A DNA stretch of 64,000 bases from Candidatus Pelearchaeum maunauluense (lineage in GTDB: Archaea; Thermoproteota; Nitrososphaeria_A; Caldarchaeales; Caldarchaeaceae), in contig JANVYQ010000001.1 of NCBI GenBank assembly GCA_030059675.1, positions 256,001 through 320,000 on the forward strand, given 5' to 3'. The stretch's first letter is position 1. Every line of letters starts with the position of its first letter. A model generated the notes under the pieces. The model made no database searches. It was given only the letters and a program-made list of their open reading frames with translations, and was not told where the DNA came from. Position numbers and translations under genes: made by a program. This document shows, one piece after another, positions 1 to 64,000 of this stretch.

Positions 1-100
1 TCTATGTAGATTGTGTTTTTGAATACGTGCTTAACTATTCCAGTTTCTCCGTTTTGTAGGTTTTTGAGGGCTAGTGAGCCTATATAGCTGGCGGCTAGCC

Positions 101-1363
101 TCATAGTTTGTACTTCTCCGCGTAGCTGCGGAGAGCGTCGCGGAACATCTCTATTGGGAGGCTCACTATGCCAGCGCCTATCTGGCCAACTCCAGCCTGC
201 TTATGCGCTATCCCAGTGTTAATCGTGGGCGTAATCCCAGTCTTCAAAACCTTCCTAATATCAACACCTGTGGGTGTTCCCTGGAAGTTGAGGTAGGGTA
301 TCTGGAAATACTTGTGCTTTGTGTATGTTATCTCGTACATTTTTTGAGTTGTCTCTATTGCTAGCTTCACGCTCCCGCCTACCCACGAGACTATCGCTGG
401 CGCCGCGGCCATCGCGAAGCCTCCGAAGCCTGCTGTCTCGGTTATCGCGCTGTCGCCCAAATCTGGGTTCGCATCGGCGTCACTGAAGCCTGGGAACAAT
501 ACGCCGCGCGGTATGGGCGCTGGGGCGGTGAACCACTTATCACCAAGCCCGCTCACCCAAATACCTGTATCAGTACCATTACGCGACATAACCGTAACTA
601 TTGTGCTGTGCTCTATGTTGTGCGCTGCTAGCGTCATGGCTTTCGCCGCTGCCATGCCTAGATTGAGCGCTGTGAAGTTGTTAGCATTCATGAAGCTGTA
701 TGCTTCCCTCACCATGTTTGTATCCACTCCACAGCGCATCATGTAGGGCGTTATCTCGCGTAGTAGTAGTGATGTGGCCGCAACATAGCGGTTGTGGCAG
801 TCATCACCCATCTGGAGAGCCTGCGCTATTATAGGCTTGAGAGCAACACCACCCCTATCGCTAACCACCTCGCGTATAGTAGCTTCAAGAACTGGATAAA
901 GCACGTCGGACATCCACCTAAGCCTATCCAGAACCTCTTTATCATAAGCGCCGTACCTGAGGACCTTACCTATTCCTTCGTTGAGGTTTGAGTATGTTTT
1001 GTTTCCCCAGCGGCGGTCGTGTATCTCATAAACGGGCATGCTGGGTGAGATTATGCCGCACATGGGGCCGACTGCGTTGTGGTGGTGTGTGGGCTCCAGC
1101 TTGACCTGGCCGTTCTTCACCAGCTTCTCAGCCTCTTCCTGCGTTGTTGCCCAGCCCTCGTAGATTATCGCTCCTATAACGGCGCCGCGCATGGGGCCGC
1201 TGGCGCGCTCCCACTCAAGCGGAGGCCCAGCATGAAGAAGCAAATACTCGCGCATCCCAGGAATCTTATCACGCGCAAGTCCAACCCCAACCCACACAGG
1301 GTCGGACTCCATCATCCGCTCAACAGCCTCGCCGTTGGCCTTCTCAACCTCCTCCCTAACCAT
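101..1363 (-). CDS. DUF1116 family protein (YlbE/YahG, AllG-like oxamate carbamoyltransferase subunit)
   Basis: LLHAGPP, HHHNAVGPM, ALQMGDDCHNR, DLGDSAITETAG and INTGIAHK motifs; FdrA nearby. Confidence 0.88.
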   Translation of the reverse strand: MVREEVEKANGEAVERMMESDPVWVGVGLARDKIPGMREYLLLHAGPPLEWERASGPMRGAVIGAIIYEGWATTQEEAEKLVKNGQVKLEPTHHHNAVGPMCGIISPSMPVYEIHDRRWGNKTYSNLNEGIGKVLRYGAYDKEVLDRLRWMSDVLYPVLEATIREVVSDRGGVALKPIIAQALQMGDDCHNRYVAATSLLLREITPYMMRCGVDTNMVREAYSFMNANNFTALNLGMAAAKAMTLAAHNIEHSTIVTVMSRNGTDTGIWVSGLGDKWFTAPAPIPRGVLFPGFSDADANPDLGDSAITETAGFGGFAMAAAPAIVSWVGGSVKLAIETTQKMYEITYTKHKYFQIPYLNFQGTPTGVDIRKVLKTGITPTINTGIAHKQAGVGQIGAGIVSLPIEMFRDALRSYAEKYKL

Positions 1364-1436
1364 ATCCCAAAATCCACGAATGTCCTACACTATTAAGTTG
1401 ATTACCAGCCAGAAAACACTCTATCAGGAGAAGCTT

Positions 1437-2060
1437 ATGGCAGCAAGGCATAAAGACCCACATTATCTATTTCTGCTTTTCCTAAGCATTCCCATGTTTA
1501 TCTGGTATGATAAACAGGCTCTAACAGCCCTCCAAAACATGGCCATCGACAAATCGGGTAATGCTGTATTTCTGAGTGAAAATCAGGTTATTTATCCATT
1601 CACCTATGCTGGCGCTCTCCTAACGATATTAGGCATTACCAGCCTGATGGCGCGTAGGTATGGTTTCAGCATAAGTAATTTGATTGTAAGTCTACTCTTG
1701 GGTAGGGCTGTTGCGGGTGCTCTAATCGTGGTTTATGAGCAAATATTCACTCTGTTGGGCAGTATCGTGTGGAAGGAGAACGTATGGCTGCTATATTATG
1801 GGGATATTGAGACTTTACTATGGAATGCGGCGAAGGTAGGTTTTCTAATAACACTATTACCCCACATAAACCCAAACATGAAATACTACACCACACTCAT
1901 ACTAGCTACATACTTCATACTCATGATTTCATGGATGGCTTTGGGAATGAGGCCACCACATCAAGACGCCCTGAACTATGCATTAAATGCGACAACACGG
2001 CTCTTGCTACATGCTGTGCCTTTAACATTATTACTACGGGGGCGGGGATTCCAAGCTTAG
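1437..2060 (+). CDS. Hypothetical multi-pass membrane protein
   Basis: Several hydrophobic segments; ATG 1437 follows AGGAG; AT-richer than neighbours. Confidence 0.6.
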   Translation: MAARHKDPHYLFLLFLSIPMFIWYDKQALTALQNMAIDKSGNAVFLSENQVIYPFTYAGALLTILGITSLMARRYGFSISNLIVSLLLGRAVAGALIVVYEQIFTLLGSIVWKENVWLLYYGDIETLLWNAAKVGFLITLLPHINPNMKYYTTLILATYFILMISWMALGMRPPHQDALNYALNATTRLLLHAVPLTLLLRGRGFQA

Positions 2061-2131
2061 GAGTCTATTCTCATGACGTTTTATGCTCTTATTGGAGACT
2101 ATATAAGTTGTTGCATACTTCTGACTAGCTG

Positions 2132-3754
2132 ATGTTTACTCGTAACGTTGTGAAGAGGAATTTCTTTAGGGATTCTCTCCAGCTTATGCGCATCTCTGAG
2201 GAGGCTAGGAAGATTCCAGGCGTGTTGGATGCGGCTGTTGTTATGGGGACTTGGACGAATAAGGAGGTTCTCCGTCGTCTTGGCATGCTCACAGGCGAGG
2301 GTGAGGCTGCTTCTGAGAATGATATGATACTCGCTCTGAAGGTGGAGGACGAGTCTAGGCTTGGCGACGCTATCTCGGCTGTTGAGGAGATGCTGCTTAA
2401 GACGGTTGAGGTGTCTGGGGAGCAGGAGCAGCGCTACTTCAGCGTTGAGTCAGCGCTTGAAGCCATGCCAGACGCCAACCTGGCGGTGGTCTCGGTTCCA
2501 GGCGAGTATGCCCGCGAGGTTGCTATGCGCTTCCTAGAGCGCGGGGTTCATGTGCATCTCTTCAGCGACCACGTGCCTATAGAGCACGAGGTTGAGCTTA
2601 AGCGCTACGCCGCTGAGTGCGGTCTTCTCGTCCTAGGGCCTGGTGCTGGGACCTCAATAATCAACGGCAGGGCTATAGCGTTTGCTAATGTTGTGAGGCG
2701 TGGGGAGGTTGGTATCGTTGCCGCCGCTGGGACTGGCCTGCAGGAGGTTAGCGTGTTGCTAGATAGAATTGGGCTTGGTGTTTCACAGGGGCTTGGGATA
2801 GGTGGGAACGATGTTAAGAGCGCCGTGGGTGGTATAATGGCTGTTGAGTGTATAAAGGCGTTGGAGGCTGATGCCGAGACGAGGCTGATTATGCTGGTCT
2901 CAAAGCCTCCCGATAGGGATGTTATGGAGAGGATAACGCGCTTCATAGCTGAGGAGACCCGTAAGCCATTCGTAGTCTGTTTTCTAGGCGAAACTGAGTA
3001 TAAGCCGCTAAAACGAATAGCGCGGCGCGTAAGCTCTGCTCGCGGCCTGCATGCCGCAGTCCTAGACGCGGCGAGGAAGCTAAACCCCAAATCATTCAAC
3101 GCTGCGCGTAGGAAAATCACAATAAGCCAGACGGAGCTATCAAAGCTAGCTGCACGTCTGGCCAAGAACCTCAAGCCTGGCCAGCGCCACGTAAGGGCGC
3201 TCTACACAGGTGGGACACTCATGTACGAGGCACTGCTAATCTACCGCGAGCTGATAGGCGACGTTTATAGCAACGCCCCCCTCAACGAGGAGATGAGGCT
3301 CCCAGACCCCTACAAGAGCGTGGGCGACGCTGTGATAGATTTGGGCGAGGAGGAGTTTACGGCTGGCCGTGCCCATCCCATGATTGACCCGACGATTAGG
3401 AGGTTGAGGCTTGTTGATGAGGCCCGCGACCCTTCTGTTGCTGTTGTTTTGATGGATTTTATGCTTGGCTATGGCGCTCACCGCGACCCTGCTGGGGCTA
3501 TGCTTGAGGCCATTCGCGAGGCTCGCGGGATAGCTTCCGCGGAGGGTAGGGAGCTGGTGGTTATGGGGCATGTGTGCGGCACAGAAGCAGACCCGCAGGG
3601 GCTGCGTGAGCAAGAGGAGAAGCTACGCAGCGTGGGCGTGGAGATATTCCCAACAAACGCCCTCATGGTTATCGCCTCCGCTCTAGTTGCGCGGCGCGGG
3701 AAAATCAATAAAACAAAGCTCCGAAAAGTATGCCGGAGCTTCCTACGGATGTGA
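2132..3754 (+). CDS. fdrA: FdrA/YahF family acyl-CoA synthetase-like protein (AllF-like)
   Basis: RDSLQLM, LAVVSVPGEYA, HLFSD, GTGLQEV, LYTGGTL and GRAHPMIDP motifs. Confidence 0.9.
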   Translation: MFTRNVVKRNFFRDSLQLMRISEEARKIPGVLDAAVVMGTWTNKEVLRRLGMLTGEGEAASENDMILALKVEDESRLGDAISAVEEMLLKTVEVSGEQEQRYFSVESALEAMPDANLAVVSVPGEYAREVAMRFLERGVHVHLFSDHVPIEHEVELKRYAAECGLLVLGPGAGTSIINGRAIAFANVVRRGEVGIVAAAGTGLQEVSVLLDRIGLGVSQGLGIGGNDVKSAVGGIMAVECIKALEADAETRLIMLVSKPPDRDVMERITRFIAEETRKPFVVCFLGETEYKPLKRIARRVSSARGLHAAVLDAARKLNPKSFNAARRKITISQTELSKLAARLAKNLKPGQRHVRALYTGGTLMYEALLIYRELIGDVYSNAPLNEEMRLPDPYKSVGDAVIDLGEEEFTAGRAHPMIDPTIRRLRLVDEARDPSVAVVLMDFMLGYGAHRDPAGAMLEAIREARGIASAEGRELVVMGHVCGTEADPQGLREQEEKLRSVGVEIFPTNALMVIASALVARRGKINKTKLRKVCRSFLRM

Positions 3755-3939
3755 AAAAGGCCATGAAGGAGAGTAAAACTCTGAAGCTGTTCCGCTCAGA
3801 GCTTAAGGTAATCAATGTGGGGCTTGAGACGTTTTACGAGGCGTTGAAAGCGCAGGATGTAGCTGCTATTCATGTGAGCTGGCAACCACCGCCAAAGCTG
3901 GAGAAAGAGCTGCGCGATGTGCTGGACAAACTAATCTAA
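3751..3939 (+). CDS. Small stand-alone FdrA C-terminal/YahG N-terminal domain protein
   Basis: LKVINVGLETFYEALKAQDVAAIHVSWQPP; GTG overlaps the fdrA stop (alternative ATG 3763). Confidence 0.75.
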   Translation: MKKAMKESKTLKLFRSELKVINVGLETFYEALKAQDVAAIHVSWQPPPKLEKELRDVLDKLI

Positions 3940-5352
3940 AGCTGGCGGCGCCATGTCTAGGTTTAGACTCTTCTCCAAACCATAAGCAAGCTGGAGGACC
4001 GTCTGCTCATCAAAGGGACGACCTGCCAGCTGCACCGCTACGGGGAGATTACCATCCGCGAGCCCTGCGGGCAGGGTGATTGCTGGGACTCCCGTGATGT
4101 TGTATAGTATTGTAAGGTTTGTGAGCGCCGTGTATATGTCGATGGTCTCCCCGTTTAGCTTTACTTCGGTCTCGCCTATCTTCGGCGCTGGTATGGCTGT
4201 TGTGGGCGAGATTATGGCATGGTGCCTGTCTAGTATTCTCAGCAGCTCTTCGCGAATCTCTATGCGGAGGCGCTGCGCCTTGACATAATCCACTAAGCTC
4301 ATAGACCTGCCCCGCTCCAGCATTCTGCGCACATCCTCGCCATAGTCGGCGGCTCTCTCACGGAGCCACTCATCATGAAACACGGCTGCCTCGCCAAGCC
4401 TAATCGGCGCCCAGCACCACCTCACCCTATCAGCATAGCGGAAATCCAGCTCCACACACTCCACACCAAGCCCCCCAAGCACATCAATAGCACGTGAAAA
4501 CGCCCTAGCAACGCTCCTATGCAGGTTGTCTAGGTATAGGTTCCTCAGAACGCACACCCTATATCCCTTCAAGTCTCTTTCTAGATTTGCTGGGTAGTCT
4601 GGCAGGTCTGCAAAGACACTTGCGTCATCCCTCTGGTCATAGCCAGCTATTGCTTTTAGGACTATGGCGGCGTCTTCCACGCTTCTGGTGATGGGGCCTA
4701 CGTGGTCTAGGCTCCAGCTCAGCGGTATTACACCATGCTTGCTCACCCTCCCATAGCTTGGCTTAAGCCCAACCACGCCGCAGAGAGCTGCGGGTATCCT
4801 TATGGAGCCGCTGGTATCAGTTCCAAGCGATGCCCAGACCATAAACGCAGAAACCGAAGCGGCAGAACCGCCGCTTGAGCCGCCAGCGATACGCTCCAAA
4901 TCCCATGGATTACGAACAGCGCCAAAATGCGGATTCACGCTAGTAACACCAGAGGCAAACTCGTGTAGGTTGTTTGTTCCTATGATTATCGCTCCCGCTT
5001 CACGGAGTTTCTCAACAACAGCCGCATCCTGCTCCGCTATGTTGTTGCTCAAGATTTTTGAGCCAGCAGTACATTTAACGCCCCGTACCTGGATAATATC
5101 TTTAACCGATACTGGGACTCCATGAAGACTACCGCGGTAGATGCTATTCTTCAGCTCCCTCTCCAAAACCTCAGCCTGCTGTATAGCGTCTTCCTCAACG
5201 ACCGTGATGAACGAGTTTATCCTCTTGTCTATGCGCCTGATTCTCTCAAGAGATTTTGCAACCAGCTCGGTTGGTGTTATCTCTTGTGAGCGGATTCTCT
5301 CGGATAGCTGCGCTATGGATAGTCTGGTTATGTCTTGTGGCAACCCGACCAA
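3931..5352 (-). CDS. Amidase signature family enzyme
   Basis: GVPVSVKD, GGSSGGSAA and GTDTSGSIRIPA (Ser-cisSer-Lys triad). Confidence 0.9.
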   Translation of the reverse strand: MVGLPQDITRLSIAQLSERIRSQEITPTELVAKSLERIRRIDKRINSFITVVEEDAIQQAEVLERELKNSIYRGSLHGVPVSVKDIIQVRGVKCTAGSKILSNNIAEQDAAVVEKLREAGAIIIGTNNLHEFASGVTSVNPHFGAVRNPWDLERIAGGSSGGSAASVSAFMVWASLGTDTSGSIRIPAALCGVVGLKPSYGRVSKHGVIPLSWSLDHVGPITRSVEDAAIVLKAIAGYDQRDDASVFADLPDYPANLERDLKGYRVCVLRNLYLDNLHRSVARAFSRAIDVLGGLGVECVELDFRYADRVRWCWAPIRLGEAAVFHDEWLRERAADYGEDVRRMLERGRSMSLVDYVKAQRLRIEIREELLRILDRHHAIISPTTAIPAPKIGETEVKLNGETIDIYTALTNLTILYNITGVPAITLPAGLADGNLPVAVQLAGRPFDEQTVLQLAYGLEKSLNLDMAPPALD

Positions 5353-5372
5353 CCGAAGTCTTATGGGGAATC

Positions 5373-6434
5373 TTAAACATTTGTCCTAACAAGCATAACC
5401 TCTTCATCTGGCGCGAGCATCCTGTTGGCAGCTATGTCTGCAATAGCGACGCAGTGTCCAGCCATCCTACGCATCTCACGCACAATCATCATAAGCGTAA
5501 CAGCCTTATTCACATCACCGACACTCTGCAAGGTTCTAACATTAATAGACTCCTCAAGCCCCTTCACCTTCACCATCATATCAGTAACCTGTAAAACTTT
5601 GTTGAAGTTCTTCTCAAGAAATGATTCAACCGCTAGCGACTGCATACGGTATACCTGCTCCGAGAGCGTTTCTATTAGGCGCAGCATGTCCTTGTCTTCT
5701 ATCTTTCTGCCATAGCGGTTGAAGTGTCTCGCTACGTACATGGCGTGGTAGATGAGGCGGCTGAGGTCGCGGGCAAATACCGCGTATGTGAGTAGCTCGC
5801 GTGTGTTGCTTACGCCGCTGCGGTATGCTGTCTCTGGGTTCATGCTGCACTGTGCTATATGTCTTATGATGCTTCTGTATATTCGTAATACTTCTGGCTC
5901 GCGGCTCACAACCTCTGCGGCGGCCTCAACATTCCCCTCAACAAGAGCCTTCACAGCATCGCGGTGAATCGTGAGCGCAACGTTATGTAAGCTGGTTATC
6001 ATATCATCAAGCTTTTTTTCCTCCTGCTGCTCAGACACTATGAAGACTACAGTCCTATCATCTTCCCGCGCAATATCTATGCCAGGGAGGTCCATACGTA
6101 CTTCTCTGAGCTGCCTCTTCCTATCTGCTGCTAGTGGTTCTGAAGACATTACAACTATCTCGTCTGCTCCCTGCATGTAGTATGTCCAGATGGCGTATCT
6201 TACTGAGCGCATGTTTCCGAGCTTGTCAAGGTCTATCTCCACCTTCCTCCTCTTCCCTATCACATCGCGCGCAACTATCTTCAACGCTGCGCCGTCCTCT
6301 GACATGAAGAGCTTAGAGCCCTTCCGAAGCCTCTGCTTCAAAACCCACCAACGCGGCAACGTTATAGTATAGCTCCCACCCTTAATCGCCTGCAAGTTCC
6401 TAACGCTCGGCCTAGATGGCACCGACTTACCCAC
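5373..6434 (-). CDS. AbrB/PhoU phosphate-uptake-regulator family transcription factor
   Basis: N-terminal RNLQAIKGGSYTITLPRWWV AbrB motif followed by two PhoU-like helical repeats. Confidence 0.85.
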   Translation of the reverse strand: MGKSVPSRPSVRNLQAIKGGSYTITLPRWWVLKQRLRKGSKLFMSEDGAALKIVARDVIGKRRKVEIDLDKLGNMRSVRYAIWTYYMQGADEIVVMSSEPLAADRKRQLREVRMDLPGIDIAREDDRTVVFIVSEQQEEKKLDDMITSLHNVALTIHRDAVKALVEGNVEAAAEVVSREPEVLRIYRSIIRHIAQCSMNPETAYRSGVSNTRELLTYAVFARDLSRLIYHAMYVARHFNRYGRKIEDKDMLRLIETLSEQVYRMQSLAVESFLEKNFNKVLQVTDMMVKVKGLEESINVRTLQSVGDVNKAVTLMMIVREMRRMAGHCVAIADIAANRMLAPDEEVMLVRTNV

Positions 6435-6717
6435 AGCGTCCTCCCAAACGAATACCCATAAACGAGCTAAATAAGCCTAGAACCATTTAGCCGATTACTA
6501 AATTATATTTTTAAATCATTACTTATAAAATACTTCAACAAAAACTATACATAAACTCCTGGAAAACACCCGTACAATTGTTAGGAACAGATTAGGTGAA
6601 AGTGGTTTCTTTTTGTGTTGGTTTTAATTTATATAATTAGCATATTATATGTATAGATTAACTCAAAACAATACATACCGAATAAAATTTATATACGTCC
6701 GTGAAGAACGGGAAATC

Positions 6718-7713
6718 ATGCAAATAGACCGAGAGGGTTCGGCTCCTAACATATTCCCTGGCAACTGGGATGTAGTTACTCAGGAGCTACTGAAGACCTA
6801 TGAGGCTTGGTTTAAGCAGAACTGGGGGCCTGTTGAGCTTCCCTGGGACGAGCTGGACAGGAAGAACTTTGACGACAACGAGGCTGTGGCGCAGGCTTAC
6901 TGGATGGCCAAGCTCGCGCTCTTTGAGAAGTCTGGGATAGGTGCTTTTAGCCTCGCCACGCTACAAGCTGCGCGCTACAACATGGAGGACCCGACCAAGA
7001 AGTTCCTCGCAGGAGTAACGTATGACGAGTGTAGGCATGATGAGATATGCCGCCGCGCATGTAGCAGGCTCTGCCCAGGCTTCCCATACAAGTTCAAGCC
7101 CAAGAACACCCTTGAGGAGAAGGCTCTCAGGAACATTCAAATACTATACGATAATGCGCGCCGATATTGGAGCGCCTTTGAGCAGGCATGGCAGAAGTAC
7201 CCGCTTGAGCTGATATTCTCAAGCTTCTTCTTCGCCGAGATAGGTGCTCAGCTAATCTTCAAGCAGGTTGCGGAGAAGTCTAGGCTCTCAGTCTATAGGC
7301 AGGCTTTCTCCAACATAACGAAGGATGAGTCGCGGCATCTGGCTGGAACTTTGGCGCTTCTTGAGAGGCTGGCTAGTGAAATGCCGAAGGAGCAGAAGCT
7401 CATGATAACACGCCAGATGAAGCATGGTTTCATCTACCTCTCGCCGCTCCTATACCGCCCCATGCACGAGTTCTGGCGACTTCCAGACGACTTCTATGAA
7501 TGGGACAGGAAGCTAGAAGAGATAGCCGCTGACGCTGGTCTCGGAGTCCCCACACTTGAGGAGAAGAGCGAGAAATGGTATCAGGCTATACAGCTGCATA
7601 GAAAGAGGCTCGAAGACCTAGGCATCCCAGTGCCAGCAATCAAAGAAGTAGGTGTTGACGGCGTTGAGATATCCGTGAAGAAGGACGACAACATCATAGC
7701 CACACCACTATAA
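6718..7713 (+). CDS. Ferritin-like diiron-carboxylate protein (putative oxygenase)
   Basis: E...DECRH...E...DESRH ligand set; TTTATATA box at ~6688 supports ATG 6718. Confidence 0.75.
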   Translation: MQIDREGSAPNIFPGNWDVVTQELLKTYEAWFKQNWGPVELPWDELDRKNFDDNEAVAQAYWMAKLALFEKSGIGAFSLATLQAARYNMEDPTKKFLAGVTYDECRHDEICRRACSRLCPGFPYKFKPKNTLEEKALRNIQILYDNARRYWSAFEQAWQKYPLELIFSSFFFAEIGAQLIFKQVAEKSRLSVYRQAFSNITKDESRHLAGTLALLERLASEMPKEQKLMITRQMKHGFIYLSPLLYRPMHEFWRLPDDFYEWDRKLEEIAADAGLGVPTLEEKSEKWYQAIQLHRKRLEDLGIPVPAIKEVGVDGVEISVKKDDNIIATPL

Positions 7714-7750
7714 TCCATTAATTCCAGCGTCTTTCAAATATATTTGGTAT

Positions 7751-7771
7751 GATTTTTTACGTCAAAAAATC
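7751..7771. promoter_or_regulatory. Palindromic putative operator
   Basis: GATTTTTT-ACGTC-AAAAAATC upstream of a TATA-like element of the CBS gene. Confidence 0.4.
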
Positions 7772-7826
7772 GTGTAGGAGCGGGTCGTTATTATAACTTA
7801 TATTGTACAGCTAGGCATTATAGCTT

Positions 7827-8252
7827 TTGGTATTTATGGTATTGCTTAGTCTTCCCCACTATTTACGCGAGATTATGTCATCACCAGTTATTTGTGTTGA
7901 TGAAGATTCTGCTGTTGGTGAGGCTCTTCAAGTTATGAATGGGCATAATATTGGTTCTGTTGTGGTTTTGCGTATTGGTGTGCCTGTTGGGATGCTGACT
8001 GAGCGCGATATACTCAGAGGGCTGGTAATCTATAAGGGCTTGCCAGAGCTGAAAGTGAGTAAGCTTATGTCAAGCCCCTTGATAACATGCTCACCCGAAA
8101 CACCTATACTCAAAGCATTTGCGCTAATGCATGAACACCATATAAGGCGGCTTCCCGTAATGGATGGAGATAAGCTGGTGGGCATAGTAACCGAGAGGGA
8201 CATAATATACTGGATGCTTAAGCTGGTAGGCTATGGTGAGAAGAGACATTAG
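7827..8252 (+). CDS. CBS domain pair protein
   Basis: IMSSPVI, GMLTERDI, HIRRLPV and GIVTERDI; true start may be slightly downstream. Confidence 0.88.
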   Translation: MVFMVLLSLPHYLREIMSSPVICVDEDSAVGEALQVMNGHNIGSVVVLRIGVPVGMLTERDILRGLVIYKGLPELKVSKLMSSPLITCSPETPILKAFALMHEHHIRRLPVMDGDKLVGIVTERDIIYWMLKLVGYGEKRH

Positions 8253-9484
8253 GGCTCCAGCCCGTATCTATGTTGTGCCAGTATTGTTGGCTTTGTGCCG
8301 CTTATCAAGACTACGTCTTCCAGTCTAACGCCTCCTATCTCAGGATAGTAAAGCCCAGGCTCTACTGTCGTTATCATGTTCTTTTCTAGTTTTTGCCGCT
8401 CGTTGAGGGTTAGGTATGGTTCTTCTCCTATTGTGAGGCCTACTCCATGGCCTAGGCTGTGTATGAAGCCCCTTGTCTCTGCTTCGCGGTTTCCTTGGTA
8501 GAGGTCAAGTATTGTGAGCCTCCCACGTGATTTGAAGAGCTTGCATGTTGCTTGCATGGGCTCCATACATGGAGCCCCTTCGCGTAGCGTGTCCATCGCC
8601 TCGCTGTGAGCAGCTAGAACGTCCTCAAACATCGTGATAAGCTCCCTTGATGGTCTTCCAACCGCGTATGTGCGTGTAAAGTCAAACCAGTAGCCCGTGC
8701 TGTCTTGTGGGAAGATGTCAAAGACTATCGGCTCTCCCTCGCGTATTGGTTCGTGTTCAAGCCCCTTCTCATGTGGATCTGCTGATGATGGGCCAGCAGC
8801 TAGGATATGGTCTTCTGGGAGGGATAGTCCCTCCTCAGCGCACCATACGCGGATGAGCCGCTTAACCCAGCCTATCCTGACAACCTCACCCCCATACGTC
8901 GCAACCCCCTCACGAATCTCCATGCTGCGCAGAAGCTCCTCCAAGCGTCTAACCACGTTTAGCGTCTTCTCACCAGCGCGTTTTATGGCGCCAACCTCCC
9001 AATCGTCCTTTGTTCTTCGCGCGATGTCAAGTATTGTGGGCCGCTCCTCACCGACTACTGCTATACGCTTCCTGCGCAGACCGTTGAACACGTTTATTAT
9101 GCTGCTAGCCTCGTTTCTCCCGTGTAGGGCTACCCTGCCCCTCACGCGGCTCTCCCTGACAATCCTAGCCAGTAGCTCTACGAAGGCCTTGCGCCTTCCA
9201 TGGCGTTTAACCAGCTTAGGATAGTCGTAGTCGTTGTATGTCTTCACGTTTTTTACAATACCCTTCTTGGCGCTTCCCACATCAAGGGCGCTCACAACGA
9301 GCAGGGGCTCGTCGCCGCGTTTCTTCAGATAAACACCCCCTCGCGGCAGCTCGCAGCGGGTTAGATAGGCCAGCTCAGGATTCCCTAGGGTAGAGTCGCC
9401 GTAGCAGAGAAGAGCAGCTATACCGCGCTTCCTCATCAAAGAATCAAGCTCGCCAATCATATCTCCCCATGTAAGGAACGACAA
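8249..9484 (-). CDS. Xaa-Pro peptidase (M24 family)
   Basis: DIFP..GYWFDFTRT, HSLGHGVGL, TVEPGLY and GVRLEDVV metal ligands. Confidence 0.9.
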   Translation of the reverse strand: MSFLTWGDMIGELDSLMRKRGIAALLCYGDSTLGNPELAYLTRCELPRGGVYLKKRGDEPLLVVSALDVGSAKKGIVKNVKTYNDYDYPKLVKRHGRRKAFVELLARIVRESRVRGRVALHGRNEASSIINVFNGLRRKRIAVVGEERPTILDIARRTKDDWEVGAIKRAGEKTLNVVRRLEELLRSMEIREGVATYGGEVVRIGWVKRLIRVWCAEEGLSLPEDHILAAGPSSADPHEKGLEHEPIREGEPIVFDIFPQDSTGYWFDFTRTYAVGRPSRELITMFEDVLAAHSEAMDTLREGAPCMEPMQATCKLFKSRGRLTILDLYQGNREAETRGFIHSLGHGVGLTIGEEPYLTLNERQKLEKNMITTVEPGLYYPEIGGVRLEDVVLISGTKPTILAQHRYGLEP

Positions 9485-9657
9485 GCACTATATACCTGCT
9501 GGGCTATACTCAGCGCGTCCTCAGCGTCAAGACGTGTATAAGGCTCCTCTGGCGGTGTTCCTGTCTTCATACATACTAAGCTCTCTTTCGCGTCTGCATG
9601 TATTAATCGTTCCTCAACCTGCCTTAGGTATGAGCGCACCATGTAAAGGTTATTCAA
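9457..9657 (-). pseudogene. HEPN toxin remnant with internal deletion
   Basis: N-terminus (RSYLRQVEERL) is joined to C-terminus (TGTPPEEPYTRLDAEDAL); only 66 aa; follows MNT. Confidence 0.7.
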
Positions 9658-10158
9658 TCTCTATCACCTCTCCAAACCTATAGTCTGGCTTCAAATCCCA
9701 ATACCAGCGCCTACCTACATGCACGCGCCTGGCACCAAGTTCCCGCAGTCTCTCGTTAAGTCTATCTAGGATTTTTCTGAAGAAGCCTCCCTTAACATAG
9801 AGTATTTTCGCGTCTTTAACCATGTCAAGGTAGAGCGGCCTTATTCTATTCGCTTCTTCTGGAGTTAGTAGCATCGGTGAGAAGTCGGTGTATATTCCCC
9901 TACTCCAGAGCTCGTCTAGAAGCTCCTTTACAGACCGCTCTGCCTGCATGAATAGTTCCTGCCTCCTTAGCCTACTTGATGGCAGGCCTTCAACAATTAC
10001 GAGCAAGTCCACGTCGCTGTCATCTCTCGCATCACCCCTAGCCACGCTGCCGCGTAGACGACGAGAGATACTAGGCGCTCACCGAAGAACTCTTTGAGAG
10101 CCCTGAGGAGCGCGTTGAGTAGTTCTTCGTATTCCTGCCGCAACTCTCTAATAGCCAT
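9650..10158 (-). pseudogene. Minimal nucleotidyltransferase (MNT) antitoxin, frameshifted
   Basis: MAIRELRQ..LVSLVVY from ATG 10158, then 2 extra nt (tac GC ggc agc) before GSVARGDARDDSDVDLL. Confidence 0.8.
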
Positions 10159-10215
10159 AGAGTAGCCTGGGTTAAAAGAACTCCCTCTTCAAGCTTTTAA
10201 GACTCTTGGTCTTTT

Positions 10216-11040
10216 GTGATTGGTATGGCGAGTGTGGTGGAGCTTAGGGAGAGGTTGTTGGCGATTGATTATGAGCACACTGCTGGGGCTATAGAGTCGT
10301 TTATCGCCGAGAAGGTTGGTGAGAGCGGCGCGCGTGGTGTTGTCGTGGGGCTTAGCGGTGGTGTTGATTCATCTGTTACAGCTACTCTATGCGTACGCGC
10401 ACTCGGTAGTGAGCGCGTTTTAGGCCTGGTTATGCCGACCAGCTTTACACCAAAGCAAGACGTTGAAGACGCTGAGTGGCTAGCTAGCTGGCTTGGAATT
10501 AGATGGCGGAAGATTATGATAGACCCGATAGTTGATGCCTTCGCCGCGCAGATGGGTAAGCATACCCAGAGCCAGGAGCTTAAGATACCCTTCGCAAACC
10601 TCCGCGCCCGTATAAGGATGGCGCTATTATATTTCCACGCCAACGAGGAGAATCTAATTGTGGTTGGTACTGGTGATAGGAGCGAGGCGCTCATAGGCTA
10701 TTATACGAAATACGGCGATGGGGGTGTTGACCTTCTCCCCATAGGTGGTTTGTATAAGTCTCAGGTTAGGCGGCTGGCGGTTCATCTTGGTATTCCTGAT
10801 AGGATAGCGTTTAAGCCCAGTAGCCCGCAGCTCTATCCTGGTCATAGGGCTGTTGATGAGATTCCGCTGGACTATGATTTGTTGGATGTTGTTCTTGCGT
10901 TGTTGTTTGATGAGCGCCGTGATGTGGGTGAGGTGAGCCGCGAGGCTGGGGTGCCCCGCGAGGTGGTTGAGCGTGTCTTGGTGATGCATAACAGGTCCCA
11001 GCATAAGCGGAGCATGCCTCCTATAGCGCCTATCTCCTAA
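10216..11040 (+). CDS. nadE: NH3-dependent NAD+ synthetase
   Basis: GLSGGVDS, NLRARIRM, GYYTKYGDGG and LYKSQV motifs. Confidence 0.95.
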   Translation: MIGMASVVELRERLLAIDYEHTAGAIESFIAEKVGESGARGVVVGLSGGVDSSVTATLCVRALGSERVLGLVMPTSFTPKQDVEDAEWLASWLGIRWRKIMIDPIVDAFAAQMGKHTQSQELKIPFANLRARIRMALLYFHANEENLIVVGTGDRSEALIGYYTKYGDGGVDLLPIGGLYKSQVRRLAVHLGIPDRIAFKPSSPQLYPGHRAVDEIPLDYDLLDVVLALLFDERRDVGEVSREAGVPREVVERVLVMHNRSQHKRSMPPIAPIS

Positions 11041-11080
11041 GCATCTCCCTATATATCAGGCCGACATCAGCTTCTAAGGC

Positions 11081-11455
11081 ATGTCCAAAGGCGCGGAGGA
11101 CTATATCAAGCGGATGTCTGACGCCCTCCGCTCAGGGGCTAGGATGCTCTCTGAGACCTGCCCCGTATGCAGTAGCCCGCTCTTCAGCCTAAGCGGGGAG
11201 CTATGGTGCCTAAAATGCAACCGCCGCGTAGTGAGGGTTCGGGAGGAGACAGAAGCAACAGCAGCGACAGTCCCCTACATACTCTCAAGCCTCAACAACA
11301 CCCTAACAGCCAAGATAGAGGAGCTCAACATCCTACTACAGCGCGAGGTAGACCCTGAGAAGATTCACAAGCTAACACAAACGCTTGACAGCCTCCTCAG
11401 GGTTCTCCGTGAGAGCCGCCGACTAGAGGCTGAGAGCAGGAAACAGGAGCAGTAG
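11081..11455 (+). CDS. UPF0148/SSSCA1-like Zn-ribbon protein
   Basis: LRSGARMLSETCPVCSSPLF..WCLKC. Confidence 0.85.
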   Translation: MSKGAEDYIKRMSDALRSGARMLSETCPVCSSPLFSLSGELWCLKCNRRVVRVREETEATAATVPYILSSLNNTLTAKIEELNILLQREVDPEKIHKLTQTLDSLLRVLRESRRLEAESRKQEQ

Positions 11456-11593
11456 CTTCACAGCCGTTTTGTGAATATCCTTTACAGTGAATAGACAATT
11501 ATGTAGTGATGGGATACGCTAATGATATAGAATAATATCTATTGATATTCTAGAGTTAATACTCTTGTATCATGTGAAGCCCTTATAATTATT

Positions 11594-11615
11594 CTCCATC
11601 CGTTTCGGCTGGAAC
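11594..11615 (-). promoter_or_regulatory. Degenerate ORB (mini-ORB)
   Basis: Reverse complement reads GTTCCAGCCGAAACGGATGGAG. Confidence 0.55.
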
Positions 11616-11787
11616 CCTAGTAGCCAATAATTGAGTATTATGGTAAAAATTTTCTCATCTAAGCTCATTTCTTGAACAAGAATAAGCTGTACGGTATCTC
11701 TCCATAACTAGCTCCTGCTTCTCGTGAAGATTCACAGAGCATCTACAGCCTGTGGAGCACTTTCTCCACATTTCTACCCTTTTGCTG

Positions 11788-11810
11788 GTTCCATAGGAAA
11801 TGAAGGGGTC
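11788..11810 (+). promoter_or_regulatory. Origin recognition box (ORB)
   Basis: GTTCCATAGGAAATGAAGGGGTC fits the archaeal ORB pattern TCCA-N2-GGAAA plus G-string. Confidence 0.88.
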
Positions 11811-11963
11811 GTTATGGCTGTCTCAACAGGTGAAGAAGTCATATAGCCCAGCCTCAACTCACGCTGGGCTGAATAGCTTACTTTCCTGTCTGGCTGGCCG
11901 TTTGCTGGTCTTATATTGCTGGCCTTCATCTCCCATGGCCAAAACACCAAACAAGCCACCGCC

Positions 11964-11985
11964 ACCCCAACATTTCCTATGGAAC
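11964..11985 (-). promoter_or_regulatory. Origin recognition box (ORB), inverted partner
   Basis: Reverse complement reads GTTCCATAGGAAATGTTGGGGT; first 15 nt identical to the 11788 box. Confidence 0.88.
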
Positions 11986-12104
11986 GCCAATCAACAAACA
12001 ACAGCCAAAAACCAGAATAAATGAAAATACATTTGACAACTTGATACAATTTTCTATTCTTTTAGTCTTAAGTCTTCTATGGATTACGAAGCTATGGAGC
12101 ATAC

Positions 12105-13406
12105 TTGTCGTCAAGAGATAAGATAAGAAACGTTGCTCATCAGGAGCTGTCTCAATTACAGTGGAAAGCTGGGGGTGGGGATCCTCTTGGTGATATTTTG
12201 GCTAGGCTGGAGTCTGGTCGGCGGATTATTTTGAGCCGTGATGTTCTGAGGGCTGATTATCTTCCAGAATCTTTGCCGCACCGCTGGGAGCATATACGTA
12301 GGATGGGTGAGGTTTTGGCGCCCTGCCTCATCGGCGGAAGGCCGTCAAACCTGTTCATCTATGGGAAGACGGGGACTGGCAAGACTGCGGTGGCCAAGCA
12401 TGTTTTGAAGCGGTTCTCTGCAGAAGCTTCCCACCGCGATGCGAGGGCGAGGTTTGTCTATGTGAATTGCCGTATTGCTGGGACGGAGTATCGTGTTTTG
12501 GCCGAGATATGCGCCAGCCTAGATGTTAGGATTCCCTTTACGGGGCTCTCTAAGGCTGAGGTCTGCAGCAGGATGAGGAACGGACTCAACAGGCTGGGCG
12601 GCATGCTGGTAATATGCTTGGACGAGGTTGATGTGCTGGTGAAGAGCTTTGGCGACGGGCTTCTCTACGAGCTGACGCGAAGCAATGACCAGGGCTCTTC
12701 GGGGCATGTGGCCATTATCGGGATTTCAAACGACCTGATGTTTAAGGAGCAGCTTGACCCGCGTGTGTTGAGTAGCCTTAGTGAGGAGGAGCTGGTCTTT
12801 CACCCCTATACCGCTAATGAGCTCGCTGATATACTGAGGGAGCGCGCTGGTATGTCGCTTAGTGAGGGCTCTTATGATGAGAGCGTGATTAGGCTCTGTG
12901 CTGCTCTAGCTGCTGCCGAGCATGGTGATGCGCGTAGAGCTCTTGACCTTCTCCGCGTGGCTGCCGAGGTTGCTGAGCGCGAGGGGGCTGAGCGGATAGA
13001 AGAGAGACACGTCAGGGCTGCCCAAGGCCTTATTGAGCGCGGCCGCGTCTATGAAGCATTATCATCGCTCCCGCTGCATAGCAGGATAGTCCTCCTAGCC
13101 GTGTTGGTGGCGAGTAGGGAGGTGGGTAATGGGATTGCAACCTCCGGAGCGATATACTCAACTTATAAGGCTCTCTGCGTTGAGGCTGGTGTTGAGCCGC
13201 TCACAGACAGGAGAGTGAGCACGCTCATCTCGGAGCTTGATATGCTGGGTGTTGTGAGCTGCGACCTCGTGAGCTTCGGTAGGCATGGGCGGACTAGGAG
13301 GATAAAGCTGGCTATAAACAGCGACGAGGTTATGAGCGTGTTTGAGCGCGATGAGCTCCTATCCCCACTAGCCTCTAAAATACTGAGGAACGCTCCCCAG
13401 AACTAG
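12105..13406 (+). CDS. cdc6: Orc1/Cdc6 replication initiator
   Basis: YLPESLPHR, Walker A GKTGTGKT, Walker B LDEVD, HGDARRALDLLR, C-terminal wHTH (GRHGRTR); start uncertain. Confidence 0.96.
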   Translation: MSSRDKIRNVAHQELSQLQWKAGGGDPLGDILARLESGRRIILSRDVLRADYLPESLPHRWEHIRRMGEVLAPCLIGGRPSNLFIYGKTGTGKTAVAKHVLKRFSAEASHRDARARFVYVNCRIAGTEYRVLAEICASLDVRIPFTGLSKAEVCSRMRNGLNRLGGMLVICLDEVDVLVKSFGDGLLYELTRSNDQGSSGHVAIIGISNDLMFKEQLDPRVLSSLSEEELVFHPYTANELADILRERAGMSLSEGSYDESVIRLCAALAAAEHGDARRALDLLRVAAEVAEREGAERIEERHVRAAQGLIERGRVYEALSSLPLHSRIVLLAVLVASREVGNGIATSGAIYSTYKALCVEAGVEPLTDRRVSTLISELDMLGVVSCDLVSFGRHGRTRRIKLAINSDEVMSVFERDELLSPLASKILRNAPQN

Positions 13407-14059
13407 GTGAGCGTCGAGCGCGCTAGCTTATCAGCCTCGCGGAGAGGCTCTGGATACTCATAGTTAAAAACAGCAACCAACGCTGGTACGTCTTCAAGCC
13501 TAACACCATAGCCAGGGCTTATGTAGTAGCTCTTTCCAGAGCGGGGCTTGACGGCATAGCCCACAGTCTTGTTGTTTAGTATTATGGGCGCCATACTGTC
13601 AGTGAATTCACCCGCAACGCCAGCCAGTAGTTTCTTCGCTATCCCTACTGTTGGTTTTCTGAGAGCCGCGCCTAGGAAGGTGGCCATACCAGCCTCGCGG
13701 GGATGCGCTCTCCCGTGAGCATCCACTAGCAAGACATCCCAGGAGGAGCTAAGTAGCTCAACCGCCGCGAAGAGCGCTGGGGCTTCGCGGAGAAAGAGTA
13801 GGCCTGGAACATAGGGGAAGGGAGGCTCACAGAGGTAGGTTCTACCCTCCAACACGCGGCGCTCTCCAACGCTCCACACAACCGCAGCGCCAGCCATGAC
13901 GTCATCGCCATAAGCAGCATCAACCGCGCATACACGCCTCACATGGCCTAGAGGCGCGTCATAGCCGCGCACAGCATCACTAACCCAGCTCTGAAGCTCC
14001 TCAAAAAACCTCAAAACCTCACGCGCGCACATGTAGCAATAAGAAGAGAACATAGTCAT
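13403..14059 (-). CDS. nfi: Endonuclease V
   Basis: VDAAY, PYVPGLLFLRE, LVDAHGRAHPR, GIAK and YISPG; start may be a little downstream. Confidence 0.9.
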   Translation of the reverse strand: MTMFSSYCYMCAREVLRFFEELQSWVSDAVRGYDAPLGHVRRVCAVDAAYGDDVMAGAAVVWSVGERRVLEGRTYLCEPPFPYVPGLLFLREAPALFAAVELLSSSWDVLLVDAHGRAHPREAGMATFLGAALRKPTVGIAKKLLAGVAGEFTDSMAPIILNNKTVGYAVKPRSGKSYYISPGYGVRLEDVPALVAVFNYEYPEPLREADKLARSTLT

Positions 14060-14082
14060 AGAATAAACTATCTACCAACGCC

Positions 14083-14568
14083 TCATAGCAGGTGGAGGTC
14101 GTCGCTGGATAACATGCCGACAAGCTTGGAGACGCGAGGAAGCCTGCACCCGAGCCTCCTGTGCCGCGATACTACTATAGGCCCGCGCACAGCGCGCACA
14201 AGCTCACCTAACGCTCTCTCAGCTTCCAAGTGGTGTATAACGGTGAACATGAATGCCTGGTCTAGGGTTTTGTCTCTTATGGGTAGGTGGTGTATGTCGG
14301 CTTGGATTAGGTGCGCCTCCCCGCGTAGTTTTGGGAGTGCTTGCCGTAGCATCCCAGCGGACTTGTCTATCCCTATGTACGCCTCGTATGGTATGTTGTT
14401 GGAGTGTAGGTATTCTAGGAGTAGTGCTGTTCCACACCCAGCGTCTAGAACCTTTCCGAGGCATGTGATTCGGAGAAGCCTGAAACACTCGCGGTATTTC
14501 TCCATCTGCTCCTGCCCGTATAGCTCGTCATAGCCAGGGCTGAGGGCGTCGTAGTCCAGCGAGGCCAT
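14083..14568 (-). CDS. Class I SAM-dependent methyltransferase
   Basis: YDELYGQEQ and VLDAGCGT motif I. Confidence 0.8.
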   Translation of the reverse strand: MASLDYDALSPGYDELYGQEQMEKYRECFRLLRITCLGKVLDAGCGTALLLEYLHSNNIPYEAYIGIDKSAGMLRQALPKLRGEAHLIQADIHHLPIRDKTLDQAFMFTVIHHLEAERALGELVRAVRGPIVVSRHRRLGCRLPRVSKLVGMLSSDDLHLL

Positions 14569-14661
14569 GACAGCCCGCAGACCCCAGGCATGAGAGAGGC
14601 CTGGTAGATAATTAAATTCACCCAATCACGCGGCTTATGTTAAGGGAGGCTTCCCAGCCCC

Positions 14662-15264
14662 TTGCCCCGCGTTGTTGGAATAGACCTGGCAGGCTCCCCC
14701 AGGAGACCAACAGGCTACTGCGCCGTTTGGGGCGAGCCTATACGCTGCGAGGCTGGCGTGGTCTATCAAGACAGGGAAATCATAGACCTCATTACACGCT
14801 TCTCCCCTGATGTAGTAGCGATAGACGCGCCTCTCACACTACCGCGCGGTAGGAAGAGCCTAGACCGCCGCGAGCGCGCTCACTTTAGGGAATGCGACCT
14901 AGAGCTGCGTAGGCGTGGGATAAGGTTCTTCCCGATAACCCTAGGCCCCATGCGCAGCCTGACGCGGCGCGGAATCACGCTGCGCGGCCTGCTGGTGGAG
15001 AGGGGCCTCAACGTGATAGAGGTCTATCCAGGTGGCGCGCAGGACGTTCTCGGCCTTCCGAGAAAGCATCGCGACATTCGCGGCCTGCTCGCTGGTCTGA
15101 GGAGGATGGGGTTTAGATGCCTCAAGAGAGACGCCTCAGGAGACGAGGCCGACGCCGCTACATGCGCGCTAGTCGGACTACTATACCTCCGCAACAGCTA
15201 CGAAGCGCTAGGAGACGTGGAAGAGGGAGTGATAATAATGCCTAGGAGAGAGTCTGGGCTATAG
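14662..15264 (+). CDS. DUF429 family protein (RNase H-like fold)
   Basis: VGIDLAG, VAIDAPL, RECDLEL and IEVYPG. Confidence 0.85.
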   Translation: MPRVVGIDLAGSPRRPTGYCAVWGEPIRCEAGVVYQDREIIDLITRFSPDVVAIDAPLTLPRGRKSLDRRERAHFRECDLELRRRGIRFFPITLGPMRSLTRRGITLRGLLVERGLNVIEVYPGGAQDVLGLPRKHRDIRGLLAGLRRMGFRCLKRDASGDEADAATCALVGLLYLRNSYEALGDVEEGVIIMPRRESGL

Positions 15265-15790
15265 ATACCTGCTCGCTACTATGCTCCCCACAGCTATACA
15301 CGCCAGCGTGTATAGTATCATGTAGCCCGCGTGTATCTGGAGGGGACTTGGGCTGCTTATCCCAAGGAGGAAGTAGCGCGAGAGCGATGTTGAGTGCGTG
15401 AGGGGGTTTAGAGATGCCGCCAGCTTCAGCCAATCTGGCATCTGCCGCAGGGGGAAGATAGCATTACTGGTGAAGAGCAGCGGTAGATTAACCAAGTTGG
15501 CTACTGAGATAACTAGGTCGTGGCTGGTTATCCTGATCGCTATAGCCGTGAATATAGCCGCGAGCGCCAGTATGAGCGAGGCCATCACAACATAAACTGC
15601 CAGTATATCCAGTATTGTTATCCCCTGCCTGGGTGTGAAGCCCACGACAAAGACGAAGAGGAGCATGAAGCTGAACTGGAGCAATCCTTTCGCGAGTGTT
15701 GAGAGGGCTTTAGCCAGGCAGATGCTCACACGCGGTATAGGCGCTGCGCGCATACGCTCAAGATAGCCTAGACGCTATCCACCCACTTAA
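15259..15790 (-). pseudogene. ABC-2 type permease, N-terminally truncated
   Basis: GYLERMRAAPIPR..LPLLFTSNAIFP..MPDWL..NPLT; first helices missing and no ATPase gene adjacent. Confidence 0.65.
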
Positions 15791-15819
15791 AGCTCCTACC
15801 GGCAAATATGTATGTGTGT

Positions 15820-17133
15820 TTAGGAGGCGGCTATCTCCAGCTCCTCAACAGACCTGCCCGCGCTCTCAACTCCCCTCACACGCCACGCTAGGGCTGCGAG
15901 GAGGCCAGCGAGCCATATAACAGAGGCTAACAGCAGGAATGTATGAGCTGCTATCTGTGCCTCGTACAACGCCACCAGAGCTCCCGAAACGCCTGTGAGG
16001 CTTGTTAGGAAGCCCACGAGGGATGCTCTGACGCCTGTGGGGAACAGCTCGCTCTGCATGGTGCTGAGCGACGCCCACGCCCATTCGGAGAAGATGAGAG
16101 TTATGAAGAGCGCCGTGTAGAATGCTGCCGCTATCGCCGCTGTGTGAGCCAGCATAACCGCGAGTGAGCCTGCAAAGCCTCCCGCAAACGCCAGGAGAAC
16201 TGCGAGCCGCCTAGCGCGGTCTATCAACGGTATGAGCAGAAAAGCACCAATCGAAGCGCCTAGATTGGCCGTGAATATAACCAGCGGCGCCGACTCAACA
16301 CCAAAAGCAAAGCCAGAAGCATAGGGAGCATAATAGGCCATCATACCATAGGTAACGTACTGCGCTACCGTTATCACGGCTAGGATGATGAGTCTAAACC
16401 AATACCTAGCTATCGCCTCGCCTAGGCTTACTTCGCGCGCTGCAGCTGTGGGGAGCCTCGCCTCGCCTATGGCTCCAGCGACACGCTCAACTATCCTCAC
16501 CGCCTCACTCTCCCTGCCCTTGAGGAGAAGCCACCTGGGAGACTCTGGAAACCCCACCCTAGTCAAGCCCACAACCACCAGCGTCCCAAGAGCAGAGGCA
16601 AGCAGATACTCAACCTGTATGAACGCATCCTCGTATATCGCCGCAAAGACAAGAGCCAAGCCAGCAATCATAGCGGCACCAACATTCCAGAAGTTGGTAG
16701 CCAGCATCAACGCCTTACCGCGATGGTGCTTCGGAGAAAACTCCGCAATAGCAGAATACGCGGCGCCAAACTCACCCCCAATACCGAACGTCATAAGCGA
16801 GGTGAGCACAGCGAGGGCTATGGTGTTGGTGTATAGGAAGAAGAGGAGAGTGAGAGCCGCAACCTCTATCACCAACGCGGCGGTGAACATAGGCCTCCTA
16901 CCAACCCTATCAGCGAGCATACCAAGAACTATAGCGCCGAGAGTCTCCGCGAGCAGGTTAGCCGCGAATATGACTGGATAGTATTCTGGTGATATTATGA
17001 ACACTACAAGCGGCGCTATTGAGAACATCACGCCATCAAGCAGGTAGGTTAGCGAGACTATGGAGAAGAGCCTCCAGTGGCCGCCGCGCCATGCCGCGTG
17101 GTCTAGAGCCTCCACGATGCTCTGGCTACTCAT
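15820..17133 (-). CDS. MFS transporter (sugar porter/aromatic acid-like)
   Basis: LADRVGRR, GIGGE, AEFSPK..RG, PESPRWL and SELFPTGVR. Confidence 0.9.
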   Translation of the reverse strand: MSSQSIVEALDHAAWRGGHWRLFSIVSLTYLLDGVMFSIAPLVVFIISPEYYPVIFAANLLAETLGAIVLGMLADRVGRRPMFTAALVIEVAALTLLFFLYTNTIALAVLTSLMTFGIGGEFGAAYSAIAEFSPKHHRGKALMLATNFWNVGAAMIAGLALVFAAIYEDAFIQVEYLLASALGTLVVVGLTRVGFPESPRWLLLKGRESEAVRIVERVAGAIGEARLPTAAAREVSLGEAIARYWFRLIILAVITVAQYVTYGMMAYYAPYASGFAFGVESAPLVIFTANLGASIGAFLLIPLIDRARRLAVLLAFAGGFAGSLAVMLAHTAAIAAAFYTALFITLIFSEWAWASLSTMQSELFPTGVRASLVGFLTSLTGVSGALVALYEAQIAAHTFLLLASVIWLAGLLAALAWRVRGVESAGRSVEELEIAAS

Positions 17134-17199
17134 AACCCTTGGAAGTCTGCGCCACTAGGATTACCTTATAAACCATGTTATAACCAGCTTATAGAAGTC

Positions 17200-17988
17200 C
17201 TAAGCTAAAAGAGAAGGAGGCTGAGTAATGTCCTCAGTAGCCCTAACAACCCAAACACTCTCACGCCTAGCCCTCTCCACAAGCTCAGGCATAGCCAGAG
17301 AGCAGTAAACCAGCAACAGGCGCCTAGGTCTGAGATAAGCTGGATACCTCTCCTCTAGTATGTGGAGCTTGGAATAGAGCTCGTCAAGGACGCCTACGCC
17401 AGCCCTTACAGAGGTCTCACCCACAACACAGAGGTCGTCGGAAACCCCGTAAATATCCACCTCAAGGTCAGGAAGCTGAAGCCGCCCCAGCTCAACATTA
17501 ACACCCATCTCACGAAGCCTATGCCTCACAACAGACCTACCCTCATCCTCAATATCAAGAGTAAGCTTCTCAAGAGTTCTCTCAACCCTACCAAGCCTAA
17601 CATCCATACGGCTAAAATCAAGCCGCAACAGCCTCATCTCCTCCAAAATCTTAATTTGCTCACCACGCAAACTTCTCATCTCCTCCAAAATCTTAATTTG
17701 CTCACCACGCAAACTTCTCATCTCCTCCCATACCTTAGCCTGCTCTTCGCGAAGTCTCTCAATCTCCTTCCATATTTTGGTCTGCTCTTCTCTGAATTTC
17801 CTTATCTCCTCCCATGTTTTTTCAATTTCCTTCCATATTCTTCCCTGTTCTTTGCGTAGCTCTTTCTGCTCTTCTGCTATGCTGTCAAGTCTCTTTAGAA
17901 CATCGGCTATCCCTAGGTAGCCTAGGACTGTGTATCTGAATTCTTCGTCTTCCTTGAGTAGTTTTAGGAATTCTCCGCGTATCCCCAA
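17200..17988 (-). CDS. Archaeal coiled-coil protein with C-terminal PD-(D/E)XK-like domain
   Basis: LLKEDEEFRY N-terminus, heptad repeats, EVDIYG..VVGE. Confidence 0.75.
   Translation of the reverse strand: MGIRGEFLKLLKEDEEFRYTVLGYLGIADVLKRLDSIAEEQKELRKEQGRIWKEIEKTWEEIRKFREEQTKIWKEIERLREEQAKVWEEMRSLRGEQIKILEEMRSLRGEQIKILEEMRLLRLDFSRMDVRLGRVERTLEKLTLDIEDEGRSVVRHRLREMGVNVELGRLQLPDLEVDIYGVSDDLCVVGETSVRAGVGVLDELYSKLHILEERYPAYLRPRRLLLVYCSLAMPELVERARRESVWVVRATEDITQPPSLLA
17633..17728. repeat. 42-bp perfect tandem repeat (~2.3 copies) within coiled-coil gene
   Basis: Unit ctcatctcctccaaaatcttaatttgctcaccacgcaaactt; encodes EEMRSLRGEQIKIL twice. Confidence 0.9.
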
Positions 17989-18041
17989 AGCCTGTATATA
18001 GCTTGCTTTGTGTTGGATTTAAGATGCGCGGCTCCTCTTTC

Positions 18042-18716
18042 TTATGGTTTAAATGGCCATTCCTCGTGCTTGTATGCGGCGTCCCAGAACAGGTATTCGT
18101 ATATTGTGGATGTTCTGAAGTGCCGCTTCATGGCTTTCTTCTCTTCTTCGCCAACCTTGGTGTATGTCTCCTCGGTTAGCCTTATGACGCGCTCAACTGC
18201 GCGTGCGTACTCTTTTGAGGAGTATGTGTCTATCCACCTCCTATACGCCTCGTTGGGTGAGCCATGTTCTAGGAGATGCTTACCAACCTCCCAGTAAACC
18301 CAGAAGCAGGGTAGTATCGCCGCAATCCCCTCGTGGAATGGTCTGGAATATGCTACTGCTGTAAGGTAGTTTGTGTATGCTGTGTCGGTCATGTTCATGG
18401 GTGTGTCGTATATCTTCTCTAGGTTCATGCCCCACTCTGATAGTAGGAACTCGTGGAGTGATGCGCGCTCTACTGTGAGAGCATCGAGGGCGCTTGTGAG
18501 GAGTATGGTGGCCGAGTCGTCGTCGGGAGCCTTAACCCCTACTAGAGCAACAGCCCGCGCAAACTGGCTCAGATACAACGCGTCTTGGATTACGTAGTCC
18601 TTGAAGGTTTCCATGGGTAGTGCGCCTGAGACGAGTCCCTGTATGAATGGATGCTCCAGTATGCCTTCATAAACATCGCTTATTAGCCTCCAAAGCTCCT
18701 CGCGTGGTTTGACCAT
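18042..18716 (-). CDS. tenA: Thiaminase II / TenA
   Basis: HPFIQGL, YVIQDALYL, LPCFWVY (catalytic Cys), WIDTY and EYLFWD. Confidence 0.92.
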   Translation of the reverse strand: MVKPREELWRLISDVYEGILEHPFIQGLVSGALPMETFKDYVIQDALYLSQFARAVALVGVKAPDDDSATILLTSALDALTVERASLHEFLLSEWGMNLEKIYDTPMNMTDTAYTNYLTAVAYSRPFHEGIAAILPCFWVYWEVGKHLLEHGSPNEAYRRWIDTYSSKEYARAVERVIRLTEETYTKVGEEEKKAMKRHFRTSTIYEYLFWDAAYKHEEWPFKP

Positions 18717-18791
18717 GCTATAGTAGGTTGGAGTATCTCTAGATAAAACCTGCTGAGCGACGCGCAGACTGGAATATGTTGCTTGGCTGCT

Positions 18792-19109
18792 TTAGGGAGA
18801 TATTCTCCTGATGGCGAATGCCAGGTCCATCGGTATATCCTCGCTAAGCAGCCTGCTCAACTCAACAAGTATATCATGTACAAGAATGCGCGAGCCTGCG
18901 CCAAACAGATTCTCCAAAGCCTCTATGAACGCTTCAGGCTTCTTCACTATATCCTCCCGTTGTATCTGGTAGCTGTTCTCCAGGTGCCAGTAGATTATTC
19001 TCTTCGCATTCTCGCCTAGCCTGCCGAAGGCGCTGTCTACGGCGTTTAGCATCACAGCCTGCCCTGCTGAGGCTTCCATCATGTCCTCCCAATGATATCC
19101 CCGATTCAA
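18792..19109 (-). CDS. Small hypothetical protein (DUF3227-like)
   Basis: AVDSAFGRLGENAKRIIYWHLE..KPEAFIEALENLFGAG pattern. Confidence 0.6.
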   Translation of the reverse strand: MNRGYHWEDMMEASAGQAVMLNAVDSAFGRLGENAKRIIYWHLENSYQIQREDIVKKPEAFIEALENLFGAGSRILVHDILVELSRLLSEDIPMDLAFAIRRISP

Positions 19110-19184
19110 GCCTATTCTAATTGATATTTCACAATAATATATATGTATAAGGCAGGTAAACCATATTAAAGATGGAAAACGGCG

Positions 19185-20228
19185 GTGAATGAGGTGAAGC
19201 TAGGCTCTACACCAACGGAAGAGGCGGTAGCTAGGGTAGTTGCGGCCGCCATGAAGTGGGGACCAACAAAGGTAGCTAGGATAGCTACCGAGTGCGGAAT
19301 CCCAACAGAGACTTGCCGCCACTACATTAAGACGCTCTTCAAGAAAGGCTACACTTTCACAGCCGTCGTTGACTATCATGCTCTTGGGCTACAGCAGTGT
19401 ATGGCGTTGCTGAGGCTAAGCCGCGAGTGGCGGCGTGGCTTGCGTGAGAATAATCTAGTCAGGTGGCTGGAGAGGATATATGCGGTATACCGCGCTGGCT
19501 TGGCTCAGGGTGGGGAGTATTTGTTCCACGTAGCGGTGCCGCAGGGTGAGGAGAGGGAGTATGTCAAGCTCCTTGAAGACCTTGTGGAGAAGGAGGTCAT
19601 AGAGCGGTATGAGTTCTACATGGTTAAGGACGGCTACTACGCGCCGCGCTGGATAAAGATGTACAGCCTCCTCCGCGACGCGTGGAGAAGCACGCCACTG
19701 GAGACCGAGATACAGAAAACCCCAATAACCTACAACAACGGAACAACAGACGTAGATAAGCTAGACCTCGCGATAATCCTCAGGCTGGAGATAGACCCAA
19801 GAAAACACAACCGCGAGATAGCCAAAGAAACAGGATACTCGGCGCAGCTCATAAGCTACCATAGACAGAAACATGTAGAAGGACAACGGCTCATAACGGG
19901 ATTTGTAGCAGAGCTAACTAGGGAGTCTCACGAGAGAAAGCTGCTGATTATAGCAACAAAGAGAGAAGAGCTCATAGACGAGGCTCTGTTGAATTATATG
20001 CATTTGAGGATTGAAACACCAGATAGTTATGTTATCTATCGTCTGCATCTTCCATTTCAACTACATACCAAGCTAACCCCAGATATTCAATCGCTCTTGT
20101 TGCATCATGATAAAATCATACGTTTCGGAATACCTCTGGAGCATTATAATGCTGATGGAGAGTGGACTAGCATTAGGCTATTCTTACAGAATGTTGATGA
20201 GGTTGTCGCTACAATTCGGCGAGAATAA
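19185..20228 (+). CDS. Tandem (duplicated) Lrp/AsnC-like wHTH transcription regulator
   Basis: Two HTH modules (VARIATECGIPTETCRHYI..VDYHALGL and DKLDLAII..EIAKETGYSAQLISYH), each followed by an alpha/beta domain ending Y..W. Confidence 0.75.
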   Translation: MNEVKLGSTPTEEAVARVVAAAMKWGPTKVARIATECGIPTETCRHYIKTLFKKGYTFTAVVDYHALGLQQCMALLRLSREWRRGLRENNLVRWLERIYAVYRAGLAQGGEYLFHVAVPQGEEREYVKLLEDLVEKEVIERYEFYMVKDGYYAPRWIKMYSLLRDAWRSTPLETEIQKTPITYNNGTTDVDKLDLAIILRLEIDPRKHNREIAKETGYSAQLISYHRQKHVEGQRLITGFVAELTRESHERKLLIIATKREELIDEALLNYMHLRIETPDSYVIYRLHLPFQLHTKLTPDIQSLLLHHDKIIRFGIPLEHYNADGEWTSIRLFLQNVDEVVATIRRE

Positions 20229-20278
20229 CAAAAGAGGTAGAAGGTTGAGAAAATAGAGGAGGGTGGAGATAGCTTTAG

Positions 20279-20431
20279 CTAGCTTAAATCCCATCCTGGT
20301 AGTGGTGGTCCTGCGTTAGCTGATATTATGAGCTGTAGCGCTAGTAGGGCTGTTAGGGTTGCTAGGCCTAGGACTGTCCATTTTGACGGCTTTGTTGCGA
20401 AAAGGCTTCGTATCGCGAATATGCGTATCAT
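20279..20431 (-). CDS. Small secreted pre-peptide, 50 aa (not in ORF track)
   Basis: MIRIFAIRSLFATKPSKWTVLGLATLTALLALQLIISANA-GPPLPGWDLS; AAGGAG just upstream; TATA box (rc CTTTATATAC) at 20501-20510. Confidence 0.7.
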   Translation of the reverse strand: MIRIFAIRSLFATKPSKWTVLGLATLTALLALQLIISANAGPPLPGWDLS

Positions 20432-20586
20432 ACTCCTTATACACCGCTATTTTCTAGACTTAGGTTGGAGATAACTTTTTCGTTTTGATTTCTCATGATA
20501 GTATATAAAGCTTTAGCAGATTATAAACCATAAAACAAAACAACCAAAGTAAGGATGTTTGAAAAAGGAAAGAGAGTTTTCGGGGT

Positions 20587-21264
20587 TTAACGCCTCTTCC
20601 TCTGGTATTCGTAGGACTCTCCTGGGTTTAGGACTACCACTTTAACGCCCTTGGCTTTTCTCTTGACTAGGCGGGCAAACTCGTTGGGGTCTTGTTTTAT
20701 CGCGTCAAAGGTGTTGTAGTGCATGGGTATCGCTACTTTTGGTTTTATGAGCGCCGCTGCTACCGCTGCTTCTGTCGGGCTCATGGTGAATAGGCTTCCT
20801 ATCGGTAGTAGTGCTATGTCTGGCTTGTAGAGCTGTCCTATCAGCTTCATGTCGCCGAAGAGTCCTGTGTCGCCTGCGTGGTAAATTGTTGCTTCTTCGC
20901 CTCGTATGATTATGCCGCATGGGTTTCCTGAGTGGTGTGCTGGTGTGAGCGCCGCTCTTATCCCCTCAACATCAAAGAAGCCGCCTATGTTAGCGCCTAG
21001 GGTTTTCTCCACACCCGCGTCGCTGGCCTTGACGGTCAGCTCATACATGCCAACAACGGTGGCGCCCAGCCTCTTAGCAAGCTCAAAAGCATCACCCACA
21101 TGGTCAAAATGCTCGTGGGAGACGAAGACGATGTCAGCCCTGTCTATCTCCTCAGGCTTCACAGAGGCAACAGGGTTCTGCGACAGGAATGGGTCTATGA
21201 GAATCACCTTACCGTCCAGCTCAATACGCCACGCGGCATGACCGAGCCACTCAAGACGCGCCAT
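20587..21264 (-). CDS. UPF0173 metallo-beta-lactamase fold hydrolase
   Basis: WLGHA, SHEHFDH, YHAGDTG and PMHYNTF. Confidence 0.92.
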   Translation of the reverse strand: MARLEWLGHAAWRIELDGKVILIDPFLSQNPVASVKPEEIDRADIVFVSHEHFDHVGDAFELAKRLGATVVGMYELTVKASDAGVEKTLGANIGGFFDVEGIRAALTPAHHSGNPCGIIIRGEEATIYHAGDTGLFGDMKLIGQLYKPDIALLPIGSLFTMSPTEAAVAAALIKPKVAIPMHYNTFDAIKQDPNEFARLVKRKAKGVKVVVLNPGESYEYQRKRR

Positions 21265-21364
21265 ACAAAACACCAGCAATAACGGGGTGTGCTGACACTA
21301 TTTAAACAGAAGGAGCATTATTGTAGAGATTTAAGAGAGAGACGAATGCTTGGATAATGTTGGG

Positions 21365-21736
21365 ATGGGTCTCGTCTATGTGAATGGCTCAGTAGCCTAT
21401 GGCGGGAAGAGGGTTAGGGTCAGCTTCTTAGTGGATTCATGCGCCACCTATACTGTCTTGAAGAAAGCTGTCTGGGCTGAGCTGGGCTTAAAGCCTATGA
21501 GGGAGTCCGAGTTCATACTGGCTGACGGCACGGTGATAAAGAGAGCGTTATCAGAGGCCTTGATAGAGCTTCCAGGCTATGGAGAGTATCACAGCCCAGT
21601 AGTCTTAGGCGAGGAGGAAGACGAAAACATGCTGGGAGCGGTAACTCTTGAGATATTCGGGCTGGTTTTAGACCCGTTTAAACGCGAGCTAAGGCCTATA
21701 AGGTCTTTGATGAAGCTTCTAGCCGCTAAGCTCTAG
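21365..21736 (+). CDS. Retropepsin-like (clan AA) aspartyl protease
   Basis: FLVDSCATYT (normally DTGA/DSGA), LADG and LGAVTLE. Confidence 0.75.
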   Translation: MGLVYVNGSVAYGGKRVRVSFLVDSCATYTVLKKAVWAELGLKPMRESEFILADGTVIKRALSEALIELPGYGEYHSPVVLGEEEDENMLGAVTLEIFGLVLDPFKRELRPIRSLMKLLAAKL

Positions 21737-22110
21737 GTAGAGCTTCACGGCAAGCTCGGCGAATCTTGGGTCGTTAATGTCGGTGCCCAACTCCTCTATG
21801 GCTACGTTTCTGCCTAGCTGTTGTTTTAGGCGTTCTACGAAGAGCTTATTGCTCCCAGGCTCGTATAGCTCTCCGCCCTCTACGTCTAGGACTGACCAGC
21901 CCCTCGTGGGTATTACGAATGCTATCCCCCTTTTGAATTGGTTTAGCTTCTGGGCTAGCGTGTCGCATACCTGCATGAGCTCCTCGCGGATTAGCCTGAC
22001 GTTGAGGTTGTATGGGTTGTGGGTGGATTTTACATCCCTCCCTGAAGCGTTGGGGTATGCTCTCAAGGGGGCCGAAGACAAGGTAGTTGATGCTCCCTGG
22101 AGCAGCGACT
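21719..22110 (-). pseudogene. UPF0261/Tm-1-like protein C-terminal fragment
   Basis: APGSINYLVFGP, HNP, IPTRGWSVLD and DINDPRFA spread over two frames. Confidence 0.65.
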
Positions 22111-22280
22111 AGCGGCGGTACGCGCTCAGCAAGCGCGAACGCAGTAGAGTAGGACGGATGACCATGAATAACAGCGTTCAACTCAGGCCTAGCCTTGTAA
22201 ATCCCTAGGTGGAAGCGATACTCCTTAGAGGGCTGCCCCTCCCCCAAAGCTTACGCCCCTCAAGGTCTATAACGCTCATC
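22110..22280 (-). pseudogene. Class II aldolase/adducin fragment
   Basis: PSKEYRFHLGIYKARPELNAVIHGHPSYSTAFA; boundaries approximate. Confidence 0.7.
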
Positions 22281-22660
22281 ATGACGAGCATCCTATCGCT
22301 GTGGTAGTTACCCCCCTCTTGGGCAGCCCCACTCCTAGGCCTCCTCCCCAACCTCCTTATCAAATCCCTATACCTCTTGCCTTTGAGGCCTGCCGTTATG
22401 AAGTCTCCGTCCGCCTCGATCACGCCTGACAGCCTAGCCACGTCCGTCTGACTAGATAGGATGGGTAGAATCTTATACACGGTGCCACATCCTATCTTGA
22501 GGGGTAGGCCGTGATGGAGGTGTTCACGAAGAGAAGGACGAACTCTACTAGGCTTAGCCTAGAGTAGTGCAGCAATGTTCCAGTCTTGTCGTTAAAGCTC
22601 CCACCACATCCCCTGCAGAGATACCTACCCCACCTCTTAAACAACCCCTTATCCAGACAC
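22280..22660 (-). mobile_element. IS1595-family (ISXO2-like) transposase remnant
   Basis: Minus-strand YLCRGCGGSFNDKTGTLLHYSRLSL (Zn ribbon) and LSGVIEADGDFITAGLKG (first DDE motif); broken frames; boundaries approximate. Confidence 0.7.
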
Positions 22661-22741
22661 TATTGTTAAAGTTTAAAAATAACTTAATCGAATAGTATGA
22701 ATGGATAAGACAAGCCGCAGGGCCCTCGAATGGGGGCTCTG

Positions 22742-23254
22742 CTATAATCGTGTCTCTTCTATTATGTCGTATATATAGGTTACTTTATCTGCTAGTAGTT
22801 TCAAGTCTCTTCCTAGAGCGTCTTTAAACGAGGCTATCTCCACTCGTTTTCCTTGGTCTTTTACAGTCTTCACGGCTTCTATGTAATCCGAGTCCCCACT
22901 AACCAGTATAGCCGTATCGTATGCATTCCTAAATGCAAGCGTTATCAGTTTAGTTACTAACGCAACATCGACGCCCTTTTCTATTCTTATCGATTGTCCT
23001 TGAAACTGTCTCTCCCTTAGAGGCCTTGCGAACACCTCTATCCCGTTGAGGCTTAGGTTATCGTAGAACTTCTGAGGCTTCTTATCAGGATGGTATGAGC
23101 CGAAGAATTAACTCCTAACAAGATACCTATCCCCGCAGAGTGATTTAACAAGCTTAAGATAGTCAATCCTTAGTTGTTTCTTGTTTCTAGCACTCCACCG
23201 ATTAGCCGAGTGCAAAACATTAGAACCATCTATGAAAATCATTACCCGCTCCAA
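22742..23254 (-). pseudogene. NYN (LabA/DUF88, PIN-like) domain protein, frameshifted
   Basis: MERVMIFIDGSN from TTG 23254, frameshift near 23113, then EKGVDV and LVSGDSDY. Confidence 0.8.
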
Positions 23255-23255
23255 A

Positions 23256-24329
23256 TCAATCACTCAACCCAAGCTCCTTAAGCAGTCGTGGGTTTTTCTT
23301 CGCTATTAACTCTGTTAACCGTTCGTAAAATTCGACAGCTTCTTCTAATGCTTTAACCTTCTCTGATTCTAGCGGAGTATATAATGCGCCGAATATCCTC
23401 ATCGCCTTATCGGCCTTCTCCATCTCGGCTTTTATCATCTCAGGCTGCGGCAAATAATACACCTTCTCAACCATACCAGTGTTATGCTCCATCCAAAGGT
23501 CTATCAACTGCTTATTCACCCCTGCGCCTTCTAGCTGTGTCCGAAACCAATTCCGAAAAACATGTGGATGCAAAACATAGGCCGAGCCGTCAGGCGTCTT
23601 CATATCTAAACCTAATCGCTTGAGCAAAGCACCATACTCCTCGTAGAAACGGTTCTTCGGTATTGGTTTCTCAGGATCGCCATTAACGTGAAACACATAT
23701 CCCCTGTTTAGTTTCGCTTCATGAATGTAGCGCTCAAGCTCGGCTTTCAGCTCAGAGAATATAGGAACATCACGGGGGTATCCGCTCTTTGTAATCTCCC
23801 CAGGTAGGTGAATCGTGTTATTTTCAAGGTCAATATATTCAACTCGCAGTTTCAAAGCCTCGCCTAAACGTAATCCTGTCAGAGGCAGGAGATGAAGCAA
23901 CAACCTCATACGTCTAGACCGTGTAGCCATTATTAGCCGCTGCAGCTCGCTTAATGAAGGGATGCGGTCTATCCTGCGCGGTGATTTCTTAGGTAGCTTA
24001 ACCTTCCGCTCAGGTATGCTGATCTCATAATAGTCAAGGAAGGATCGTAGTAGGTAGAGGCGAAACCTTATGCTCTTCGGAGATAACCCCTTCTCAACCA
24101 GCTGGTTTACGAATAGTTGCAGGCCATCCAGTAGTTTACGCCTATTTCCCCTGCCTAACTCGATAAGTTCAGAAATACTAAATACGCCAAGAATATCTCT
24201 AAGCTCCTCCAAGCTCTTAACAAGGGTAGAGTCCTGTCGACGCTTAACCAACTGCGGATTCAGCCTTAAATACGGTTCAATACATTCCTCAACTGATGAC
24301 TCCCCACCACCACGCCCATACCACGACAT
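23256..24329 (-). CDS. Tyrosine recombinase/integrase
   Basis: TGLRLGE (R), TKS (K), HVFR (HxxR), MEH and VYY (Y); abuts tRNA-Lys. Confidence 0.9.
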   Translation of the reverse strand: MSWYGRGGGESSVEECIEPYLRLNPQLVKRRQDSTLVKSLEELRDILGVFSISELIELGRGNRRKLLDGLQLFVNQLVEKGLSPKSIRFRLYLLRSFLDYYEISIPERKVKLPKKSPRRIDRIPSLSELQRLIMATRSRRMRLLLHLLPLTGLRLGEALKLRVEYIDLENNTIHLPGEITKSGYPRDVPIFSELKAELERYIHEAKLNRGYVFHVNGDPEKPIPKNRFYEEYGALLKRLGLDMKTPDGSAYVLHPHVFRNWFRTQLEGAGVNKQLIDLWMEHNTGMVEKVYYLPQPEMIKAEMEKADKAMRIFGALYTPLESEKVKALEEAVEFYERLTELIAKKNPRLLKELGLSD

Positions 24330-24382
24330 CAACAGAAATAGGGAGAGCAAAATATTTAAAAATAGTGTTTAGCACCGAACAT

Positions 24383-24457
24383 GGGCCCGTAGCTCAGCCA
24401 GGATAGAGCACCGGGCTTTTAACCCGGGGGTCGCGGGTTCAAAGCCCGCCGGGCCCG
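24383..24457 (+). tRNA. tRNA-Lys (TTT)
   Basis: GGGCCCG/CGGGCCC acceptor stem, anticodon arm CCGGG-CT TTT AA-CCCGG, GGTTCAAA T-loop; no encoded CCA. Confidence 0.96.
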
Positions 24458-24461
24458 GTTG

Positions 24462-24623
24462 TTATCTTGTTTTTAGTATGAGGAGGAGTAGTGCCATGCC
24501 TATTATGAAGAGGATTAGGCCTGTGAGTTCTATTATTAGTCTCCAGCTTAGTGCTGCTCCTATTATTATGAGGAGTAGGGCTAGTATGAGGAGGAGTGGT
24601 TTTGCTGTTTTTAGTTGTGGCAC
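24462..24623 (-). CDS. Small two-TM membrane protein, 53 aa (not in ORF track)
   Basis: MPQLKTAKPLLLILALLLIIIGAALSWRLIIELTGLILFIIGMALLLLILKTR. Confidence 0.5.
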   Translation of the reverse strand: MPQLKTAKPLLLILALLLIIIGAALSWRLIIELTGLILFIIGMALLLLILKTR

Positions 24624-24671
24624 TTCTGGTCGTTTTCTTTGTTTGTTTTGTTGATATAATGTTTTTGGTTG

Positions 24672-26255
24672 TTACATGGAGAGGGCTCCTGCTGCCTTTA
24701 CTCTTATTCTTATGGCGTTTCCTGGTAGGTATGCTAGTGGTATCTCGTCAACTTCTACGACTTGTACTGTGTCTGGTTTGGCTCCTGCTCTTATTGCTTC
24801 TTGTATTGCCATTTCTTTTGCCTGTTTTATCGCTTCGTCGCGACTCATGTGATCTAGTGTGAATATTCTGTCTATCTCTCCGCTTACCTGTGCTATTGCT
24901 GCTCCTATTGCGTTGGCGAACTGGAAGTGTTCTGGCCTTATTACGCGTGAGACTCCCTTCAGCTTGTCGTAGTGTGATGGTGGTATGATTATTCCGCCTC
25001 CACCCACTAGGACGACTGGGAGGGGCTCTGGGCTTGTCTTCATCTTGTCTATTGAGTTCTCCACTAGGCTTATGATTTTGCTTACCGCGCGTGTTAGGAA
25101 GTTGCCGTCAAGGTTCTTGAGTCTGTTTAGGTCTATTCTTGGGTCTTCTATCTTGGCGTAGCCCAATGCCAGTGCTACGTCTGTTGTTGTTATAGTATCT
25201 CCTCCCCATGCGAGGCCTTTTCTAACGATGTCGTAGCCTACGCTCTGCGGGCCTATCTCCACGTCTGAGTCTGTTTTTCTTACTATTGTTCCTCCACCGC
25301 AGCCTATCGCTATTAGGTCTGGCATTCTGAAGTTTGTGCGCACACCGCCTATCTCCACCGCGACCGCCGACTCGCGTGGGAAGCCTCTCACAAGAGCGCC
25401 TACTAGGGTTGTTGTCCCGCCTATGTCTACGACTATTCCGTCTTGTAGCTGTGTTAGGTGTGCTGCTCCCCTTATGCTGTTTGTGGGGCCTGAGGCTACT
25501 GTTCTTATTGGATACTTTCGCGCGTAGTCTGCTGACATTAGTGTGCCGTCGTTTTGGGTGAGGTAGAGCTTGGCCTTGTTGAGGCCTGCTTCGCGCATCG
25601 CGTTTTCAAACGCGCTTATCGCTGCTTCTGCGATGCTTATCACCGCGGCGTTGAGTATAGCCGCGCTCTCCCGCTCAAGGAGCCCTATGCTCCCAATCTC
25701 ATGTGAGAGCGTTACGGGGAAGTTCTGTCCAAGCTCTTCCGCTATTATCTCTGCTGCTCTTTTCTCGTGGTCTGTTGAGACTGGTGAGAAGACTGAGCAT
25801 ATGGCTATTGTCTCGGCTTTCTGTTCGCGCATTTTGCGCGCCGCTTCTCTCAGCTCCTTCTCGTCTAGTGGCGCTATCTCGCGGCCATCGTATTCGTGGC
25901 CGCCTGATATGATTGTCCATAGGTTTCCCACAGCTTCGCGTAGGTCTGCTGGGAATGCGCGTAGGGGCTTTATCGCTAGTGTGGCTGGCTTCGCTATTCG
26001 TATGACGCCAACCCTGTTGAGCCGTTTCCGCTCAACTATCGCGTTGGTGCAGTGCGTGGTTCCCAGCATGGCTGCCTGAATCTCCTCTGGGTCTACGTCG
26101 CTTCCCTTCAGTACATCCCGTAATGCGTTGAGGATTCCCGTTGTTACGTCTGGTGTTGTCTGCGTCTTGACAGCATATACGAGGTTGTTCTTCTCGTCTA
26201 GGATTACGGCGTCGGTGTGTGTTCCGCCTACGTCTATCCCTATTCTGAGCGGCAT
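24672..26255 (-). CDS. Hydantoinase/oxoprolinase A-family protein (copy 1)
   Basis: GIDVGGTHTDAV, QNDGTL, SGPTNS, VDIGGTTT and ANAIGAA. Confidence 0.9.
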   Translation of the reverse strand: MPLRIGIDVGGTHTDAVILDEKNNLVYAVKTQTTPDVTTGILNALRDVLKGSDVDPEEIQAAMLGTTHCTNAIVERKRLNRVGVIRIAKPATLAIKPLRAFPADLREAVGNLWTIISGGHEYDGREIAPLDEKELREAARKMREQKAETIAICSVFSPVSTDHEKRAAEIIAEELGQNFPVTLSHEIGSIGLLERESAAILNAAVISIAEAAISAFENAMREAGLNKAKLYLTQNDGTLMSADYARKYPIRTVASGPTNSIRGAAHLTQLQDGIVVDIGGTTTLVGALVRGFPRESAVAVEIGGVRTNFRMPDLIAIGCGGGTIVRKTDSDVEIGPQSVGYDIVRKGLAWGGDTITTTDVALALGYAKIEDPRIDLNRLKNLDGNFLTRAVSKIISLVENSIDKMKTSPEPLPVVLVGGGGIIIPPSHYDKLKGVSRVIRPEHFQFANAIGAAIAQVSGEIDRIFTLDHMSRDEAIKQAKEMAIQEAIRAGAKPDTVQVVEVDEIPLAYLPGNAIRIRVKAAGALSM

Positions 26256-26265
26256 CTTCCTTTCT

Positions 26266-27342
26266 TCACCTCTTGCACATCCTCTCCTCTATTGGTATGT
26301 AATCTATGTCGTAGCCGAAGTATCTGGGGCCTACTACCTCTAGTGCTTTTGGTGTTCGCCACTTGGGGTTGCATGGGATTCCCACGACTACCGCCCTGTA
26401 TCCGTATCTCAGTCCCTCAGTTGTTATTGGCTGGCCTGTCTCCGCCTCCAATACTGTTATCAGGTCTGGGACGCTCGCGACTATCTCTCCATCCCTTATC
26501 GCTACGAGGTTCTCGTTTTGGAATCTTATCAAAAGCTCGTGGCCTGAGTATTCGTCTATCCCCTCAAACCTGGCCTCCCCTCTGGCGAAGCCAGCGACGG
26601 TTCTGCGCATCACATCAACTATCTTTCCCCTGAATATCTCGTAGCCCTTAACGTATTCAAGCATGGCTTGTATTGGGTTCTTCTTGTTCTCTCTCAGTAT
26701 CCTGCCTATGGTCTCGGCCATCGTGATTGAGCCATGAACGGTTGCTTCCTTGATTTGTTTGCCTGTCATGGTGTATAGCGCTATTACGGCTGAGCCACCC
26801 ATCACCACCGTTGCTGCTCTTGAGATACGCTCCGTCCATATGTTGTCTATAGTGTCTAGCATGACGAGATTCCCCTTCTCATCAACCATTATCATGGGTG
26901 TGGCTTTGACGCCGTAGAGATGGGGGACGACCATCTGTATCTCTGGGAACGCTCTCCCCATGCCGTCGCAATCAACTATAGGCACGCCCAGCCGCGCGGC
27001 TACCGCGAGCGGTATGGTTGAGTTTATGCCACCTGCCTCTATAGACATGGTTGCAACAGCCTTCTTACCAAAGCGCTTCTCAAGTATTCTGAATGCTTCA
27101 AGAGCCTCGTCCCCGCGTGGTATCTTCTCTATGATTACTGTAGGAGCGCCCATCATGGCTGTCGGTATAACGAGGTCATCATCGCTCACCTCTTCTGGGC
27201 TCAGGAGCTTGATGGGGCCATGCTCACTTATCGCGTCTATCGCCATTAGCTTGCCGATATACGGGTCTCCACCGCCTCCTGTTCCGAGAACAGCCGCGCC
27301 TATCGCTATATCCTCCACAGCACGCTCATCCAGCAAGCGCAT
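26266..27342 (-). CDS. DUF917 (S-methyl thiohydantoin desulfurase-like) protein (copy 1)
   Basis: LGTGGGGDP, MGAPT, EAGGIN, DGMGRAFPE, FQNENL and VPDLI. Confidence 0.9.
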   Translation of the reverse strand: MRLLDERAVEDIAIGAAVLGTGGGGDPYIGKLMAIDAISEHGPIKLLSPEEVSDDDLVIPTAMMGAPTVIIEKIPRGDEALEAFRILEKRFGKKAVATMSIEAGGINSTIPLAVAARLGVPIVDCDGMGRAFPEIQMVVPHLYGVKATPMIMVDEKGNLVMLDTIDNIWTERISRAATVVMGGSAVIALYTMTGKQIKEATVHGSITMAETIGRILRENKKNPIQAMLEYVKGYEIFRGKIVDVMRRTVAGFARGEARFEGIDEYSGHELLIRFQNENLVAIRDGEIVASVPDLITVLEAETGQPITTEGLRYGYRAVVVGIPCNPKWRTPKALEVVGPRYFGYDIDYIPIEERMCKR

Positions 27343-27478
27343 AGGCTTTCGGCTACGTGGAATATTAGATAATTAATTAGCATTAATTAGTGTTGGTTAA
27401 ATATACGATAATTGTTGGGGTTTTTGTTCTGAGAAACTTTAGTAAAGTTTATATAACTCCTATAAAGTTTTTCCGCGC

Positions 27479-28885
27479 ATGTCGTCTCAAAAGGTCTCTA
27501 GGAGGAAGTTCATCGCCATCGCTGGCGGTGCTGTAATAGTAGCGGCGGCGGCAGGACTTGCCTACACGACCCTCACGACACCGCAGCAGAGAACGCTCAG
27601 ATACTCCACGCACCCATTCTACTTCCCGCAGGACGCGGAGCAGAAGTTTGAGGAGGGGAACCAGAATCTGAATGTGGAAGTAACTTATGAGGAGTTCTTC
27701 GTCATGACGCAGAAGCAGCTGGCCAATCCCCAGACCTGGGATGTGGCCAGCTCTGGCAGGTATAGGATTATCATAGACGCTGGTATTGTTAGGCCTATAC
27801 CTGTTGAGAAGATTCCGCGCTGGCAGCCTGACAAGGTCTTGAGAATCTTCCAAGAGCCGCAGCGCTTCCTAAAGGATGGCGACCTTGAGGAGACCGTCAA
27901 ACGGTTTAACAAGCTAATATGGTTTGAGCCGAACAAGGTGTTTAGCGCCGTTCCGATTATGTGGAACTTTGACTCGCTGACCTATCTTCCTGAGATGCTA
28001 CCATATCAAGAGCGCGGCGCCCAGTATCGTGATGTAGAGTATGGGGAGCTCTGGAACCCAGAGTGGAAGGGACACACAGCGATGCAGGACGAGGCCTTCA
28101 CAGTCTTCACAGAGGTGGCCAACTACCTAGACGCGACAAAGCAGATTACCATAACGAGCGCCATCACAAACCTGAGCCAGCAGGAGGTTGACCAAATATA
28201 CGACTACCTACTCCCAATAGTTAAGGACGGTTTCATCAAGACCTTCTGGTTCAAATACGGTGATATAGTCTCGCTTATGTCCACGCGTGAGATATGGATA
28301 GCGAGTACTTGGCAGCCTGTTAGTTTTGACACGCGTAAGGCTGGGACTCCAGCATACTATGCTGCGCTCAAGCATGGGCCGTTCTTCTGGTATAACTCAA
28401 CATATGTGTCCAAGATGATAGACGACGCTACCGCTGAGGAGGCTATGAAGCTGGTTAACTGGCAGCTCAGCCTCTTTACGCAGCTCCTCTACACTAGGCA
28501 GGGTTATCCAACACCCGCTTATGGGTGGGATGACTATAAAAATGCTATGGGAGACGAGTTTTATGACTGGTTCTATAATGGGAAGGCTACATACCTGCCT
28601 ATTGACGAGGTTCTTAAGATAACGTTCCCAGACAAGCCTGACTTGGCTGAGCTTCCAGAGAGGTTGCAGCAGGCTCTCTTCGTCCCAGACCTATACTTCA
28701 AGCACTTCTGGGTTGGTGAGCCACCTAGGACAGGCTCCCCGCATCCGAAGGGGAACATAAGAGACCTGGGCTCTGTCCAGGAGAAGGAGGAGATGACGCG
28801 CTACTTCCTCTCACCAGACCTGCCAGACAACAACGACTACTATGTCAAGAAGTATGAGGAGCTGAAGGCCCTGGTTCCCAAGTAA
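27479..28885 (+). CDS. ABC substrate-binding protein (PotD-like) with Tat signal
   Basis: SRRKFI twin-arginine motif plus hydrophobic segment; LWNPEWKG; adjacent PotABC-like genes. Confidence 0.75.
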   Translation: MSSQKVSRRKFIAIAGGAVIVAAAAGLAYTTLTTPQQRTLRYSTHPFYFPQDAEQKFEEGNQNLNVEVTYEEFFVMTQKQLANPQTWDVASSGRYRIIIDAGIVRPIPVEKIPRWQPDKVLRIFQEPQRFLKDGDLEETVKRFNKLIWFEPNKVFSAVPIMWNFDSLTYLPEMLPYQERGAQYRDVEYGELWNPEWKGHTAMQDEAFTVFTEVANYLDATKQITITSAITNLSQQEVDQIYDYLLPIVKDGFIKTFWFKYGDIVSLMSTREIWIASTWQPVSFDTRKAGTPAYYAALKHGPFFWYNSTYVSKMIDDATAEEAMKLVNWQLSLFTQLLYTRQGYPTPAYGWDDYKNAMGDEFYDWFYNGKATYLPIDEVLKITFPDKPDLAELPERLQQALFVPDLYFKHFWVGEPPRTGSPHPKGNIRDLGSVQEKEEMTRYFLSPDLPDNNDYYVKKYEELKALVPK

Positions 28886-28902
28886 AGCATCCCTATCTTT
28901 CT

Positions 28903-30735
28903 TCATATCTCCAGCGTCTCCAAACCATAGTCTCGTCTCATCTCCTTTTTTCTTTCTTCAGCCTTGCGTGTCCGCTTGAGGTAGTAGTATTCTTGTTCCG
29001 ATAGTTTTCTTCCCCTGATTCCAGCGTCTAGCCGTAGGATTGTGTATGCCGCTGTTAGAGCGTTTTCTATTGCTGCTTTCTTTGTCTGGCTGTGGTCTAT
29101 TATCAGCTCACTCCACGTGTCGCTGATTTCCTGGCGCTCTGCGTTGAAGCCGTGTGAAACACCCCCCGTATTGTGTTCCCGCCTAACAGCGGTGAGCGTG
29201 TTAATCGGGTCTGCGCCAGCGTTCTGGGCTAGGAAGCTTATCAGCTCCTCAAACGCCCCAGTAATCCATATGAGGGCCAGCTGAACCCTTGACGGTAGTT
29301 TTAGCGCATATTCCATGAGTGCTTTACTTATCTCCTCCTCGGTGGCGCCTCCCCCAGGTACGAAGCGCGGAGAGCTACGTACCGCGTGGATGAACGTGGT
29401 TGCGCTCTTTATCTTCTCCTCAAAGTCCATCAACCCACGCTCATCGGGGCTCGCGAGGATTACTGTTAGCTGATGCCTGTTCTTACAGCCCCTGAAGAAC
29501 ATCCACTCCTTGTTGATTATCTTCTTGGACTCAACCAGCTCGGCATAGCCGAGGTCTTCCTGTGAGAGCTTGTTAAATGCTTTTGTGGGTTTTGCTCCTG
29601 TTGCCTCTGCTAGGCTTCTAATCTCTGGTGGTGAGAAGCGGCGTATTATCATGGCCTTGTTCTCTATGAATGTGGGGAATACTGCCTCGTCTACGCCTTT
29701 CTCCACCACGACGACGTTGGCCCCGCTCTCCAGTATCTCCCTGGCGTAGTTGATGAGTAGCGCCCTACGCGATGCATGTCCCCTCGCCACCTCGCCTGGC
29801 TCTTCCCACTCATGGCTTATTCTAAGGCTACGCCCAACCTTCTGCGGCATCACCAGCCCGCCCAGTAGGATGGCAATCCGCGCGCCGTGTATGGTCTTGG
29901 TTATCTCTGGGTGCGGTAGCTCCTTCGGATACGCGACGCCGTTAATCAGCACCGAGTCGGATATTGAGGAGCTTTTCATGGTTCTGAAGTCTATGAGCTC
30001 GCGTATGGGCTTCACAGCGGTGTGGCTGGGCGTTATGTGCTCCAGTATCTCGCGGGTTATCTTGGCCGCCTTCTCGGCGTGAGATGGAGAAACCCAGCTC
30101 TTGGCCCTTCTTATGAGCGTCTCCTCAACATGCGGGCTTAGTGTAATCTCTTTTGAGAGTCTATCCACCACCTCGCCAGCTATGCGCAGCGCCTCGCTCA
30201 CAGCGCTTAGGCAGTCCATCCTGCTCACGTATCCACGCGCTATCAGCTCGCTACAGTTCCTCACCACCAGCGCCGCCAGGAGACTAGTATATACGCTGTG
30301 GTCCCCATACTCGCGCTCCAGCGAGAGGCCAGCACCCAGCAAAATCTGAGCGAGAGGATTAATTATCTTCACATGCCGCATAACCAGGCTAAGGCTGTTG
30401 GAAGTTATGACGAGACCACGCTGGTCTGTCATCATCTTATACATCTTATACGGCCCCAGCATGGTCTTGAGAAAATCAACAACCCATGAGGCGGTTATGC
30501 GCACATGGTCGGTGAACTCGCCGCCAGCTAGATATGCGGCATCTAGGCTCAAGACAGCAGAGGGGAAGCCGTGCTTGTATATCGTCGGCTGTGGGACTCT
30601 CTCATGCGGTAGTGGTAAGAGCGTGGAGTCGCGCTCAGACACCTTACGATAGCCAGCATCAAGGCGCTTCAGCAGCTCGCGCTGGACAACATCTGGGATG
30701 AAGTCGCGTCCATGCCTTTCGTCTGCCACGCTCAT
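28903..30735 (-). CDS. Divergent group II chaperonin (thermosome-like) with degenerate ATPase motifs
   Basis: KTMLGP, DSVLING, GANVVVVEKGVD, PGGGATE, LAQNAG and AYTILRLD retained; GDGTT replaced by GDHSV. Confidence 0.85.
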   Translation of the reverse strand: MSVADERHGRDFIPDVVQRELLKRLDAGYRKVSERDSTLLPLPHERVPQPTIYKHGFPSAVLSLDAAYLAGGEFTDHVRITASWVVDFLKTMLGPYKMYKMMTDQRGLVITSNSLSLVMRHVKIINPLAQILLGAGLSLEREYGDHSVYTSLLAALVVRNCSELIARGYVSRMDCLSAVSEALRIAGEVVDRLSKEITLSPHVEETLIRRAKSWVSPSHAEKAAKITREILEHITPSHTAVKPIRELIDFRTMKSSSISDSVLINGVAYPKELPHPEITKTIHGARIAILLGGLVMPQKVGRSLRISHEWEEPGEVARGHASRRALLINYAREILESGANVVVVEKGVDEAVFPTFIENKAMIIRRFSPPEIRSLAEATGAKPTKAFNKLSQEDLGYAELVESKKIINKEWMFFRGCKNRHQLTVILASPDERGLMDFEEKIKSATTFIHAVRSSPRFVPGGGATEEEISKALMEYALKLPSRVQLALIWITGAFEELISFLAQNAGADPINTLTAVRREHNTGGVSHGFNAERQEISDTWSELIIDHSQTKKAAIENALTAAYTILRLDAGIRGRKLSEQEYYYLKRTRKAEERKKEMRRDYGLETLEI

Positions 30736-30760
30736 GGCTCCGCGAGCTGGAGTGTCAGGC

Positions 30761-31576
30761 CTACTGCCTCACGGTCCTGGTCAGGAGGTAGGCGAAGACT
30801 AGGAAGCCGAGGAATGACACGGCTGAGATTAGGGTTCCAGCAGCATACCACTTGGGCGTCAGCGGATTAACGCCGAGCTGTGTGTTGATAAATGTTGAGA
30901 GCGTCCCTATCCCTTTCATCGCGAACTGAGTCCTAATCACCTCGCCCCACGAGAGCAGAAAACCGAGAATCGCCGCCGAGATTACCTCGTAGATTATGAG
31001 GGGCAGGGTTATCCTCCTGAAAATCATCAGCGGAGGAGCCTTAAGCACAGCCGCGGCCTGCTCGTAGAACAGCAGGTTGGGGTCAAAGCGCGCCATCATC
31101 AGTATAAGGCCGAACGGGACAACGTAGATTACGTTTATCAGCGCCGCGCTCCAGAAGGAGAACGGAAGGTTGAGCAGCCTGAAGAGGAAGTTAACGCCCA
31201 GGCCGACGGTTACGCCTGGCGTGAGGAATCCCAGGAGGAAGAGGTAGAAGAGGAAGTTGCGGCCTGCCATTCTACGTCTAAACGCTAGTGCGGTGATTGT
31301 AACCAGCGCCATCGCCATAAGCGCTACTACTATTGAAACCGTGAAGGAGTTCCGTAGCGCTGCGAAGAACTGCCTATCGTGGAAGAGCGAGACATACGCG
31401 GCGTATTCGTACCCTGTCGGCGGCTTAAGATACCAGTCAAGGGTGAAGCGCTCTATCGGGAAGCTGATGTTGGCGCCTGACTTGAATGAGAGGAGGACGA
31501 CGAAGACTAGAGGTAGGTAGATTATCAGTATTATGATGGCGATGTACGTCTTTACCAGGAAGTCTGGTATCTTCAT
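30761..31576 (-). CDS. ABC permease (PotC-like)
   Basis: YLPL..LLSF, FTLDWY and an EAA-like loop. Confidence 0.88.
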   Translation of the reverse strand: MKIPDFLVKTYIAIIILIIYLPLVFVVLLSFKSGANISFPIERFTLDWYLKPPTGYEYAAYVSLFHDRQFFAALRNSFTVSIVVALMAMALVTITALAFRRRMAGRNFLFYLFLLGFLTPGVTVGLGVNFLFRLLNLPFSFWSAALINVIYVVPFGLILMMARFDPNLLFYEQAAAVLKAPPLMIFRRITLPLIIYEVISAAILGFLLSWGEVIRTQFAMKGIGTLSTFINTQLGVNPLTPKWYAAGTLISAVSFLGFLVFAYLLTRTVRQ

Positions 31577-31577
31577 T

Positions 31578-32429
31578 CTACTCCACCAGCTTCTTTATAT
31601 CAACTATCTTGAAGAGTATGACCAGCACCGCCAGCGAGATTAGTATGAGTACCGTTGACTGCGTCGCCGCGTATGGCCAGACGAAGTTGGCCGCGAAGTT
31701 GGCTACCGAGAGTCCGAGAACCTGTATCCCACCAGCCCATAGCGAGGGCGTGATATAGTCTCCCAGAGTGTTGACGAAGACGAAGGTCAGCCCCACTATC
31801 ACGCCTGGAAGCGAGAGCTTGAAGATAATCTCATAGAAGACCCTATGCGGCGGAGACTTCAACACACGGGCAGCGTTTATCAGGTCTGGGTCTATCCTAC
31901 TCAGGGCAAGGTATATCGGGAATATCATGAAGAGGAGGTTTGACTGAAGCCAGATAATTATCAGCGTCCAGCGCGAGAAGAGGAGCGAGACAGGCTGATG
32001 AACTATGTTGAAGTATTGGAGCAGGTAATTGACTATTCCGCTCTCGCCCAGTATGGGTATCCAGGCTATCGTCCTGACGTTCCAGTCTATCAGGAAAGGC
32101 ACGAGGAGTAGGCTGATTATGAGGTTCCTCGTCTTTATGCTCTTTATCCTGAATGTCATGAAGTAGGCTGCTGGGTATCCTACGAGTAGTGCTACTAGGC
32201 TGGCGAGTAATGACATCCCGAAGGTGTTGGCTAGGATTGTGGGCGTCTGTGGTGAGGTGAAGAACTCAATATAGTTCTCCACCGTGAATATGGGGTTGGT
32301 GAAGCTGAACTCCTGCATGAAGCTTATCACAACGGTAAGGAGAAGTGGTATGACTAGAAAGAAGGCTATGACCAGCAGCCCAGGTAGCAGTAGTATATAG
32401 TTCATTATCTTCGGCGGTCTGGTGCTCAT
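31578..32429 (-). CDS. ABC permease (PotB-like)
   Basis: GYPAAY, FMIFPIY..RID..INAA and SLPGV..GDYITP. Confidence 0.88.
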   Translation of the reverse strand: MSTRPPKIMNYILLLPGLLVIAFFLVIPLLLTVVISFMQEFSFTNPIFTVENYIEFFTSPQTPTILANTFGMSLLASLVALLVGYPAAYFMTFRIKSIKTRNLIISLLLVPFLIDWNVRTIAWIPILGESGIVNYLLQYFNIVHQPVSLLFSRWTLIIIWLQSNLLFMIFPIYLALSRIDPDLINAARVLKSPPHRVFYEIIFKLSLPGVIVGLTFVFVNTLGDYITPSLWAGGIQVLGLSVANFAANFVWPYAATQSTVLILISLAVLVILFKIVDIKKLVE

Positions 32430-32430
32430 C

Positions 32431-33564
32431 TCACTTCCCGTAGATAAGCTCCTCTATATCCACGCCCTCAACCACGCTGGGCTTGGACACGATAGTCGCC
32501 TTCGTGTAGGGCCACGTAAGCGTGAGCTGTTCACCAACCTTGGCTGTGAAGGGCTCGTTGGCGGAGATTACCGACTTAACCCTTGTCTGCGCGTCTGCGC
32601 TGAAGACAAGCTCTAGGAAGTGGCCGAAGTAGTAGTATGTGTTGAAATATACCGAGAGCCTGTTATCCTGGCCACTATCCTCCCTAGATACGCGCACATG
32701 CTCCGGCCTGACGATGTATGCCACCCTCCTGCCGACGAGGTCGCGCGCGTTCTCCGTCGCTGGGTGGCGTGCCTTGAATGTGCCGAACTCCGTCTTAACC
32801 CAAACCGCGTCTGGGGAGATCTCCTCAACGGTGCCCGCGAAGGTGTTGAGCTCGCCGACGAAGCGGGCTGCGAAGAGCGTCTGGGGGTCGTTGTATATCT
32901 CTGTGGGCGTGCCTATCTGCTCCACTAGGCCGCTGTTCATTATGAGCATCCTATCAGCCAGGCTCAAACCATGCTCCTGGTCGTGTGTGGTGAGCATGAA
33001 GACGCCGCCAATCTCGCGGTGAACCTCCTTCAACATCTCCGCAAACTTGCGCTGTAGGCGGTAGTCAACGTGGCTGAGCGGCTCGTCCAGGAGGAGGACG
33101 CTGGGCCTTATTATGAGCGCCCGCGCCAGAGCTACGCGCTGTCTCTGGCCGCCGCTTATCTCGTTGGGCATCCTCTCCTCAAGCCCCTCAATATGGAGTA
33201 GGCGCGTCATCTTTCTCACCTCGCGGTCAATCTCATCCTTATCCTTGCCGAGCATCCTGAGGCCGAATGCTATGTTCTCATAGACGGTCATGTGGGGGAA
33301 GAGGGCGAAGTTCTCCAGCATCATGGAAACATCCCGCCTATGCGGCGGGACATTCTTCATATCCTCACCCTTGATGTAGAGCTCTCCAGAATCATAGTCA
33401 AGTATCCCCGCGATTATCCTCAGCAGGGTACTCTTACCACAGCCACTAGGCCCCATGATGATGAAGAACTCGTTCTCATCAACCTCAAACGAGATTTCCC
33501 TAAGTGCCTCTACAGCTCCTTTGTAGCGTTTGGCCAGTTTGCGGGCTTCTATGACCTTAGCCAC
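32431..33564 (-). CDS. ABC ATP-binding protein (PotA-like, TOBE domain)
   Basis: GPSGCGKST, ISGGQRQR, LLDEP and THDQE. Confidence 0.92.
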   Translation of the reverse strand: MAKVIEARKLAKRYKGAVEALREISFEVDENEFFIIMGPSGCGKSTLLRIIAGILDYDSGELYIKGEDMKNVPPHRRDVSMMLENFALFPHMTVYENIAFGLRMLGKDKDEIDREVRKMTRLLHIEGLEERMPNEISGGQRQRVALARALIIRPSVLLLDEPLSHVDYRLQRKFAEMLKEVHREIGGVFMLTTHDQEHGLSLADRMLIMNSGLVEQIGTPTEIYNDPQTLFAARFVGELNTFAGTVEEISPDAVWVKTEFGTFKARHPATENARDLVGRRVAYIVRPEHVRVSREDSGQDNRLSVYFNTYYYFGHFLELVFSADAQTRVKSVISANEPFTAKVGEQLTLTWPYTKATIVSKPSVVEGVDIEELIYGK

Positions 33565-33605
33565 GGCTACGCACCTCTGTGAGCGTGGTTGGCGTGTGGT
33601 TATGG

Positions 33606-34367
33606 CTATATGAAGCTGACTGTCTCCACCTCCTTAAACTGTGATGGTATCCTCCTGTATTTGGGGCGTGGTGTGGGGTATGATGTTCTGCTGTGGCTTA
33701 TGCCCATAGACACTAGCATCTCCGCATACTTGACCTGCGCTATCCCAGGGTCTATGACAGGTATCCCAACAGCATCCTGAACCTCCCGCGCCATTCCAAT
33801 CATACCCGTGCATCCAAGTATAGCCACATCAGCCCCATCCTGCTCAACAGCCTTACGCGTCTCCTCCACAAGGAGGCGCCTAACCTCATCCCGCTTCTTC
33901 TCCAAATCCAAGACAGGGACATTAACATAACGGACTGAAGCAAGCCTATGGTTAAACCCATACTCCCTAACCTTCCTGGAGAAGAGGGGTAGAGTCTCTT
34001 TCAAGACCGTTACTATTGAGAATTTCTCACCAAGAGTGGATGCTATGCTCATCGTGGCTATGAGTGGGCCTACCACAGGCTTGTTCACCGCCTCGCGTAC
34101 CGAGTGGAGCGCGGGGTCTCCCATACAGTCTATTATTATCGCGTCATAATCCTGCTTCGCCGCGCGTACTGCTTTCTCAACTATCCAGGGCGCGGCCAGC
34201 TCCTCATCAATATATGTCTCTATTGAAGCTGGTCCGAAATCCAGCGCGTCTACGACGAACTTTGTTCCTGGGCTTACTGCACGCTTAATCTCCTCCCACG
34301 TGACTGGCTCTAAGTCGCTGTTCTTCAGGATTGGGAGCAGCACGTATAGTTTCATGTTGCGGCTCAC
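33606..34367 (-). CDS. Hydantoin racemase (Asp/Glu/hydantoin racemase family)
   Basis: GPASIE, IDCMGDP and ILGCTGM (two catalytic Cys). Confidence 0.88.
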   Translation of the reverse strand: MSRNMKLYVLLPILKNSDLEPVTWEEIKRAVSPGTKFVVDALDFGPASIETYIDEELAAPWIVEKAVRAAKQDYDAIIIDCMGDPALHSVREAVNKPVVGPLIATMSIASTLGEKFSIVTVLKETLPLFSRKVREYGFNHRLASVRYVNVPVLDLEKKRDEVRRLLVEETRKAVEQDGADVAILGCTGMIGMAREVQDAVGIPVIDPGIAQVKYAEMLVSMGISHSRTSYPTPRPKYRRIPSQFKEVETVSFI

Positions 34368-34445
34368 TCGCTAAACTTCGGAAAGATACTTTATATATCT
34401 TTCTTTAAGATTATTAGAAAATATATGGTCGTTGCTTAGGGTATT

Positions 34446-36035
34446 TTATGCCTGGAGCTCGCCGGCAGCCTTGATGCGCACGCGGACGGCGTTGCTGGGT
34501 AAGTATGTCAGGAAGACCTCGTCAATGTCCACGACTTCTACAGTATCCTTCTTAGCTCCAGCTTTAACGGCCTCCTCCACCGCGAGTTGTTTAGCGCGGT
34601 TCATGACCTCGCTCCTGCTCGTGTTGTCCAGTGAGAAGACCTTCTCAATCTCGCCTCCAACCTGGGCTATCGCCGCGCCGAGGGCGTTGGCGTACTGGAA
34701 TGCCTGCGGCCTAATCACCTTAGACACGCCCCTGATGGAGTCGTACCTCTCAGGGGGTATGATTATCCCGCCGCCCCCGACGAGAACCATGGGCATATCC
34801 TCCTTCCGCGTCTTCACACGCTCAACAGCATCCTCAAGCATGGCCACTATCTTGTTCGCAACCCTCTCCAGCGTTGGGCGGTCTAGGCTCTTTAGACGCT
34901 CAGGCTTCACGTTGGGCTCTTCTATCCTGGCGTAGCCCAGCGCTATCGCCACGTCGGTAGTGGTGAGCGTGTCCCCTCCCCACGCGATCGCGCGCTTCTC
35001 CAGCTCGTAGCCGACGCTCTCAGGTCCTATGCTGAAGCCGTCTCCAGAGAGCTTGACGACAGTTCCGCCGCCGCAGCCGAAGGATACTAGGTCTGGCATT
35101 CTGAAGTTTGTGCGCACACCGCCAACCTCAACTGCCGCGGCAGACTGGCGTGGGAAACCGTTAACCAGCATGCCAGCGAGCATCGTGGTGCCCCCAATAT
35201 CAACCACTATCGCATCTTTGAGGTTCGTCAGGAATGAGGCGCCCCTAAAGCTGTTGGTCGGGCCAGAAGCTATCGTGAGTATCGGATACTGCTTCGCGTA
35301 CTCAACAGACATGAGCGTCCCGTCGTTCTGCGAGAAGTAGAGCTTTGCATGGATGTCGCGCTCCTCGCATGCTTTCTGTATCGCTTCGGTGGCTGACTGA
35401 GCCACCTTAAACAGCGCAGCGTTAAGTATCGTCGCGTTCTCCCTCTCAATCAGCCCTATCCTGCCTATCTTATGCGAGAGCGAGATATGGACACCATCTC
35501 CAGCCAGCTCGCGGATTATGTCATGGACGCGCTGCTCCTGCTCTGGTATGACTGGAGAGAAGACCCCAGATACCGCGAATGCTTCTGCGCCCTTCTGGAG
35601 AGCGTCCCTCACAGCGGCCCTAACCTCACCATCGCTAAACTCCCCTATCTTCCTACCATCATAGTCGTAGCCGCCCTTCACCGTGTACCAAAGCTCGCCG
35701 CCGAGAGCGCTGCGCAGGTCGTGTGGCCACCTATACATGGGCGGGATAGCCTTCCCAGCAGGCTCGCAGATACGTATAACAGCAACACGCGCGAGCCTCC
35801 TCCTCTCGGTAATCGCGTTTATACAGTGAGTAGTCCCAATCATCACATACCTTATATCAGAGACGGAAACGCCGCTGGTCTCCAACGCCAAGTCAAGGCT
35901 GGCGATTATCCCCTGAGTAACGTCTGGCGTGGTGTTCGTCTTCACCGCCGCTATAATCTCGTTCTTATCCGAGACTATGACCGCATCAGTATGCGTGCCG
36001 CCCACGTCAATACCAACCTTCAACGCCATACACAA
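34446..36035 (-). CDS. Hydantoinase/oxoprolinase A-family protein (copy 2)
   Basis: Same motifs as 24672-26255. Confidence 0.9.
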   Translation of the reverse strand: MCMALKVGIDVGGTHTDAVIVSDKNEIIAAVKTNTTPDVTQGIIASLDLALETSGVSVSDIRYVMIGTTHCINAITERRRLARVAVIRICEPAGKAIPPMYRWPHDLRSALGGELWYTVKGGYDYDGRKIGEFSDGEVRAAVRDALQKGAEAFAVSGVFSPVIPEQEQRVHDIIRELAGDGVHISLSHKIGRIGLIERENATILNAALFKVAQSATEAIQKACEERDIHAKLYFSQNDGTLMSVEYAKQYPILTIASGPTNSFRGASFLTNLKDAIVVDIGGTTMLAGMLVNGFPRQSAAAVEVGGVRTNFRMPDLVSFGCGGGTVVKLSGDGFSIGPESVGYELEKRAIAWGGDTLTTTDVAIALGYARIEEPNVKPERLKSLDRPTLERVANKIVAMLEDAVERVKTRKEDMPMVLVGGGGIIIPPERYDSIRGVSKVIRPQAFQYANALGAAIAQVGGEIEKVFSLDNTSRSEVMNRAKQLAVEEAVKAGAKKDTVEVVDIDEVFLTYLPSNAVRVRIKAAGELQA

Positions 36036-37199
36036 TCACCCAAGCCTCTCACGGTACTTCTTCTCCTTCTCAGGCGGGAGGCGGGCTCTCCGATAATACT
36101 CCCTATGGAGCAGCTCCAGCGGCGTGAAGTCAAAGTCGTAGCCAAAGTATCTGGGGCCCCATACCTTTAGAGCCTCTGGAGTCCTCATTATCTCTGGTGT
36201 CGGTATTCCTATCACCATGACCCTGAAGCCGTAACGTAGGTTCTCCGTCGTTATCGGGAGAGCTCTCTCCATGTCTAGTATTGAGATTATGTCTGGGACT
36301 GAGGCGATTACTTTCCCGTCAACCTTGGCCACGAGGTTCTCGTTTTGGAATGTGATTGAGAGCCTGCTTCCCTGATACTCGTCCAGCCCCTCTATCTCCA
36401 CGCGGCCTACTGCGAAGCCAGCGGTGGTTTGCCTCTCTATGTCTATAATCTTCCCGCGGAAGAGCGGTATGGCCTTCCCGTAGTTCGTCTCCTCGGTAAC
36501 CTCCATAACCCTCTCCAGCGGCGTCTTCCCCGTCTTTGCCGCATGTCGTATAGCGTCGCCTATCTTTATCGCTAGCGAGACGCTGTAGTGTATCCCGGTT
36601 CTCTTCACCTGCTCGCCTGTCATGGCGTACTCGGCCAGGTGGGAGGCGCCTCCCATCCTGATTGTGATTCCGCGCGCGAGCCACTCAAGCTGGTAGTTAT
36701 CTACCGACTCTATGATGCATGAGTTTCCACGCTCATCGGACACGACGGCGGGAGCGCCGCTTATGCCGTATATGTGGAAGGTCTCCATCTGGAGCTCCGG
36801 GAATGCTCTACCCATCCCATCTGCATCAACCACTGGAAGCCCAGTCCTCGCGGCCACGTTGAACGGCATCGTAGAGTTTATCCCGCCAGACTCAATCGGC
36901 ATAGTGGCGTCTGCCTTCCTGCCGAGATGCTTCTCCAGCTTACGCATAGACCTAACAGTCTCCTCTCCAGACGGTATCCTCTCGTTCATTATCGTTGGAG
37001 CGCCCATCATGGCCGTCGGTATGATGAACATGTCGTCTGGAATCTTGTTGGGGTCTAGAAGCTCCACCTCACCATGCTCCTCTATGGCGCGCATCGCCAT
37101 CAGCATCCCCACGTAGGGGTCTCCTCCTCCCCCAGCTCCCAATATAGCCGCTCCTATAGCTAGGCTCTCCAGCTCATCAACACCAACCTTCACAATCAA
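36036..37199 (-). CDS. DUF917 protein (copy 2)
   Basis: LGAGGGGDP, DGMGRAFPE and FQNENL. Confidence 0.9.
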   Translation of the reverse strand: MIVKVGVDELESLAIGAAILGAGGGGDPYVGMLMAMRAIEEHGEVELLDPNKIPDDMFIIPTAMMGAPTIMNERIPSGEETVRSMRKLEKHLGRKADATMPIESGGINSTMPFNVAARTGLPVVDADGMGRAFPELQMETFHIYGISGAPAVVSDERGNSCIIESVDNYQLEWLARGITIRMGGASHLAEYAMTGEQVKRTGIHYSVSLAIKIGDAIRHAAKTGKTPLERVMEVTEETNYGKAIPLFRGKIIDIERQTTAGFAVGRVEIEGLDEYQGSRLSITFQNENLVAKVDGKVIASVPDIISILDMERALPITTENLRYGFRVMVIGIPTPEIMRTPEALKVWGPRYFGYDFDFTPLELLHREYYRRARLPPEKEKKYRERLG

Positions 37200-37207
37200 G
37201 CCACCCC

Positions 37208-37519
37208 CTAGCGCCTACCTCGCCTAGCCTTCATCTCATCAACACAAAGAGCTATCAGCCTGTCAATAAGAGCGACAAACTTCTCCTCAGACTCCATCAC
37301 AACATACTTCTCGCGGTCAATCATCTCCTTAACCTCGCTCAGAAACTTGTCAAACTTCTCCCCCTCTATCTTCTGGCCAAGGGCTAGAACCTTGCTCGCG
37401 CCATCAACGAGGCGTAGGGGGCCGTAGATATGCGGCTCATCAACACAGCCGCGCGCCGCTGTGAGGAAGAAGAGCGTAAGGTCCATGAAGTCTTGGCTCA
37501 GCTGCTTCCCACTCATCAC
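37208..37519 (-). CDS. DUF6092-like small protein
   Basis: TAARGCVDEPHIYGPLRLVD motif. Confidence 0.7.
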   Translation of the reverse strand: MMSGKQLSQDFMDLTLFFLTAARGCVDEPHIYGPLRLVDGASKVLALGQKIEGEKFDKFLSEVKEMIDREKYVVMESEEKFVALIDRLIALCVDEMKARRGRR

Positions 37520-38046
37520 AGCTCCACCCCATGCCTGTTCAGATACGTTATACTTCCTCCTTCGCGGCGTTTCAACGGTTTTGGCCTATCCTTTGCTGGG
37601 TAGCCAACTTGCAGGAGCACGTCGGTCCTGAAGGTGTCTGGTATGTCCAGAACCTTCCTAATGCCGACCTCGCTGTATGACTTGGTGAAGCATGTTCCAA
37701 GCCCCATGGCGACCGCGGCTATGGCTGCGTTCTCCGCGGCGGCTCCAGAATCTATCAACGAGCAGACATCGCGGCCAAGCCTGCCGAGGCCGTGCTCAGC
37801 CACCTCCAGGTCTGTGTATATCAGCAGGGCTGCTGGGGCGTTGCTCAGAAAGCCAGGCGCTATCTTCCTAATCATGTCAATCGTATCGGGGTCGTCTATC
37901 ACCATGACGCGGCGGTATGGCGTGTTCCCGCCAGTAGGAGCCTTATGAGCAGCCCACGCTAGCTGTAGCAGCTTATCACGCTCAACTGGCTTGTCCTCGT
38001 AGTGCCGCACCGCTACACGCTTCCTAATAGCATCAAATACATTCAC
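37516..38046 (-). CDS. Nitroreductase family flavoprotein
   Basis: AIRKRVAVRHY, APTGGN, GLGTC and VGYP. Confidence 0.88.
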   Translation of the reverse strand: MNVFDAIRKRVAVRHYEDKPVERDKLLQLAWAAHKAPTGGNTPYRRVMVIDDPDTIDMIRKIAPGFLSNAPAALLIYTDLEVAEHGLGRLGRDVCSLIDSGAAAENAAIAAVAMGLGTCFTKSYSEVGIRKVLDIPDTFRTDVLLQVGYPAKDRPKPLKRREGGSITYLNRHGVEL

Positions 38047-38179
38047 GCGACGTAGCGTTGAATGGGATTTTATAATCTTTAAGAGGCAGGCCTGGTAGAG
38101 GCGAAGATAATATAGGTGGCTACGGCTTTGTCTTTGAAGGTATTAACAATCCTTAATGAGGAGAGCCTAACCTTCTCTG

Positions 38180-39712
38180 CTAGTAGCTAGACTTGGAGGC
38201 TGGATACACATCAACCTCCAGCTTCATCCTACGCGCCGTCTTCAGAACCTTATTCTGGCACTTCTTGAAGTAAGTCCTGAGCTGCTCCTCTGGTATGTAT
38301 ATCCTAGCCGTGTCGTTCTCCAGCTCTATCGTATAGTCCTCAATATGCCTCGCGAGTATCTGGCTGATAATCTTCACCCTCTTGTCCTCTGGCTTCTTCT
38401 CCTTAATCGGGACGAAGAAGACACGCTCACCGAAGACGTATAGCTCATGCTCAGGCTCGTCGGTCAGAAAGTTCTTCACTATAACAGTCGGCCTAGCGAG
38501 GTCTGCGCGCTTAAGGCCTGTGGGAACCTTCACGCTCACCTCAAGCGTGTGAATGCTCGCGACGCTCCCCTTATTCATGAAGATAAGAGTATCAACGATT
38601 GAGGGGAGTATCCCAATATCCACCTTGTTGGCAACCCTGTGGAGAGCGTCAATAGGAGAGCTGGCGTGGATTACTCCTATCATCCCAATACCAGCGTAGC
38701 GCAGGTCTATGTAGATGTCAAAGTCAGCCTGCTCCCGCATCTCGTCAAAAACAGTATAGTCAGGCCTACTCAACAAGAGAACATGATGAAGCTCGTTATC
38801 CTTTGAGGCGCTCTTGGAGTACTGCGTTATGTCTGGCGGTAGCTTGAGGTCGCGCGGGCTCTCAATAGTCTTCACAACCTTATTGAGGTTGCGGTAGTAT
38901 TCAGCCAGCGCCTGGGCGAAGGTTGACTTACCCATCCCAGGAGGCCCAGCTATCAGTATCCCCTCAGCACGCACCGCGAGCCTCTCCATAACGCGGGTAG
39001 GTAGCTGATAGTCCTCAAGCCTAACACGCACCATTGGCTTAACGACAGTAATCTCCATACCATCGGAGAGCGGAGGCCGCGTAATCACCACACGATAGTC
39101 GCCGAGCTGGAGTATCGTCAAGTCAGGCTTATCAATCTCTATGAACGTCTCAGTCCCCAGATTATCATAAGCCTTCTGCATGATATGCGCTATCATGGAC
39201 TCTATCGCTATCCTATCCATCACGCGGCTGTCTATCTCTTGGAATACCCAGCTTCCTGGGTGGCCGCGCTTTATCCTAGGCGGGAGCCCCTCCTTCAGGT
39301 GGAGGCTCATCACATCGCTGGTGAATATCTCATCTATGTTGAGCGGGGGCTCTGGTATCACATACCTGCACCTAACACCCATGGCCTCAGCGACGCGGGC
39401 AGTTATCGGGTCTGATGTGAGGAAGGTAAGGCCATTCTCGCGGCAGTACTCTAAGAGCGTCTCGCGCCAGCCAGCATCATGGGAGACGCTCCCCACAAAC
39501 TCAACAACGACGCCATGCTTGTTGCTCTCCTCGGTAAGCCTACGCAGCCCATCCAAAGCAGCAGTATCGCCGCTAAAAGCACGCTCCTCAACCCGCTTAA
39601 GCAGGGCGCGGTGTATCAGGAGCCTAACCGCTCCCCCACCATCACCCAAGAACCCGCGAGCCGCATCAAGCCTGAGAGCAGACTCGTCTGGGAGTATCCT
39701 CTCCTGAACCAT
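38180..39712 (-). CDS. PINA-type PIN domain + PilT-like ATPase
   Basis: N-terminal PIN-like domain, GPPGMGKSTF, TIESPRDL, PDYTVFDE and DLARP. Confidence 0.85.
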   Translation of the reverse strand: MVQERILPDESALRLDAARGFLGDGGGAVRLLIHRALLKRVEERAFSGDTAALDGLRRLTEESNKHGVVVEFVGSVSHDAGWRETLLEYCRENGLTFLTSDPITARVAEAMGVRCRYVIPEPPLNIDEIFTSDVMSLHLKEGLPPRIKRGHPGSWVFQEIDSRVMDRIAIESMIAHIMQKAYDNLGTETFIEIDKPDLTILQLGDYRVVITRPPLSDGMEITVVKPMVRVRLEDYQLPTRVMERLAVRAEGILIAGPPGMGKSTFAQALAEYYRNLNKVVKTIESPRDLKLPPDITQYSKSASKDNELHHVLLLSRPDYTVFDEMREQADFDIYIDLRYAGIGMIGVIHASSPIDALHRVANKVDIGILPSIVDTLIFMNKGSVASIHTLEVSVKVPTGLKRADLARPTVIVKNFLTDEPEHELYVFGERVFFVPIKEKKPEDKRVKIISQILARHIEDYTIELENDTARIYIPEEQLRTYFKKCQNKVLKTARRMKLEVDVYPASKSSY

Positions 39713-39878
39713 CCCTTCCCCTTTAACTCAACCCAAACAACCACACGCCACCTATTAAATTGATGGCATCACAGCCGAGGCACGTTTAGAGCTCCCTAGC
39801 TTCCAAAACTCCCAAATTTAAAGAGAATAGCCCCAACAGAATATCAATATATGAGACTAGCTCAATAGATGGTGAGGA

Positions 39879-40256
39879 TTGGTAGAGAAGATACCAAGCT
39901 GGATTGAGAGGCTCTTACTCCCAAAACTAAGCGAAATAGCAGGAGAGTTAAAGGCGGTCAACACTAGAATTGACTCGGTTGAACGGCGTATAGATTCTGT
40001 TGAGAAGCGGCTTGAGAGCTTTGAGACGCGCATAGGCTCTCTTGAACTACGCGTTGGCTCTGTTGAGAAACACGTAGAACGTTTAGAGAATCAGCTCAAC
40101 ACATTACACAAAACTATGGATGACAGGCTCACCAGCCTAAGAGGGGAGATGCTAGCAAAATTTGAGATGCTCAACACGAGGCTTCAAGTTACTGAGCATA
40201 TAGCCACGCTTGAGGCAAAGATTAGGGAAATTGAGAGTAAGCTGGCAAAAGAATAA
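39879..40256 (+). CDS. Coiled-coil hypothetical protein
   Basis: Heptad repeats RIDSVE/RLESFE/RIGSLE. Confidence 0.7.
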   Translation: MVEKIPSWIERLLLPKLSEIAGELKAVNTRIDSVERRIDSVEKRLESFETRIGSLELRVGSVEKHVERLENQLNTLHKTMDDRLTSLRGEMLAKFEMLNTRLQVTEHIATLEAKIREIESKLAKE

Positions 40257-40268
40257 CATCATCACTAT

Positions 40269-40385
40269 TCAAATTTCCAGCGTGTTTTTTCTTCGTGCTC
40301 CTCTGAATATTCGTAGGAAGAGGATGATGAGGAGTATTGCGAGGACTATGATTATGAATTTTCCCTGTACCGCTAGTGCTGCCAC
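40269..40385 (-). CDS. Possible 38-aa single-TM protein downstream of hisC
   Basis: MAALAVQGKFIIIVLAILLIILFLRIFRGARRKNTLEI; purine-rich SD-like sequence before GTG. Confidence 0.35.
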   Translation of the reverse strand: MAALAVQGKFIIIVLAILLIILFLRIFRGARRKNTLEI

Positions 40386-40394
40386 GTCTCTCCC

Positions 40395-41486
40395 TTACCC
40401 TGCTAGTATTGTGTTTAGGCTGCGTATTAGTTTGTTGTTTTGTGTTGGTAGTCCTATGCTTATCCGTAGGCAGTTCTCCAGCCCCTTTACGTGTGAGAGT
40501 TTTCTGACAACTAGGCCGCGTTGCATGAGTTTTTCATGAACCTCGTCTGCGTTGTGTTTGTGTAGTTTTATCAGTATGAAGTTGGCCTCTGACGGGTATG
40601 CTGTTATTGTGCTGTTTTTCTGGAGTTCTTTATAGATGCGCTCTCTTTCTGCCAGGGTTGCTTCCACCATGCGCTTGAGCTGCCGTAGGTCGTGGAGGGC
40701 TGTGCTCGCTAGGGCTAGTGAGATTATGCTCAGGCTATTTGGTGGTCTTGCTTTGTTGAGCTCGCGCACAGTCTCCTCGGCAGCTATGATATACCCAACA
40801 CGCGCCCCAGCCAGAGCGAACGCCTTAGAGAATGTCCTGACTATGATGAGGTTGCTGTAGCTGTTGGTGAGCTTTGCGAATGTCTTGCCGCAGTACTCGT
40901 AGTATGCCTCGTCAACGACTACTGTGGCGTTGCTCTCTTCAAGCACCTGTCGGAGGGCTTTCTCGTCTGTTGTGTTTCCCGTCGGGTTGTTGGGGCTGCA
41001 TAGGAAGACCAGCCTGGCCTCCTCGCCTCTACATGCCGCGATTATTCCCTCTATGTTGTCGCTGAAGTCTTCGTGTCTCTGGATGAATATTGCCCTACCC
41101 CCCATGAGCTCGGTTGCGACCCTGAAGTATGAGTATGTAGGCGCCGAGATTACTGCCGCGCTCCCCTGGTCTAGGAACGTCTTTACAACGATATCCAAGG
41201 CCTCGTCAGCCCCGTTGGTTATGACGAAGCGCTCAACATCCATGCCCGTGTATTTTGAGAGGTCTTCGCGTAGTGCGCGGTATGATGTGTCTGGGTAGAG
41301 GTTTACCCGCATATTCTCCAGGTTCTTGGCTATTTTGGCGAGCCATTTCCTTGGGGTGTAGGGCGATGTGTTTAGGTCTAGGCGCGCTACTTGGCTCGGT
41401 CTTAGGCCGTATCGCCGCGCTATCTCGCTGGTTGAGGGCTCCCAGGAGTATGGCTCAAACTGCTGTATGAGTTGCCGTGTCTTCAT
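40395..41486 (-). CDS. hisC: Histidinol-phosphate aminotransferase
   Basis: NGADE, SPNNPTG, DEAYYE and RTFSKAFALAGARVGY. Confidence 0.9.
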   Translation of the reverse strand: MKTRQLIQQFEPYSWEPSTSEIARRYGLRPSQVARLDLNTSPYTPRKWLAKIAKNLENMRVNLYPDTSYRALREDLSKYTGMDVERFVITNGADEALDIVVKTFLDQGSAAVISAPTYSYFRVATELMGGRAIFIQRHEDFSDNIEGIIAACRGEEARLVFLCSPNNPTGNTTDEKALRQVLEESNATVVVDEAYYEYCGKTFAKLTNSYSNLIIVRTFSKAFALAGARVGYIIAAEETVRELNKARPPNSLSIISLALASTALHDLRQLKRMVEATLAERERIYKELQKNSTITAYPSEANFILIKLHKHNADEVHEKLMQRGLVVRKLSHVKGLENCLRISIGLPTQNNKLIRSLNTILAG

Positions 41487-41528
41487 GCTGCCCGCATGCT
41501 TACTAGAGCGTGGTAATATCCGTTGCCT

Positions 41529-42578
41529 TCACCAGCTCCAGAACCTCTCCACTACTACGCCGCTGCGCGGCTCCCGTATAGCGGAATATACTGCCAGGGC
41601 TAGTGAGATTACGTAGTCGTCATGCACTCCTTCGGGGGCTTCGTAGCGTGTCCCGCCCTTCCCCAGCTTCCTCTGGAACATGCTGAGATGATTTATCAGC
41701 TCAGTCGCGTCCGCTGGTATTGTTAGCCGCCTGTTCTGGATTAGGTTGCAGAGGGTAGTCTCTAGAGCTTCCTTGATGCTTGAGGTTATAGTAATCCCCT
41801 CGGTCTGCGGCAACTTTGACGCGAGCCGCTCATAGAGCGGCAGCCCCATCCCAGTCTTATCAACAGCTATGCACACAGGCCTAAGCCGCGCCCCCGCATC
41901 CTCAATAACTCTTAGCTGCTGGCTGAAGTCTGCTCCGCGGAGCTCGCGTAGGTATATTATGCGCAGGCCACCATCGGGCAGTAGCTCCACGCCCGTTATG
42001 ACCGTTGAGTCGCGGTATCTCCCGAAGTCTATGCCCATGAAGACTGGGTTCTCCACGCGCTCAGGCTCAGGAGTATAGTCCGAGACGCATGCGAGTATGG
42101 CGTCGTATGGTATGAGGGCGCCGCGCTCGTCCAGAAACTCCAGCTCCATCTCCTGCCTAAACTCGGTATGCGTTAGTATTGTGCGGAGCTCTCTAATCTC
42201 TTCCTCGCTTATGTGCCTGCATTCGGAGTAGTGAGCGCTGTGTAGGCTCCAGCCCTTTTTCTTCCTTCCCGCTTGGTATGCTTCGTAGAACCAGCCTCTC
42301 TTTCCCTTTGGTGTGGAGATTAGCGTTATCCTCCCGCGTTGGGCTGTTGTTGTGAAGGCTGTCGCTGTCTTGAGCTGGAAGTCGTCTCTGAACATGGCTG
42401 CCTCGTCTATGTAGATGTGGTCGGCGCGGTAGCCTCTCACGCCATCAGGGTTGTTGGGCAGGCTAACTATCCGCGAGCTGTTTGGAAACTCCACACGCGT
42501 CCGCGTCTCGCTCACAACAGCGCTGAAACGATACACCTCACCCTCAAAACGGATGCTAACATCCTGGAAGCTCCTCAA
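41529..42578 (-). pseudogene. Terminase large subunit (Terminase_6-like), lacking Walker A region
   Basis: RGY..IYIDEAA, ISTP.G..GWFY, FRQE, GIDFGR..DSTV, VDKTGMG and HDDYVISLALA. Confidence 0.8.
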
Positions 42579-43260
42579 GAGCTCGCCGCGTGGCTTCTAG
42601 AGAGCTTATGAGCAGGCCGTGAAGAGAGCCAGCGACGTTCCCAGCGTCAACGCCCAGCTTTGACAGGATTTTCCTGAACTCCTCGTTGGTTACTATCCCG
42701 TCCCGCATTGCGTCTGCAAGGCCTTCAACCGTGTTGAGCAGTAGCTTACTGGACTCGCCCGCGCCCAGTAGCTGGAGCTGTAGAGCCTGCTGAACCATGC
42801 TGTATGTTTGGGTTATGTAGTTGAGCAGCGACGCAGGCGCTGCTAGTCTCTCCCTGCTACGCCTAGCCTCCTCCGTGAGCTCCACATCGTAGCCCAGCGC
42901 CTTACTAACCGCGACGACCACGTCGTAGAAGTCTGATGCAACCACTACCGCGCTGCCTAATGCTGCGAAGCCCTTGGATGCTCTCTCAACGGCCTGCACC
43001 AGCTCCTCAAGCTGCCTACGCGCTTCTTCAGCGCCTGCGCTTAGCGTGTTGAGCTGCTCAGCCCCAAGCTCGGCGAGTTGCCTAAGACCTTCTGGAACGG
43101 CCTCGCCAGCCTGCTCAGCTTCAGCCATCGACTCGCGTATATCATCCATGAGTATGCCAAGAGGCTCAGCCATCTTCAGGACTTCCTGCCGCGTGAGCCT
43201 CCTCATCTCAACCCGCGCGCGTATCCACCTACCAGCCTCCTCCTCGGTAATCCTACCCAA
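42556..43260 (-). pseudogene. Helical tape-measure-like protein fragment
   Basis: Ala/Glu/Leu-rich amphipathic helices; runs directly into the terminase fragment. Confidence 0.4.
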
Positions 43261-43299
43261 GACATTCAGCTCCCCCTCAATCTTGCCCAGGAGCTGGTC

Positions 43300-43800
43300 A
43301 ACTTCATAGACAGGCTGGTGGCGGAGGAGGAGTTTAGGAACATAGACGACGTATGCCGTTACTATGGGCTCTCAAAGGAGTGGTACTACTCCCTCCGCAG
43401 GGCGGTCAAGATACGCAGGCGGCTAGACCACGATACAAGCGGTCTGCCAGTATCCACGCTCTCCCTGATAGAACGCTCAAACTACCAGCAGACAGGAAGC
43501 AGGGGCTCACACAAGCCCTCGCCGAAGAGCAGCTACCACGCGAAGCCGTGAAGCAAATCGTAGAGAGGATGGAGGAAAAACCAACAATAACAGCGGCGGA
43601 AGCAGTAGAAGAGCAGAAATCACACGAACCACAGAAAATAGAAGAAGGCTTCATAGAGGTGGAGGGAAGACTAACCTACAAATCAAGAGAACAGGAAGAA
43701 CAATAACAATAACAGCACAAGACCCCAAACAACAAACAACAACTAACAATACCAGCAGAAGACCTCCCAATAATCAGAAGGCTTATCCAAGAAATAATAT
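43300..43800 (+). pseudogene. HTH/ParB-C-like DNA-binding protein fragment (several frameshifts)
   Basis: IDDVCRYYGLSKEWYYSL HTH-like segment continuing in other frames. Confidence 0.4.
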
Positions 43801-43829
43801 AGAAAAGTTATATTAGGGTAGGTCATCTC

Positions 43830-44133
43830 TGAACCTGGGATTTGGGCCTCAATTAAAATAAACGAGGACACGAAGAGAGCATTAGAGAAGCTAAGAGCTA
43901 AGGTCATCCTCTCAACAGGCATGAAGATAACGCAACAGGAATTGCTTGATGCTATGGTAAGTTTTTCTGAAGAAAGGGAAGAAGAGCTTATACGCTATCT
44001 CTCAGGGGTAAGACTACCTCTTCCGCCTGACGAGCTTAAGAAGCTACTAAGCATACCAGTTGATTGAGGTGTAGAGACAAGCGAAGAGGACATAGACAAA
44101 ATTTTATATGGAAAGGCTGAGAAAAAGCAATGA
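43830..44133 (+). pseudogene. VapB-like antitoxin with nonsense mutation
   Basis: ASIKINEDTKRALEKLRA..KITQQELLD..PVD*GVETSEEDIDKILYG; in-frame TGA 44065-44067; no clear start codon. Confidence 0.7.
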
Positions 44134-44543
44134 GTGTTTCTAGATTCAAATGTGTTTATAGCATTTTACAATAAACGGGACTCTAATCATACACGCGCTG
44201 TTGAGTTAATAAATATGATAGCCAACGCTGATTTAGGCACTCCATATACCTCTGATTACATATTTGATGAAGCAGTGACTACCGCGTTAGCAAGAACTGG
44301 TAGGATGACTATAGCCCTTAACTTGGGCAGAATGATATTAGGAGAGATTACAAAGCCATTTGTGACTATGCTTAAGGTTGATGAAGATGCGTTTAGAATG
44401 GCCTGGCTATTTTTCAAAAATACCATAGAAAAACATTGAGCTTCACAGATTGCACATCTATAGCGCTCATGAAGCTAAGAAAAATAGAATATATTGTGAG
44501 CTTTGATTTAGATTTTGATGGAATAGTAAAAAGGGTCTACTAA
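44130..44543 (+). pseudogene. VapC PIN toxin, frameshifted
   Basis: FLDSNVFIA, TSDYIFDE, then frameshift near 44413 before LSFTDC..SFDLDF. Confidence 0.8.
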
Positions 44544-44577
44544 ACCTTTATTCAGTATTATTGTGTTTGTTTTTGTG

Positions 44578-44970
44578 ATGTTGCGGGTTGGTGATAGGGC
44601 TAGTTATACGAAGACGATAACCGCTGAGGATATCCGAGCCTACGCTGAGCTGACTGGCGATAAGAACCCCCTGCACCTTGACGAGGAATACGCCAAGAAT
44701 ACGCGCTTTGGCAGGGTTATCGCGCATGGTATGCTCACCGCTAGCCTAATCTCAGCCGTTATCGGAACGAGGCTTCCAGGGCCTGGGGCGATTTACTTGG
44801 AGCAGAGGCTGCGTTTTACGAGGCCTGTCTATCCTGGTGATACTATTACCGCTGAGGTGGAGGTTGTGGAGTTTCGCGAGGAGAAGGGGGTTGTGAGGCT
44901 TAGGACTGACTGCCTAAACCAGCGTGGTGAGCGGGTGATAGAGGGTGAGGCTGTTCTCCTGCTTAGATAG
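44578..44970 (+). CDS. MaoC-family (R)-specific enoyl-CoA hydratase
   Basis: TGDKNPLH, IAHGML, LPGPG and PVYPGD. Confidence 0.9.
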   Translation: MLRVGDRASYTKTITAEDIRAYAELTGDKNPLHLDEEYAKNTRFGRVIAHGMLTASLISAVIGTRLPGPGAIYLEQRLRFTRPVYPGDTITAEVEVVEFREEKGVVRLRTDCLNQRGERVIEGEAVLLLR

Positions 44971-44988
44971 AATAACATTATTATATAG

Positions 44989-46443
44989 ATGGCTGAAGCT
45001 AACGCGGCGTGGATGAGCCAGGCCTGGCCTCCTGTTTATGACGACAGCTACCTACCGCCGATGGATGAGCGGTACTGGTTTAGGGGTGTGGAGACGCTCA
45101 AGCCGCGTGAGCGTGAAAGGCTAATCCTTGAGAAGCTACGCGCACAGGTTCGCTACTGCTGGGAGAACTCCCCCTTCTATCGTAGGAAGTGGAGGGAGGC
45201 GGGTGTCTCCCCAGACACGCTAAAGAGCCTTGAAGACCTGCGTAAATTCCCCTTCACCACGAAGGAAGAGTATAGGCGCGACCAGTCTGAGAACCCGCCC
45301 TTCGGCTCAAACCTCTGCATACCGCGCGAGAGGATATTCACCGTTCATGGGACAAGCGGGACGACTGGCAAGCCTGGTGTGTTCGCGTTAAGCTATGATG
45401 ATGTTAGGAGGGTTGCGAATGCTCACGCGCGTATTATGTGGGGTTTTGGGCTTAGGCCGCGTGATACTGTGATGATAGCCGCGTTCTTCAGCCTGTATAT
45501 AGGGAGCTGGGGCGTGCTGTGGGGGGTTAATAGGCTAGGCGCCAAGGCATTCCCATTCGGCGCTGGCGCTCCAGGCCAGACGAGGATGGGCGTGAGGTGG
45601 GCAAGAGAGCTGAAGCCAACAGCACTATACGGAACATTCTCATACATCCTCCACTTCGCGGAGGTCGCGTATGAGGAGGGGATAGACCCGCAGAGAGACT
45701 TCAACTTCAGAATAATCTTCACCTCTGGAGAGCCAGGGGCGGCTCTGCCGACGATGAAGGAGAAGATAGCCAAGATATTCGGGGCCAAGCTGGTTGATAC
45801 AGGCTCAACAGCTGAGATGACGCCATGGATGACCAACGCGGAATGCGAGGAGACATGCGGGATGCACCTATGGCAGGACATAGTATACACGGAGGTGATA
45901 GACCCCAAGACGGGTGAGGTGGTTGACTACGGCGAGGAGGGCGTCCTAGTATATACGCATCTTGAGCGCGACACGCAGCCCATGATACGCTTCTGGTCAA
46001 ACGACATTACGCGATGGATAGACGAGCCCTGCGAGTGTGGAAGGACTTATCCACGTCTCCCGAAGGGGATTTACGGCAGGCTGGATGACATGCTCATTAT
46101 ACGTGGTGAGAATGTCTTTCCAAGCGCTGTTCAGGAGGCGCTTGAGTCTGTTGAGGGCTATGGGGGTGAGCATCAGATAATCATCACGCGGGAGAGGAGT
46201 ATGGATGTCTTGATTGTGCACGCCGAGTATAGCGAGGCGTACGCGAGGCGGGCTGAGCTTGAGCCTGCCCTGCTGGAGAAGCTCCGCGAGAAGATGAAGC
46301 AGAGCATAAGAGCCAAGTGCGGCGTCTCCGCGGTTGTTGAGCTCGTGCCGCCGAAGACGTTTGACAGGACGCAGCTAAAGGCTAGACGCGTAATAGACCA
46401 GCGCGAGCTCTATGAGGAGCTTAAGAGTCTACGAAAGGCCTAG
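44989..46443 (+). CDS. PaaK-family (phenylacetate-CoA-ligase-like) acyl-CoA ligase
   Basis: HGTSGTTGKP, SGEP, CECGRT and GRLDDMLIIRGENVFPS. Confidence 0.88.
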   Translation: MAEANAAWMSQAWPPVYDDSYLPPMDERYWFRGVETLKPRERERLILEKLRAQVRYCWENSPFYRRKWREAGVSPDTLKSLEDLRKFPFTTKEEYRRDQSENPPFGSNLCIPRERIFTVHGTSGTTGKPGVFALSYDDVRRVANAHARIMWGFGLRPRDTVMIAAFFSLYIGSWGVLWGVNRLGAKAFPFGAGAPGQTRMGVRWARELKPTALYGTFSYILHFAEVAYEEGIDPQRDFNFRIIFTSGEPGAALPTMKEKIAKIFGAKLVDTGSTAEMTPWMTNAECEETCGMHLWQDIVYTEVIDPKTGEVVDYGEEGVLVYTHLERDTQPMIRFWSNDITRWIDEPCECGRTYPRLPKGIYGRLDDMLIIRGENVFPSAVQEALESVEGYGGEHQIIITRERSMDVLIVHAEYSEAYARRAELEPALLEKLREKMKQSIRAKCGVSAVVELVPPKTFDRTQLKARRVIDQRELYEELKSLRKA

Positions 46444-46456
46444 CAACCTGCTCACG

Positions 46457-46849
46457 TCATGCTAGAGACCGTATCGTGCTCAGTATCCTTGAGAGCTGGG
46501 AGCCTGGTGGGAAGACCTCCTTAACCCCCAGCTGCTTGAGCCACTCAGCCTCGTTAGGCGGTATTATGCCGCCGACGATTACGGGTATGTCCGCGCCCTC
46601 CCTCTTCAAAAGCTCCAAAACCTCAGGAACCCTTACGTGGTGCATGCCCTGCATAGAGCTTATCCCAATTACATCCACATCCTCGTCAATAGCTACGCGG
46701 ACTATCGTCTCTGGGAGGGCGTATCCGAGGAAGATTATCTCAACACCGTTGTCGCGTAGGTAGCGGGCAACCATCCTAATTCCTACGTCGTGTATATCCA
46801 CACCCAGCTTTGCGAGCAGTACGCGCGGCCTTCGCCACGTCATGCTCAT
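46457..46849 (-). CDS. Acyl-CoA mutase small (cobalamin-binding) subunit
   Basis: AKLGVDIHDVG (DxHxxG), GISS, VGGIIP and VFPPG. Confidence 0.9.
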   Translation of the reverse strand: MSMTWRRPRVLLAKLGVDIHDVGIRMVARYLRDNGVEIIFLGYALPETIVRVAIDEDVDVIGISSMQGMHHVRVPEVLELLKREGADIPVIVGGIIPPNEAEWLKQLGVKEVFPPGSQLSRILSTIRSLA

Positions 46850-48549
46850 CCCCAGGCCAAGGCCTGCTGAGTCCCATAAACCTCGCGGAATACCTCGTAT
46901 ATCTCGCCCACCGTAGCGTATGCTGATGCAGCCTCTATCGCGTACGGCGTTAGGTTCTTGTTCTGCCTAGCAGCCTCGCGAAGCTCCTCAAGACGCGCCC
47001 TAACAGCCTCATCATTCCTCATGCGCTTCACGTATCTAACACGCTCCACCTGTTTCTCCTCAAGCTCCAACGTAACGCGGAGAAGCTCTATGTCAGGCTT
47101 CTCAGAGCCGCGCGCCTGGTAGATATTCACACCCACGACGGGAATCTCTCCACTCTCTATCTTAAGCAGCGTCTCATACCTAGAGTCGCTTATCTCCTTA
47201 CGCGGAAGCTGTCTCCTCGTAGCCTCAAGCATCCCGCCTATGGCTTCTATCTCATCCAGCTTCCTCCAGATTGCCTCCTCCACACGCTTGGTGAGGTACT
47301 CAACATAATACGAGCCAGCGAGGGGGTCTACGACGTTGGCCACACCCGTCTCGTAGAAGAGGATTTGCTGAGTTCTTAAAGCTATGCGCGCGGCCTTCTC
47401 AGTGGGCAGGCCTAGAGCCTCGTCCATCGCGTCGGTGTGGAGAGACTGAACACCGCCTAGAACCGCGGCGAGAGCGTGGTACGCTGTCCTTACAATATTG
47501 TTCTCAGGCTCCTGAGCCGTGAGCGCAACGCCCGAAGTCTGGGCGTGGAACTTAAACAGCCACGAACGCGGGTCTCGCGCCTTATACCGCTCGCGCATAA
47601 GCTTAGCCCAGACCTTCCGCATAGCCCTGAACTTGGCCACCTCCTCAAAGAAGTCGTTATGGACGCATAGGAAGAATGAGATGTGCCTAGCCGCTTGGTC
47701 TGCTGTTAGGCCGCGCCTCATGGCCTCTTCAACATAGACCATCGCATCGGCAATCGTGAATGCGGCCTCCTGTACCGCCGTAGCCCCAGCCTCGCGGAGC
47801 TGGTAGCCGCATACACTTATCGCATACCAGCGCGGCATGTTATACGCACACCACTCCAGAAGGTCAACCGAGAGCTTCAGAGCAGGCTCAAGGGGGAGAG
47901 GCGGGTTCCCAACATGGAAGAGCATCAGCGTATCGTTCTGAGTAGTCCCGCCTATCTTGCTCACATCAAGGCCACGCTTCCTAGCCATAGCGACAAACAT
48001 GGCGAAAATCGGCATACCAACGAAGTAGGTTATGAGGGAGGTGGTTATCCTATCAATCGGAATATCCTCAAAAGCAGTCTCCATATCATAGAGCGAGCTT
48101 ATCGGACTACCGCCCTGCCCAACCTCACCCCTAACACGCGGGTCGTCGGAATCATACCCGTAGATTGAAGGCGAGTCAAGAACAAGATTAAGCCCAGTCT
48201 CGCCATGCTCAAGCATAAACTTAAACCGCCTATTCGTCTCCTCAGGCGTCCCATAACCAGTAACCATCCTTATCGTCCACATCCTGCCACGATACATGTT
48301 TGGGTAGATTCCGCGCGTGTATGGATACTCTCCTGGAAAGCCTATGTCCCTGAAGTAATCTATGTCTTTCATATCTTCTGGCGTGAAGACGCGCTTTATC
48401 GGTATGCCCGACGCTGTGGTGCTCACATCGCGCTCTGGCACGCCTGTCTTCTCAATCCACTGCCGCAGCGTTATATTCTCCCAACGCTCGCGCTCGCTTT
48501 TCAGCCTCTCCAGAAAATCGCGGGAATAACCATGCTCTACTGGGGCCAA
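46846..48549 (-). CDS. Acyl-CoA mutase large subunit (MCM family, non-canonical active site)
   Basis: PGEYPYTRG, ETNRRF, FFEEVAKFRA, HAQTSG, GGVQSLHT and DPLAGSY. Confidence 0.92.
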   Translation of the reverse strand: MAPVEHGYSRDFLERLKSERERWENITLRQWIEKTGVPERDVSTTASGIPIKRVFTPEDMKDIDYFRDIGFPGEYPYTRGIYPNMYRGRMWTIRMVTGYGTPEETNRRFKFMLEHGETGLNLVLDSPSIYGYDSDDPRVRGEVGQGGSPISSLYDMETAFEDIPIDRITTSLITYFVGMPIFAMFVAMARKRGLDVSKIGGTTQNDTLMLFHVGNPPLPLEPALKLSVDLLEWCAYNMPRWYAISVCGYQLREAGATAVQEAAFTIADAMVYVEEAMRRGLTADQAARHISFFLCVHNDFFEEVAKFRAMRKVWAKLMRERYKARDPRSWLFKFHAQTSGVALTAQEPENNIVRTAYHALAAVLGGVQSLHTDAMDEALGLPTEKAARIALRTQQILFYETGVANVVDPLAGSYYVEYLTKRVEEAIWRKLDEIEAIGGMLEATRRQLPRKEISDSRYETLLKIESGEIPVVGVNIYQARGSEKPDIELLRVTLELEEKQVERVRYVKRMRNDEAVRARLEELREAARQNKNLTPYAIEAASAYATVGEIYEVFREVYGTQQALAWG

Positions 48550-48643
48550 ATGTTATACCACCAAAGCCCTAGCGCCACTCCGGTCTAATATAAACATTAT
48601 AACCACGCTTAAAACAGATAACAAACATGGATAAACCTCCGCT

Positions 48644-49726
48644 GTGCGGCTGGGAATCGCTGCGCTGATAGGAGCCATCACGCTAACAAGCGTGGCTACA
48701 GCGGAAAAGGATGCCGCCTACACCAAACCTGGAACCGCTGGTGCAGCCTACCCCCAGTGGACGCAAGATGGCGGGAGGATCATCTACTACCAGCGCGGCG
48801 ACATCTGGATTATCAACCTAAGAACCCTTGAGAGGAGTATGCTGGTAGTGGAGCCATACTGGGATACGCTGCCTGCCCTCTCACCTTCGGGGAGCGTCCT
48901 GGCCTTTACCTCAGAGAGAATCTACGGCGGGAGGACGACGGTCTGCCTAAAGAGGCTCAGCGAAGAAAGACTAAGATGCATAGCACCCCTAGCCGAGCTC
49001 ACCTACACATGCGGCCCACAGACATGGACAGCCAGCGGCGAGAAGCCCCTGATATGCAGCACGCGGCCAATGATAGCCGAGCAGGGAATAACATGGCTCT
49101 CAGAACTCTGGATACTGACACTCAAGACCAACAGCCATGAGCGGATAGCATCATACGTGGGCATCATATCAGCGGCGTGGTCCCAGAAGAATGGCCTCAT
49201 ACTAGTAAGCAACCGCACAAGGAAGGATGCGAATATCTGGCTCCTAAACCCAGAGACGCGCGAGAGCACCCTACTCATACGCGGCGGAAGCTACCCAGCA
49301 TGGTCTCCCAACGGGAAGCTGGTAGCATACAGCGTGGACGGCGACGTATGGGTCATGGAGCTCCACAGCCAGCGTAGATGGAGGATAACCAGCGGAGAAC
49401 ATCTTGAAACAACACCAGCATGGTCACCAGACGGGAGGCGCATAGCATACGCCAAACTAGCCCAGCCAATAGATGAAGCCACGGAGCAGGAGGGAATAAT
49501 CATAGCTGAAGCACCAGAGAAAGAGGAGAGAAAACCGCCGACGACGTTGGTTATGACCGCAGCAGCCCTAGCGGCGCTCCTAACAATCATGGCAACACGG
49601 GGCAGAAGGGCTCACGTGGAGAAGAGCCACATAGCGACGAGAGCCAGCAGAATACCCAAACCCTGCCTCAGCGTGATAGGCTCCCGAAGAACCAGAAACG
49701 CCAGCAGAATCGTAACAACTGGATAG
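48644..49726 (+). CDS. Secreted TolB-like (PD40) beta-propeller protein with C-terminal TM
   Basis: Signal peptide; PALSPSG/PAWSPNG/PAWSPDG repeats; hydrophobic anchor; tail overlaps EamA gene. Confidence 0.78.
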   Translation: MRLGIAALIGAITLTSVATAEKDAAYTKPGTAGAAYPQWTQDGGRIIYYQRGDIWIINLRTLERSMLVVEPYWDTLPALSPSGSVLAFTSERIYGGRTTVCLKRLSEERLRCIAPLAELTYTCGPQTWTASGEKPLICSTRPMIAEQGITWLSELWILTLKTNSHERIASYVGIISAAWSQKNGLILVSNRTRKDANIWLLNPETRESTLLIRGGSYPAWSPNGKLVAYSVDGDVWVMELHSQRRWRITSGEHLETTPAWSPDGRRIAYAKLAQPIDEATEQEGIIIAEAPEKEERKPPTTLVMTAAALAALLTIMATRGRRAHVEKSHIATRASRIPKPCLSVIGSRRTRNASRIVTTG

Positions 49727-50043
49727 AGGGCTGTCATCGTAACCACGACAGAGGCCTTCCCCTTACTTATCGCGAAGAGGAAGAAGAGCGAGCCGAGGGT
49801 GAGGAAGACGCCAGTCAAAACACCATAGAGCACGCCGTTCACCTGCGTCTCAGGCCTAAACCCAACAAGATACAACGCCAAAAACCCAATAGCAACAGAC
49901 CCCACAACCTCATACACCAACACACTCTCAGGCCTAATGTAGTTCGTCGCCAGCTTCGGAAAGAACCCCCACAAACCACACAGCAACAACGCCAAAATAG
50001 CAAACACAAACCAACCATTTATAAAACCAACAAAAACAAACAA
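49612..50043 (-). CDS. EamA/DMT family small transporter
   Basis: GKASVVV..ALYPV..FLVLREPIT..GI. Confidence 0.85.
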   Translation of the reverse strand: MFVFVGFINGWFVFAILALLLCGLWGFFPKLATNYIRPESVLVYEVVGSVAIGFLALYLVGFRPETQVNGVLYGVLTGVFLTLGSLFFLFAISKGKASVVVTMTALYPVVTILLAFLVLREPITLRQGLGILLALVAMWLFST

Positions 50044-50290
50044 CCAATAAATAAACCATAAACCTACGATGTCAGTAGTGTGTTAATCAATTACTCTCAT
50101 TACTCAAAAATAATCTCACAATAAAAATACCCAATAATGCACACAATCCAAACAACCAAATAACAACAAAACATAGATAGAAGCTACGTGTCTTCTCTGA
50201 CTTACTCATCAGAAAAGAGATAGAACTCCTCCATCAATCCCTAAAGGGGCAGTTAAGTTAAAATCTTGTTAATAAGGGCTAGATCATGGA

Positions 50291-50365
50291 GCGGCCGTGG
50301 TCTAGCCTGGACTAGGACGTGGGCTTTCCGAGCCCAATACCCGGGTTCAAATCCCGGCGGCCGCA
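50291..50365 (+). tRNA. tRNA-Gly (TCC)
   Basis: GCGGCCG/CGGCCGC stem, TGGGC-TT TCC GA-GCCCA anticodon arm, GGTTCAAATCCC T-arm. Confidence 0.95.
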
Positions 50366-50401
50366 TGAACATTAATACGCAGCGTTATAGTGGCGTTATG
50401 T

Positions 50402-50584
50402 ATGCCGTTGGTGCATATCTACATGGCTGAGGGGAGGTCTGAGGAGCAGAAGCGTGAGATGGTGAGGAGGGTGGCTCAGGTTATTCGGGAGACGATAAAC
50501 CCGCGGTCTTCTATTGAGATAGTGGTTCATGAGATTCCTAGGCAGAATATAGCGATAGATGGTAAGACGCTTGCGGAGATGTGA
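50402..50584 (+). CDS. 4-oxalocrotonate tautomerase family protein
   Basis: Starts M-P (catalytic Pro1); EGRSEEQK. Confidence 0.88.
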   Translation: MPLVHIYMAEGRSEEQKREMVRRVAQVIRETINPRSSIEIVVHEIPRQNIAIDGKTLAEM

Positions 50585-50624
50585 GTTTGATAACTTTTTA
50601 TAAAAACTTGGTGGAGTGTTGGGC

Positions 50625-50680
50625 GGCGATGAAGAGTCCTAGCTGGCTTAGAGGGTGATGTGGGTAAAAAGCTCTGAGCT
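50625..50680 (+). ncRNA. Candidate box C/D sRNA
   Basis: C box ATGAAGA 50629, D'-like CTTA, C' GTGATGT, D box CTGA 50674, two ~12-nt guides, TTTATAAA ~25 nt upstream. Confidence 0.5.
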
Positions 50681-50686
50681 ATGCGC

Positions 50687-51155
50687 TTAACTCTCTCCTC
50701 TTTTTACCTGTATTATCATCTCTATCTCCACTGGTATGTCCAGCGGTTGCTTGTTTACTCCTACTGCTGTTCTTGTGTGTTTTCCTTTCTCGCCTAGGAT
50801 TTTTATTAGTAGTTCTGATGCGCCGTTTATTTCCCCATGGCTGGCGGTTGAATGTCTCGTCGCTGGCTACGTAGCCTGTGAGTTTGACTATTCGTTCTAT
50901 CTTGTCTAGGTCTCCCAACGCTGCTTTGGCTGTTGCTAGGCAGTTGAGCGCCACCTCCTCGGCTATCTTGTATGCCTGCTCCTCCGTTATCTCCCTGCCC
51001 ACCTTCCCTGTTGCTGTCGGCTTCCCATCCTTCACTGGGCCGTGGCCTGAGAGAAAGAGCAGGTCTCCAACCTGTATGTATGGTATGTACGCCGCGGGCT
51101 TAGCTGGCTCTGGAAGCTCATAACCTAGCTCGCGTAACTTACGCTCAACCTCCAT
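50687..51155 (-). pseudogene. RidA/YjgF family protein, frameshifted near C-terminus
   Basis: LSGHGP..FNRQPW, frameshift ~50833, other frame gives INGASELL..GKHTRTAVG..PVEIE. Confidence 0.8.
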
Positions 51156-51295
51156 ATGTTGTGAGCTGCGTGCATGATAGTTAAGTATATAGCCCTTTGA
51201 GCCGAGTCAACATAATAGCAGCCCACTAGAAATTATTGAGATTTTTTGATGAGGTTAGGGAATTTATTTATATCATTTCTGGGTTTTGCTAATAC

Positions 51296-53833
51296 TTGCG
51301 AGCGCGGCCCTTGAGGAAAATCCTAGCAGTGTTGTTGGTTATGCTTTTACTTGTTTCGTTTATTTCAATTATTGCGGTAGGACAGGAGAGTGTAGCATGG
51401 TGGGATAATTTAGTGGTTATTGGTGATGCGTTTAGAACGGAGTTTTACTATGATTTGATTGATGAGCTTAGGGGGAGTATGGTTTTGAGGCTTTGCATAA
51501 CAGTGTTCAGTCGTGGATTGAGTATCGTGAGTGGGCTAGATATCCTGAGGAGTGGAATTTTGTGGAGAGGATGATTCGGGAGATTCATGATAGGGGTATT
51601 CCCGCTGGTGTTGTCTATGGTTATCATGCCGCCGATGTTGCTGCCAGAAGCTATGATGACAATGAGGGCTTCCTATACTATTATAGGTCTATATTGCCCC
51701 AGGATAAGAAATGGCGCTACCCCAACGGTAGTGTTGCAGGAGACCCGTATAGCGTTGGAGCGTCGCGGCAATTCACAGGCGCTTACGCGACACGCATATA
51801 CGGCTCGGCTAGAGACCTGAAGATACACAAAGAGGTTACGCTATACTTTGCGATGCAGCTCCAGAATCCTTATTGGCGTGATTTCTTCGTTGAGTGGGGT
51901 AAGGAGGCGATAGACAGGGGTGCGGACTCTTTCTTCATAGACAGCCCTGATGGTATCTTCACGTTCTATTGGGGTGGTGGCTGGGGCTGTGCAGACATGT
52001 GGGAAGGCTACCTGCTCGCGCAGCATCTCAGGAGAACACTGGGAGAGGAAACGCTCTCAAGGCTGGGCATAAGCTCAATAGAGAACTTCTGCCTCCCAAA
52101 ATACCTAGAGAACAAGTATGAGATAAGAGATGTATTCAGCGACTACGCGTATATACGCGAGCGTTTCAAGGTTTCGTGGCCTACTGAGGTTGTTAATTTT
52201 AGAAATGTTGAAGCTGTGCTGAGCGGCCCCGTCTTTAAAGAGGTGCTCGTATACTGGTATAGGTCTGCGATAGATTTTGTTAAGAGTGTTGCTAAGGAGC
52301 TTAAGGATTATGGTAGGCAGAGGGGTAAGGATGTTCTCCTGACCAGTAATGAGTATCTTGCATGGATTCCCCACATAACACTAACCCCCTACATGGATGT
52401 TATCTATGTTGAGACGAATCAGTTTAACGTTCCACCATATCAGACCAACTCTATCTTCTGCAAACTCGCTCAAGCTGCTGGGAATTATTCTAAGCGCGTA
52501 TGGGTTGGTGAGTGGGTATCATGGTTCTCAAATCCCTTTGACCCGTATAATCCGCCGCGCGATATTTCCAACTTAGTTAAGCTTAAGGTTGCTGAGGCGT
52601 ATTCCTCTGGCTGTTTGATGTTGATTCCCTTCGGGACTGGCTGGGTTGATGAGGGATGGCCTCCCAAGAGGCTTGTCCTAGGCTCAGAGCGGCAGCAGGT
52701 ATCTAGATACTATAGGTTCATAGCAGATAACCGCGAGCTGTTCAGGGATGTAAATAACATGGCTGATGTCGCCATTCTTGTCTCCATACCTACGGCGGTT
52801 TGGAGGAAGATACCCGCTCTAGGAGTGCGTGAGAGCATTAACTATCAGGAAGAGATTCTGGGGTGGGCTATTGCGCTGGAAAACATACACATACCCTACC
52901 AAGCGCTAATGCTAGGAATGGACAGGATATTCAACACCGACTCAAGCGAGAGGCTGGAACGCTACAGCCTAGTAATAGCGCCTCACCTCACGCACATATC
53001 TGAGAAAGACTTGGAGAAGATAGAGAAATACATAGAGAAGGGGGAAGGCTCATCATAAAGGAGGACTTCGCCAAATACGATGAAATGCATAATAGGCGCG
53101 CGAGAGAAAGGATTGATGGAATCCTCTCTCATAGGAATGTCTTAATTGTTGATAATAGGCTGGGCTATGAGTATAAAGCTTCTCTCAACAACGATAGGCA
53201 GGGTTATGTTGTGTTGAAGAAGATTGAGAAGGCTGTGGAGCGTTTTCTAGACGCAACTTACTAACAAACGCGAGGCCAACACTATACATTAACGTATTGG
53301 CCCAGAAGGCTGAGGATAGGATAATAATCCATCTAATCAACTATGATTATGGTTATGATTCTGCGCGCGACCGTATTAATCCGCACCCATCTTTCTGGCT
53401 CTCTCTAAAGCTCCCTGAACTGTATAGAGTATCTGATGTTTATCTAATGACGCCAGACGATAATAGCTCTCCTACTCCGCTGCAATACGAGATTAGGAAT
53501 AATCGGATAAACATTACATTACCCTACGTGGGTGTCTGGAGTATGATAGTTATTGAGCCCGTCTCACGCGTGGAGACTATTACAGAGACGCGCTTCCTCA
53601 CGTTTATGGATATTCTTGAGAGAACTGTAACTAAGGTGAATGTGGAGACCGAGACTACTACAATAGCATCAACATATGCTCGGACGCTCACTATTAGGGA
53701 GGAGCAGCCAGCTCCCTACCCAGCTAGCACGACGACACTCCTAATAGCGGTAGTTGCTGCTCTCGGATTGGCTGTAGGATACATGCTCAGGGGGAGAGGA
53801 CAAGGCCATAACCTACGGAATTCACAACCATAG
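51296..53833 (+). pseudogene. Large cell-surface protein (possible glycoside hydrolase-like) split into 4 frames
   Basis: Signal peptide, aromatic-rich core (GADSFFIDS), IIIHLINYDY, Thr-rich stalk and C-terminal TM; frame changes near 51490, 53040 and 53255. Confidence 0.6.
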
Positions 53834-53918
53834 TACCATACGCAGTATGAATTAACGACGTTTCTCCACGCTTTAGGCAATGCTTATATTCTCGTATGAG
53901 GGGGTGAGTCGTCTAAAC

Positions 53919-54176
53919 ATGAGTGAAGAAAAGCGGCTGTCCAAGAAAGGTTGGGTTACGCAGTCACCTGAGGGTGATTTGCTGCTGGTGAATGATAAGG
54001 GAACGGCGTATAAGGTTAGCGAGTCTGTTGTGGCTGTCTGGAACATCTTTGAGAACAAGACCGTTGAGGAGGTTGTTAGTGAGATTGCTTCGCAGGTTGA
54101 TGTTGACGTTAACGAGCTGCGCGAGGCTATACAGCAGCTTGCTATCCAGCTTCAGGAAGCAGAACTCCTAGCATAA
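53919..54176 (+). CDS. PqqD-like (RiPP recognition element) small protein
   Basis: Three short strands, then YKVSESVVAVWNIFENKTVEEVV..L..L...ELL helices. Confidence 0.6.
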   Translation: MSEEKRLSKKGWVTQSPEGDLLLVNDKGTAYKVSESVVAVWNIFENKTVEEVVSEIASQVDVDVNELREAIQQLAIQLQEAELLA

Positions 54177-54335
54177 GAGGAAATTAGGTAAAAAGAGCCT
54201 AACATCCAAACCCCTGGCGTGGGTTGCAGCAGCGCCAGCGCTGCGCACCCAGCTATATTGTTTTCTGATAAAATTATTGACGACTGAACAGTGAGGTTCG
54301 TGGAGTGCTACTACTGCTCGCAAAGAAACGCTAGG

Positions 54336-55555
54336 CTATGTGTATAGTTTCTTGAGCCGTTGTAATAGCCCCTCTGTGAGGTTCTGCAGCGTGAATTGCT
54401 GTGCTCTTGAGCGCGCGTTCTCCGACATCTTGTCGTGTAGCTCCTGGTCTTCTGCGAGTCTTCTTATTGCTGCCGCGGCTCCCCTGTAGTCTTCTGGCCC
54501 CCTTACGTGGATTCCGTCTATCCCATCCCGCACAAGCCAGCGCTGGCCGCCGACGGCCGAGGTTACCACAGGCACGCCGCAATACATGAACTCCAGCTGC
54601 GTTATTCCCAGTGCCTCCATTCTGCTCATGATTATATTTAGGTAGGATTTCTTCATGAGCGCCACTTTCTCCTCGTCGTTTAGCCTCCCTATGTAGCTCA
54701 GGTTGTGAAGCCCCCTGCTCTCGCGTAGCACCTTCTCATGCTGGTTTGATGGTGCTCCAGCTATTACGAAGTGTATATCCCTCCTGTCTGTGAGGAGCTT
54801 TGCCGCCCTCACCACCGCGAGCGGGTTCTTCCGCTCTTCAATCGTCCCGACATAGCTCACCAGCTTGACGTCGGTTGGTATGTTATACTGCTCAAGAATC
54901 TTCTCAGGCTCTCTCGCGGCGTTGTCTATGAACTCCGAGTCAACTCCTCCTGGGTAGAGGTGTATCTGCTCGCGCCGCGCTCCCAGCCTGAGCATGTCTT
55001 CCTCCTCAAGCGGGGTGGTGCAGAGGATTAGGTCCGCCGTCCTGAATATCTGGGGAAAGACGAGCCTATTCCACGCCTCGCGGTAGCACCGCTCAATCAA
55101 GCTATAGTGCGTGGGGTCGGGCGGCTGGTAGTGCGGCATATGGCAGAAGGTTAGGGGCTTCTGAAGAAGCCACTCAGCCATCAAAGCCCTAACCCAGAGA
55201 ACAAACTTCGCCGCATCCTCAGGCCCGTTCCAGAGCGTGCTGTGCGTTATCATCACGTCAAACCCAATCTCCTCATAGAGCCTTCGCAGCGTGTTGACGT
55301 AGTCGCGTAGCATGATGCGGCGCGGTGGCCAGGTTGAATGGTAGCCGTCAACCCTGATTACTGGGACGCCGAACTCGTTTTCGTTGCTCCAGATGTAGCC
55401 CTTCACCGAGGTTTCTATAACCTTAGGCGAGATTACGGGCTTGTAACCAAGTATGACTTGCACCCCTGCTTCTGGAGCTGCAACGCTAGGCGCTGGGCTA
55501 CCAGCTCCTGTCCCTTCGTGAAACTAGTTTGATACATTATGTTGATTATCTTCAT
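54336..55555 (-). pseudogene. Glycosyltransferase family 4, frameshifted near N-terminus
   Basis: MKIINIMYQ from ATG 55555, shift near 55435; ERKN and EALGITQLE (Ex7E). Confidence 0.75.
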
Positions 55556-56322
55556 GAGACATGCATCTCTCTCAAGATTGACTCAACATCGCGCGAGGTT
55601 TGGAGGGACTCTAGGAAGCTCTCCCGCGCGTTGAATGGTATTAGGTGCTTGGCTTCTAGGTTCTTGGGAGACTCGCTGTGCGTTATCCCTATGCTTATCT
55701 CAGCCTCCCTGAACGCTGGGTTATCTGCCTCTGAGTCGCCCATGTATATTACAGCGCCGCTTATGTGGAGGATTTCCCTCAGCCTGCGGAGAGCCTTCCC
55801 CTTATCTATCTCAGCCGCGAAGACGTCAAGATACGGCCGCCCAGGGTATCGCATTACATGAAGCCCGTGCTCCCTGGCCTCCGTCTCTATGAGTATCGTA
55901 GCCTCAACAGCTTTCTCGGCGCTGCGCGATAAGCGCCAGTCAAACGCGAGGCCAGCTAACGTTATGCGGTCGCGTAGTAGCTTCCTCTACACCACTATCC
56001 CATCCAGCCCGCTGGCCAGCTCCTCGGCCAGGGATAGCACACGCCTTATCGCGTGCTGCCTCTCCGCGACGCGCTCATCAACATAGCTCATGTTGTCTCG
56101 CGTGGTTATCTCCAGGCCGCCTACCGTAGCCCATGCGTGGGCGAAGGGGACTGGACGGCTGGCGAAGTGATAGTCCTTCGTCGTTATCACGGCCAGCTTA
56201 AGCTCCTCGGATAGCCTGCTCAGAGCTGCGTGGAGGCGGCTCGTTAGGCGTGCCGCCTCCCTACTCACGTCTGGGGGTATGAGAGTCCCGTCCAGGTCTG
56301 TGAACAGGGCTTCAACAAGCAT
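55552..56322 (-). pseudogene. HAD-IIB phosphatase with in-frame TAG
   Basis: DLDGTL..DKGKAL..YMGDSEAD in one frame, interrupted by TAG at 55987-55989. Confidence 0.8.
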
Positions 56323-56329
56323 CGCAGGG

Positions 56330-56994
56330 TCATCTTCTCTGTAGCCATTCCTTCACCCTGTCTTTCAGGAGCCATCCAACGACGATGCCCGCCGCGACGC
56401 CTACAAAAATCGCCAAAGACCACGCGAAAGCCTGCGCAACTATGTAGATTATCGTAACATCAACACCAAGCTGTGAGAGCGCTATCGTTATCGTAACAAA
56501 GTAGAGGATTACCTTAACAGCGTCTCCTATCATGCTTATGTAGATTGCCTGAGACGACTCTATCGTGAAGCTCTTCTTTATTGACTCGCCCACCCAGTCG
56601 GAGATTATGAACCCTATGATGAATATTAGGAGGGCGCTGATGAAAGCTGGTAGGTATGTCATGAATGTGTTTATCGCCTGGTCTGCCAGGGTACCTGGAG
56701 GTTCTCCAGGGCTACGAGAATCGCTGCTATGTAGATTATCCACTTCGTCACCGCTTTGGAGAATTCGGAGGCCGTGAAGCCTGCTCTCAGTATTGCGCGG
56801 CCTACTGAGGTTCTCCTAAACGCCGCGTTGGCGCCTATCCTGTCCATAGTCCTTCCTATTATCTTCCCTACCACATGGCCAGCAACCCAGCCAACAACCA
56901 GAACAATAACGGCAGCTATAACGTTAGGGATGTAAGCGTAAAGAGTTTCCAGAAGCCCATTGCTAGTGAGTAAATCAATCTGACTTAGAAACAA
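56330..56994 (-). pseudogene. Mechanosensitive channel TM-helix (CmpX/MscS-related) protein, frameshifted
   Basis: YIPNVIAA and YLPAFISA repeats, ALSQLGV; frameshift ~56690. Confidence 0.75.
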
Positions 56995-57079
56995 GATTCA
57001 TTCGTAATCGTTTTCTCCTCGGTTTATTTAACTCTGATGCTCTCTAGATTCCTAGAAATCCTAATGCATGATAAGATAA

Positions 57080-58024
57080 TTAGATGAGGTTGAGCTTTCG
57101 CGCTGTCTCTATGATTCTGTTTGCTATTCTTATTGTTGCTGCGTCTATCATCTCTCCCTCAAGCGCTATCGCTCCCCTGCCTTCTGCCCATGCCCTCTGA
57201 TACTCCTCTATTATGAGCTTGGCTCTGCTAATCTCCTCTTGGGTTGGCGTGAATATCTTGTTGCATAGCTCTATCTGGGACGGGTGTATAACCCACTTCC
57301 CATCATAACCCATGCTCCGCGCGAGCTTCGCAGACTCCTCAAACCCACTCAGGTCGTTGATGACCGCATAAGGCCCGTCTATCGCCTGCAACCCCGCTGC
57401 CGCCGCTGCGTTCCTTATCTGAAACATGGCGTAATGCCATATATGGCCTGGGTAGCCCGCTGCCTGCGCACCTATCGTCATGCCGCGCATACCTATGCTC
57501 GCGGCGTAGTCGCCTGGCCCGAAGATGAGCGCCTCAAGCCTATCGCTACACCTAGCTATCTCATTCACATTCGCGAGTCCCTTTGCGGTCTCTATCTGCG
57601 CCTCAAGGGCTATGCGCTTGCCCAGTCCTAAACTCTCTTCAAGGCTGGCTAAGACCTTCTCAACGGCCAGCACCTCCGCTGGCTCATCAACCTTCGGAAT
57701 CATGATACAGTCTATCCTCTCTCCAGCGCCCTCAACAACGCTAACCAAATCACCAACCCAATACCTCGTGCGCACACCATTAATCCTAACAGCAACCGTC
57801 TTCCCCTCCGAAGGCCTAGCCTCGTTAAGGATTTGGACAATATTCCTCCGCGCCTCAAGCTTCTGGCCAGGAGCCACAGAGTCCTCAAGGTCCAGGAAGA
57901 CCTCATCAACAGGAAGCTCCTCAAGAGCCTTACGCATCATCTTAACGCTACTCCCAGGCGAGGCCATCTCACTCCTTCGTAGACGCTCCACAGCCATCCC
58001 AACCATGAAACGCCTTTCCGTCAT
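57080..58024 (-). CDS. CitE-like / malyl-CoA lyase family (HpcH/HpaI)
   Basis: RRSE, LDLEDSVAP, AQIETA, FGPGDY, DGPY and GKWVIHPSQ. Confidence 0.88.
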   Translation of the reverse strand: MTERRFMVGMAVERLRRSEMASPGSSVKMMRKALEELPVDEVFLDLEDSVAPGQKLEARRNIVQILNEARPSEGKTVAVRINGVRTRYWVGDLVSVVEGAGERIDCIMIPKVDEPAEVLAVEKVLASLEESLGLGKRIALEAQIETAKGLANVNEIARCSDRLEALIFGPGDYAASIGMRGMTIGAQAAGYPGHIWHYAMFQIRNAAAAAGLQAIDGPYAVINDLSGFEESAKLARSMGYDGKWVIHPSQIELCNKIFTPTQEEISRAKLIIEEYQRAWAEGRGAIALEGEMIDAATIRIANRIIETARKLNLI

Positions 58025-58116
58025 TTAGCACTTCCTCATCTTACCGGTTACAATTCTTTAGCAATAACCCAATTTTTGTATAAGTTAAATTAGCAGCATA
58101 ACCCAACACTACATGC

Positions 58117-59280
58117 ATGTCTAGGTCTTCTAGCGGAAAAACCACACCAAGGACTACAATACTGACCGTGCTTCTCATTATCTTCTTGATAGCTGCTGTT
58201 GCTGGATGGGTTAGGCCCCCTCAAACAGTTGAGAAGACAATAACGCAGACAGTTATGCAGACCACGACTGTGGCGGCTGGTGAGGGTGTCAGAACTATAA
58301 CACAGACAACAACACTAACAAAAACAGAAACCCAAAAGGTAACAGTCACAGTCACCGCGACTCCACAGCCCCCAACACCCATCAAAATAAGACTCGCAAG
58401 CCTCGCCTTCCCCAGCTACATGCTCGTTCTCCAGAAGATAATAGAAGAGAAACGCGTTGACCTCAAGCATGGCCTCGATATAGAGTGGGTCCCACAGACA
58501 ACAATCGCAGGGTTCTACTCCACAATCCTAACCGGGGAGGTCGACGGCATACCTGGAGGAGGCCCCCTCACTTTCCAAAAGATGAAAGTAGAGCAGGGCG
58601 CTCCAATAAAAATCACCAACACACTGGCTACGATGACGTTATCGGTAGTCACGATAAATCCTGATGTCAAGAGTTTTGAAGACCTGCGTGGTAAGAAGCT
58701 GGCCGTAGATGTAGGTGCTACAGACTTCCTCATACTCAAAACATACGCGAGCAAGCTTGGTATCGACATAGAGAAGGAAGTAACTCTAGTCCCTACGACA
58801 TACCCAATAGCGCGCGGCCAGCTTGTTGCTGGGGACGTTGATGCTGCTGTCCTAGTTGAGCCGCATATATCGCTGGCGAAGAGAGATAATCCCAACGCGA
58901 GAGTTATCCTAGTCTTTGATGAGGCCTGGAGGGAAATAACAGGACAGCCATTCGGAATATACCTAGTTACAGCCCTCCGCGAAGATTATCTGGCTAAGAA
59001 TCCCGAAGTCCCAGCTAGGCTCATTAAGGTCTTCCAAGAAGTTGAAGACTTCCTCAGACGCAACCCAGAGGAGGCAGATGCCATACTCTCTGCTGGCATG
59101 AAGATAAGCCCAGGAATCATGTATAACGCTATAATATTCGGCAGGATAGATTATAGAATATACCCAGCATGGAGGAGCGACATAAGGGAAAACCTGGAAA
59201 CAATGTTCCAGTTCGGTGTTGATACTGGCTTCGTGAGCGCGCTTCCAGGGCCAGGCTTCATCTACACACCATCAGGATAG
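58117..59280 (+). CDS. NitT/TauT-family ABC substrate-binding protein
   Basis: N-terminal TM, Thr-rich linker, EDLRGKKL and GDVDAA..EP. Confidence 0.85.
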   Translation: MSRSSSGKTTPRTTILTVLLIIFLIAAVAGWVRPPQTVEKTITQTVMQTTTVAAGEGVRTITQTTTLTKTETQKVTVTVTATPQPPTPIKIRLASLAFPSYMLVLQKIIEEKRVDLKHGLDIEWVPQTTIAGFYSTILTGEVDGIPGGGPLTFQKMKVEQGAPIKITNTLATMTLSVVTINPDVKSFEDLRGKKLAVDVGATDFLILKTYASKLGIDIEKEVTLVPTTYPIARGQLVAGDVDAAVLVEPHISLAKRDNPNARVILVFDEAWREITGQPFGIYLVTALREDYLAKNPEVPARLIKVFQEVEDFLRRNPEEADAILSAGMKISPGIMYNAIIFGRIDYRIYPAWRSDIRENLETMFQFGVDTGFVSALPGPGFIYTPSG

Positions 59281-59327
59281 CCAAACATAATAAACCCCGT
59301 AACACCATTCTTATTTTTTGAGGCGAA

Positions 59328-60092
59328 TTGGAGAGAGCCAGGGAAATCGAGGTTCTCAAGCTATATAGAGTATTCAGAGGTAGGAAAGAATATGCTATAT
59401 CGCTCCTAGCTCTGGCGGTAGCGTGGGAAATAGCATCTTACATATTCCCACCATACGCGGTCCCAAGCTGGTCAATAATACTCAAGACACTAATTTCACT
59501 CGACTTCACACACGCCTACATCACGGTAATACGCGTCCTCCTAGCTCTGGCGGCAGCCTTCGCGGTAGGCTTTCTCCTCGCGGTAATCATGTACCTCTCG
59601 CGCAGAATTGAGCGATACATATTGCCCTTGGTTAATCTCGTAATGGCTGTTCCAGCAATATGCTGGGTTCTCTTCGCTATTCTCTGGTTCAAAGAGCCTG
59701 AGTTCAGGATATTCTTCGTGCTGGTAGCTGTCTGCGGGCCTGGATTCCTGATAGATATCCTGGACGGTATGAAGAATATACCGCGTCACTTGAGGGAGAT
59801 GCTCGTATCGTTTAGGCCGTCCAAGAACCAGCTTGTCAGAAAGCTCATACTTCCCGCAATAGTGCCCTCAATACTAACTACCTGGAAGATTAACCTAGGT
59901 CTGGCCGTAAGGGTGGTTACAGTAGCAGAACTCGTCGGAACAATATCAGGTATAGGATACGCTCTAAACTTCGCCCTGGGAAACCTAAGCCTCGCAGAAA
60001 TATTCGCATGGTCACTCGTACTAGTAACAATCCTATTATCTCTACAGGGTGTGGTTTACATGCTTGAGGCTAGGCTTCTTAAATGGCGGTGA
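59328..60092 (+). CDS. NitT/TauT ABC permease
   Basis: VPAICW, LPAIVP and VAELVG..GIG. Confidence 0.88.
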   Translation: MERAREIEVLKLYRVFRGRKEYAISLLALAVAWEIASYIFPPYAVPSWSIILKTLISLDFTHAYITVIRVLLALAAAFAVGFLLAVIMYLSRRIERYILPLVNLVMAVPAICWVLFAILWFKEPEFRIFFVLVAVCGPGFLIDILDGMKNIPRHLREMLVSFRPSKNQLVRKLILPAIVPSILTTWKINLGLAVRVVTVAELVGTISGIGYALNFALGNLSLAEIFAWSLVLVTILLSLQGVVYMLEARLLKWR

Positions 60093-60098
60093 TTTGGT

Positions 60099-60887
60099 GT
60101 GCCACGTATAGTGGTGGAGAACCTTAGGAAGGAGTTTGGACAGCAGAAAGGCGAGCAGAGGGTAGTAGCTATTGAAGAGCTTAGCTTCACCATAGAGGAG
60201 TCGGAGATTGTTAGCATAGTAGGCCAGACAGGATGCGGTAAATCAACATTCCTCAGAATATTGTTGGGCGTGGATTCACCAACCAGTGGACGGGTGTTGG
60301 TTGACGGTATAGAGCCCTATAAGGAGTTTGATAAGTTGAAGGGTAAGATTGCCGCGGTCTTTCAGGAGGATAGGCTTCTCCCATGGAGAACTGCTCTGGA
60401 TAATGCGAAGCTGGGGCTTGAGATACTTGGGATACCTAAGGAGGAGCAGCGGGAGAGGGCTGCGCGTTGGCTTGATAGGCTTGGGCTGGCTGGCTTTCAT
60501 AATGCTTATCCGTCAGAACTAAGCGGAGGTATGAGGCAGAGGGTAGCACTAGCACGTGCTCTCGCAATAGAACCTGCCATAATACTCTTTGACGAAGCCT
60601 TCGGCCATCTTGACGAGGTAACGGCAGCGCGTCTAAGGTCAGACTTCCTAAACCTTAGCAAGCAACAAAGATACACAACAGTTATGATAACTCACAACTT
60701 GGATGAAGCGATAGAATCCACTAATAGGATTCTAGTTTTTGGAAGACCAGCCAAGCTACTGGCTGATATAAACCTGAGCTATGTGGATAAAAGTGATTTG
60801 GCTGAGGTCTATCGTCTCCGCAGGTTGATTCAGTCAGTTATTGAGAGTAATCGTCCACTGGAGTCTGTAGGTGCGCAGACATTTTAG
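60099..60887 (+). CDS. NitT/TauT ABC ATPase
   Basis: [26 protein letters not shown] and ITHNLDEA. Confidence 0.92.
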
Positions 60888-62152
60888 AATTGGGTTGCCT
60901 CGGTTGAGCCGCAGAGCGCCGCCCTATCCGCGCCCTCGCCCAGAACTATCCTTAACACCTCGTCGTAGTAGCCTGTGCCTACGAAGCTTTGGTGCTTCAC
61001 AGCCCTGTAGCCTGTCTTCTCCAGCTCAAACTCGTGTTGCTGTAGCTTGACATAAGCCGGCAGCCCTGTCTCGGCCATCCCTCTGGCCAGCTCGTACATG
61101 GAAGCGTTGAGCGAGTGGAAGCCTGCTAGAGTTATGAACTGGAACTTATACCCCATCTCGCCCAGCCGCTGCTGGAACCCGGCTATCGTCTCCTCATCTA
61201 GGTTCTTACGCCAGTTGAATGAGGGTGAGAGGTTGTATGCCAGCATCTTGTTGGGATGTTCGCGGCGTATGGCTTCTGCGAACCGTCTAGCCTCCTCTAG
61301 GTCTGGCTTGGATGTCTCAAACCAAATCATGTCGGCGTATGGTGCGTAAGCTAGGCCGCGCGCTATCGCAGCCTCAAGCCCGCCGCGCATCACGTAATAG
61401 CCCTCGGGGGTCCTCTCACCAGTTATGAACCGCCTATCGCGCGCATCTACGTCGCTGGTTATGTACTGCGCTCCCAGGGCGTCTGTTCTCGCTATGAGTA
61501 TTGTTGGCACTCCCAGGACGTCGGCCGCAAGGCGCGCGGCTATGAGAATCTTCACGAAGCTCCGGGTGGGGACTAGGACCTTGCCCCCAAGGTGGCCACA
61601 GCGCCTCTCGCTAGGTGATTGGTCTTCAAAATGCACGCCAGCCGCGCCGGCTTCTATCATGGCCTTCATAAGCTCAAAGGCGTGGAGCGGCCCTCCGAAG
61701 CCTGCTTCGCCGTCAGCCACGATGGGGACGAAGTAATCCACGCGCGGCCCGCCGTTGAGGTGCTTTATCTGGTCAGCCCTCTGGAGCGCCTGCACTATCC
61801 TCTTCACAAGTATTGGGACGCTGTTGGACGGGTATAGCCCTAGGTCTGGGTACATCTGCCCCGCAGCATTAGCGTCTGCCGCTACCTGCCAGCCGCTTAC
61901 GTAAATCGCCCTAAGCCCAGCCTCAACCATCTGTATCGCCTGGTTCCCAGTGAGAGCACCCATCGCCGAGATGTATGGCATGGTAGCTAGCTGGCGCCAG
62001 AACTTCTCAGCACCAAGCCTGGCTACCGTGTATTCTATCTTGAGCGAACCGCGCAGCCTGAGCACATCCTCAGCCGTATAAGGCCTTGCTATGCCCCTCC
62101 ACCTCTCGGAGCGCCACTCCTCCTCAATTAAGCGTATCTCAGCCTCGCGCAA
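60884..62152 (-). CDS. aceA: Isocitrate lyase
   Basis: [49 protein letters not shown] and GSTE..QF. Confidence 0.95.
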
Positions 62153-62310
62153 GGTTATTCACCGTTTGTTGGTGAGCGGTGGGATTGGCGCAATACTATA
62201 TGAATATAACGTATATGTCATATGATTTTACATGAAACTTACGTAAAAAACTAAAGGTAACATATTTTAAGCCTGCGTCTTACCTATTTGTGCTTTACGG
62301 GTGGCAGTAG

Positions 62311-63345
62311 TTGAGAATAGAGTACAGGCGGCTCCAGCTCTCGGCCATGGGTAGCTATCTCGTGACGATTCCGCGGCAGTGGGTTGAGGAGCTGGGCTGG
62401 GATAAGGGTACTAGGCTTGTGCTGTGCCTTGAGGGGGGTAGGATTACGATAGCGTCTGAGACCAGGTCGGCGCAGCCGCGTAGGTCTACGCACACGATAT
62501 ACATAGAGGACTTTCCAAACCGTAAGTTTCTGGAGCTATGCATAAACGCCTCCTACATACAGGGGAATGACGTAACTGAGATTCTCTCGCGCGAGAAGCT
62601 GAAGTCTGAGCATCGTAAGTGGATTCGCGACGCTCTGGATAGTGTTGTGGGTGCTGAGATTGCCGAGGAGTACTCGGATAGGGTTATACTCCAGAGCCTT
62701 GTTGACCCGCTGAAGTTCCATATCAACGCTGTGGTGAGCAGGTTCTCTGTGGTGGCTATGGCTGTTTATACCGACGCCGTGAAGGCTCTCTACATAGGAG
62801 ACCGCGACCTCGCGCTAGACGCTTATGAGCGGGGCAAGGACAGCGCGAAGCTCTACCGCCTCCTCATGAGGCAGGTCGTAGAATGCGCGCGGAACCCAGA
62901 GCTTGCGGCGCGTATGGAGATGCCAGACCCAGGTGAGGTGATAGTCATGGCGCTCACGGTGCGGGAGCTGAGCAGGATAGCATACTACGCCATGCGCATA
63001 GCAGAGCACGCGGCGGAGATAGCAGAGGCAGGCCTTGACGACGAGATACTAAACATAATCTCAGAAACACATGCCGCCGCTATGAGCCTGCATAGGAACG
63101 GGATGCAGGCACTGCAGGAGAAGAGCCTACATCTCGCGAGCAAGGTGATAGATGATATGGAAACGCTCCGCGAGCTGTTTGACAGGGGGCTGAGCTACAT
63201 CATGTCTGGGAAGCTCAAGCCAGAGGTGGCTAGGCACGTGTTGTTCATATTGAGGAACTTTAGGGCGATAGGTGGCTATGCTGTTGGGCTTGCCGACAAC
63301 GCGACGCTCAGAATATTCTCGCGGAGCGTTTCATCTGAACCTTAG
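62311..63345 (+). CDS. AbrB/PhoU family transcription regulator (paralog of 5373-6434)
   Basis: RRLQLSAMGSYLVTIPRQWV plus PhoU repeats; divergent from aceA. Confidence 0.85.
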   Translation: MRIEYRRLQLSAMGSYLVTIPRQWVEELGWDKGTRLVLCLEGGRITIASETRSAQPRRSTHTIYIEDFPNRKFLELCINASYIQGNDVTEILSREKLKSEHRKWIRDALDSVVGAEIAEEYSDRVILQSLVDPLKFHINAVVSRFSVVAMAVYTDAVKALYIGDRDLALDAYERGKDSAKLYRLLMRQVVECARNPELAARMEMPDPGEVIVMALTVRELSRIAYYAMRIAEHAAEIAEAGLDDEILNIISETHAAAMSLHRNGMQALQEKSLHLASKVIDDMETLRELFDRGLSYIMSGKLKPEVARHVLFILRNFRAIGGYAVGLADNATLRIFSRSVSSEP

Positions 63346-64000
63346 CAGGGGAAAAGCCAGAGCTATTATCGCGAGCGTTACCCCGTCATCACCCAGCACG
63401 CCTACCCAGAGGGGTATCAGACCAGCTATTCCAAGCGTGATGAGAGACAGCTTCAGCCCTATCGCGAGCAGTAGGTTTGCCTTGAGCGTCTTCACAAGCC
63501 TCCTGCTCAGCCTGATTAGATACTCAACTATGCGGAGGTCGTTCCCCATTAGGGCTACGTCGGCAGCCTCTATCGCTATGTCATTACCAGCAGTCCCCAC
63601 GGCTACGCCGACATCAGCGGCCGCCAACACTGCGGCGTCATTAACACCATCGCCAACCATCATCACTGGCCCATAACGCTGCCGAAGTTCCCTGACCACG
63701 CGAACCTTATCCTCTGGTAGTAGGCCAGCATAATACTCGTCTATCCCCAGATGCTCGGCCACCTCGCGCGCCGCGCGTTCGTCATCGCCCGTGAGCATGA
63801 CAACCGTAATGCCTAGGCGCTTAATCTTCTGAACAGCCTCACGCGCCTCTGGCCGCGGGGTGTCGGAGAGGCTTATCGTCCCAGCAAACCTGTTATTCAC
63901 GGCCACGTCAACGACTGAGCCGCGCAGCTCCTCATGAACCACGTGGCTATGGTTTGCCTGCGAATTCACGAATGAGTGGCGGCCAATCATTATCAGCTGG
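63331..64000 (-). CDS. P1B-type heavy-metal ATPase, C-terminal part (runs off window)
   Basis: MLTGD, LLPEDK, VGDGVNDA and EAADVAL. Confidence 0.9.
   Translation of the reverse strand, partial: QLIMIGRHSFVNSQANHSHVVHEELRGSVVDVAVNNRFAGTISLSDTPRPEAREAVQKIKRLGITVVMLTGDDERAAREVAEHLGIDEYYAGLLPEDKVRVVRELRQRYGPVMMVGDGVNDAAVLAAADVGVAVGTAGNDIAIEAADVALMGNDLRIVEYLIRLSRRLVKTLKANLLLAIGLKLSLITLGIAGLIPLWVGVLGDDGVTLAIIALAFPLLRFR

Follow-up and report, generated by a model that had tools for sequence, protein, structure and literature searches.

The window, i.e., the entire stretch of 64,000 nucleotides that was analyzed, stems from a hot-spring archaeon. On its minus strand, positions 28903-30735 hold the gene of a tailed, ATP-site-degenerate group II chaperonin-like protein (P0001), characterized here by its ORF and translation, by Pfam and NCBIfam profiles, and by an AF2 model searched with Foldseek. 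An earlier interpretation of the letters alone, in the following termed the sequence-only reading, had reported an intact ORF of 610 aa at this place. This ORF exists and has no internal stop codon; its strand, left unstated at the time, is the minus strand.

The neighboring genes, assigned by profile matches, belong largely to an ABC importer. On the same strand, a PotC-like permease gene (30761..31576) ends 25 bp upstream of the chaperonin-like gene, as had already been noted, and a GGAG is located 2 nt before the ATG. Further upstream, and likewise on the minus strand, follow genes of a PotB-like permease (31578..32429) and a PotA-like ABC ATPase (32431..33564), the latter with a regulatory domain of the TOBE type at its C-terminus. 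On the other side, the plus-strand gene of a PotD-like substrate-binding protein (SBP; P0012, 468 aa, 27479..28885) is convergent with the chaperonin-like gene, leaving 17 bp between the two stop codons. Among the sequencing runs listed as containing positions 27400-31600, none is of RNA, and three DNA runs from a single study contain small shares.

The remaining genes of the region are all encoded on the minus strand. A gene of the Asp/Glu/hydantoin racemase family (33606..34367), identified by profile match and synteny, is often, though not invariably, found within the cluster. A hydantoinase-A-like gene plus an S-Me-THD-like (DUF917) gene occur as a pair in two copies, copy 1 at 24672..27342 and copy 2 at 34446..37199; the two genes of copy 1 show 57% and 51-52% identity to their counterparts in copy 2. 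The DUF6092 and nitroreductase-family genes (37208..38046) are conserved cluster members, adjoining the chaperonin-like gene or its cluster in the related loci L018, L019, L032, L033, L054, and L055.

Fold and ATP site of the chaperonin-like protein

Pfam Cpn60_TCP1 (PF00118) matches P0001 with 287.4 bits against a cut-off of 34.3, and aligns residues 86-573 to profile positions 2-486 of 490. Since this alignment is nearly end-to-end, all three chaperonin domains are present, and the equatorial, intermediate and apical landmarks named by the sequence-only reading hold up. The AF2 model (pLDDT 81.4, pTM 0.75) superposes on chains of Mm-cpn, Thermococcus KS-1 and T. acidophilum thermosomes (Foldseek targets 3rus, 1q2v, 1a6d, and 3izk; TM by target 0.82-0.88). 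It contains the helical-protrusion region, with the lid tip (residues 299-311) at low confidence, and strands of the inter-subunit sheet are predicted at both termini (E52-70 and E571-574). By its Pfam gathering score and its modelled three-domain architecture, P0001 is thus a member of the group II chaperonin superfamily.

P0001 shares this fold, the built-in lid region, the GGG loop and the terminal strands with archaeal thermosome subunits, three canonical group II representatives of which are also encoded in the host genome. Its identity to canonical subunits amounts to 25-29%, and its scores of 233-239 bits stay below all NCBIfam thermosome cut-offs of 400-671 (NF041082, 239.1 versus 450; NF041083, 234.4 versus 400; TIGR02339, 233.0 versus 671.1). 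It further differs from thermosome subunits by the loss of four of five ATP determinants, by an additional N-terminal extension and C-terminal tail, by a branching position outside the canonical sequences sampled, and by a gene that is importer-linked rather than stand-alone.

The five ATP-site determinants, comprising P-loop, catalytic Asp and sensing Lys residues, were taken from the accessible part of PMC5635000, where the Asp and the three Thr of the P-loop GDGTTT bind Mg and phosphates, the stem-loop Asp is catalytic, and the Lys of the sensing loop senses the gamma-phosphate. Changes were read from HMMER and MAFFT alignments. P0001 retains a single determinant, having lost the Lys that senses the gamma-phosphate, the two catalytic Asp residues, and all but one of the three P-loop Thr. 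All four substitutions proposed by the sequence-only reading were borne out: GPYKMYK (residues 94-100, 30436..30456) is the remnant of GPxGMDK, read there as GPKGMDK; SNSL (residues 112-115, 30391..30402) corresponds to the stem-loop TNDG, with Ser in place of the catalytic Asp; GDHSVY (residues 144-149, 30289..30306) is what is left of GDGTTT; and in EEKIKSAT (residues 439-446, 29398..29421) the catalytic Asp of the intermediate domain is likewise changed to Ser. Within GDHSVY, the Asp (D145) is kept, Gly is changed to His and the last Thr to Tyr, such that one of three P-loop Thr/Ser positions remains. The nucleotide-sensing-loop region, KSWVSPSH (residues 212-219, 30079..30102), is shortened by a 4-residue deletion with respect to a canonical paralog and has neither Lys nor Arg at the aligned column, the other motifs being aligned with more certainty than this loop. 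The VPGGGATE loop (residues 459-466, 29338..29361) is retained. Hence P0001 lacks the residue set of a functional thermosome ATPase (three P-loop Thr, both catalytic Asp, sensing Lys); it is predicted to be no longer able to hydrolyse ATP, and very probably has lost the binding of ATP phosphates as well.

The former pocket is not randomized. Among 15 family sequences G144 never varies and D145 and Y149 reach at least 90% conservation; in the GGG loop, G461 and G463 are invariant in the family alignment. P-loop variants follow subclades, GDH[STA][VIT]Y being common to the g1 and g2 lines and GDGAVY being fixed in g7, whereas residues of the stem loop and the sensing loop vary between subclades. 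The conservation of G144, D145 and Y149 suggests that the pocket may retain some role, which would also be compatible with a sensor function (see below). In a motif table scored on a faster alignment, in which single-column assignments are somewhat uncertain, all five determinants are intact in one of 38 tailed proteins, P0024, versus 64 of 126 untailed ones. As far as aligned motifs can tell, this shows that the lineage lost its ATP site progressively.

Lineage, selection and terminal segments

Tailed and untailed proteins are split at one branch with SH-aLRT values of 96 (all columns) and 94 (core columns), in trees that are unrooted and may be subject to long-branch effects. A FastTree reconstruction of 165 rows, also unrooted, gathers the 126 untailed sequences without exception into a single clade (support 99); P0001 falls on the tailed side. 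Judged by these trees, the tailed chaperonin-like proteins are a separate lineage outside all canonical thermosomes sampled, and a recent duplication of a host alpha/beta/gamma subunit is rejected. The designation as a thermosome paralog in the sequence-only reading is therefore correct as regards a chaperonin paralog with a degenerate ATP site, and wrong if a recent paralog of the alpha/beta/gamma type is meant. The lineage is previously undescribed; no description was found in the openly accessible article texts searched, which included parts of PMC12696368, PMC9246946 and PMC10547907.

Within a phylum sample of 401 genomes, a profile of the tail matches 16, of which 14 are genuine. Those in G287 and G357 were rejected: both proteins are canonical thermosomes whose ends are rich in lysine and glutamate, and neither gene has a transporter in its vicinity. 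The distribution is patchy, and none of the 13 g3 genomes carries the tailed gene. Ten full-length matches, including the gene of the window, are free of internal stops, and the reading frame is intact in all eight extracted relatives (590-613 aa). Orthologs whose absence would have spoken against the sequence-only reading thus exist, and since the same degenerate protein is kept in at least 14 genomes, it is not a chance oddity.

Compared with the same-genus genome G001, omega of the chaperonin-like gene is 0.145 (57 nonsynonymous, 105 synonymous differences), versus 0.022-0.063 for 12 neighboring genes. In three g7 pairs the respective values are 0.081-0.094, and 0.029-0.066 for the transporter genes; g2 was unusable for dN/dS due to saturated synonymous sites. 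With 0.08-0.15 in four pairs, far from the value near 1 that would have spoken against the sequence-only reading, the gene is under purifying selection and is not decaying. It evolves 2-6 times faster than its neighbors, which is also compatible with a less constrained, non-essential role.

The N-terminal extension estimated earlier at ~50 aa comprises about 50-65 aa ahead of the first chaperonin strand. According to alignments, identity and omega, this clade-specific segment covers residues 1-65 (30541..30735, minus strand), with a conserved core LLPLPHERVPQPTIY at residues 39-53 (30577-30621), in which 15 sequences share P41, L42, H44, E45, and P48 without variation. Codons 1-100 show the lowest omega of P0001 (0.059). 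At the other end, the conserved C-terminal tail (residues 575-610, 28906..29013, minus strand), delineated by alignments and the tail profile, serves as the marker of the lineage. Its consensus is R-K-L-S-E-x-E-x-Y-Y-x-K-R...R-D-Y-G-L-E-T-L-E. It is indeed as highly charged as had been stated, with 11 K/R and 8 D/E in residues 576-610. The tail of P0001 matches the tail profile (A2) with 55.0 bits (E 7e-17), and with 59.5 bits in the genome search; a profile search detected the motif in no PDB chain (best E 0.35).

Mean identity is highest in the N-terminal extension (0.54, residues 14-54), followed by the tail (0.50; 0.65 between g1 and g7). The remaining regions reveal 0.41 for equatorial-C, 0.40 for the apical domain, 0.32 for equatorial-N, 0.27 for intermediate-N and 0.25 for the lid. 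Thus, the best-conserved segments are the new extension and tail, and not the ATP-driven core.

Linkage to the ABC importer across genomes

Genes of the SBP and/or PotB/C immediately adjoin the tailed gene in 16 of 16 assessable loci, drawn from the window, from related genomes and from a metagenome scan with a 4-sequence alignment (A4) as query. In 13 loci the tailed gene meets the SBP gene tail-to-tail, in two it meets the end of an SBP-potB-potC operon in the same manner, and in L093 it closes an SBP-potB-potC-potA-potA operon. Given four different gene orders, the pairing has outlasted rearrangement; in three of them the tailed gene is convergent with the transporter genes and not co-transcribed. 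As a control, 40 untailed chaperonin loci from the metagenome scan were inspected, none of which has an SBP, PotB or PotC neighbor. P0001 itself displays the PotD/B/C-type adjacency of its lineage, with PotC upstream and the SBP gene convergent.

Co-occurrence points in the same direction: the SBP family is present in 15 of the 401 genomes, and 14 of these also carry the tailed gene. Protein clusters amount to roughly 35 for the tailed lineage (P0016-P0033 and others) and to 76 for the SBP. The linkage persists in G382, at 25% identity of the chaperonin and 29-31% of the SBP, and it also holds for P0024 with its intact ATP site, directly upstream of which a cluster-type racemase is located. 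The sequence-only reading had made its case depend on a conserved linkage of the gene, and in this respect it withstood the synteny analysis. Its further suggestion that the gene might serve the hydantoin island did not, the conserved partner being the ABC importer (SBP, PotB, PotC). The copy 2 pair of hydantoinase-A-like and S-Me-THD-like genes is present in g1 and g2; hydantoinase A is absent from the g7, g13 and G382 clusters, and since g7 and G382 keep the importer, hydantoinase was rejected as the core association.

Two genomes deviate from strict pairing. G054 (91% complete) has the importer cluster and no tailed paralog; consequently, this SBP family can do without the tailed factor. 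G031 combines an intact paralog with an adjacent SBP gene that contains an in-frame TGA, and potABC is absent from its 20-kb locus, which may be due to a MAG error or to a role of the paralog beyond the SBP.

Candidate roles of a chaperonin predicted to work without ATP

Chaperonins are known from textbooks as ATP-driven folding cages. A conserved, importer-adjacent chaperonin with a dead ATP site suggests one that has turned into a dedicated importer helper. We assign a probability of roughly 45% to the reading that P0001 is an ATP-independent, client-dedicated chaperonin-like factor for the PotABCD-like importer, probably for its binding protein. An old separate branch with a conserved charged C-terminal tail, whose genes travel with this importer, would then provide an ATP-independent chaperone, putatively a holdase, or an assembly factor dedicated to it. 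The likeliest client would be the large SBP with its Tat-type signal-anchor, and the factor may bind the SBP or another importer subunit. The N-terminal extension and the tail are taken as putative client- or partner-binding elements, which would line the cavity floor if P0001 forms a chaperonin ring, and the lid and the ATP-coupling machinery would have been relaxed. Whatever its oligomeric state, the factor might act alone or hand over its client to an ATP-active thermosome.

The candidate client has a twin-arginine N-terminus (SRRKFIAIAGG), RR motifs are located at the SBP N-termini in g1, g2, g7, g13, and G382, and TatC is encoded in the genome. A twin-arginine signal-anchor implies that the SBP must fold in the cytoplasm before export. 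A strict scan of the genome revealed only about 4 good Tat-type N-termini, NosZ among them. A second Tat-type SBP, of the Bmp family, has no chaperonin-like partner; thus, Tat export alone does not explain why the factor would be needed.

Several known systems resemble the proposed helper in part. To our knowledge, chaperonin folds that lack ATPase activity and serve one dedicated client have been found only in eukaryotes. There, BBS6/MKKS, BBS10 and BBS12 are CCT-derived, diverged group II folds dedicated to the assembly of the BBSome, i.e., to one client complex rather than to general folding. The likeness to P0001 would be one of role; P0001 is of independent, archaeal origin and not derived from CCT, has different insertions, and is partnered with a membrane importer instead of a ciliary coat complex. 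A language-model search returned a 580-aa, largely chordate Cpn60_TCP1 cluster as nearest neighbor (score 0.97), which is a lead only. Bacterial GroEL paralogs tied to one pathway, e.g., co-regulated with nitrogen-fixation or secondary-metabolite genes, likewise are extra chaperonins with a dedicated genetic context; however, they belong to group I and have intact ATP sites, whereas P0001 is group II-like with a dead site. By analogy of the proposed role, P0001 may also be compared with the Tat-substrate-specific cytoplasmic chaperones of the TorD/DmsD/NapD type, which are encoded beside a twin-arginine substrate and hold it until it is export-competent. These serve cofactor-containing enzymes and not solute-binding proteins, and they are unrelated to P0001 in sequence and fold, Cpn60_TCP1 being the sole Pfam domain found in the latter. 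Finally, the bacterial group III chaperonin Ch-CPN of Carboxydothermus is also thermosome-like outside the classical group II and has an altered, shortened sensing loop, but according to the accessible part of PMC5635000 its GDGTTT and its pair of catalytic Asp are preserved, an Arg replaces the sensing Lys, and it is an active ATPase. Judged by host and aligned motifs, P0001, with an archaeal host and with the P-loop and both Asp lost, lacks the features of this group.

The lineage thus represents archaeal chaperonin-like proteins outside the thermosomes, under purifying selection and bound genetically to one ABC importer in at least four gene arrangements. This raises the questions of what a chaperonin fold does without ATP, whether thermophiles require a private chaperone for their large binding proteins of the Tat type, and how client-specific chaperonins originate. 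A bolder scenario appears doubtful to us: an ancient, ATP-active, importer-dedicated chaperonin of the P0024 type would have lost ATP use in Caldarchaeales and, by means of the two new peptides at its termini, would now escort the Tat-exported SBP in the cytoplasm without ATP or cap the ABC importer from the cytoplasmic side, founding a prokaryotic 'pseudo-chaperonin' system. If true, it would be an archaeal, independently arisen counterpart of BBS6/10/12, and the first case of a functional tie between a member of the chaperonin family and membrane transport.

Among the alternatives, the one that survives best, though we consider it unlikely, is a non-catalytic subunit that inserts into canonical thermosome rings and modulates or specialises them like low-ATPase CCT subunits. 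The importer linkage would then reflect co-regulation only, or an ATP-active hetero-ring that recruits importer subunits; in the latter version, where importer subunits are brought to the thermosome, it merges with the dedicated helper favored here. The three canonical genes could provide partners, the inter-subunit strands are predicted at both termini, equatorial-C is among the better-conserved core parts, and CCT as well as BBS6/10/12 serve as precedents. However, the g3 relatives possess the same kind of canonical set and no paralog, so that the thermosome is independent of it, a general modulator would not be expected to co-occur so strictly with a single importer (14 of 15), and the lineage stands outside all canonical thermosomes sampled.

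Less likely still is a regulator or sensor of the importer. In this model, the fold would be a scaffold whose pocket binds another small molecule, e.g., a ring compound taken up by the transporter or a signal resembling a nucleotide, and whose termini dock on PotA to gate uptake. It would account for the partially conserved pocket with its subclade-specific P-loop patterns and kept GGG loop and for the termini being the most conserved parts, and it could draw on the TOBE-type domain of PotA and on the operon of L093, where the tailed gene follows two potA genes. On the other hand, the differences of stem-loop and sensing-loop residues between subclades look more like decay than like a new shared site, the moderate conservation of the apical domain is expected if the binding of substrate proteins is kept, and we know of no precedent for a chaperonin fold as ligand sensor.

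That P0001 is provirus cargo, a virus-carried 'heat tolerance' chaperonin, is very improbable. This origin is implied by PMC10547907, the accessible part of which contains a table (Table 3) of provirus-encoded genes in Caldarchaeales genomes including the genus Pelearchaeum. Archaeal chaperonin, spermidine/putrescine ABC proteins, N-methylhydantoinase A, hydantoin racemase, VirB11-type ATPase, and aminotransferase are listed there, a set that equals the gene set of the window; the comparison is by table entry, and the listed chaperonin may or may not be the gene of the window. The island is indeed flanked by a tyrosine integrase gene (23256-24350) beside tRNA-Lys (24382-24458) on one side and by a truncated terminase large subunit gene (41529-42578) on the other, and in G328, too, potC is followed by short pieces of integrase and terminase genes. 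Yet the same-genus G001 has tRNA-Lys by the cluster and no integrase homolog in the preceding 2.5 kb, 13 of 15 related loci are without an integrase or terminase match, and the cluster is syntenic among genera with different flanks (glutamate dehydrogenase, peptidase A24 and PGI in g7). No att repeat was found, as no 14-mer or longer of the tRNA-Lys region recurs elsewhere in the window. Nor does P0001 qualify as a phage-encoded chaperonin: there was no tblastn match among 50,697 phage records and no relative among 2.9 million viral contigs, and PHROGs yielded nothing beyond a partial match of 50 bits to a phage GroEL family. Moreover, a protein with a predicted dead ATP site could not be a generic heat-shock chaperonin. 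Our data also correct a published style of annotation (PMC10547907) that treats genes of this kind as 'heat tolerance' chaperonins carried by proviruses, whether or not its listed chaperonin is the gene of the window.

A decaying duplicate on its way to a pseudogene, as the lost ATP motifs, an evolution faster than that of all neighbors and the patchy distribution might suggest, has a negligible chance and is already contradicted by the omega values of the four independent pairs, next to which stand the intact frames of all eight extracted relatives, the strongly conserved clade-specific termini and an importer linkage that is kept at 25% identity.

Fold and nucleotide site of the paralog

The proposed intact 610-aa ORF at 28903-30735 is real and lies on the minus strand. 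It starts 25 bp behind the end of the PotC-like gene on the same strand, as the sequence-only reading had it, with a GGAG 2 nt upstream of its ATG. Its 3' end converges with the gene of the PotD-like substrate-binding protein (SBP; 27479-28885, plus strand), the two stop codons being separated by 17 bp. Pfam Cpn60_TCP1 matches residues 86-573, nearly the entire 490-position profile, with 287 bits; all matches to the NCBIfam thermosome and CCT models remain far under their cut-offs (thermosome alpha is the top one, 239 versus 450). An AF2 model computed from 15 family members reaches a mean pLDDT of 81.4 and a pTM of 0.75, low confidence being restricted to residues 1-14, 37-65, the lid tip (299-311) and the tail. 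Its top PDB matches are Mm-cpn, the Thermococcus KS-1 chaperonin and the T. acidophilum thermosome (TM by target 0.82-0.88). The paralog thus has its fold in common with group II chaperonins, and it differs from a functional thermosome subunit by every criterion tested.

As described in passages of PMC5635000, the Asp and three Thr of the P-loop GDGTTT contact Mg and phosphates, the stem-loop 'ND' supplies a catalytic Asp, and the nucleotide-sensing loop of group II members has a Lys that senses the gamma-phosphate. Five ATP determinants were scored on a 164-sequence alignment, and the P-loop Asp is the only one kept in the window protein. Its P-loop reads GDHSVY with two of three Thr lost, Ser occupies both catalytic Asp positions, in the stem-loop and in the intermediate domain, and the sensing loop is shortened and lacks the Lys; the four motif changes named earlier were all recovered. 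Besides the paralog, the genome encodes three group II chaperonins of canonical type, which keep 5/5, 5/5 and 4/5 determinants. The third of these (G000:C3 at locus L003, 570 aa) is mildly degenerate, with SGDG, GDGVTT, a Gln at the position of the sensing-loop Lys and a long, unusual C-terminus. By language-model features, the Atlas cluster nearest to the paralog is a 580-aa Cpn60_TCP1 cluster and not an archaeal thermosome cluster; about half of it is eukaryotic, with Chordata as the commonest phylum, which we regard as a lead only.

A tail-bearing lineage, and purifying selection on the paralog

Full-length orthologs, N-terminal extension included, are present in 10 of the 41 related genomes examined, one of the ten being the window genome. 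They occur in both genomes of the window's genus (91% identity), in 2/2 of genus group g2 (42%) and in 6/6 of g7 (32-34%), and were not found in g3 (0/13 genomes), g4, g5, g6, g8, g9 and g10. The carriers, Candidatus Pelearchaeum, 'archaeon HR01' and Candidatus Terraquivivens, all belong to the Caldarchaeales (formerly Aigarchaeota).

A profile built from 15 orthologs gave 9842 matches among 1.84 billion representatives, and a subset of the best 150 of these has a conserved C-terminal tail in common, with a consensus of roughly R-K-L-S-E-P-E-x-Y-Y-x-K-R-x-x-G-T-S-P-E ... R-D-Y-G-x-E. The tail was not found in any PDB chain (best E 0.35). Its profile (42 positions) flags 38 of 165 tree sequences, and FastTree places all 126 untailed sequences, the three canonical paralogs of the host included, in one clade (support 99) with every tailed sequence outside; P0140, a protein of 485 aa that stops short of the tail, is the only untailed sequence within the tailed part. 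IQ-TREE (LG+G4) on 31 tailed sequences, seven near-duplicate rows having been removed, and 30 untailed ones (27 random plus the three host paralogs) recovers one split between tailed and untailed sequences (SH-aLRT 96). The split persists on the shared core columns alone (residues 70-574; SH-aLRT 94), such that the tail cannot drive it. These trees assign the paralog to a separate tail-bearing lineage; they carry no root, and long-branch attraction among the fast-evolving members is a possible artefact. The window protein lies in its most derived and most degenerate subclade. All five ATP determinants are intact in 1/38 tailed sequences (P0024) versus 64/126 untailed ones. Two proteins without the tail motif, P0015 (1057 aa) and P0021 (1047 aa), each contain two segments that match the chaperonin profile and may be tandem double-chaperonin fusions.

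Between the window genome and its same-genus relative, dN/dS of the paralog is 0.145 (Nei-Gojobori; 57 nonsynonymous and 105 synonymous differences), compared with 0.022-0.063 for 12 neighbouring genes; in three pairs of g7 it amounts to 0.081-0.094 versus 0.029-0.066 for the transporter genes. These values reveal purifying selection, approximately 2-6-fold more relaxed than on the neighbours, in agreement with an amino-acid identity across genera that lies far below that of SBP and PotA/B/C (33-41% versus 55-81%). The paralog is a conserved gene and no relic.

Linkage to the PotABCD-like importer

The gene order around the paralog varies, and its transporter partners recur. In the window's genus and g2, potA-potB-potC-paralog are co-stranded and the SBP gene is convergent, while in g7 potA-potB-potC-SBP are co-stranded, the paralog is convergent, and its upstream region adjoins a glutamate dehydrogenase gene. 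In g13 and at locus L032, the paralog is divergent from a racemase gene and convergent with the SBP gene, and potABC lies a few kb off. In G382, a genome of another family (paralog identity 25%, SBP 29-31%), and at locus L076, SBP-potB-potC converges with the paralog, and L093 shows a single co-directional string SBP-potB-potC-potA-potA-paralog. Altogether, transporter genes directly adjoin the paralog in 16 of 16 loci with sufficient flank, and in 13 of them it stands tail-to-tail with the SBP gene. Loci L028, L033 and L061 were left out of this count, as contig ends are too near the gene; L061, which encodes the ATP-intact P0024, has a cluster-type racemase directly upstream. In the same metagenome scan, none of 40 untailed control loci has an SBP, PotB or PotC neighbour.

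Among 401 genomes drawn evenly from the phylum, the tail profile matches 16, of which 14 remain after removal of two false ones, canonical thermosomes whose ends are rich in lysine and glutamate. The SBP family (E <= 1e-25) occurs in 15 genomes and together with the tailed paralog in 14. The exception, G054 (91% complete), contains SBP, racemase and potCBA, and its chaperonins are three of canonical type only.

Genomic linkage is thus conserved across lineages. The sequence-only reading had the paralog possibly serving the hydantoin island, but its core partner is the importer and not the hydantoinase genes, because hydantoinase A, S-Me-THD-like genes, nitroreductase and DUF6092 are frequent yet inconstant companions. 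The DUF6092 and nitroreductase pair (37208-38046) is kept in the cluster across genera and lies directly upstream of the paralog in L033. Hydantoinase-A-like and S-Me-THD-like (DUF917) genes occur as two paralogous pairs (24672-27342 and 34446-37199), with identities of 57% and 51-52%; a hydantoinase-B partner was not observed, and NCBIfam similarity to thiohydantoin desulfurases is weak. Among the 76 clusters of the SBP family are some labelled Bathyarchaeia and Thaumarchaeota, and one member comes from a bacterial Zixibacteria MAG, which hints at a transfer of the importer between domains. Searches of openly accessible full text yielded no description of the tailed lineage or the chaperonin-importer linkage, and term searches of PMC12696368 and PMC9246946 gave no mention of either.

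Candidate roles and the provirus question

Across eight representatives, identity is highest in the N-extension (residues 14-54; 0.54) and the tail (576-610; 0.50, and 0.65 between the window's genus and g7). With approximate domain boundaries, it is 0.41 in equatorial-C, 0.40 in the apical domain, 0.32 in equatorial-N, 0.27-0.29 in the intermediate domain and 0.25 in the lid. Codons 1-100 have the lowest omega (0.059). Selection thus bears chiefly on the new termini, and it is weakest on the parts through which ATP is coupled to lid closure. Both termini sit at the cavity bottom in chaperonin rings, and a classical folding cage seems unlikely, since eight copies of approximately 100 extra residues would fill much of the cavity. 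The C-terminal strand is placed in the inter-subunit sheet by a passage of PMC5635000.

The SBP is unusual (468-540 aa; weak SBP_bac_8 match, 26 bits). In five genera it carries an N-terminal twin-arginine motif (SRRKF[IL]A, SRRRFI, NRRTA or SRRGY), behind which come a hydrophobic stretch and then a linker rich in Thr and Pro. The window genome encodes TatC, and a strict motif scan left only about four N-termini that are convincingly of Tat type (NosZ, a PQQ-type dehydrogenase, a Bmp-family SBP and the importer SBP). Since Tat substrates are folded before export, a putative cytoplasmic factor dedicated to the importer SBP is a coherent reading of the paralog. Its working mode would resemble, by analogy and without family membership, that of Tat-substrate escorts or of the eukaryotic chaperonin-like BBS6/10/12. 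Tat export alone is an insufficient reason, as the Bmp-type SBP has no chaperonin-like partner.

Ligand sensing by the former nucleotide pocket stays alive as an alternative, because the ex-P-loop keeps residual constraint (G144 invariant; D145 and Y149 at least 90% conserved). An exclusive SBP-chaperone role is opposed by G054, with its importer and no paralog, and by G031, where an intact paralog adjoins an SBP gene interrupted by TGA; either the MAG is in error there, or the paralog has survived the client presumed for it. In this locus (L024, ~11400-12545) the SBP gene aligns from query residue ~92-99 onward, and potABC was not found within the 20 kb.

A provirus origin as heat-tolerance cargo is highly improbable. 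PMC10547907 (section 27 and Table 3) lists 'archaeal chaperonin - heat tolerance' as provirus-encoded in Caldarchaeales genomes including Pelearchaeum; apart from GroEL being named in a pangenome context, this is its only relevant mention. The same table has spermidine/putrescine ABC proteins, N-methylhydantoinase A, a hydantoin racemase, an ATPase of VirB11 type and an aminotransferase; by these names the set is that of the window, and the chaperonin entry may be the paralog. Phage-like genes indeed flank the cluster to left and right: beside tRNA-Lys(TTT) (24382-24458) stands a tyrosine integrase (23256-24350), and 17 kb from it a terminase large subunit that is truncated (349 aa, 41529-42578; PHROG, 112 bits). 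The latter and an adjoining weak tape-measure-like ORF, together spanning 41529-43260, look like a prophage remnant. In the same-genus genome G001, however, the cluster likewise adjoins tRNA-Lys, with no integrase homolog in the preceding 2.5 kb, and the window integrase appears to have inserted separately and recently, on the tRNA side facing away from the cluster. Moreover, 13 of 15 related loci have neither integrase nor terminase, the g7 flanks are wholly different, a search for an att repeat found none, and no relatives of the paralog were found in 50,697 phage records and 2.9 million viral contigs. Probably, the phage genes are neighbouring remnants that led automated prophage calling to take in a cluster of chromosomal genes, and the prophage remnant probably explains the published VIBRANT/VirSorter call on the matching gene set of the genus. 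Whatever its origin, the paralog is no generic heat-tolerance gene, because its chaperonin ATP site is dead. A second genus has phage remnants abutting the cluster: in L054 of genome G328, short integrase-like and terminase-like fragments (18708-19277) lie right after potC at the contig end.
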